In this document: one piece after another, positions 1-47,941 of the stretch
Layout: every line of letters begins with the position of its first letter
Position numbering within the stretch: the first letter of the stretch is position 1
Assembly (NCBI RefSeq): GCF_006345805.1
Contig: NW_021834188.1
Span: 1-47,941 of the forward strand
Length of the DNA stretch: 47,941 nt
Origin: Octopus sinensis
Taxonomy: Eukaryota
Direction: 5' to 3'
The notes under the pieces: generated by a model
Database searches by the model: none
What the model was told of the DNA's origin: nothing
The model's input: only the letters and a program-made list of their open reading frames with translations
Program-made: the position numbers and the translations under genes

Positions 1-250
1 TTTCCAATCCCCACCTGATTCTGCAACTGAAATTAAATGTATTTTATTTCTATGTATTTGATTTTTCTCTTCTAATGATTTACGTGGCATTTTTATTTGC
101 TGCGTCAAAATATAATATTTATAATAAAAGTAATCCTTTATTGATCCCATTTAGTTCGTTATTAATCCCACTTAGTTTGATGTTAATCCCATTTAGTTTT
201 CTCTCAATCCCACTTAGTTTGGTGTTTATCCCACTTAGTATGGGAAATGG
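1..250 (-). mobile_element. End of Tc1/IS630-like element with a TIR built of 21-bp repeats (copy A, truncated by window)
   Basis: Same sequence as 24016-24265; ends gaaatgg followed by TA. Confidence 0.85.
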
Positions 251-496
251 TATAGATGATATTTTGCAATGTGAGAGATGTATTATGTCGCGCCCCACGC
301 TGACGACCAGAGCGACCTTCATTGTTGACAGGGTTGACAGGGTGACCTACTTAGTTTGACATTAATTACTGACTAAAGATAATTCCTAAAAATTTGAAAA
401 ACTTAACATTTTTTAACTCTATTGATAGTAACTATCTTAGTTTCATCTATCAAAAGATATTGAAAACGGTATTTAGTATCATTATTAGTATACAAC

Positions 497-590
497 AAGA
501 CTTTAGCTGTGCGGTGGGGCGGCCTTGGCATGAGATCTTATTCCGATTTCTCCTGGATTAAAGCAGTTCACCGAATTATTCTCTGACTCG
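497..590 (+). mobile_element. Short non-LTR retrotransposon remnant
   Basis: Translates as TLAVRWGGLGMRS, resembling the LPxxxGGLG motif C-terminal to RT in non-LTR elements. Confidence 0.35.
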
Positions 591-680
591 ATCGATGGTG
601 TGTCAACTCTCCATTTGAAGGGTAACTTGATTTTATTAATAGTTTTTATTACAAGGTTTAACGTTTATAAAGTTTATTTG

Positions 681-1075
681 ATCTGCTTGCATAATACGCA
701 TGTAATAATAGGCAAAAGGAGGGGTTTCACCCCTTACTTTGAGAGATGCTTTATCTAATGGCTCACTATGATAAATCACAAGTCTAAAGAGTTGTCTTTT
801 GGATTAAGAGTTTTATAAACCTTTCCATTAAGGATAATGACAACTTCTTATATTGGTTCCTACAACAAAACATGTAATATGATGATTATAAAAAAGCCCT
901 GGCTTTGCTTTAGTTTTAATTTAGATCCCATTGTTCGCCCTGCAATATGAAGGCCATTGATAATACGAGGACCTGTTGTTACGTAGTATAAGCGTTTTCC
1001 AAGGGCTTGCATCAAACCACCATGCGTTTGATTTGCAGAGATGATTCCGGTCATTCCTAAAGAGTATTGAGCTTG
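681..1075 (-). pseudogene. C-terminal fragment of a Chlamydiae-type DUF3604 protein (bacterial origin, frameshifted)
   Basis: QAQYSLGMTGIISANQTHGGLMQALGKRLYYVTTGPRIINGLHIAGRTMGSKL...FYNHHITCFVVGT...ILNGKVYKTLNP...PPFAYYYMRIMQAD matches the recalled chlamydial pattern QYSPGLTAII...YATTGPRI...PMGSEL...NRHISG.VAGT...IRNG...PF.YYYLRV.QAD. Confidence 0.75.
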
Positions 1076-1186
1076 GATTGCTTTTTTATCTTGTTGATAG
1101 CGAAGATATGAATCAAATTTTTCTCCAGTCAGGTTAAAAGCGGACAAATTAAACGCAAGTTTTAAAGGAATCATGAGAGAAACTGC

Positions 1187-2017
1187 TTAATCAATTTCCT
1201 TTGATTGACGAAGCTTTCCGGATCAGCAGAGCTCTGTTCGGAGAGTAAAGTAGAAGTCAATGTGGTTTAAATTAACGAGTTTGAATTTTTTTGACTGCGT
1301 CTGATTTTAATCGTTTCTCCCGTTTTTAGCTCAAAGCGGTTGAGACCATTGCAGAAACTTCAATGGACTCATTTTCACTCACATACTCGTTTTAAATTTT
1401 GCGGTTTAGTGTAAGAACGAAAGGACGATTTGAAATGGTATGTAAACAAATAGAAGTTAAGACAAAAGCATTAATATCAGGGCTTAAGATAGGACTACCG
1501 GCAACTTAAAGAGTAAGCTGTTGACATATTAAAGGTTGCTAAAATGACACTATCAGCTTCAAGCCTATTCAGATAAAGATAACATAAATTGCCATTTTAA
1601 TAATAATAGGATTGTGTACTAGTTGTAGGAGACAATTCTTTATGGAAAAGAAAGACTTTTTACTTTGAGATGTTCCTTCGATCATTATTCTATTTTTAAA
1701 TGTGAACTGCCGGTGAATTAAATCTTCCAGTCAGAGGATGATATTGATGATTTGAACATCTGCCATAAACCCGAGATGCCCGAAATTAATTCATAAAATA
1801 ACTGCATCGATATCAGCGTACTTATGCGCTACGCGCAAGATAGATCCATCTCCTCTCATTGTGATCAACCATTCAATATCCTACGAGTTTGCCGAGAAAA
1901 GAGGTGCCTCTTAAGATCGCTTGCTTTATCATCTCCAACAGCAACCTGGATGCTTTTTTTAGAAAAGATATTTTTTGATTTCTCTTTAGTTTTTGGAAAA
2001 AGAGCAATTTTTTTCAT
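1187..2017 (-). pseudogene. nadK: Bacterial NAD kinase pseudogene
   Basis: Starts MKKIALFP. Degenerate motifs: ITMRGDGSILR (GGDG motif), *INFGHLGFMADV, ADSVILATFNMSTAYSLS, AFVLTSICLHTISNRPFVL and a C-terminal TLRTELC*SGKLR. Has stops and frameshifts, no introns. Confidence 0.88.
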
Positions 2018-3353
2018 TGGACCCTGGCAGTTTGTTTTGAAGAAGTCTCTAAAACCTGTAGCAATATTGTCGGGGTAAAGTCCAACTTCTTTTAACAAGT
2101 CTGCATGATTAGCATGCTGATTTCCTAACGTGTAAATGAGTCAAGCCTTCTTGGACAATAAAAGAATTGATAATCGATCCCATGCCACTTTGAAGTGAAT
2201 GTTTTTCAATTATAACAACACCTCGAGAATTTTCAAAGTATCTTCATCCAAAGGTTTAACAAAGATTGGTCGATGACTGTTCCATCAAGGTCTTCTAAAA
2301 GCAAAAGCTCGCGTGTTTGCAGACCAATATCCACCACGTGGCCAAAAGCTACTATCGTTAGATTTTTTCCTTTTTAAGGGATTCTTTGCTAAAAAAACTT
2401 TTTCGAATTGAATCTCTTCGTCAACTGTCTGTAAGTTAGGATAGCGGATAGCAGATGGAAGTTTCCATACGAAAGCACTTTGTAGGAGGGCTTTTAGCAT
2501 ATTCCTTCCCGCCTCAAGGCTGCGCGATAAATATATTGGGCATGGCATTCAATATCTTAGAGCCCTTGAGCAGTGATTCCATCATCAAAAGCTAGACCAG
2601 GGCGATTAATGATGCTTTTGAACACAAACATTGTGATAAATGTTATCAAAAGCACGCTGGAGGAAAGTTGATTAGACAAAGGCAATGACTTTTAGTTTTT
2701 CATTATAGCTCATACCTAGAGAGTAGGCAAAAGAGTTTCCCTCGGTAATGACTGCATCTATGCAGCTGTCTAGATATCGCTTCATAAAAACATCTGAGCA
2801 AGAGCCGACGTGCATAGCAGGTGTGATAGCAACAATATTGGGATCTTCTTCAGCAAACTTGAGAACGTGCTTTCCAAAAAACTTTAAAGAATGTTAGCCT
2901 AGGATTTTTATAAAAATGTAATTCTCCTGTTTTTCTATTAAATAGTTTTCCTTTTTGATAAGGCGTTGGATGCATGCCTTTTCTTTTTATGCCTTGTCCT
3001 TTTACTGGAAGAATGTGAACGAGGGTAAAGGGGTCCTGATCTTTCAGTGCTTTGATAGTATCGATAAGCTTTTTGATTTCATGCACATCGATGGAGACCA
3101 AACTGCTTAAATTTAGCAGTGCTAATCACGTTTTTCATTGATTCTTTCATCTGATTGCTTTGCTCGATAAGTGTTTTTACGTAACCTGGAATTCTTAGAA
3201 TGACTTTTATCAGGTCGTCGTGAAAGTGGTTAGCAATAAGGCTATTAAAAAATGGCTGAGAATACTCGTTACAGCGCTTACATTTTTGGTAATTGCCATG
3301 GCATTATCATTGAGAATAAAGGTGAATTTTTTAAGTTTTTTGGGAATGCTATT
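2018..3353 (-). pseudogene. dxs: Bacterial 1-deoxy-D-xylulose-5-phosphate synthase pseudogene, N-terminus missing
   Basis: Collinear motifs: ILNDNAMAITKNV; IDVHEIKKLIDTIKALKD...LVHILPVKGQG; EEDPNIVAITPAMHVGSC; STFLQRAFDNIYHNVC; NRPGLAFDDG; MPNIFIAQP; PSAIRYPNL; IFVKPLD; IEKHSLQSGMGS; LLKEVGL. Multiple stops and frameshifts. Confidence 0.92.
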
Positions 3354-3440
3354 CAGTGTTTGGATTTTTTGTTCGGCGTTGTTTAGCTTTCGACGGCCAT
3401 GAGCAATTAAGTGGTTAGCTTCTTGAAAATGAAGGGAGGC
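3354..3440 (-). pseudogene. xseB: Exonuclease VII small subunit fragment fused in frame to the dxs remnant
   Basis: SLHFQEANHLIAHGRRKLNNAEQKIQTL matches the XseB helix pattern SL..FEEA..LI..C.KKL..AEQKI..L. xseB commonly lies upstream of dxs. Confidence 0.6.
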
Positions 3441-3696
3441 AATGCCAATTGCTTGATTAACTGGATCTACTGAACGTATTTTTCATTTTGTTTTCCTTTT
3501 AGAATCAATAGAAGATGTATTGTAAGAATGGGGAAAAGAGATCACTGCATGTGGATTCAAAAACCCTGAAAAGTTCTCATTTCAACTGAAAGAAAATCAA
3601 GCTCAGAATAGATGTTTTAATAACAAATCTTGACTTCAAATTTTATTAAGTTTTTTCCTTTAGCGTTCATTCTTGAAGAGAACTAAGAACTTGGTA

Positions 3697-3960
3697 CAGT
3701 ATACATTGGTCAATTGCATATTGGTTAATTGTATAAATCGGCTAATGACATAAATTTATTTTCAATACCATATTTTATATGCTTTCCATTCAATATATAT
3801 CGATTAATTGGATAAATTGGTTAATGAAAATGGATGATTTTATTCCTAATTCAGGTTGGCTTCAGCATTGGAAAGAGAGGAACAAAGTATCATTTAAACG
3901 CATTTATGGGGGAAAAAAGATTCCAAAATAAATGGTCATTGGGACAAGAAAGAATCCTAG
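3697..3960 (+). mobile_element. pogo/Tigger-like DNA transposon remnant
   Basis: TA-CAGT terminus with subterminal repeats; GWLQHWKERNKVSFKRIYG resembles the CENP-B/pogo HTH segment. Confidence 0.6.
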
Positions 3961-5258
3961 ATGCTTCAAAGAAACCAAAACACTTCCAGTTAACTAAGTT
4001 GTTAATAAGATATCACGTCAATTTCAGTAGAATTAAAGAATGCGTGATTGACATCACACATTTTTGAAAACTGGTTATCACGTGTTATCAGTCATAATTG
4101 CATGTCTACCTTTTATAGGGTAAATATTTCCTGCTGAAACGAGAATAGTAAAAGTTTCCAGTGATCTTTTTATTGAATTTTTTAATAAAAGGTGTAAAGA
4201 AATGTGGATTTTGCTTAGACGGTTGCTTGCTGTTACAAATTTTTCTGTTATTTTGTAAATCTTCGACCGTTTCTACAACCTCTATCCATTCAAAATACTA
4301 ATTATGGAGAAGAATAACAGGACTTTCTGTTTGATTTGTTCAAGATATCTTAAGCCAAATCCACGCGTGTACATTGAGTCAAAAATATCGGTGATAACTT
4401 CGCGAGGTGAATTTGTATTATTTAGATTCTTGATTATAGATTGATCGATTTTCAAATTGTTTGGTTATAGGCAGAATAAACAGTATTCTAGTGGAGTTTG
4501 CGGTGAACTTGACATAGGCTTGGTCTCAAATGAATAATTAACTCATAACAGCTGCTGATTTGACCTAACAGCTGCTGATCAGAAAAATAAGAGAATAAAA
4601 AGGTTAATGTATCGATTTTACCTGGATAAGAAACATTTCCTTTTGTTAGTCGATAAACTGCTTGAGTTACGAAAGCGTAACTAAAGAAGCCATACCAATT
4701 ACTGTAATAGTTGAAATAGCGGGAACTATGGCTTGAGAAGATGACATGATTAGCAGCGATTTAAATGATTGCCGTTTTTGGCGCAAAGGAGAACTTGAAA
4801 AATAGCCAGTTGCAAAAGGCAGAATATTTTGATCGATCTTTTCTGCGTTCATAGAATTTGCAAAGGCATATAAAGCTAGAACATCTGTAGGGAAGGTAAA
4901 GACAGGTCCGATCGTTGTTAAGTTCTACCACATCCATACACCCAGCTAAAGCATAGATTCACTTCCTAGGACAATCAAGCTAACAATCATTTCTCCTAGA
5001 CTAAATTGAAAAAAAGGTTTACGCCTGACTTAATCCACCAAATTGAAAAATCGTATAGGCTTAATAGATAATTGTGTTAATGCCAGTGACTTTTTGGATA
5101 ATTAAGAAGTCAAAGACTAGCGAAAAGGGATTCAAAAAATATGATTTTGCACAACCGACACTGACTGTTATGGAAAATAGTCCCTTGATGAGTTTTGTAA
5201 TTTAATGTCTGCCCGAAAAATGTTGATATTTAACACTTAACCAATAAAACAGTCATAT

Positions 5259-6723
5259 TTATCGACAAGGAACGTGACTAGTCCCCCCATTTCGATAACC
5301 CTCGCTGTCGTTTAATATCTTCGTTGCACAATTTTTGAGTAAAAAACGAACTTTGCGTGCTTTTGCAACAACATTGGCGGTAATCCGTTTGGGGGGACTC
5401 ACTTCCTCGTCATTCTGGCGAACCCTCTTAACAGGACTGCTGTCGACCAACCCCTCGTCCATTGCCTGGGGCTCACATTGAGGAGTCGAGGACTAAAAAT
5501 ATTGGAAATGTCCACTTTTTTGTCGGAACACAACTGATCGACCTTCAATCCAATTGTCCTCAGTTCTTCCCTCATTATATTCAACATCCCTTGTTGGGGG
5601 GTGGCTTCGATCACGTTGAAGAGATTGTTGAGTGAGCTTGGCAGGGAGATTGTGTCTCCTGAGGGGATCCCTTGAAGGGACTCACCGAGGGACCACAAAA
5701 TTGAATTTTTGACTGATTCGAAATCCCGGGACATGGCCAATTGACTCACAAACCGACGACAGCACAGGAAAAACGTGGTCAGTTGACGTTCGAGGGGACT
5801 CAACTGATTGTTGTCGGTGAATGTCTTCGAAATGATTGTCTTCAAGTCCTCTCCTGACTCCAAGTCGACAAGAACTGATTTAAAACTGTCTGATGGGGCA
5901 TTTTTTAAAGAATCAATTCGGGTTTTCAAAGATTCGAGTTGTTTGGATGTCTTTTCGTAGAAATTCGACATTGAGGAAGATAAACTTGTGATTGTAGGGG
6001 ACAAATCGTGTGCCTGGTGGTCTATCTTGCGACAATAGTAACGGAATAAGTATGTTCTTACAAATGTCTTGTCATCTAATATATTTTTAATTATTTTTAA
6101 ATTATATTTAATATATTTTTAATTAATTATTTTTTAATTTAAATTTTGTTTTTGTGGTCAAAGGGACCGGTACTTAACCTTGTGGTAAAATCGTGTCAGA
6201 AAACCCATGATTTTAGCAAGATCAGGTCGATTAGTGGCCTGATCCTCGGGGTAGATGTGCTTCAGTACATTAATAAGCACTTGTCCATTTCCCGACAAAA
6301 CAGCAGCCTCCGATAACTCGTTAATAGACTTTTCATCACATTCCCACAAAGCCATTGCCATGAGCAATTGATAGATCTATAGGATATTAAAATCAAACAA
6401 ACATTCTCCACGTTGTTGTTGAGTTCTATTAATGCTTTGAAATTGTCAATATCTGATTCTGAGTTATATTTGGCTTAAATAGAGTCTTTCAAACAACCGG
6501 AAATATAATCGACGACCAAAACCAAGGCTTCGTCGTTGCATTCAAATTCGACTGTGGGAGAGTTTGAGCTTAACGTGAGATATTAGGAATACATATATTC
6601 TACTAGACGGGCTAAGATGAGGGAGTCGTTCGTATACTCTGCGGGGTACTTTAATAGCTCAGTCGCCTACGGTAAATTTGAATACTCACAGAAAACCCAC
6701 TGTCGGAACACACCACGATTCAT
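5259..6723 (-). CDS. Multi-exon orphan gene (possible Hook/CH-like N-terminus plus coiled coil); copy A appears frameshifted near 6205
   Basis: ATG at 6723 and several ~23-26 nt GT-AG introns. A 23-nt intron at ~5454-5476 joins ORFs 5399-6004 and 5259-5462, and there is a 103-nt AT-rich intron at 6076-6178. Confidence 0.6.
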
Positions 6724-7370
6724 TATGTTTATTTTATTAAATGTTATCTAATTTTATAATTATGTTAAAAGTCATATTTTCTAGAATATATTTTAATCTC
6801 TTTATTTATGGCTCAGGCATGCAGATTTTTTTTATTTAAGACTTTTTTCTTAACTGTTGGAATGGGCCTTTTTGAATATTTCATATTGACTTATATTTAG
6901 TCTTTTGTCAATAATGCTTCACTTCTTGAAAATTATATTCCGCAAAGAAATCAGCCACTCATCCTTGAGTGGCAGAAGATGAATGTTTCATTTCCATCCA
7001 GTGCATACTCGATGTCTAGACGGCTATTAGTATATATTCTAGCTACATTATGTTTATATTAACTGCAAAAAAATAAAAGTTATGTTTTTTATAAAAGAAT
7101 GTAAATTTTTTTGTAATGCGCGGATGAAAAATTGCTACCTTGACTAGAATCTGTTAACTATTATGATTTTTCCTCTATCCCAAAAATCAAAACAACTTGA
7201 CAAATACTCATAGCATGCCTATATAATTTTGGACAAGAAAACTAAAAGAACTCAAACGCAGTTTATGAAATAGTTACGTGGTATCTTAACTTTTTCTTTT
7301 CCCATAAAATTTTACAATATTGAATTTTTGTCAGTCCATATGTTCCGGACCAGTGATTAAAACGAAAAAA

Positions 7371-7489
7371 ACTTACGATCACACCTAGTCGTAAATACCC
7401 GTTCCCATCTGAACACGGAAGTTAAGCGATTACAGGCTGTTCTAGTACTTTGCTAGGTGACTACCGGGGAACAAACAGTGTCGTACGGT
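7371..7489 (+). rRNA. 5S rRNA: 5S rRNA gene or pseudogene
   Basis: 119 nt. ACTTACGATCACACC...CCCGTTCCCATCTGAACACGGAAGTTAAGC (A box)...TAGTACT...GGTGAC (C box)...GGGAACA...GTGTCGTA, with 5'/3' ends complementary. Confidence 0.88.
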
Positions 7490-7574
7490 AATATATTTGT
7501 TAATTTCGACCACTTTCTTATTGAAATTGAGAACAAGATTTGTTACTTCACTTGGTTTTGATAAGATCTATAAG

Positions 7575-8615
7575 TCACATCGGCGGGTTCGCCAGCCGGA
7601 AAGTCTTGATCATAGAAAGTGGCGGTGGATGATATGTGTAAACATTTTGATTAACATAGGTACTCTCTTGAGGTGGATTTTCTCTGTTTTTGTTTGAAAA
7701 AACGTATCTCCTGCATAGATTTGTCCGTCCAATTTTAAATAGAATCATTGACATCTTCAAGGGCCCCAGTAAATTTATAGTTCATTGTGCTTGGAAATTA
7801 TACAAATTCAGAAAGAAAAATGGGGACTTATCCTAACTTCTACATTGATTCCCCAGGAACTAAACCTTACAGGTGGAAATGTTATTTCAACACTAAACAC
7901 AGGAATATGAAATATTGAAACATATCCTTTATGGGATTATTTAGGAGTTCCTTTTGTGGCAACCCTAATACAAACTCCATTCCATCAATCTACATTCGCA
8001 TCTTAGCAGCAAGTCTTTAAAACTCAAGCCTATCAATTATTTGCAAAACATATTTCATTTCCAATTGAAAAATTGTATTTCGATTTATGAAAGTTCATTT
8101 TTTTATATATCCGTTTAATTTGAACAGTAGAGATTTATTTTTAGCTGCTTTATCGATTGCATATTTACTCTAACATCCATTATAGCCGGTAAATATCCAT
8201 TTATAGCCTGCATTAATTTTATACTTTAAGTGGAATAGAAAACTTGCAAATTGAGCATTCTTGACGACTTGTTCTATAATTTTCCGCTTTATTGTAAAAT
8301 AAGAGTCTAAATAATCCTGTTGAGTTTACAAATTCTAGAAAGGTTATATTGATGAATAGAATCTTTAATAGTTTCCATTCCATTTTCATCATTTATGAAA
8401 ATAACTAGTTTTTTGAAATCTTTTGTCTTTGAGGTATAATCGGTCATCAATAACAATACATTTGATAGATTTTTTAGTAAATTTATATTTTATTTGCCTT
8501 GAGGAGGTCTGTACAGGTTTGCCATTTAAGATACACACGATAGATTGATATTTTGCCACATTTTGAACAAAACCTGTTATTGTATATATAGGGGAAAACA
8601 TTTTAGAAAGGACAT
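7575..8615 (-). CDS. Putative multi-exon gene of unknown function (CxxC motifs)
   Basis: ATG at 8615 followed by a short GT-AG intron; FCSKCGK and ECSICKF segments and a Pro-rich 3' part. Exon structure not resolved. Confidence 0.3.
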
Positions 8616-8650
8616 GTTTAAAATTTTAAAATAACGCTAAAAATATTAAA

Positions 8651-9898
8651 TGTCACCGGTTCTGTGTGAAAGCGGGTTAAGAACGATCGCGCTAAATCGA
8701 TTTACGCCGCTTGCCGTAACATCGAAAATTAACAGTAAGCGACCGAGAAGGTTAAATACGAGTCATTAAGTATTCAAACTTAATATTACATCGGCCACGC
8801 AATACCTATGGGCAGCCTGTTACATCAACCTTGAACTAAGATTAACTTCAATTAATTTCATTTTATTAAAACCACAGAGAATAAAATTTAGCTAACTATT
8901 TTTTAATGTAGTCATTAGTACAGTTGATATTTCTCCTTTCGAATTTTTATCTATTAAATTAAAATATCTAAAACTACCTCCACGCGATTATTCGATAAAA
9001 TATTAATTATTTCTTTCTGAGGCAGAATAATATGGAGACTCAAACTTATCCAGTCGCAATGAAGGATTTGTTCCAAAGTCCTTTTAACCCGAACTTATTA
9101 TTAATATTTCTAATTTGTACTTTATCTCCCACGCTAAAAGTATACTTACTATTATGAACATTCATTCTCCTGTTCATAGCTTTGTAATAACTTGAATTTT
9201 CATCAATTGGGTTGATTTCGAAATTAAATCTCTTCGCAGTTGGAAACAAATTGTCTGACTGGGAATAATTTAGATTTAGATTCAAAATCGAATTACATGA
9301 TAAAAATTTTAAATTAATGTTGAAAATCTTTTCAGATCTATTATGTCTATTTGAAAACGTTCATTTGGACAAGAAGCGAACGGATGGTGATTTATATCCC
9401 CAATTTACAATTAAACAAATTTTTTGAAGTTTTAAAAGACGCGAAAATTTGCAAACTTCACAATTTCAATGACTTTCTGATAATCTCATTCTTGACAGTG
9501 AAATATCTTTTTCGAAATTCATATTCAATTTTATTTACTTCTCTGTGTGAAAACTCGTAAATCAGAATTCGCCAGTGGCCGCACCGCAGATAGCAAACAA
9601 GTTTCCTTGCAAGATTGTTATTGATACCCTCTGATACAGCCAGCTGGTTTCCCGGGAGTCATTTTCTTTTTTCCAATGAGCTTCCCGATCAACCAAAGAT
9701 TTTTCAAAAGTTCAAAGCTTCAGAATTTGTGCACAAACATATATTCAACAGTATCGCGAAAAGATAGCTAAGTATAAGTAAGAGGTATTATATGTTTTCA
9801 AAGTTTCAGGTTATTTACTTTAATCACTACATTCGTGATTCACTCAGACCCAGTCTACTTCATCCATTTTCGACCACCAAAGAAACAGAGAAGTGACA
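8651..9898 (-). mobile_element. Degenerate Ginger-like (integrase-type) DNA transposon
   Basis: TGTCAC...GTGACA imperfect TIRs; remnants of the integrase zinc finger (CEVC) and a C-terminal FSVGDKVQI motif. Confidence 0.6.
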
Positions 9899-10771
9899 GA
9901 AGAAAAAAAAGGATTTATGTCTATGATCATTATCAAAGGAATCGTTCAATAAATACTTTTTAAGCAATTATTTTAGATCTTTGATTTTATCGTAGCAAGG
10001 AGTTAAATTAATCTAGAAAAGTCCACACAGTTGCTCTAGTATAAAAAAGTAGACATAATTAAGAGAAAAAAGGGAGATCCAAGGAAATATCTAGGTATAT
10101 TGCTTTTTGATGTTCGCTACTAATGTCAGATTTTGAACGACATGCTTTGGACAAAGTAAAAGCGAATTATTTTAGTTAATTGCACTTGGCACATAAGGAG
10201 ATATGCTAAATTTATATTTAAATTTTCTCACATTTTGTTTATACAAAAACTCAATACAGCTGCATGATATTAAACAACGAAGTTGGTTTTTATCTCTAAA
10301 TGAAAGCTATAATTTCGTATTTCAAAAAAGGTAGAAATTATATCGTGAAGCTTATCAACGGAGTGGGGAGATAGTTAACTTGAAATAAAAATTATAAAGA
10401 TTTTGAATTTTTTGGCTTTTGGAGTTATAACGCCATAACTGAAGAAAACAATAACATGGAATCTCAATTCCCCTCTGTATTCAAATTAAGGACACGATTT
10501 CGTTAAAGAGCTTGAGTGCTTTTTTGCACTCCAACTGTGTAAAAATGTAGTTCTGTAGTAATTTGATTTGTTTGACGTTAATGGTATAGAGTTATTTAAA
10601 AAATGCATTAAACTCACAGTCAATTTAATATTTAAATACAATATCTACTCTAATCGATTTGTATATTATTATTAAATTCATGATCATCATCAAAGTAAAT
10701 ACTACTCAAAGGTCAAAGCATGTATTAGGAAAAGAAAGCAAAAAAGAAACAGCCATTATTTAAGAAGCTAA

Positions 10772-11400
10772 TCAACGCCCAAAACCGGAGGATTTGTCTA
10801 AATAGGTTTAATTAATATTATTAAATTTACCCGGGTCATCTTTCTTTTTATCTAAATATAATTTAAAACTGATAAAAACTAACCATTTTCATTTTTCTTG
10901 TAAATATAATTCTTACAACCCGCATTTGGTTTTACTTCAATATCGAAATCAAACTGTGATAGCATTGCTTCTCTCCAATACTTTTCGTATGAGTCTGAAA
11001 TGTCAATGATACCTAAAAATAATTTGAAATAATAAACGAATTGGCTTTATTCTCAAAAATTGATTCCAGTGTTGAAAATTCTGGTTCCATTGCTGGTTCC
11101 ATTGCGGAGAATAACAATTCTGGAAATTCTGGGTCCATTGCTGAGAATACGAATTTTGAAAATAATTTAAATCGTTCGGCCCAGTCGGATAACTTTGATT
11201 ATTGAAATCAAAATATCTAGTCGATTGTGTTTCATTTCGATTATTGTCAGTCGTTTCCCACCCTGGGCAAGATAAATTCAAACTCAGTACAGGGGCTTTC
11301 TTGTTTTACACATATACATGGAATCCTCTTGCATTTACAATTCTCCTGTTCCGACATTAATAATCTTTCGTAAAATCGGTATTTATAGCCTACGAAAAAC
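10772..11400 (-). CDS. 3' part of a multi-exon orphan gene with a Q/N/W-rich repeat and a Cys-rich segment
   Basis: QWTQNFQN..QWNQQWNQNFQHWNQF repeats; short terminal exons separated by ~30-nt GT-AG introns ending in a stop at 10772; CKCKRIPCIC upstream. 5' end unresolved. Confidence 0.4.
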
Positions 11401-12084
11401 CGCGTTTATTTTGCTAACATATCGGCAGGTCAAATAACTTTAAAACATCAAGGCTACAACTAGTATATTCGTTTATAGTTTTAATAATTCAACTATGTTT
11501 TTAACACGCACTCTTTTACCTGCTAACATTTTCGAGTTGGTTCCCATGAAAGCTGATCTAAGAATACAAACCAATAGTCCCCAAAGGATTTAAATTGTCA
11601 TTGATAAACTGTAAATGTTGTATAAGGTAGGTTTTATAATAGTTAAAATCGTTATTTGTGAGACCTAATACATGAAAGCTTACATTTATAAATTGAGAAT
11701 TTGATAATCAATATGAAAGTCGACGCTAATCAATAGAACAAGCTGATGTACCACTCATTTAGGGATTTTATCTTGAAGAGATAACGAAATAAAGTTTAAT
11801 CAACAATGAGATTCCAAACTAGACACAATTGGCTTATGTGTTCTAAAATCAGAATGATTTCCCACTCAAATGGAGCCTGTTGGTTTAAACCGTACAAATT
11901 GAATTTCCTAATTTTTTGGAATATCTTGTCCCAGAAATATTTTTGTTCACATATCTCTTAGCATCAACCTGGTGTTCGAGGCTGGCCACAATAAACGCCA
12001 AAAAATCTTAAGGACAATTACGATGGACTTTTAGTCAATTTTTTAAACATTGTTATTTAATTAATAACTTAAATTAATAATCGA

Positions 12085-12380
12085 TGGTTATTGTGATCGG
12101 GTGGACCTCAATTCAGCAGGGCTTTAGCAAGCTGAGGAAAAATCCGCAAATCCTGGTCGCTACTACTGGAAAGATTCTGCGGTTGATGGTCGAGAATCAC
12201 CCCAACTTGAAGAAATGTCCTGCACGAATTCGATAGTCAATAGGTGTGTACCTGGTCAACTTTTTAAAGACATTGAAAAAGATACTGGTGGTTACTGATT
12301 CGTTTTGGAATGTAATGGAATATGATCCCTAACGAAAATATGCCAGACAGTTCTCTTTAGAGTCGGCACAAAGTGGATTG
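12085..12380 (+). pseudogene. DEAD-box RNA helicase fragment (DDX24/Mak5-like)
   Basis: VIVIGWTSIQQGFSKLRKNPQILVATTGKILRLMVENHPNL is a degenerate GG doublet plus motif Ib (ATPGRL). Absent from copy B. Confidence 0.55.
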
Positions 12381-12604
12381 CTGTGACTTGTACGTTTAAC
12401 AGTACAAAAAACTGAGTACCTAAAGATGCGCAGAAGACGTTCTAAATGACTATTAAATTCGATAATTTCGATCCTAACAAATACGGTTGGTTTTGTGTAT
12501 TTCTAGACGAGCAAGTGTGATTATTTACTTACTCTGATTATTTCTGGTTTATTTATCTTATTTTACAGATAAATTTGGGTACTTTTGTCGAAAGTACCAT
12601 TTGG

Positions 12605-13299
12605 GTTACTTTTGTCGAAGTGGTCGCATTTTTTTTAGGCCTTTTAAAAAATCTAATAATTTTTGAGGTGGAATATATTATATTTTATTAAGTCGCTCTA
12701 TCAATAATTTAAAATATTATTAAATTTTTTACTAATTTATTTTCTAATTTTTTAATATTATGGCGAGCATGTACCTAATATTGATATAAACTGGCACTAT
12801 AGGTCACATGAAAATTCTGTTGTGGACTTATGCAACTCAAATTCCGACAGCTCCCAATAAGTAAGGAGGATGCAGTGCATTTTCTGCAAAATGTGGATAT
12901 CCTTTCAAATCACGTAGTGCACACCCAGACAGTAGAACGAATGTGGGGAAGTGCAAATGCAAGAATAAAGCTCAAAGGGAGCTGTAAGACATCATCTGGG
13001 ATCTTATTTCGCAGGTTTTTTTAGTTAGTTATTTTTTCAGAATTTATGTGGCGAAAACAAATACAGAACTATAAGGAATCTTTTGCACAGATGTAAAAGA
13101 CATAAATTCCTTCTACAGTCCTGGAATTTGGATGCCGCGTACTAAAAATGACTAAATTGGTTAAATAAATTTTAAATAATTTTAATAACCATTTAAATTA
13201 TTGATAGAGGGTTATAAATTAAATAATCTATTTTTCACTAAAAAATTAATTAATTTTAATTATCTTCTAAAAAACTGCGACCACTTCGACAAAAGTACC
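12605..13299 (+). mobile_element. Merlin/IS1016 (ISXO2-like) internally deleted DNA transposon
   Basis: 24-bp TIRs (gttacttttgtcgaagtggtcgca / tgcgaccacttcgacaaaagtacc, 1 mismatch); internal HTQTVERMW transposase motif. Confidence 0.8.
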
Positions 13300-13479
13300 T
13301 TTCTTTTTCTTAGGTATTTCCTGCACAGTTTTCCCTGCAGTTCGAGTGTATTGCCCTCTCTATTGCTTAATTGTCGAATACACCACTCGACAAAAAATTT
13401 GGTTGTTCAATCTTTCCTGTTACTCCAACTGTCAATTTTAGAAAAGATAAATTGTGGTTTAATAAAAAATTAGGAAAAA

Positions 13480-16045
13480 TCACGGTGTGGAGTTGTTTTT
13501 TTATCGTGTAGTAGGCGATTTGGTATTTATAGACAGACGCTTAATTCTGCAAAATATCAATCTGTTTTGATTGATATTTTCCTAACAATAGCACGGTAAA
13601 ACATTTCAGAAGACGGATAAGTCCATTTTTTGAATCAGAAGAAGACATTGGAATACTTGACGTTTCTCTTTTTTTTTTAGATTACAGAAATTCTCAGAAG
13701 TTGTATCCTTACTAAAATCTGGCATCTATTTTCTAAGATTTCACATTATTAACAACCATATTCCGATCATTTACAATCTCTATATTGTTATGTGCCATTG
13801 GACATCCTCCTTCTGGTGGGTTAGAGATTTTCGTATTATTATTCAACTCTCTCTTGATATTGGGCAAGAAACTTCATTTAAAATTAATTAATTAGAAAAG
13901 TAAGAAGCAAAATTGAATACCACTTCGTTAGAAGAGACGCATGTGAGTTAACAGGACAAGCATGCGAATTATCCATATATAAGTTACAATGATTAATTTA
14001 ATAAATTAATAAAAATTACTGAATGTAATTTATTGAAGAAAAAATTTAATTGTTATAATTTTGGTAACTTGTCCAAAAAAATGTTTCTATCTCTTGGGGA
14101 GTATTATTTGACATCGAAGTTGGAAAGATCAATCCGTGGAAGAATGGCTGATTATAATTAGAAACTGTGAACAATCGAGGAGGCACTGACTGAGATGAAC
14201 CAAACAGAGGGTGAAACACTTGGCTATTGAAAGCCGAGTTTTTAAACGGAATGTCTCGATTAGTAATGTCGCTACTTCCATTAAATACAGTATTCATTGA
14301 GTCTAAACAAGGCCTCTTATTAGAAGATAAGGGAAGTCGTAGAACATGTGGTTCATTTTGGATATCCTGATTAAGAGAACGTACCGATCCTTCTATGAGG
14401 ACTAAGGAGGGCTGTTCATTCTCAACTTGTAGATTATTTTTATCTTTTTTCCTCATCGTCAGAATCTTCAATGACAATAACCTCGTCTCCATCCTTCGAA
14501 ATATTAACCACACTCTCAGTTATCGGAGTAGGTTCTTTATGTTCAGTGGTATCAAAATTTCTAGAAAATCAACAATGGCAAATAACCTCTAGCAGGTTCC
14601 CCTTTATCTGAAACACAGTGCCAAAGCCCATTCTCGTCAAACCCAACAGATCTCACGTGAGTTTAGTCTGCATTAAAATGAAGGAGACGTATCTTATGGG
14701 ATAATATAGTAAGACTGATACTCGTCAATCTTCACGTACCAAAAGTCCATAGGCCGAGAACAATCGGACAACGCCAATTAGGTCTTTTCTCATTCATTGT
14801 GAGAAAAGTATGGGCATCAAAACATTGAATGTGGTCACATTGCGTCGATCTGACCGGAAGACAAACGAGTCTGGGATATCTATACGAGTAAATGAAAATA
14901 TGGAAACAGGACATAGGAGAGAGAGGAATATATCAGTCACAACAGGTTCGTCAGTTTCATTGTTTCCAGAAAGACGTTCAGTGACTGAAAAGTCAGTTTA
15001 TTAGGTCAAACTCCATTTCCGAGTCTGTTCAGTTGTTATTGGAGATCGAGATTGTATTTTGTTTATTAAATCACTGACTAATAATTTTCTAACAATAAAA
15101 ATTCCCGCGTAATATGATCCTAAAAATGAATATAAAAATTACTTTTTCGCTAGAACTGTTACGGACAAATAAACAATTTGTGCTATTTGGGTGTGTGATT
15201 GTCACCATAGTCACATCAACGGGAATCCGCGGACGTTTCTGTACGTCGTTTTGTCGCTTGATAGGGAGGTATGGCTAAATAAAAGATCGACTTAATACTG
15301 GAAGATCGACAGATTTTGAGTTGAGTTTACACGTTAAAGTTGACGGATATTTATCACGCAAAACATTTGATTCCAAAACGCCAATTCTAGAATTATTATT
15401 TTAAACTGAACCTAAGTTGTACTTGAATGTCAGTTCTGAATCCCATGTAGTCAAAAAATCTGTGTTATAAAATATCAAAAATTATTTTATATTGAATAAA
15501 TATAGTTGGTAAACATATTTTATAACTTGTTAAAAAACAATTACTTTAAATCTGGAAAAGTATTGTAAATTGACTCTGCAAAAGTAACACGTTTCTGCAG
15601 TCGCCGTCAGATATTTTGTCACCTAAAATAATTTATGGCAGGTTTACCATTCTTGATTAAAGTTGGGAATAAGAGTGTGTGAAGGTTTTCATAATAAGGA
15701 ATATCTTCGAATTTAAGAGAATTCAAATCAATTGGGGAAGCATGTTTTACTGTAGGAATATCGTTTTTAATGAGAATAAAGCATTATCTCTATGTCTAAA
15801 ATAAAATTTGTTATTTGGTGTACTCAAAAATAAATTTTATTTCTGACAGGAATTCGGGATTGTAAACTGTTTCTAGATTCTCATAAATTCGTTGCAACAG
15901 ATCATTTTTATTTCCAGAAATCTTTGCATGAATAAAATGACAAAGTTTTTGCAAATCAACTCTTCGAAGTTGTCTGAGTAATGTCTATTACATTTTAATA
16001 TTTGATATAAACTATATAGGGAGCCAAAATTTCATTTCTTGACAT
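13480..16045 (-). CDS. PIAS: PIAS-family SUMO E3 ligase (SAP, PINIT, SP-RING), multi-exon; apparent 1-2 nt indels in the SP-RING exon
   Basis: SAP LRRVDLQKLCHFIHAKISGNKNDLLQR; PINIT-like KYPSTLTCKLN...KRPRIPVDVT; SP-RING SLLCP|ISQTR..LPVRSTQCDHIQCFDAHTFLTMNEKRPNWRCPI. 3' end approximate. Confidence 0.85.
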
Positions 16046-16400
16046 TTTAAAATAACAATTTCCAAAGGGTCTCACTAGAATGATTTAATGATATAGTCTA
16101 TTTAGTTAAAAATCGATACTTGAAAAAAGTATTAAGAATAATTAAATTAGCTTATTTATATACAAATTAATTATTAATCAATGGATATTAGTTTAATTAA
16201 AAAACTAAAAATGTATATAAAATAATAAAGAAAATATGATGCAAATTATAGTTATGTTTGTTATTAATAAATAATTTATTATATGAATTTTATTTCAAAA
16301 ATATTTTAAAATTATTTAAATAAATAAAAACAACTTTTATGTGCATGAATTGTTTTTTTGTTGTTCTTTTCTTTCCAGTACTATACAACTATTACTTAAG

Positions 16401-16710
16401 ATAGGAATTCAAAGCACATCTTCCGCGTATACTGCCAACATGTTGTGTGGATCTGGGCTACAAGCTATTATTGATCAAATATGATCAGATCAATGTGGTT
16501 ATTGCAGGTGAAATGGAAAGTATGTCAAATGTTAGGAAAATAATTAAAATTAATTAAATTCATGCCCCACATACTTTCAATTTCAGAAAATTTGTCAAAT
16601 TTGGTTCTGTTGTTTTTACAGACACTTTACTGAACGATGGCCATTGGTAAAGTTCACATGGAGTTCACTGGTCTGTATATTTTGATTAGGTGAGCATGTA
16701 GCTAAGATTG
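16401..16710 (+). pseudogene. Acetyl-CoA acetyltransferase (thiolase) fragment
   Basis: AYTANMLCGSGLQAI (catalytic Cys motif), VVIAGEMESMSN..PH, DTLLNDG. Ends next to the Ginger left TIR. Confidence 0.75.
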
Positions 16711-17305
16711 GCAAAATATTTTGTCACCGGCCGTAGGCTGGACGGCGCCGTTCGTTGGACACTTTCAAAATCTCATTTATTTCAATTTTGCTCATATAAA
16801 ACATACCTTAATTTTTTCCAAGTCCCATTTTAAGCCTATTTTCGATGAATTTGGTGACTTTTGAGAAAATAAGAGAGCTAACAAAACCAACCACACCGTT
16901 TTTTCTACGATTATTGATTAAAAATCATAATGTTTATTATATTTCGAGGTTTACCATTTTAAAATAATACTTTTTAATAGTTATAAAATCGAATTTATTT
17001 GTAAAATTTATTAAATAAAATAGACGTTGGTATCCTAACAGCAATTTTAGAGATGACAAGTACAGATTTCTAAAGGGAACCCTAACCAAACCTTAATTGC
17101 TGCACACGTATTACTTCTTATCCAGCCTTAGGCGTTCAGGTAGTAAGTCCAACCTAAACCAATTGGCCTACGGCCGGATTTATATATAGAATAGAATAGT
17201 GTTTATTGAGCGAAAAGAAAAAGAAAAACAAGGAAGAAAAACATCGGCGGGGAGATAAAAACAAGGCACCGAAGTGTCTCTTTCCATGCGTATCCCCAAT
17301 ACTAG

Positions 17306-19901
17306 TCATGTTTGACGACAATTCTCCAAGACCATCCGGATCGTGGGCACAGAGGATTCTTGTGAGTCTTTTAGCCTTCCGTCAAGTTGTACTCCGTAAG
17401 CCAATTTCATAGCGAAACGTCTTGTCTTTTCCAACTGTTCGATCAGGTAGTCACTCTCCTCCGTACCGTACCAGCCCTCGTAGCCATATGTGAGGACTGG
17501 CTGCACACACGTTTTGTATACGTAGATGTACGTTTCCGGATCCAGATGGAACCTGGTTAAGCTTTTGAGGATCCTCACACTCCTCTTTCTCTGATTTGCT
17601 ATATGCTCTACGTACGAGCCACGACAGTTAATGGTTGCTCCCAGGTAAGAAAGATTTTTTCTTTTCGAGAGATCCATCACATAGCTACTCATCGCATATG
17701 CACAAGACTCCGCATAGCGACTCCCTCTCCGCAACCATGAAATGGTGCTCTTCTCCGGTGCTAGGGTCAAACCCTTCTCTATAGTCCACATCTTTAGCGT
17801 TGCAATGTATGATTTCAGTCGTCTCCAAGACTGCGATATCCTTTTCGAGGTATCCATGACCAGGATATCGTCAGCATAGATAACGAGCTTGCCAGTACGT
17901 GTCGACGGCAGAGGAATGTCCGCCAAGAAGAGGTTGAACAGAAGTGGACTCAAGATAGATCCCTGCGGGACTCCCCTTCTAAGTTCCACACACCCCGATA
18001 GGCGGTTTCCACAGCGGACAAATGATTGTCTTCCTGACAAGAAGCTCTCCAGCCATCGATAGGTCTTTATCCCGGCTCCGATGTCATGGATTCTGGAGAG
18101 TAGGCCCAGGTGCCACACGCTATCGAAGGCTTTGGCCAGATCCAGACACACCACAGTTAGCCATGCTTCATTTCTGTCAGCACGGGATAATTGGTGCTCT
18201 AACTCCCTGAGGCAGTCCCCTGTGGATCTTCCTCCACGAAATCCCCATTGTTCAGGTAAAAGCAAATTTTGTGATTCTATATGACCAGAGAGTCTGTTAA
18301 AGACAATCTTTTCCATTGTCTTAGAGAAAGCACAAATGAGGCTAATTGGCCGGTAGTTCTGTGCCAGCAGTGTCGATTTACCAGATTTTGGAATCATTCG
18401 AACAATCGTATGCTTCCACGCCGATGGAAGGTGTCCGAACGTCCAGCTGGCGTGAAACAACATAGTCAATGCTCGTATCAAGATTTCAGGGGCCTTCTTT
18501 AACAACTTCGGAGGGATGTAGTCGAAGCCAGGCGCCTTGTTCTTCAACCCAGCAATTGCCCTTTCAACCTCTTCCTGTGTTATCGCCCCACATAATGGTC
18601 CCTCCGATAATTGCGAAGAGCCAAGCTTCTTCACAATTCGGTCATAAGTCCCTCGTGGAACGGTAGATTCGACCTCTTGAACCTGACTAAGTTGGTTCCT
18701 GAGTACTTCCGGGATACGATCAGAGGAGATATATTTCCCGTCTGGTTCTTTTAGTGAAATTTCAAATCCTTTGGCATCATTTCTGGTAAGGCGTTGATAT
18801 GCTTTCCAGAAATTAGGGTTTCGCTTATCCAGTTTTCTGCATTCAGACCTCCATTTACTTTCGACCTCAGTCTTGGCCATTTTTGCAATAGTAGATTTTA
18901 TCTTGTCGATCTCCAATTTCAGGCGGCATTTGATTGACTCAACCCGACATCTTCTCCTGCGATTTTCCAGGGTACCTTTCGTTCTGATCAGAGTGACAAG
19001 TTTCGAATTCATCCGCTTTTGCGTTCCTTTGGGTTTCCATACATTTTTTAATGCATAAACATCCAGGAATTTTATGATTGACGATCTAAGGTGATCATCG
19101 AGATTGTCAATATCATCTCTGCTTCTCAGAGGCTGGGACACGACATTTCGAAGAGAATCCCGCATATATGATTCGAATAAACTCCAGTTCATGTTCACGA
19201 GGTTGTAACCAATGAACAAGTCCTCCGTAACATTCATAGTCATCTTTATCAACATCGTTTGCGGCACGTGGTCAGAGCCAATGTCCGCTTCCAACCTCGG
19301 TATGTAACATAAAGGACTAATTGATGCCGAGCATAGAAAGAGACCCAAGCGATCAGCCCTGCCTCTGTCTGCATAATGATTCAGTTCTTCCGATGTAAAG
19401 ACCGAAAAACCCAAGCTACTGGCCAAGTCCTCAAGGACAGTTCCATATATTCGTAGTTTCACATCCATAACTCACATTTTTGGCATTAAGATCTCCTGCT
19501 AGGATTGACAGGCAATTTTCCTCAAAGAACGTCCCAATAACGTTTGAATAGCGCCTTAGCGACTTTGAGTACATTCCCCCGACGGTTAGCCAGCCAGCAG
19601 TCGTGTGCAGCTCGAGCACAATAAGTTCACAGAGTGACTCCTCCACAATTCTGATGTTTCTTACCTTAAGGTTCGCCCTGTAGTAGACTGAGGTTCCTGT
19701 CCCCGCCACTGAGTTTATTTTCCATGGTATATTAATAGACTTATAGCCTTCGAATTCCACCCTCGTAGCTTCCTTCAGCTTAGTCTCATTGATAATCAAT
19801 ATGTGAGACTTCGCTGTGGCCAGCAGGAGCCTCAGCTCCGATGCCCGTCTCGCAAGCGAGCGGGCATTTAGAATTGTCAGAGCAAGGAATCCTTCCGACA
19901 T
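17306..19901 (-). CDS. LINE ORF2: AP endonuclease plus reverse transcriptase (one frameshift near 19450)
   Basis: NARSL, INETKL, GDLNAK, GSDH (EN); KAPGFD, YRPISL, QWGFR, DLAKAFD, GVPQGSILSPLLF, YADD, YLG (RT). Confidence 0.93.
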
Positions 19902-20690
19902 GGGTGGCTGACCTCCCGTGGGAGCGCCACCTTTTTCGGTAAAGGGGGTCTGCCTGCTTTCCGTTTGCCACCGGTTTCAGCCGGCTCTGGAGGCGTCCCA
20001 TCGTCCTCCAGCCGGGCTTCAGGGCTTGGCAGCTGAACTCCAGATTTTGCTACTGCAGTTTTCTTCACTGCTCTCGCCTTCGGGGCGGCGGGTTTTGTTT
20101 CTGGGCATGGGTCCGTTTGAATTCCCGTGTTAATGAAGCAGGTCTGACTTCCTGATTCGATCAAGTTCATGACGATAACGTCAGTTTGAACACCAATATC
20201 GCATTTCGGATTAAGTAACTTCTTCGACCAAGACATTTGTATGCCAGACATTTGTATTGCATTTACACGATTTCTCTTAGTGGGAGTCACTTCCAGTTTC
20301 TTCTTTGTCGATTGTTTCGCCACCGGACAGCCCAACCAGTTCGCCCGGTGTCCATGTGATCCGCAGTTGATGCACGGGAGTTTGACGTGTGTTCCGATCG
20401 TACATTGGGTGCGATCGTGTGCATCACCACACAACAAACAGCGCACTGTCTCTTTACAGTATAACGAGATGTGTCCAATTTGTAACATCGATAGCATTGC
20501 CTCTCGGGATTTTTGTACCAGGTAAAACGGATTTGGTTGAAGCCAATTTTAAGACCTAGGGTGATCAACGACTGTGCTTCGTTTCTGTCCTGGATAGTAA
20601 GCTTGCCAAGTGGCAGATTTTTCCCATTTTTACTAAATCTTTCCAGTTTGAACCCTGGGGATAGCACTTTCGACAAAAGCCTGTGTAGAT
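19877..20690 (-). CDS. LINE ORF1 gag-like protein with CCHC knuckles (truncated, frameshifted)
   Basis: CYRC..IGHISLYC, CLLCGDAHDRTQC, CINCGSHGHRANWLGCP. Confidence 0.88.
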
Positions 20691-20836
20691 CCGGATTTTT
20701 TTGGAATCCAACTATTCCCCTATGCGGCCTTCGGCCGCGGTGTGTAGTTTTTAAAGTCCAACCTAAACCAATTGGCCTACGCCGGATTTTTTTTGGAATC
20801 CAACTATTCCCCTATGCGGCCTTCGGCCGCGGTGTG
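20691..20836 (+). repeat. ~91-bp tandem repeat inside the Ginger element, with GC hairpins
   Basis: ccggattttttttggaatccaactattcccctatgcggccttcggccgcggtgtgt occurs twice; aagtccaacctaaaccaattggcctac also occurs at 17145-17171. Confidence 0.85.
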
Positions 20837-20899
20837 TTTGCTTCTTATTTTAGTTGAAAAACTTTTTATACAATTTTTAAAATTTTATTAACCAAAAAT

Positions 20900-21964
20900 T
20901 TAAACTAATCGTTTGAGTCTACTAATGTGAATGGATTCAATTTCTGTTCCATTTTCATCTTTTAACACACATAAATTATTTTTTTTGTCGACGATATAAA
21001 ATTTCTCTGAAGATATTTCATCGTGAAGAGGATATTTCCTATTATTCACATTTGCGTCTCTATCATGTCGGATAATAACAGAATCTCCGACATTTATATC
21101 CTCTTCGTCGAATTTCCTTGTAGCCGATATCCATCTTTTTATAGATTGATTGAATCTATATAATTAAATTTTTCTTAAGCGACCTTTCTACTTGGCCCTG
21201 AACCCAAGGTGCTCTTGGCCTGCCGAAAACTTGTTTAGTTCCAAACTCCTTGCATACATTCTCTAACAAGGAGTTTCTAAATTCCTTTCCATTGTCACTA
21301 TGCAAAAGAATTGGATGTCCAATAGTGCAAAAAATTGATTTTATTAATTTTGAAATTTCAATAGCATTTTTTGTCTTTGCAGGTTCAACGACTCCAAATT
21401 TTGAAAATGAGTCTATTAATACTAACAACTACAATATTAAATCACGAATACCCATCATTAATATCAGCATATCTTCTTAAGTCAATTAGATCTATGAGAT
21501 AACGATCTCGTGGTTCATAAGCTATAATAGGAGTAATAGTTGGTTTAGTGGCCATCAAACGCATCGCCTATATTGCTCATAAATATTAAACCTGGCAAAC
21601 TTCACACCGGCTTACAACAGTAAGGACCTCTCTTCTCGTAATCGGATAAATTTCTTCACAGAGTTTGGAATAAAGCCTATCACGACCAAAATGGTTTAAA
21701 TTGTGTTCAGCCTACAAAATTTGATTTTATATTTACCTAAATTGTTTTCATCTTAAATTCATTTTGTTCGATAGTGAAGAATCTTAGTTTTTTACCATTT
21801 TTCAGAATGAAAAGCACAGATTGCTCATAAATAAAATTTTTTGAGAGAGAACGTATTTTAAAACGTTCTTTCCTCTGTGTTTCATCTTCTATCAAGACAG
21901 TTTCAATATAATTAATTAATTTTTCAACAAAGGATTGCAATAGATACAACAAAACCATTCTCAC
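20900..21964 (-). pseudogene. Ginger integrase/transposase with spliceosomal introns, degenerate
   Basis: HNLNHFG...CEVC zinc finger; rve core DLIDL...IDSFSKF...LHSDNGKEF...QGQVER; introns at 21712-21736 and 21568-21591; in-frame stops. Confidence 0.85.
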
Positions 21965-22711
21965 GCGATTCTTAATTTAAACAAAAATTAGGAATATTTA
22001 ATAAATTATTTAAATAATTTTGATTTTTTAATGGAGATTATTATTGTAAAAATATTTTTAATTGAAAATATTGCTTAGTGTCCACTCAACGGCGCCGTCC
22101 ATCCTACGGCCGGTGACATTTTTTGCGTATAATATTTTGCTTTCATTTCTTGAAAAAAATGTGGAAGTGTATAAAAATAGGGTTTTTAATTATGAGATTG
22201 TTCCTATTACAATATCTACGAGTCGGTAGGTATGTTATAATTTGTGGTAAATGATAAATAAAATAAAATGATAACAAAAGATGAATTGAAGTCCTGCTTC
22301 CCAATACTTTTATATATACATGAATAATAAATGATTCTTTATCGTGTTGACACAGGATAGGGTAGTCTCCAAATTCTATTAAATACAAACACATATATTT
22401 TATCTAGAGCGAGATCAAATAGCGACAATCAATTACAGGAAAAGAAATCACAATTAGAAAGATAAAATTAATCTTATTTGTCTGGCATTATACAAATCTT
22501 ATGTGTATTAAATGCTTTCTGTTTGTTTACCAATAGTCTGTAAGGAAATTCCTTATAACTAACCTGCTAAGATAGTTTTTAGGAGACAAACCTGGAACTT
22601 TGGTTTATGTCTCTACACACTTGAGAGTGTGGAATTGCACTACTCCCATTAAGACCAAAATTACAATATAATCCAAAATTTTTAATTCAAAAATAATAGT
22701 TTGCACATTTT

Positions 22712-23032
22712 TTAACCCAGGGTGCGCAATATGGATCTATTAATTTTTTTCAATTTAAATTTTTTTTATTTAATAAAGACGATCATTGAAATGCTTGTCA
22801 ACATATTTCTGTAATTTTTTCTAATTGGGTAAAATCCGTTTTATTCCATCAGTTCTAATTGTTCCTTTTTTATAATATACAAAAATTTCATAATTACGTA
22901 GTTCGCGTCTTATACCTTTAATTTTTTTGTGAAACTTGACAAAAATCATGACGTCATATGACGCACTAAATAGAGAAAAATTAGAATAGAGAAAATTAGA
23001 ATTAGTGAAAAATTAGAATTAGTGAGGGTTAA
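22712..23032. mobile_element. Possible piggyBac-like remnant
   Basis: TTAA-CCC ... GGG-TTAA ends and an internal gacgtcatatgacgca motif; TIR similarity beyond CCC is weak. Confidence 0.3.
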
Positions 23033-23366
23033 ATATTTGGTGATAATCCTTTGGGAACTTCGTCGGCAGTCTACATAATAATCAGCAGTAAAGAACTAAA
23101 TGAGTGAATTGGTTAATGCCCATTTTATAGCTCGACTTTCCAGATTCATATAATTTGTTGTTTTCATTGATAATGTCCATGTTACGCTTAAAAATGCAGA
23201 TTCTGAATGGCTCTCGTTGTTTGATCTCTAATACATTGAAAGTATATACAATACTGAAGTTGGCAACATAGTTGTTCCATTCTGAGAGGATGTCTTCATT
23301 GATTTCACATTGGAGATCAGTCACTGAAATTATTTTGTAAAAGATGAATGCAAAAATAAACCACAT
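23033..23366 (-). pseudogene. Cathepsin L-like prepro region (signal peptide plus I29 inhibitor domain); mature domain not found
   Basis: MWFIFAFIF signal; EW...E..R..IF..N...I...N (ERFNIN-like) and MGINQFTHL; short introns. Confidence 0.75.
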
Positions 23367-23604
23367 CAACAAGTTCGATTTAATAAATAAATAATTATTT
23401 TAATAAATCTACAACAAACTAATTAATTGTTAATTTTAAATTATAAATTATTCTCATTCTATTTTTTTGACTTTTTCGTCACCTATTTTTTGCCTTGATA
23501 TATTTGGACGCATTTCAAAATGAAATCTTATGTAGTCATTGTGAAGTCATTGCTGATTATTCAAGCCTTTTTTGGCAAACAATTTTAGATTAGTAAACAA
23601 TATA

Positions 23605-24265
23605 CCATTTCTCATACTAAATGGGATTAACACCAAACTAAGTGGGATTAGCAGAAAACTAAATGGGATTAACGTCAAACTAAGTGGGATTAACATCAAT
23701 CTAAGTGGGATTAATAGCAAACTAAATGGGATTAACACCAAAAAATTCTTTGTTTAAAATTTTATGTTAACGATACTTGAGATGTCGAGCGATACTTGAT
23801 TTTGATATTGATAATTTCGGAAAAATTAATTCAAATTTTCGTTTAATTCCATGAAGGGTAATTGTGCTATCGTCTTCAATGCATGATATACAAAAGTCGA
23901 TATGTTCTTTGTCAAACTTTTTTCTATAATTTCCACCTCTCGTGTCAGGTTTAACTCCATCCCTTATCCAACGATATGCTGTTGTTCTCGAGATATTGAG
24001 TTCAATTGCCGTTTTTTTCCAATCCCCACCTGATTCTGCAACTGAAATTAAATGTATTTTATTTCTATGTATTTGATTTTTCTCTTCTAATGATTTACGT
24101 GGCATTTTTATTTGCTGCGTCAAAATATAATATTTATAATAAAAGTAATCCTTTATTGATCCCATTTAGTTCGTTATTAATCCCACTTAGTTTGATGTTA
24201 ATCCCATTTAGTTTTCTCCCAATCCCACTTAGTTTGGTGTTAATCCCACTTAGTGTGGGAAATGG
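23605..24265 (-). mobile_element. Tc1/IS630-like non-autonomous element with modular TIRs and TA TSD
   Basis: TA-ccatttc...gaaatgg-TA; TIRs made of 21-bp actaa(a/g)tgggattaa repeats; ORF 23767-24165 encodes only the HTH region (ISRTTAYRWI...DDSTITL...SISKSSIARHL), no DDE domain. Confidence 0.88.
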
Positions 24266-24697
24266 TATAGATGATATTTTGAAATGTGAGAGATGTATTA
24301 TGTCGCGCCCCACGCTGGCGACCAGAGCGACCTTCATTGTTGACAGGGTTGACAGGGTGACCTACTTAGTTTGACACTAATTACTGACTAAAGATAATTC
24401 CTAAAAATTTGAAAAACTTAACATTTTTTAACTCTATTGATAGTAACTATCTTGTTTCATCTATCAAAAGATATTGAAAACGGTATTTAGTATAATCATT
24501 ATCAGTATACAACAAGACTTTAGCTGTGCGGTGGGGCGGCCTTGGCATGAGATCTTATTCCGATTTCTTCTGGATTAAAGCAGTTCACCGAATTATTCTC
24601 TGACTCGATCGATGGTGTGTCAACTCTCCATTTGAAAGGTTATTTGATTTTATTAATAGTTTTTATTACAAGGTTTAACGTTTATAAAGTTTATTTG

Positions 24698-25092
24698 ATC
24701 TGCTTGCATAATACGCATGTAACAATAAGAAAAAGGAGGGGTTTCACCCCTTACTTTGAGAGATGCTTTATCTAATGGCTCACTATGATAAATCACAAGT
24801 CTAAAGAGTTGTCTTTTGGATTAAGAGTTTTATAAACCTTTCCATTAAGGATAATGACAACTTCTTATATTGGTTCCTACAACAAAACATGTAATATGAT
24901 GATTATAAAAAAGCCCTGGCTTTGTTTTAGTTTTAATTTAGATCCCATTGTTCGCCCTGCAATATGAAGGCCATTGATAATACGAGGACCTGTTGTTACG
25001 TAGTATAAGCGTTTTCCAAGGGCTTGCATCAAACCACCATGCGTTTGATTTGCAGAGATGATTCCGGTCATTCCTAAAGAGTATTGAGCTTG
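24698..25092 (-). pseudogene. Chlamydiae-type DUF3604 C-terminal fragment, copy B
   Basis: Duplicate of 681-1075. Confidence 0.75.
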
Positions 25093-25203
25093 GATTGCTT
25101 TTTTATCTTGTTGATAGCGAAGATATGAATCAAATTTTTCTCCAGTCAGGTTAAAAGCGGACAAATTAAACGCAAGTTTTAAAGGAATCATGAGAGAAAC
25201 TGC

Positions 25204-26034
25204 TTAATCAATTTCCTTTGATTGACGAAGCTTTCCGGATCAGCAGAGCTCTGTTCGGAGAGTAAAGTAGAAGTCAATGTGGTTTAAATTAACGAGTTTG
25301 AATTTTTTTGACTGCGTCTGATTTTAATCGTTTCTCCCGTTTTTAGCTCAAAGCGGTTGAGACCATTGCAGAAACTTCAATGGACTCATTTTCACTCACA
25401 TACTCGTTTTAAATTTTGCGGTTTAGTGTAAGAACGAAAGGACGATTTGAAATGGTATGTAAACAAATAGAAGTTAAGACAAAAGCATTAATATCAGGGC
25501 TTAAGATAGGACTACCGGCAACTTAAAGAGTAAGCTGTTGACATATTAAAGGTTGCTAAAATGACACTATCAGCTTCAAGCCTATTCAGATAAAGATAAC
25601 ATAAATTGCCATTTTAATAATAATAGGATTGTGTACTAGTTGTAGGAGACAATTCTTTATGGAAAAGAAAGACTTTTTACTTTGAGATGTTCCTTCGATC
25701 ATTATTCTATTTTTAAATGTGAACTGCCGGTGAATTAAATCTTCCAGTCAGAGGATGATATTGATGATTTGAACATCTGCCATAAACCCGAGATGCCCGA
25801 AATTAATTCATAAAATAACTGCATCGATATCAGCGTACTTATGCGCTACGCGCAAGATAGATCCATCTCCTCTCATTGTGATCAACCATTCAATATCCTA
25901 CGAGTTTGCCGAGAAAAGAGGTGCCTCTTAAGATCGCTTGCTTTATCATCTCCAACAGCAACCTGGATGCTTTTTTTAGAAAAGATATTTTTTGATTTCT
26001 CTTTAGTTTTTGGAAAAAGAGCAATTTTTTTCAT
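25204..26034 (-). pseudogene. nadK: Bacterial NAD kinase pseudogene, copy B
   Basis: Duplicate of 1187-2017 with the same lesions. Confidence 0.88.
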
Positions 26035-27369
26035 TGGACCCTGGCAGTTTGTTTTGAAGAAGTCTCTAAAACCTGTAGCAATATTGTCGGGGTAAAGTCC
26101 AACTTCTTTTAACAAGTCTGCATGATTAGCATGCTGATTTCCTAACGTGTAAATGAGTCAAGCCTTCTTGGACAATAAAAGAATTGATAATCGATCCCAT
26201 GCCACTTTGAAGTGAATGTTTTTCAATTATAACAACACCTCGAGAATTTTCAAAGTATCTTCATCCAAAGGTTTAACAAAGATTGGTCGATGACTGTTCC
26301 ATCAAGGTCTTCTAAAAGCAAAAGCTCGCGTGTTTGCAGACCAATATCCACCACGTGGCCAAAAGCTACTATCGTTAGATTTTTTCCTTTTTAAGGGATT
26401 CTTTGCTAAAAAAACTTTTTCGAATTGAATCTCTTCGTCAACTGTCTGTAAGTTAGGATAGCGGATAGCAGATGGAAGTTTCCATACGAAAGCACTTTGT
26501 AGGAGGGCTTTTAGCATATTCCTTCCCGCCTCAAGGCTGCGCGATAAATATATTGGGCATGGCATTCAATATCTTAGAGCCCTTGAGCAGTGATTCCATC
26601 ATCAAAAGCTAGACCAGGGCGATTAATGATGCTTTTGAACACAAACATTGTGATAAATGTTATCAAAAGCACGCTGGAGGAAAGTTGATTAGACAAAGGC
26701 AATGACTTTTAGTTTTTCATTATAGCTCATACCTAGAGAGTAGGCAAAAGAGTTTCCCTCGGTAATGACTGCATCTATGCAGCTGTCTAGATATCGCTTC
26801 ATAAAAACATCTGAGCAAGAGCCGACGTGCATAGCAGGTGTGATAGCAACAATATTGGGATCTTCTTCAGCAAACTTGAGAACGTGCTTTCCAAAAAACT
26901 TTAAAGAATGTTAGCCTAGGATTTTTATAAAAATGTAATTCTCCTGTTTTTCTATTAAATAGTTTTCCTTTTTGATAAGGCGTTGGATGCATGCCTTCTC
27001 TTTTTATGCCTTGTCCTTTTACTGGAAGAATGTGAACGAGGGTAAAGGGGTCCTGATCTTTCAGTGCTTTGATAGTATCGATAAGCTTTTTGATTTCATG
27101 CACATCGATGGAGACCAAACTGCTTAAATTTAGCAGTGCTAATCACGTTTTTCATTGATTCTTTCATCTGATTGCATGCTCGATAAGTGTTTTTCCGTAA
27201 CCTGGAATTCTTAGAATGACTTTTATTAGGTCGTCGTGAAAGTGGTTAGCAATAAGGCTATTAAAAAATGGCTGAGAATACTCGTTACAGCGCTTACATT
27301 TTTGGTAATTGCCATGGCATTATCATTGAGAATAAAGGTGAATTTTTCAAGTTTTTTGGGAATGCTATT
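26035..27369 (-). pseudogene. dxs: Bacterial dxs pseudogene, copy B
   Basis: Duplicate of 2018-3353 with a few substitutions and a 1-nt indel near 27176. Confidence 0.92.
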
Positions 27370-27456
27370 TAGTGTTTGAATTTTTTGTTCGGCGTTGTTT
27401 AGCTTTCGACGGCCATGAGCAATTAAGTGGTTAGCTTCTTGAAAATGAAGGGAGGC
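27370..27456 (-). pseudogene. xseB: xseB fragment, copy B
   Basis: Duplicate of 3354-3440. Confidence 0.6.
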
Positions 27457-27690
27457 AATGCCAATTGCTTGATTAACTGGATCTACTGAACGTATTTTTC
27501 ATTTTGTTTTCCTTTTAGAATCAATAGAAGATGTATTGTAAGAATGGGGAAAAGAGATCACTGCATGTGGATCTAAAAACTCTGAAAAGTTCTCATTTCA
27601 ATTGAAAGTAAATTAAGCAAATCTTGACTTCAAATTTTATTAAGCTTTTTCCTTTAGCGTTCATTCTTGAAGAGAACTAAAAACTTGGTA

Positions 27691-27930
27691 CAGTATACAC
27701 TGGTCAATTGCATATTGGTTAATTGCATATATAGGCTAATGACATAAATTTATGTTGAAACCATATTTTATATGCTTTCCATTCAACATATATCGATCAA
27801 TTTGATAAATCGGTTAATGAAACTGGATGAAGCATTGGAAAGAGAGAAACAACGTATCATTTAAACGCATTTATGGGGGAAAAAAGATTCCAAAATAAAT
27901 GGTCATTGGGACAAGAAAGAATTCTAGATG
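27691..27930 (+). mobile_element. pogo/Tigger-like remnant, copy B
   Basis: Diverged duplicate of 3697-3960 with a small deletion. Confidence 0.55.
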
Positions 27931-29225
27931 CTTCAAAGAAACCAAAACACTTCCAGTTAACTAAGTTGTTAATAAAATATCACGTCAATTTCAGTAGAAT
28001 TAAAGAATGCGTGATTGACATCACACATTTTTGAAAACTGGTTATCACGTGTTATCAGTCATAATTGCATGTCTACCTTTTATAGGGTAAATATTTCCTG
28101 CTGAAACGAGAATAGTAAAAGTTTCCAGTGATCTTTTTATTGAATTTTTTAATAAAAGGTGTAAAGAAATGTGGATTTTGCTTAGACGGTTGCTTGCTGT
28201 TACAAATTTTTCTGTTATTTTGTAAATCTTCGACCGTTTCTACAACCTCTATCCATTCAAAATACTAATTATGGAGAAGAATAACAGGACTTTCTGTTTG
28301 ATTTGTTCAAGATATCTTAAGCCAAATCCACGCGTGTACATTGAGTCAAAAATATCGGTGATAACTTCGCGAGGTGAATTTGTATTATTTAGATTCTTGA
28401 TTATAGATTGATCGATTTTCAAATTGTTTGGTTATAGGCAGAATAAACAGTATTCTAGTGGAGTTTGCGGTGAACTTGACATAGGCTTGGTCTCAAATGA
28501 ATAATTAACTCATAACAGCTGCTGATTTGACCTAACAGCTGCTGATCAGAAAAATAAGAGAATAAAAAGGTTAATGTATCGATTTTACCTGGATAAGAAA
28601 CATTTCCTTTTGTTAGTCGATAAACTGCTTGAGTTACGAAAGCGTAACTAAAGAAGCCATACCAATTACTGTAATAGTTGAAATAGCGGGAACTATGGCT
28701 TGAGAAGATGACATGATTAGCAGCGATTTAAATGATTGCCGTTTTTGGCGCAAAGGAGAACTTGAAAAATAGCCAGTTGCAAAAGGCAGAATATTTTGAT
28801 CGATCTTTTCTGCGTTCATAGAATTTGCAAAGGCATATAAAGCTAGAACATCTGTAGGGAAGGTAAAGACAGGTCCGATCGTTGTTAAGTTCTACCACAT
28901 CCATACACCCAGCTAAAGCATAGATTCACTTCCTAGGACAATCAAGCTAACAATCATTTCTCCTAGACTAAATTGAAAAAAAGGTTTACGCCTGACTTAA
29001 TCCACCAAATTGAAAAATCGTATAGGCTTAATAGATAATTGTGTTAATGCCAGTGACTTTTTGGATAATTAAGAAGTCAAAGACTAGCGAAAAGGGATTC
29101 AAAAAATATGATTTTGCACAACCGACACTGACTGTTATGGAAAATAGTCCCTTGATGAGTTTTGTAATTTAATGTCTGCCCGAAAAATGTTGATATTTAA
29201 CACTTAACCAATAAAACAGTCATAT

Positions 29226-30695
29226 TTATCGACAAGGAACGTGACTAGTCCCCCCATTTCGATAACCCTCGCTGTCGTTTAATATCTTCGTTGCACAATT
29301 TTTGAGTAAAAAACGAACTTTGCGTGCTTTTGCAACAACATTGGCGGTAATCCGTTTGGGGGGACTCACTTCCTCGTCATTCTGGCGAACCCTCTTAACA
29401 GGACTGCTGTCGACCAACCCCTCGTCCATTGCCTGGGGCTCACATTGAGGAGTCGAGGACTAAAAATATTGGAAATGTCCACTTTTTTGTCGGAACACAA
29501 CTGATCGACCTTCAATCCAATTGTCCTCAGTTCTTCCCTCATTATATTCAACATCCCTTGTTGGGGGGTGGCTTCGATCACGTTGAAGAGATTGTTGAGT
29601 GAGCTTGGCAGGGAGATTGTGTCTCCTGAGGGGATCCCTTGAAGGGACTCACCGAGGGACCACAAAATTGAATTTTTGACTGATTCGAAATCCCGGGACA
29701 TGGCCAATTGACTCACAAACCGACGACAGCACAGGAAAAACGTGGTCAGTTGACGTTCGAGGGGACTCAACTGATTGTTGTCGGTGAATGTCTTCGAAAT
29801 GATTGTCTTCAAGTCCTCTCCTGACTCCAAGTCGACAAGAACTGATTTAAAACTGTCTGATGGGGCATTTTTTAAAGAATCAATTCGGGTTTTCAAAGAT
29901 TCGAGTTGTTTGGATGTCTTTTCGTAGAAATTCGACATTGAGGAAGATAAACTTGTGATTGTAGGGGACAAATCGTGTGCCTGGTGGTCTATCTTGCGAC
30001 AATAGTAACGGAATAAGTATGTTCTTACAAATGTCTTGTCATCTAATATATTTTAATTATTTATTAAATTATATTTAATATATTTTTAATTAATTATTTT
30101 TTTAATTTAAATTTTGTTTTTGTGGTCAAAGGGACCGGTACTTAACCTTGTGGTAAAATCGTGTCAGAAAAGCTAATGATTTTAGCAAGATCAGGTCGAT
30201 TAGTGGCCTGATCCTCGGGGTAGATGTGCTTCAGTACATTAATAAGCACTTGTCCATTCCCCGACAAAACAGCAGCCTCCGATAACTCGTTAATAGACTT
30301 TTCATCACATTCCCACAAAGCCATTGCCATGAGCAATTGATAGATCTATAGGATATTAAAATCAAACAAACATTCTCCACGTTGTTGTTGAGTTCTATTA
30401 ATGCCGCTTTGAAGTTGTCAATATCTGATTCTGAGTTATATTTGGCTTAAATAGAGTCTTTCAAACAACCGGAAATATAATCGACGACCAAAACCAAGGC
30501 TTCGTCGTTGCATTCAAATTCGACTGTGGGAGAGTTTGAGCTTAACGTGAGATATTAGGAATACATATATTCTACTAGACGGGCTAAGATGAGGGAGTCG
30601 TTCGTATACTCTGCGGGGTACTTTAATAGCTCAGTCGCCTACGGTAAATTTGAATACTCACAGAAAACCCACTGTCGGAACACACCACGATTCAT
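29226..30695 (-). CDS. Multi-exon orphan gene, copy B (reading frame appears intact)
   Basis: Exon ends ...ISFSDTILPQ-G|gt (phase 1) and joins ag|AT-GAC... in frame with ORF 29366-29971. Confidence 0.62.
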
Positions 30696-30861
30696 TATGT
30701 TTATTTTATTAAATGTTATCTAATTTTATAATTATGTTAAAAGTCATATTTTCTAGAATATATTTTAATCTCTTTCTTAACTTTTTCTTTTTCCATAAAA
30801 TTTTACAATATTGAATTTTTGGCAGTCCATATGTTCCGGACCAGTGATTAAAACGAAAAAA

Positions 30862-30980
30862 ACTTACGATCACACTTAGTCGTAAATACCCGTTCCCATC
30901 TGAACACAGAAGTTAAGCGATTACAGGCTGTTCTAGTACTTTGCTAGGTGACTGCTGGGGAACAAACAGTGTCGTACTGT
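30862..30980 (+). rRNA. 5S rRNA: 5S rRNA gene or pseudogene, copy B variant
   Basis: Duplicate of 7371-7489 with about 5 substitutions. Confidence 0.82.
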
Positions 30981-32147
30981 AATATATTTGTTAATTTCGA
31001 CCACTTTCTTATTGAAATTGAGAACAAGATTTGTTACTTCACTTGATTTTGATGAGATCTATAAGTCACATCGGCGGGTTCGCCAGCCGGAAAGTCTTGA
31101 TCATAAGTGGCGGTGGATGATATGTGTAAACATTTTGGTTAACATAGGTACTCTCTTGAGGTGGATTTTCTCTGTTTTTGTTTAAAAAAACGTATCTCCT
31201 GCATAGATTTGTCCGTCCAATTTTAGATAGAATCATTGACGTCATTGGTGACATCTTTAAGGGCCCCAGTAAATTTATAGTTCATTGTGCTTGGAAATTA
31301 TGCAAATTCAGAAAGAAAAATGGTGACTTATCCTAACTTCTACACTTATTCCCCAGGAACTAAACCTTATACGTGGAAATGTAATTTCAACACTAAACAC
31401 AGGAATAGGAAATATTGAAACATATCCCTTTGGGATTATTTAGGAGTTCCTTTTGTGGCAACCCTAATACAAACTCCATTCCATCAATCTATCGCATCTT
31501 AGCAGCAAGTCTTTAAAAGTCAAGCCTATCAATTATTTGCAAAACATATTTCATTTCCAATTGAAAAATTGTATTTCGATTTATGAAAGTTCATTTTTTT
31601 TATTCATCCGTTTAATTTGAACAGTAGAGATTTATTTTTAGCTGCTTTATCGATTTCATATTTACTTTAACATCCATTATAGCCGGTAAATATCCATTTA
31701 TAGCCTGCATTAATTTTATACTTTAAGTGGAATAGAAAATTTGCAAATTGAGCATTCTTGACGACTTGTTCTATAATTTTCCGCTTTATTGTAAAATAAG
31801 AGTGTAAATAATCCTGTCGAGTTTACAAATTCTAGAAAGGTTATATCGATGAATAGAATCTTTAATAGTTTCCATTCCATTTTCATTATTTATGAAAATA
31901 ACTAGTTTTTTGAAATCTTTTGATTTTGAGGTATAATCAGTCATCAATAACAATACATTTGATAGATTTTTTAGTTAATTTATATTTTATTTGCCTTGAG
32001 GATGTCTGTACAGGTTCGCCATTTAAGATACACACGATAGATTGATATTTTGCCACATTTTGGACAAAACCTGTTATTGTATATATAGGGGAAAACATTT
32101 TAGAAAGGACATGTTTAAAATTCTAAAATAACGCTAAAAATATTAAA

Positions 32148-33399
32148 TGTCACCGTTTCTGTGTGATAGCGGATTGAGAACGATCGCGCTAAATCGATTT
32201 ACGCCGCTTGCCGTAACATCGAAAATTAACAGTAAGCGACCAAGAAGGTTAAATACAAGTCATTAAGTATTCAAACTTAATATTACATCGGCCACGCAAT
32301 ACCTATGGGCAGCCTGTTACATCAACCTTGAACTAAGATTAACTTCAATTAATTTCATTTTATTAAAACCACAGAGAATAAAATTTAGCTAACTATTTTT
32401 TAATGTAGTCATTAGTACAGTTGATATTTCTCCTTTCGAATTTTTATCTATTAAATTAAAATATCTAAAACTACCTCCACGCGATTATTCGATAAAATAT
32501 TAATTATTTCTGAGGCAGAATAATATGGAGACTCAAACTTATCCAGTCGCAATGAAGGATTTGTTCCAAAGTCCTTTTTAACCCGAACCTATTTATTAAT
32601 ATTTCTAATTTGTACTTTATCTCCCACACTAAAAGTATACTTACTATTATGAACATTCATTCTCCTGTTCATAGCTTTGTAATAACTTGAATTTTCATCA
32701 ATTGGGTTGATTTCGAAATTAAATCTCTTCGCAGTTGGAAACATATTGTCTGACTGGGAATAATTTAGATTTAGATTCAAAATCGAATTACATGATAAAA
32801 ATTTTAAATTAACGTTGAAAATCTTTTCAGATCTATTATGTCTATTTGAAAACGTTCATTTGGACAAGAAGCGAACGGATGGTGATTTATATCCCCAATT
32901 TATAATTAAACAAATTTTTTGAAGTTTTAAAAGACGCGAAAATTTGCAAACTTCACAATTTCGAATGACTTTTCTGATAATCTCATTCTTGACAGTGAAA
33001 TATCTTTTTCGAAATTCATATTCAATTTTATTTACTTCTCTGTGTGAAAACTCGTAAATCAGAATTCGCCAGTGGCCGCACCGCAGATAGCAAACAAGTT
33101 TCCTTGCAAGATTGTTATTGATACCCTCTGGTACAGCCAGCTGGTTTCCCGGGAGTCATTTTTCTTTTTTCCAATGAGCTTCCCGATCAACCAAAGATTT
33201 TTCAAAAGTTCAAAGCTTCAGAATTTGTGCACAAACATATATTCAACAAGTATCGCGAAAAGATAGCTAAGTATAAGTAAGAGGTATTATATGTTTTCAA
33301 AGTTTCAGGTTATTTACTTTAATCACTACATTCGTGATTCACTCAGACCCAGTCTACTTCATCCATTTTCGACCACCAAAAGAAACAGAGAAAGTGACA
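32148..33399 (-). mobile_element. Degenerate Ginger-like element, copy B
   Basis: Duplicate of 8651-9898. Confidence 0.6.
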
Positions 33400-34274
33400 G
33401 AAAGAAAAAAAAAGGATTTATGTCTATGATCATTATCAAAGGAATCGTTCAATAAATACTTTTTAAGCAATTATGTTAGATCTTTGATTTTATCGTAGCA
33501 AGGAGTTAAATTGATCTAGAAAAGTCCACACAGTTGCTCTAGTAGAAAAAAGTGGACATAATTAAGAGAAAAAAGGGAGATCCAAGGAAATATCTAGGTA
33601 TATTGCTTTTTGATGTTCGCTACTAATGTCAGATTTTGAACGACATGCTTTCGACAACGTAAAAGCGAATTATTTTAGTGAATTGCACTTGGCACATAAG
33701 GATATATGCTAAGTTTATATTTAAATTTTCTCACATTTTGTTTATACAAAAACTCAATACAGCTGCATGATATTAAACAACGAAGTTGGTTTTTATCTCT
33801 AAATGAAAGCTATAATTTCGTATTTCAAAAAAGGTAGAAATTATTTCATGAAGCTTATCAACGGAGTGGGGAGATAGTTAGCTTGAAATAAAAATTATAA
33901 AGATTTTGAATTTTTTGGCTTTTGGAGTTATAACGCCATAACTGAAGAAAACAATAACATGGAATCTCAATTCCCCTCTGTATTCAAATTAAGGACACGA
34001 TTTCGTTAAAGGGCTTGAGTGCTTTTTTGCACTCCAACTGTGTAAAAATGTAGTTCTGTAGTAATTTGATTTGTTTGACGTTAATGGTATAGAGTTATTT
34101 AAAAAATGCATTAAACTCACAGTCAATTTAATATTTAAATACAATATCTACTCTAATCGATTTTTATATTATTATTAAATTCATGATCATCATCAAAGTA
34201 AATACTACTCAAAGGTCAAAGCATGTATTAGGAAAAGAAAGCAAAAAAGAAACAGCCATTATTTAAGAAGCTAA

Positions 34275-34900
34275 TCAACGCAAAAAACCGGAGGATTTGT
34301 CTAAATAAGTTTAATTAATATTATTAAATTTACCCGGGTCATCTTTCTTTTTATCTAAATATAATTTAAAACTGATAAAAACTAACCATTTTCATTTTTT
34401 TTGTAAATATAATTTTTACAACCCGCATTTGGTTTTACTTTAATATCGAAATCAAACTGTGATAGCATTGCTTCTCTCCAATACTTTTCGTATGAGTCTG
34501 AAATGTCAATGATACCTAAAAATAATTTGAAATAATAAACGAATTGGCTTTATTCTCCAAAATTGATTCCAATGTGAAAAATTCTGGTTCCATTGCTGGT
34601 TCCATTGCGGAGAATTACAATTCTGGAAATTCTGGGTCCAATGCTGAGAATACGAATTTTGAAAATAATTTGAATCGTTCGGCCCAGTCGGATAACTTTG
34701 ATTATTGAAATCAAAATATCTAGTCGATTGTGTTTCATTTCGATTATTGTCAGTCGTTTCCCACCCTGGGCAAGATAAATTCAAACTCAGTACAGGGGCT
34801 TTCTTGTTTTACACATGTACATGGAATCCTCTTGCATTTACAATTCTCCTGTTCCGACATTAATAATCTTTCGTAAAATCGGTATTTATAGCCTACGAAA
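34275..34900 (-). CDS. Q/N/W-rich orphan gene 3' part, copy B
   Basis: Duplicate of 10772-11400 with several amino-acid changes in the repeat. Confidence 0.4.
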
Positions 34901-35569
34901 AACCGCGTTTATTTTGCTAACATATCGGCAGGTCAAATAACTTTAAAACATCAAGGCTACAACTAGTATATTCGTTTATAGTTTTAATAATTCAACTATG
35001 TTTTTAACACGCACTCTTTTACCTGCTAACATTTTCGAGTTGGTTCCCATGAAAGCTGATCTAAGAATACAAACCAATAGTCCCCAAAGGATTTAAATTG
35101 TCATTGATAAATTGTGAATGTTGTAAAAGGTAGGTTTTATAATAGTTAAAATCGTTATTTGTGAGACCTAATACATGAAAGCTTACATTTATAAATTGAG
35201 AATTTGATAATCAATATGAAAGTCGACGCTAATCAATAGAACAAGCTGATGTACCACTCATTTAGGGATTTTATCTTGGAGATTAAATTCGATAATTTCG
35301 ATCCTAACAAATACGGTTGGTTTTGTGTATTTCTAGACGAGCAAGTGTGATTATTTACTTACTCTGATTATTTCTGGTTTATTTATCTTATTTTACAGAT
35401 AAATTTGTTACGAGGTAGATTGGGATTAAATTTGCTGTTGATTAGTGACGAATGAATTTGTTAAAAGAGGTAATTGATTTGTTGACTTCTTTCAAAATTG
35501 GATTATTGATATAGCGAAATGTTTGACAATTTTTTAGATAAAATGAGAAACTAGTTAAAGGCTTTACCT

Positions 35570-36500
35570 AGACGCTCGACTACCCTTGCTAATAGCAAAG
35601 CCATTTCCACGGATCACAGCGATCGATAGACTGTCCAAAAGCTAAGGTGACTTTCTCGAGTCGTCTGCCAAAGGAGCAAGAAAGCGAACCGTTTTGGGGC
35701 AGAAAATGCTGGAGGACTCCAAAGCAATTGGACATCGAGTTTGAAAGGTGGTCGTACTTGAGAATCCTGTGATTCTTGTCCTGCCCTGACGCGTGCCCAG
35801 GATCGACAGGTGACTGGGCGAGATTTCCGCGCAAAAATGTGTCTGAACAAGTAGAATCCAAATAAGGAATTTCCTTGGCTCGTATGAAAACGCGGACAGC
35901 CCGTCTGGGCATTTGCCGTCTCCTATATTCAGTCCAATTGGTTCGAGGATTGACGGGACACACGCGAAAGCTAGGGCTCTCTGTATGATAACGTTGAGTT
36001 TTCTGTGTCGAGGGGCACGACCGGCAATCCGACGGGAAGCGAGAGGGTGGAAGCCGTATTCGTCAACAGTTTCCCAGCGGCGGCATTTGTGGGCCTAGCA
36101 GATCTTCAACCCAACACGGAAAAAAATTGCGATGCTCAAACAATTCTTGTCCATCAGATTCCGGAGATTTTGTCTTATTGACGTCAGATAGATTCAGAAT
36201 CGGGCAGTGAACACTCTTCAAGACAATTCTTGGAGATAATAAGCCGGATCTATTATGTTTGATAAGAAACATGACCGTCTATTCTTTTTTGAAGTGAAGA
36301 AAACGTCAACAGAAAACTTACAACAATTGGAATTAGAAAAGCTAATAAAATATGATCTCTTGGCAAAGTAATTGGAAATGATATTCCATGCGAGTGTCAA
36401 GGTAGCTCCAATTGTTTTTACATAAATGGTCCTGTGACATCAAACTTCAGAAAATATGTGAAGTCATTAAACATAAGATACTCCGGCTACACTCACCGAT
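35570..36500 (+). mobile_element. Remnant of a restriction-like-endonuclease non-LTR retrotransposon (R2/NeSL/Hero group)
   Basis: NKPDL..FDKKHDRLFFFEV...LELEKLIKYDLLAK...VKVAPIV, i.e. a PD-(D/E)xK RLE domain. 5' boundary approximate. Confidence 0.65.
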
Positions 36501-36630
36501 AACCCTGGGAGACAAAATAATGAAGAGATTATTGAGTCTTAATCAAAATACAGAAAAAGAAAACGTCATTTAGTTAAATTTATTTTTAGCTTGTTATCCT
36601 TCAATGTATTAGTAGTATTTAATAGTTAGA

Positions 36631-37796
<1,166 letters not shown>

Positions 37797-37881
37797 TTGA
37801 ATTGTTAATACTTTATATAATCAATATAATGCGGCTATTCTAAAAATATTTTTTATTAATAAAAAGAAACTAATTAATTCC

Positions 37882-39060
37882 CTAACTAAGTTCTGAGGCC
37901 AATTTGTCCATAGTACTTTCTAGTTGGGGGTCTGTTGCCGTGAAATCTATGTTATCTGCAAAGATGACTTCTGTAATATTTCTGAGGATATTATTCCTGA
38001 CATTTCGTAGGGTCGCCTCCAGATATACGATGAATAAGACCGGGGATAAGGCGTCTCCTTGGGGGGTTTCCTTGTTTATTTCAAATACTCTGGATTTCTG
38101 TTTTCCGAGCTGGATAAATAGTTGAGTGGAGAAGAGTAGGTAACGAATTATTCTGATGCAATCTTCGTCGAGTAGTGGCGTTAATATTTGTATCATCTTA
38201 ATTCTACTGATTGAGTCGAATGCTTTAGATAGGTCGATTTCCATTATGTGGTACTCTTCTTTATATTTTTGGCATGAAGCACACATCCATTTGTGGCTCC
38301 AAACAGCATCGGAAGTTGATCTTCCAGAGACAAACCCACTTTGGCTGGGTCCGATAAATTCACGTAGTGGGTCTTTAATTCTCTCCAAAGCGATTAGTGA
38401 TAGAATTTTACAAAGTAAGTTGAGTATTATGATTGTTCTTAAGCTGTTTAGTTTTCCTTTTTCCTTCCCGGGTTTATGTAAGGAAATTAACTTTCCGATT
38501 CCGATGTTAATTTTGGCATGTTCTTCAAAAGTTTTGTTCAAGATGTAAGCAATAAGTTTTTGGAGCTCTTCAGGAGCATTTCTGCGTCTTTACAAATCAA
38601 ACTTTACAATATGTTCGTAAAACCAGTCCTACTGTACAACTCCTCTTGGGCTCACAGTGAAGGAAATAAAAAATCTGAATTTCTTTCACAGAATGCAGCT
38701 GAAATACATCCTAGGAATCTTTTGGCCAAAACGCATTTCAAACAAACATCTCTACTCCAGGTACAATGAACACCCGTTGGACAAAGAAATAAGAAGTAAT
38801 AGATTGGCCTTATTCGGTCACATCCTAAGAATGGACAGGAAAACTCCTGCAAATCTTGCAATGGAACACCACTACGCCCCCACCCGGGGACAAACTTCCG
38901 AGGAAGATCACGAATCACTCTACCAACCCTCCTGCACCAGGACCTAACTTTGATTGGAAAAAGGCTGAAATTGAGCACTTGAGAGAACTATCGAGGAACA
39001 GAGGGACTTGGAAGCGATTAACAAAACGCATCCAGGAACGGGTGGCACAAGCGAGATAAC
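37882..39060. mobile_element. Non-LTR retrotransposon copy with inverted 5' part (RT core on minus strand, C-terminal part on plus strand)
   Basis: Minus 37882-38541: QSGF, DLSKAFD, PQGDALSPVLF, FADN. Plus 38560-39059: KLYNMFVKPVLLY, ILGIFWPKRISN, LFGHILRM, RNRGTWK. Confidence 0.85.
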
Positions 39061-40113
39061 TTTACTAACGTTATTTTGCGGTGTGCTTAATAATAATAAG
39101 TCCTGAGTTTCCAAAGTGAATAGGAAATGACACTTTACGCATTTTCTTCCCTTCTTCCTTCTCTTCTTTGGCTCTGTAGACCTCCAATTAAATTTCAAGA
39201 AAGTATCTCCGTGCAGCAGGCGATAGAACAGTCTGCAATTATTTGAGAACTTCTTTTAATAAACGAAAATCAGCTTCCCCTCTGCCCAGACACGACTCAA
39301 CTCATTCAAATCCCATCTGGCAGCTCGTGCTCGACAAAGTACAGTACTCACTTGACCCGAATCTTGACTCCATTGCTCACATCATTAATTTGCCTAGTCA
39401 GCGCTTGCAGCTCGGTTTTTCTTGCGGCTATCTTTGCGGAAATGTTTGGCCTCCACTTACTCTATGGCCCGAGCTTCTGCGTGATTTCTTCTTGCGTTGT
39501 CTGTGTTGAGTACAAATAGAGAAAAGTCTCGTTTATTTTCTCTGGAGCCTTACGCACAATATGGCACGATTGATGCAACACATAAAGTCAGTCCTGAGTT
39601 GCCACCGATGTATTTTTCGTGTAACTCTGCGCAAATTTTAAAGATATGTATTGAGACATTTTTCAAATAAAACACTAAGCTTGCTTTTCCAAAAACCCTT
39701 GCCTCTTAGCTTAAAAACTGGAACATCCCAAATCAAAAACACTTGAAATTTTTTAATGTAAATATTTTTAAACATTCCTAACATATTCATTAATTAGAGA
39801 TCAAAAAGCCAAGACATTAAGAAAAATTTATTTAGAACAAAACAAACAAGTGCTATCTTCAGACTTTATTATTATTATACCAGTAGGTGAGAATTTTTGT
39901 ACATAATATACCCTGGTAATCTATTTTTTCATTTAAAGAAAGCTTCCGAATTTTTTTATTTGTGTTAGTCTACCTCTTCGTAGAACCCCGTCCCCAATTT
40001 TTAACACAGAGATATCATTCTTTCAAATCCTTTTTTAAAAATTTTTTGTTCAGCCACATCTGAGCAGTGGACAGCCTTTATACTTGTTCTTTTGGTAAAA
40101 AACCATGTCAAAA

Positions 40114-40560
40114 TCATTTTTTATTCAGTTTGAATCGATCCAATTCCGTGAATAATTGATCAATTTCTTCTTTCGTATAATACATATTCATCGACTGATT
40201 GGCATTTTCGTCAAACATAATTCTGAACGGTGCATACGACGCTGAGTTATAGGAACTGGTTATCCTGTTTATTATTGAAATCCATTTATAATTGAGGTTA
40301 TCGGACAAACAAGTGGAGGAGACAAAATATATTTCAAGGATTGGTGTAGTTTTTCTATTTGCCCCTGCACCTAAAGGCATTTTGCATGACCCCTCAGAGG
40401 TTTCATTATGTACTCCTCACATAATCAGGCAATCTTGTCATTGACAAATTTCTCCCCATTGTCCGTGTGAAGAATTAAATCTTTTCCAAACATCAATATT
40501 ATTTTATTGCATTGGACACTTCCATAGCTGATTTGGACAAAAATTGTGCGTCCAACCAAA
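40114..40560 (-). mobile_element. Integrase (Ginger/Gypsy-type) remnant
   Basis: LILHTDNGEKF...VQGQIEKLHQSLK...YN...PF, with stops. Confidence 0.7.
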
Positions 40561-41155
40561 TTTCGAGAATGAATCAAATCAAATTGAATACCTTTTCGTC
40601 AGATTCTTCGATTATTTTTTCATTTATCTTTGCCCAATTGTTTAATGCCGTGTTAATACAGTTTTTGATAAATAGATTTTTTAGACTTAAAACAAGAATC
40701 AAATAATAATCAGCGTAGCTAAAAATTTAATATTTCTTTAAAATGTATAAATTTTAGCAAAACGAGAGTCAATGGTTATAATTTATTTGTGATTTCACAG
40801 ATACAGTCAAACCTCTCTAATTTACCCCATCTATGATTTTTCACATTCTATTTTTATCAAAAAAATTGAAATTCTGTTGCATTGAAAATTATCGACAACA
40901 TAAAAAACATTAAACGGAAAAAAACATTATTAGATTATCTAACTATTTTTCCTAAAAATGTTCTCTCAATAAAAACTTATTTTCTTTATATTGACTAATA
41001 AACTCGTTGAAAACAAAAAATAACAAACCTCCTTTTTTAACACCTCCCTTTTTACCATCATTTTGGTCGGTCTCGTTAGTGGCAATAAATAAAGGATTGA
41101 CTGTATAGTCCTATTAGTACAAAATTTCAGACAAAATCTGAAATAACATTCTAAC

Positions 41156-43595
41156 ATGGTTAAGAAAAATTTTTTAACGGTTAAAGCTCGTGCGAAAGCA
41201 CAAAAACAATCAGCTGTCAAACCACAACTTTTCTATGAACCCACGGAACTTGTAGATCCTATGGAATCTCTGAGAACTATGAAGCCTCAAAAATCCGGTA
41301 AGACGCAAAAATCTTCCGAATCCAATCAGCTGGTAACTTAACGTGACAGCTTAAGCCTCTGCTATATGGTCAGCATCAAAAACCCAACACTGAGGAAAAT
41401 CAAAAGATTCAATCTTCATTCAAAATCCCCCAATGCGTCGAAAGCTCGGATTACTCTACAAAAGTCCGGATCTTTCCGACTCCAATTCCGGTGCGCCGAG
41501 GATGCAGCCGCATTCAAGGCAGAGTTATCTGAAACCAAAATGTTTGGCGAAGGCGGCCATAAACTCGCCTCTGTAGCTGAGAAGGCCTCAGTCCTAATCC
41601 TCAAGGGAATTCTCCATTGGATCTCAACACAGGACCTTAACTTCCATTTGCGAGAAACTCTTGAATAGGACTTCAAGTTCGAAAGATACTCCTGCAATGG
41701 AACTGACATTCCGATTGGGAGCTCACACTGAACTCCAGGGCTGAGGCCAACGCCCTCATCCGCTTTGGAATCACAGCTGGCTTCAGCCATATCCGCTGTG
41801 AATGGCACAAGCCTCCGGCCGTGAAATGCTTCAGATGCAGCCAATTTGGGCACACGTCTCATAAGTGCACTGAGAAAGTTCGTTGCTAGCTCTGTGCCGG
41901 CCAAGGTTAATGTCTGCATTCAGACGTCGCCGGACCCCGGTCCCCACAACAACACGAAGTCAAACACTGTTGAGCACCATAACGCAAAAGTTGACAGCTT
42001 GGCTGTCCTCCGTAAGAAGGCAGAAGCTCTCCATGACAAAGCCCTGCCACAACAAGGTGCTCACTCGAATGCCTTAATGGAATTTTTTCGCCGTTGTCTA
42101 GGAGCCCTGACTAAACTCGGAGTGGATATGGAAATGCTGCAAAAGCTCCTGCTAGGAGGGAGCAATTCAGCAACATAGTCCCCTTGAAAATCGTCGCTGT
42201 GAATGCTCGATCTATTAAGAGACGGCATCACGACTTCGTTGAGATGGTAAACAGCGGCCATCCGGACATTATTGTCGTCAACGAGTCTAAGCTCAGGGAA
42301 AACCAGTCGCATGAACTCCCCGGATATCGATCACTGGACCTAAAATGGGGCACCTGGTTCACGCCAGGGACTGGTTCGAGTATCTTTTATTGCGAAAAAT
42401 TCCAAGTCCGTGACCTCACTATCATCGAGGGCAGGTTATGTGAATTCCTCTCTCTTGAGGTGAAAACCGAATCCTTCTAGCTAAAGGTCGGTGGAATTCT
42501 CAAGTACAGCTCACTGCCTTCTTATCGGAGACCTAAACTCGAAGCACACGGCGTTTGGATCTCGGTTAACCAACCAGGATGGTCGAACACTGAAAAAGAT
42601 CACTGACAAACTTGGTGTTTTTGTCAGGACATCTGAAGACCCGAAGCACCTCTCACCCTTCGGCGGGGACAATCTATGCCTGTGCATCTATTCTCACTCT
42701 GTTGCTAACTTATAGAAAAGCCTACAGTGCTTGACGATATCGGAAGTGACCACTTTCCAATGGAGATCAAAATTCACACTAGTACTGTTAAATAAGAACG
42801 CATATCAACACACTACAGTCTCTCAAGGATCAACTGGCCACACTACAGGAGCTCCATGAGTGCATTCCTGCACGACAACGCTCGCCCTGCTGGCTATAAC
42901 TCAGCCCTCGACATCGACTCCGCAAGCAATGAGTTTAGCAATTTTATGCTTCACTATCTAACATCGTACGGAGCACTGCCATGTGCTGACCGCGAACGAA
43001 GGACCACTTCAAGTGCGAAAGATTATGGAAAAGAGTAACGGGACTTTTCTGTTTGATTTGTTAAAGATATCTTAAGCTAAATCCAGCTAGCTGCATACGC
43101 TACCTGGGGCTTACAATTGACGCTAACTTGGGTTACTGTCTGCATGTCAAGAAAAAGAGAGCGAAAGCTATCGCAGCTCTCCGCCTCTTAAGAAGCATGC
43201 ATCTGGATCCAAGGACTTTCCTCTTTGTGTTCTACGCAACCATCCTACCCAGCTTGCTGTACGGATGGAAGCATAGTACTACTCAAAAGATCTCGAGAAA
43301 ATTAACAGGAAATGCGAAAAAATCCGACGCTACGTGTTAAAGCTAGTTTACAGGCTTGACCCGCGAAGCCCCGTCCCAAGCTGGGCGGAGCCCAAATCCG
43401 ACAGATCATTGAGAAATCTATCCGGTCTTTCCGGAGAAGATCTCAAGTGACCAACCTCTTTATCGATCGGGACCAGTAACCGACAGCAATAGACGTCTCT
43501 TAGAAGAGTTCGACTGGCTCAAGCAGTCGTCTCGTTGTATCGACGCCAAAAAAAATAATTGTCTGTATCAGTCTCTTTCCTTTCTACAATAAAAA
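41156..43595 (+). mobile_element. Degenerate APE-type LINE related to 17182-20690, RT core deleted
   Basis: ORF1 CFRCSQFGHTSHKC; EN NARSI, VNESKL, GDLNSKH, GSDHFP; then a jump to YLG...HLDPRTF...PSLLYG. Confidence 0.85.
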
Positions 43596-44285
43596 TGTCC
43601 ATTTCCTCTTAGTACTAACATGGGACAGTGTTGTGTGTAAATTCTATTAACATCACTGCTACTCAATCGGTCTAAAAGAACCCACACGAACTTACATTCA
43701 CTCTGTGGTTATCCGGAAAACATTAAAAAGTATGCAAGCAGAACATAAGTTTGGAATGGCAACAGTCTTGAAATAAATAAGTGTTCCCATCGAAGAGGAG
43801 GAGAATCGACTGAGAACAGATGAATTAATTAGAAATTAATCATTACTTGTTGTTGTTCTGGTCAATTGTCAAATTATTTGTTTATTTAGGCAATGAAAAA
43901 GAACACATTAAAATGACAAAGACATACAACGAATAATCAAATCACTGCTTTGCTGTAAGAAAAGAAGCTTTTAAGAAATAATATCAAACGAGATGCCGAT
44001 CAAATAAATAGAAATATCTTGAATTAAAAAATTTGGTATGGAAAGCTACTTTTATTAGAAAAAACTTGCGGATACTCGTTAAAATTAACACCGTTCGTTT
44101 CTTATTATTTTACACTGACGGAAAATCATAAGTTATCTAAGTTTTCCTTCGTTGCTTTCTAGAAATAAATATATTTTTTAAATAAATTATAAGTTCAAAT
44201 TAATAATTATATTGTACTGTTATTTAATTTTTGAATATCAATTAATTTAAATAGATTTTAGCGCATATTTGATCTCTGTGTGATT

Positions 44286-45887
44286 ATGGTAAACAAATTA
44301 AAACAAATCAAAAAAGAAGCTGAAGATATACCTGAAACACATATTGAAGTAAATACTAAAAACTAACATAGAACCCCAAAACTGAAATAAAAATTGAATT
44401 AGAGAAGACCCTAGAACCAAATATTGATGAATCGAAAGGACTAAAATCAGCCCTCAACCTAAAATATAATGAAACATTAACTGTATTTTAAAAACAATAA
44501 TTCCCAGCTCAACACAGAGGTCTCCTCTGAAAGGGACAAGAGTCTGTTCATCTTTGAAGTACTCCTAAATCTGATTGTAGTACCCCCTGACCACAAGGAA
44601 CTGTTCGTATGGCATGCAGGACATCAACAGCATTCGAATCAAACCTGAAAACCGACTAGTACTCCTCTTGTTGTAGTCGTAGGTTGAAGTTCAAGTAAAT
44701 AAAGAACAATCCTCGACTAATCCGAAGCCCCCACTTCCAAGAAAACGGAAAAAGAAGCCCCGAAGACGATGTCGACCCTTAAAAGAATCGGAGATCAAGT
44801 TTTTGTTATTTTACTACTCTCAGACTAGTACAGGCCAATAAACTGACGTTGATGTCAGTCCCTGGGAAGAAGGCGAACCACACTCTCCTTGTTGGGAAGA
44901 TTACGGACGGAGAAATGCATTTGAAGCCACTGGAGGACCACATCAAATTAAGACCAAGTTTCACCGTTTATGACGGTTTTATTTCCGCGGAGTTTATAGA
45001 AGATTCGGTAAAAGGGGAACAGGTCTGTCGAGTTAGGAAAGAAACGAGGTTTCAACGGCAGAGACGTTTGCGTTCAAAGAAGTGGCAAGATGAGTGTACT
45101 GCTGCTGAGAATTGGCGTGACTGTGTCTTTGGGGAGGTTACCTGTGCATTTCAGTACTCAGGAATCACTCTCTCTTCGGCCTTCCCAAGAAAAGACTGAA
45201 GAAGGGACTGTACTGACAAGGGGTACTCAAATGGACTATATCAAAGGTCTTGTGCTCTCACACATAAAGGAATATTTGTAGTTTTTTGTTTATTATTACT
45301 TAAAGCCTCTCGATTGAGTCAAATGGGAGTTGGGATGTCATCGCGATGTGCTATTTGAAGGAAATGAACAAAATTGCTTCGATTGAGTATTTTTGTAAGT
45401 ATTTGGACTGTGAACGGGAGGATGTTTTGAGACGTCTTTCTTACTGTTCGCACATAATCGGGGACAATCTCGTTCTCCGCAGGTGGTCGTTGTTGTACAT
45501 TCTAGTGAGTTTGTGTATGCGACTGACTATCAAACTAGTGCTTCGGGTTCGAGTCTGGAAATGCTCCAAATGATTAGGAATTACATTGTAGTTTGTTATT
45601 ATCAGTTTAGCTTGGGGAACTTGTAAAACATTCGATTGATGTTACTCCTTTTGCCATCAACCGTTCATGGAATGTTCCTCTTGTTGAATGCGAGGAACTT
45701 TTACGACACTTTGAGTTTTTGGGGCCCAAGACCATCTCAGCCAAACATTTAGAAAAAAATACAAACAAGTTTTTTTGATTTTTATAACTGGAATAGAAAT
45801 TGTAGCTTTATCAAAGATTCTGTCAAGAGGATGACATCGTTGAGCAAGGAAGCGATTAAAAAAATTAATAAAAATGCCAAAAGTTGA
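44286..45887 (+). CDS. POLR3E: RNA polymerase III subunit RPC5 (Sin-like), multi-exon
   Basis: YPL...IRIKPE..VEV; GEMHLKPLEDHIKLRPSF; ETRFQRQRRLRS...AAENW match the RPC5 N-terminal domain. Short GT-AG introns. Confidence 0.8.
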
Positions 45888-47199
45888 CTAGTGTGGTTAC
45901 GAGTTGTTTTAGAGCCTAAATATGGTTATTGCTTCGATGTTGCCTTTCAAAGTTGTACCAAAACTTCTTTTTGGAATCTTCTGGAATGCAATTTGCTTTT
46001 TGGGAAGGATTTCGGGGGAGACGTACCAGATCCGGTATTTATAAGAATTCTCTAGTTATAGCTTATTAAAATTAGCGATGGATTTTGCATTTTGAATGAA
46101 TAAATTGAAATCCTTTACAGTCCGAATGAAATGCACGCCAAATATACTTTTTATTTAAATAAAAATCTAATTTTTCTGAAACAGATGACGATCATATCAT
46201 TTTAAGATAATATAATTATTTTAAATTGACTGAAAATGATTATCATAATCTTAAGCTGCTGATGATCGAGAAGACGTTGCCCCTCAGGATCGCAATGGAT
46301 ATTCTTTGGAACAACCATTAAATATAATTATTATTAAGCATTGTGACATCGTTTTTGTGAAGTTTTTCCTGCATGTAATACAATAAATTAAGAATTATCT
46401 TGATTATGATCGCGATCTTATATTTTTCTAAGAAGGCAATGGAGAACTATTTCTGTTAAGAGTAAAAAACTCGTTCGTTGGAAGATGCGAGTGACTATCA
46501 ACCTCGCTTAACTTTGCCAGAGGTCTTACAACAATGTAGGACGACAGCTGAAAATGGGAGATGATTTAGATATCTTTGGAGAAATTAAGTGACGCTGTCA
46601 TCAGTGATCTCATTGCGGAACCGGATGTCTTACTCGGCCACACTACAAAGCGCAGAGACATATGACTTAGTTTGGATTAATTAGTTTCTTGGTAAAATGC
46701 TATCTTTTGTCTTGATCTTTACAAAAAAATAAAAAGTGTGGCCGGCCTGAGCAAGATGTCAGCATGTCGTTCTCATCTTACTGGAGGGCTAATTACGATG
46801 TTTAATTTATAAAAAGTAGTCGATTCATTTAACGGCGTGGTCCATTAAATGGACGGTGACACGTGGAATCGTGTAAAATATTACTCCAATTGTGATATTA
46901 TTTCAGCAGTGAAGACGCGAATATTCCCCTTCCATTTGGGAAATTGTCGTTGTCCCAAATGGGTTTACTTGTATAGATAAAGATGGAGTTGAAATTCTAT
47001 ATGTGTTGTTTGTATAAAAATTTTGCCACACAATATGAAACCGAAAACTTTTTCAAGACAATTGCACACATGTCATCCCTATCTGATGCATAAAAATAAG
47101 GATTTTTTAATTTCTTTGCGTCAAAAAATGAAGAATCAAGTATTGACTTGTTACATAAAAATTTTTGGAAAGCGGCTGGTCCTGATAATATACATGCAA

Positions 47200-47430
47200 A
47201 TTTAATAAAATGTGGATCCATTGAATTGGGTGAAATAATCACCATCATACTCAATAAAGCATTTGAAGACAAAAAAATCTTGGAATTAGGTGAGGATGGC
47301 TAATTCCAATACCAAAAACCTGGGAAACTTAGAGGTGTCGCAAACAGTCTAAGACCAATAATTCTATTATCGGTGTTACGGAAAACTTTCTCTATTATTG
47401 TATTAAATCGAATCAAATGAAAAGTCGACA
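47200..47430 (+). mobile_element. RT fragment of the same LINE family as 37882-39060
   Basis: LNKAFED...LIPIPKPGK....NSLRPIILLSVLRKTFSIIVLNRIK. Confidence 0.7.
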
Positions 47431-47444
47431 AATTAAGTTTGAAA

Positions 47445-47802
47445 TTAATTCGTACACCGTTTTATGTTGATCCACGTCTAATTGATGAAAATATTTAAAA
47501 GGCTTTTATTGATATGATCAATCATTCGATTACTAAAGAATTGTATGATAAACTTCCTTTGTCAGGATTTTGGTGGGAAATGCGCAAATGCACTAAATTT
47601 GTTGCTTATTTTTCCGACAACCGATTTATGCAAACATGGTTTTTCAACACTTCTCAATATAAAAAATACTCATCGTGCAAGACTGAATATTAAGGATGTA
47701 AAAAGTAATTTTTAACAGAAATTTGTACAAATATGTTGGGGGTCCGCGAATTTTTATTTCACTCACAAGGGGTCCGCGACCAAAAAAGGTTGAAAACCAC
47801 TG
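47445..47802 (+). mobile_element. hAT (Buster/Charlie) transposon 3' remnant
   Basis: IRTPF...FIDM...LSGFW C-terminal region; terminal aaaggttgaaaaccactg followed by gtttagac (NNNTANNN target). Confidence 0.65.
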
Positions 47803-47941
47803 GTTTAGACCGTAGTTGTGTTTGGTCTGAAAGAAGATGGAGACTTCGATGCAGTTTTTGAATTTTAATAAAGGTTGTGGTGGTTGTAAGATTATCAATA
47901 ATATGGGGTAAATAGTTTGAGATACCTTATTCATCACGATT

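What the first reader, a model, noticed from the sequence alone, without database searches (positions are those of the whole stretch)
681..3440. Fossil Chlamydiae-like operon (xseB-dxs-nadK plus DUF3604) embedded in an animal genome
Seen: frameshift-aware translation gives collinear, intron-less DXS and NAD kinase motifs, abutting and co-oriented. They are flanked by eukaryotic transposon remnants and contiguous with intron-rich host genes and 5S rRNA. Established: animals lack the MEP pathway, so dxs is foreign, and xseB-dxs-nadK is a bacterial gene order. Inference: PSAIRYPN, TPAM..GSC, STFLQRAFDN, HLGFMADV and the DUF3604 tail resemble Chlamydiae proteins as I recall them (environmental Simkania/Parachlamydia-like). 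The many stops and frameshifts are shared by both duplicate copies, which argues against contamination by a live bacterium or read error. This points to an old integration from a chlamydial symbiont or co-infecting pathogen, a donor rarely reported for animal HGT.
Basis: partly seen in the sequence, partly recalled or inferred. Interest (0 to 1): 0.93.

Follow-up and report, generated by a model that had tools for sequence, protein, structure and literature searches.

The report
Chlamydial DNA fossils in dicyemid genome
This is dead DNA from a Simkania-like chlamydial bacterium, scattered in pieces through the genome of what appears to be a dicyemid (a tiny worm-like parasite of cephalopod kidneys) that was assembled along with its host, and it records a past infection nobody seems to have described.

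Summary
The broken xseB-dxs-nadK and DUF3604 pieces are real, chlamydial and integrated, but three points change.

(1) Host. The window is probably not from the main 2.7-Gb animal but from a co-assembled dicyemid: its LDH has seven 20-26-nt introns, and a second, short 18S in the assembly fits dicyemid primers.

(2) Anatomy. It is not one operon. The insert spans 681-5107 and joins pieces of at least three donor loci, with a host repeat inside. xseB is only 25 codons.

(3) Scale. A Simkania-like metagenome contig (L233) is 85-89% identical to the insert (dN/dS 0.75). It also finds similarly decayed pieces on five other small contigs. Broken rpoC and ATP/ADP-translocase genes turn up too. Overlapping pieces share almost no changes, which points to many separate insertions in one epoch from a donor about 2% from L233. 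No intact dxs, nadK or rpoC was found.

Best reading: fossils of a past Simkania infection, like nuclear Wolbachia transfers but from Chlamydiota. The pieces are functionless. I found no report of this.

The parts
681..1075 (-). DUF3604 gene, 3' fragment (aa 475-608 of P0002), 3 frameshifts
   Evidence: 107 of 130 identical to P0002; P0002 is PF12228
1073..1123 (-). DUF3604 gene, internal fragment (aa 278-294), joined to the 3' fragment across a deletion of about 180 codons
   Evidence: 11 of 17 identical to P0002; 80% DNA match to G062 about 0.55 kb upstream of the other piece
1208..2017 (-). nadK pseudogene, full length, 5 stops and 5 frameshifts
2017..3365 (-). dxs pseudogene, aa 171-646 only, 1 stop and 12 frameshifts
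3354..3428 (-). xseB fragment (aa 39-63), fused to dxs by a deletion of about 0.55 kb
3419..3696 (-). Fragment of a 656-aa orphan ORF of the near-donor contig L233 (aa 476-570)
   Evidence: 247 of 276 aligned bases identical to L233 14759-15185
3695..4090 (.). Internally deleted host repeat sitting inside the bacterial insert
   Evidence: 80-92% matches on many small contigs; none of the 57 listed matches on C1-C30
4150..4556 (-). Intergenic DNA and 5' part of a 1274-aa orphan ORF of L233
4557..4962 (-). 3' part of a Simkaniaceae orphan membrane-protein gene (P0123 aa 426-574)
   Evidence: homologues in 12 of 39 genomes of G001's family
4963..5107 (-). Two pieces of a sugar-porter (MFS, PF00083) gene; right end of the insert
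   Evidence: 85-87% DNA identity to L233
24698..29074 (-). Second copy of the whole insert, inside a tandem duplication of about 24 kb period
   Evidence: 98.4% over 6.8 kb; 19 mismatches in 2987 aligned bases
43023..43085 (-). 63-nt secondary copy of insert DNA, inside an apparent decayed retroelement
   Evidence: 89% to L233; shares 3 of its 6 differences from L233 with the main insert
36631..37796 (-). Host L-lactate dehydrogenase, 333 aa, seven introns of 20-26 nt, TAG stop; identifies the host genome
7371..7489 (+). Host 5S rRNA (second copy 30862-30980)
   Evidence: an 87-89% similar copy lies next to another fossil on C2502
23601..24269 (.). Tc1/IS630-like element with inverted repeat arrays, left flank of copy 2 (its right arm is 139-254 in copy 1)
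   Evidence: HTH_Tnp_IS630 E 0.006, below cut-off

Best explanation
A Simkania-like chlamydia once lived in close contact with, most likely inside, the cells of a dicyemid. Fragments of its chromosome were repeatedly joined into the dicyemid's nuclear DNA over one evolutionary epoch and were inherited. They were dead on arrival and have decayed neutrally by about 10% substitutions, with an AT bias and many deletions. The window holds one large mosaic (681-5107) made from at least three donor loci. It was later interrupted by a host repeat, partly recopied (63 nt) and duplicated with its flanks. It has no function. SHOWN: donor lineage, integration among host repeats and genes, neutral decay, many loci, tiny-intron host. 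INFERRED: that the host is a dicyemid (from introns, primers and 18S; no database match), that infection was intracellular, that capture was by end-joining at breaks, that it passed on through the agametes inside the axial cell, and the genome-wide amount (roughly 0.2-0.3 Mb, extrapolated).
For: DONOR. G001 and G062, the only 2 genomes of that genus held, score 728 and 722 bits against at most 347 for the other 37 of 39 family genomes. The Dxs+NadK tree puts the inserts sister to that genus at 96.1/99, and aligning to each of 30 references separately gives the same ranking. L233 is 85-89% identical and collinear. DECAY. dN/dS against L233 is 0.75 over 382 codons; between living G001 and G062 it is 0.03. 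39 of 146 conserved Dxs and 22 of 90 conserved NadK sites are changed, against 3 of 228 and 1 of 96 in G001. GC-to-AT changes outnumber AT-to-GC 163 to 60 in the other fragments. REAL. Contigs of run X1 cover all 30 bins of 22500-38000. Three of them contain 24 of the 26 lesions shared by both copies with no gap at those sites, and one 1702-nt contig bridges host repeat, insert, right junction and 600 nt of flank. MANY LOCI. L233 hits C7755, C2502, C8851, C8318 and C6125 at 84-91%. Broken rpoC pieces lie on 4 small contigs, a broken translocase gene on C9489, and diverged dxs-nadK copies on C8694, C9496 and C3154. Overlapping pieces share only 2 differences from L233 in 125 sites and 0 in 35. 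HOST. LDH introns are 20-26 nt; Dicyema introns average 26.2 nt (PMC2222250). The short 18S matches dicyemid primers F3 and R2 (PMC6778094 supplement) at 0-2 mismatches, the long 18S at 7-9. Short-type 18S pieces lie on C8694, C9496 and C7755.
Against: No live chlamydia was seen, so infection of the dicyemid itself is not shown. The window itself holds no 18S, and no dicyemid reference sequence was available. One short-type 18S piece (L036, C7755) has 6 mismatches to R2. X1 may be the sample the assembly came from, so it is not independent. The listed contig at the left junction passes it by only about 30 nt, under the tool's 31-nt rule. The rpoC and translocase pieces could not be fetched, so their donor is untested. 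In the Dxs-only tree the insert clade has SH-aLRT 89 and its place next to Simkania and P0126 is unresolved. No AU test was run. Microhomology at 10 deletions is not enriched (5 against 7.4 expected), so the repair pathway is unsupported.
Confidence: 0.78

Rival explanations
1. Same fossils, but the bacterium infected the cephalopod kidney or another resident, and the dicyemid took up its cells or DNA by endocytosis rather than being infected.
For: Dicyemid epidermal cells take up host urine by endocytosis (PMC6736024). No live chlamydial 16S, dxs, nadK or rpoC was found in the assembly (16 and 101 used a strict first look).
Against: Heritable insertion at many loci from one narrow donor lineage at one age (84-91%) is easier to explain with bacteria inside the axial cell or germ cells. 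Other bacterial donors were not surveyed, so donor specificity is untested.
Confidence: 0.3
2. One very large insertion (much of a chromosome) that was later shattered, dispersed and duplicated, rather than many separate insertions.
For: All pieces have one age. All blocks in the window lie on one strand. The window copy and the C8694/C9496 copies share a TGA at nadK codon 84 and form a clade at 96.8/100.
Against: Overlapping pieces share 2 differences in 125 sites and 0 in 35. Of 76 conserved columns in the overlap only 2 changes are shared, against 12 and 8 private ones. One shared stop is near what the mutation spectrum gives by chance (my rough estimate: about 0.4). The window's block order (MFS, dxs, DUF3604) is the reverse of G001 and G062, which plain deletion cannot produce unless the donor's order differed.
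Confidence: 0.2
3. The host of the insert is another compact-genome eukaryote (for example a renal ciliate) or the main animal itself.
For: Paramecium also has 20-35-nt introns (PMC2222250), and Chromidina ciliates live in cephalopod renal appendages (listing). Protein searches with LDH and RPC5 did not name a taxon.
Against: LDH reads 333 aa in the standard code, ends in TAG, and uses CAA/CAG for all 10 Gln; that this is unlike oligohymenophorean ciliates is recalled. The dicyemid primers fit. No chlamydial-type hit lies on C1-C30; the chromosome hits are short (33-64 aa) and look like host NADK and RNA polymerase exons.
Confidence: 0.08
4. Assembly chimera or error-ridden reads from a live chlamydial contaminant.
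For: The assembly mixes two eukaryotes, and five near-identical copies suggest uncollapsed haplotypes. The tandem copy in this window may itself be an assembly product.
Against: The lesions are present in X1 contigs. A host repeat interrupts the insert. The changes hit conserved residues and follow an AT-biased spectrum. All 30 Dxs matches listed are partial and none is an intact dxs.
Confidence: 0.02

Closest known systems
Nuclear Wolbachia transfers as palaeosymbiosis fossils, Dictyocaulus viviparus (PMC4046930; abstract and Discussion read)
   Same: Short, disabled, partly duplicated bacterial fragments interspersed with host DNA; no live symbiont seen; used to infer a past infection.
   Different: The donor here is Chlamydiota (Simkania-like), not Wolbachia. 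The host is probably a dicyemid. A donor-like lineage only about 2% away is present in a metagenome. No second isolate or expression data here.
Xenoturbella bocki and its Simkaniaceae symbiont (PMC11521371; passages)
   Same: A marine invertebrate associated with Simkaniaceae, found through a host genome project.
   Different: There the bacterium is live and intact, and the 1 chlamydial candidate among 56 HGT candidates was judged to come from a bacterial contig. Here the DNA is integrated and decayed, and it groups with Simkania rather than with that symbiont (G005).
Chlamydial tRNA genes and rickettsial inserts in fern mitogenomes (PMC10027690; passages)
   Same: Chlamydial or other intracellular-bacterial DNA inherited in a eukaryote.
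   Different: Plant mitochondria, and the chlamydial part is tRNA genes. Here it is protein-gene debris in an animal nucleus.
NUMT/NUPT mosaics (recalled)
   Same: Pieces from distant donor loci joined at one site, then eroded.
   Different: The donor is not an organelle. End-joining signatures were not detected.

Membership tests
Nuclear fossil of an intracellular bacterium (nuwt-like) | Sequence nests within one bacterial lineage | tested here: met
Nuclear fossil of an intracellular bacterium (nuwt-like) | Physically joined to host DNA | tested here: met
   Right junction and internal repeat bridged by one X1 contig; host repeat inside. The left junction is seen only in assembly contigs, and X1 is not independent.
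Nuclear fossil of an intracellular bacterium (nuwt-like) | Genes disabled and evolving neutrally | tested here: met
Nuclear fossil of an intracellular bacterium (nuwt-like) | Not explained by a live co-sequenced bacterium | tested here: met
   No intact dxs, nadK, DUF3604, rpoC or translocase among listed matches; these searches give lower bounds
Nuclear fossil of an intracellular bacterium (nuwt-like) | Present in independent isolates | tested here: inconclusive
   One holder run, one sample; five near-identical copies on four contigs
Nuclear Wolbachia transfer (strict sense) | Donor is Wolbachia | tested here: not met
   Donor is Simkania-like
Functional horizontally acquired gene (MEP pathway or NAD kinase) | Intact frame under purifying selection | tested here: not met
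Functional horizontally acquired gene (MEP pathway or NAD kinase) | Expressed | not testable with these tools
   No RNA run was available for this stretch
Single chlamydial operon xseB-dxs-nadK-DUF3604 | DUF3604 directly follows nadK in chlamydial genomes | tested here: not met
   1 of 80 DUF3604 loci has dxs/nadK in its flank, convergent (many loci have short flanks); 14 kb upstream in G001
Genus Simkania (donor) | Falls with the genus in a protein tree | tested here: met
   Sister at 96.1/99; in a 99-support group with Simkania and P0126
Genus Simkania (donor) | 16S or ANI thresholds | not testable with these tools
   No donor 16S or genome in hand
Dicyemida (host) | Very short, uniform spliceosomal introns | tested here: met
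   7 of 7 LDH introns are 20-26 nt; published mean 26.2 nt
Dicyemida (host) | Dicyemid-type 18S on linked contigs | tested here: met
   Primer fit; short-type 18S on C8694, C9496 and C7755, not on the window itself
Dicyemida (host) | Phylogenetic placement with reference dicyemid sequences | not testable with these tools
   No dicyemid reference sequence could be fetched

The most novel reading that the evidence does not exclude
A dicyemid carries hundreds of nuclear fossils, about a tenth of a genome in total, from a germline-reaching Simkania infection whose donor lineage is still extant. This would make Chlamydiota a Wolbachia-like source of heritable DNA in an animal and reveal a chlamydial hyperparasite in cephalopod kidneys.
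Probability: 0.55. Interest if true: 0.82.

Novelty: new variant of a known kind. Interest (0 to 1): 0.72.

Why it matters
Large-scale symbiont-to-animal DNA transfer is mostly known from Wolbachia. A chlamydial case would show that Chlamydiota can reach an animal germ line and leave the same kind of record. It would add Dicyemida to the hosts of Simkaniaceae. My searches found no such link: 'dicyemid' with 'chlamydia' gave 5 general papers, 'cephalopod' with 'Simkaniaceae' gave 0, and searches listed nothing of the kind. I read those as listings only, and the library lacks most subscription journals. Because a sequence about 2% from the donor exists (L233), the fragments give a direct neutral mutation and deletion spectrum for a fast-evolving, compact genome. 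Practically, the assembly contains a second eukaryote, so HGT and gene-content claims made on its small contigs may be assigned to the wrong animal.

Tried and rejected
Runs: no RNA holder was listed. Runs X2 and X3 of the same sample hold next to none of the stretch; the tool says this is no proof of absence, so I do not count it. Depth figures were not used as copy number.

Searches that found nothing useful: the first genome scan with the broken DUF3604 frame; window 4667-4924 in 5 Simkaniaceae genomes (later identified through); the G001 MFS gene as DNA against G000, which missed even the window's own piece and so was too insensitive. LDH and RPC5 searches did not identify the host. ORF 5399-6118 has no Pfam or Atlas hit. 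No Dxs closer than G001 was found among 18 of the 120 listed homologues that I compared. P0124 is a repetitive chance hit. Two look-ups of earlier scan findings returned nothing. The amplicon paper's supplement held only universal primers (part 1 of 2 of file 1 read).

Ideas dropped: microhomology-mediated deletion (P 0.81, measured on L233 rather than the true donor). A recoded-stop genome (stops are of all three kinds and fall at unrelated residues). My early idea that 4301-4363 was LINE-derived: it is chlamydial, and 43023-43085 is its copy. A single circularised 20-kb fragment: a third, distant locus is also present.

Left open: the rpoC and translocase pieces and the wider C8851 mosaic could not be read, so their donor is untested.
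Full report
OBSERVATION. The window is the whole of contig C10659 in a 2.72-Gb assembly of 13,516 contigs. Pfam confirms xseB, dxs and nadK domains on the minus strand. Against the Simkania genome G001 (record title Simkania sp.), dxs aa 171-646 aligns at 69% with 12 frameshifts and 1 stop, nadK aa 1-280 at 66% with 5 and 5, and DUF3604 aa 472-605 at 65% with 3 frameshifts. xseB is only aa 39-63, fused to dxs. DNA identity is 67% over 2.15 kb, E 9e-210.

DONOR. Of 120 phylum genomes scored, 48 matched. Of 39 family genomes, 36 matched, with G001 and G062 at 728 and 722 bits and the next at 347. These two are the only genomes held for that genus. A Dxs+NadK tree (33 rows, 690 columns where the insert has a residue, the short C3154 copy left out, one gammaproteobacterial outgroup) makes the inserts a clade (96.8/100), sister to that genus (96.1/99). 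Aligning the DNA to each of 30 references separately gives the same order, so the result is not reference bias. A Dxs-only tree with 26 of 120 listed database homologues keeps them in a 99-support group with Simkania and P0126, unresolved inside. No AU test was run.

A NEAR-DONOR. An open frame at 4670-4924 hit orphan protein P0123, which has homologues in 12 of 39 family genomes. Its metagenome contig L233 has intact ORFs and shares gene order with G001. Window 5107-4150 and 3696-3419 are collinear with L233 at 85-89% ungapped identity, with deletions of 1 to 1,689 nt. dS is 0.215 and dN 0.16 over 382 codons (ratio 0.75), whereas the L233 and G001 sugar-porter genes are nearly saturated at silent sites (pS 0.73).

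ANATOMY. The insert is 681-5107; 3,890 of 4,427 bases are assigned to the donor. In coding order: sugar porter pieces, P0123 3' end, start of a 1274-aa ORF, a host repeat remnant (3695-4090), a piece of a 656-aa ORF, xseB/dxs, nadK, and two DUF3604 pieces. These come from at least three donor loci. In G001 DUF3604 is 14 kb upstream of xseB and the sugar porter about 440 kb away. Only 1 of 80 DUF3604 loci had dxs/nadK nearby. So it is a mosaic, not an operon. A 63-nt copy at 43023-43085 shares derived changes with the insert.

DECAY. About a quarter of strongly conserved residues are changed (39 of 146 Dxs, 22 of 90 NadK), against 1% in G001. GC over dxs-nadK is 36.7% against 44.5% in G001. No intact dxs, nadK or DUF3604 was among the listed matches in G000.

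REAL, NOT ERROR. One run (X1) holds 0.84 of the words; it may be the assembly's own sample. Its contigs cover all 30 bins of 22500-38000. Listed contigs 24668-25458, 25429-26100 and 26204-27240 contain 24 of the 26 lesions shared by both copies without a gap there (lesion places); their single gap is at the frameshift private to copy 2. Contig 27985-29686 bridges the host repeat, the insert, the right junction and 600 nt of flank. The left junction is passed by only about 30 nt. Five near-identical copies on four contigs differ by 3-37 bases in about 3,000 and share long flanks. Most are probably haplotypes; published Dicyema heterozygosity is 1.24% (PMC6736024, passages). The tandem copy is unverified.

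WHOSE GENOME. The assembly holds two 18S types: about 2.6 kb, mostly on chromosome-scale contigs, and 1.67 kb on small contigs, 73-80% alike in the alignable parts. The dicyemid primers F3 and R2 (PMC6778094 supplement rows) fit the short type at 0-2 mismatches (F3: 2 of 2 loci; R2: 5 of 6, the sixth a degraded copy with 6) and the long type at 7-9. The window's LDH has seven introns of 20-26 nt, against 26.2 +/- 1.9 nt in Dicyema (PMC2222250, passages). It uses the standard code with a TAG stop, which argues against a ciliate (code recalled). Short-type 18S pieces lie on three contigs that carry fossils. The repeat inside the insert occurs only on small contigs in the 57 listed matches. Dicyemids live in cephalopod renal sacs, so the main genome is presumably a cephalopod; that a long 18S is typical of coleoids is recalled. 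I put the dicyemid reading at about 0.9.

NOT ONE EVENT. L233 as a query gave 33 matches, including pieces on C7755, C2502, C8851, C8318 and C6125, and a 63-nt piece on C2687. These are 84-91% identical to L233. Their neighbours include the window's 5S type and repeats, a TGS1 gene with an apparent 28-nt intron, and an aroA-like remnant (E 0.0009, below cut-off). Two probes not chosen from the window were also positive. G001 RpoC found 61-76% pieces, mostly with stops, on 4 small contigs among 16 matches; the rest look like eukaryotic polymerase exons. PF03219 found one broken, near full-length translocase on C9489. Neither was read, so their donor is assumed. Diverged dxs-nadK copies on C8694, C9496 and C3154 differ from the window at dS 0.37-0.40, ratio 0.62-0.71. 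Where pieces overlap they share 2 differences from L233 in 125 sites and 0 in 35. The donor was therefore about 2% from L233, and each piece decayed on its own by about 10%. Cover outside the window's locus is about 1.8 of 19.6 kb for L233 and 193 of 1,353 aa for RpoC. Extrapolated to 2.4 Mb this is 0.2-0.3 Mb in hundreds of loci. That is a rough figure from two probes, one of them chosen through the window.

HOW IT WORKS. Most likely a Simkania-like chlamydia infected this roughly 30-cell animal, whose agametes develop inside the axial cell. Bacterial DNA was joined into breaks, inherited, and left to erode. Chlamydiae can pass vertically in asexual animals (Hydra buds, PMC13229535, passages). 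Infection, repair route and germ-line path are inferred; microhomology was not enriched. The main rival is uptake by endocytosis from an infected kidney. A single shattered insertion is less likely but not excluded, given one shared nadK stop.

COMPARISON AND NOVELTY. It works like the Wolbachia fossils of Dictyocaulus (PMC4046930, abstract and Discussion) but is not a Wolbachia transfer. In Xenoturbella the Simkaniaceae symbiont is live, and its one chlamydial HGT candidate was judged bacterial (PMC11521371, passages). Chlamydial tRNAs occur in fern mitochondria (PMC10027690, passages). PMC7710466 and PMC12953835 (passages; part of one supplement) added nothing decisive. Searches listed no report of chlamydial DNA in a dicyemid or of nuclear chlamydial fossils in an animal; I saw listings only. 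Supplements of the Dicyema genome paper were not read and could bear on this.

VERDICT. Real, functionless, a new variant of a known kind; interest 0.72.

Noticed in passing
G000 small contigs (for example C1618, C8223, C8702, C8694, C8695, C8697): The assembly seems to contain a substantial second eukaryote genome, probably a dicyemid, in contigs up to 0.85 Mb with apparent uncollapsed haplotypes. It has its own 18S and NADK-like and RNA-polymerase-like exons on small contigs.
   Followed up: partly
L022 3368-3500; L019 87-730; L032; L036; L023; L024: A histone H3-like gene (recognised by eye) starts about 200 nt after the intact short 18S, with no 5.8S called there. Many degraded 18S pieces are scattered on small contigs.
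   Followed up: no
window 7371-7489 and 30862-30980; L241 232-367: Divergent, dispersed 5S rRNA copies. In both places one sits within about 2.3 kb of a chlamydial fossil.
   Followed up: no
window 16722-22118: A 5.4-kb element with 42-nt terminal inverted repeats and a nested LINE (RT 17306-19471) interrupts a thiolase-like gene. It is absent from C9489 and C9055, so it is polymorphic.
   Followed up: partly
window 5399-6118 (-): 239-aa open frame at 42% GC with no Pfam or Atlas match. It is missing from the related locus on C9567 and C11947.
   Followed up: partly
window about 23100-23280 (-); 9705-9890 (+); 44290-45900 (+): Cathepsin propeptide (I29), a weak ARS2 match and an RPC5 gene: host genes or remnants.
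   Followed up: no
G000:C9489:41662-42993 (-): Near full-length but broken ATP/ADP translocase (PF03219), 36 kb from a copy of the insert. Donor untested.
   Followed up: partly
L242 1-600 and 850-1501 (C8851): The flanks of the L233 match look like further bacterial debris: an aroB-like end (recognised by eye) and an aroA-like start. This may be another multi-locus mosaic.
   Followed up: partly
L233 13475-15445: The 656-aa ORF begins with what looks like an IS256-type transposase start (recalled motif; no Pfam hit) fused to an orphan region.
   Followed up: no
L056, L076, L104, L107: Records titled Aerophobetes or Verrucomicrobia carry DUF3604 proteins 58-60% identical to the chlamydial one, and L076's Dxs+NadK falls among Chlamydiae; probably mislabelled.
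   Followed up: no
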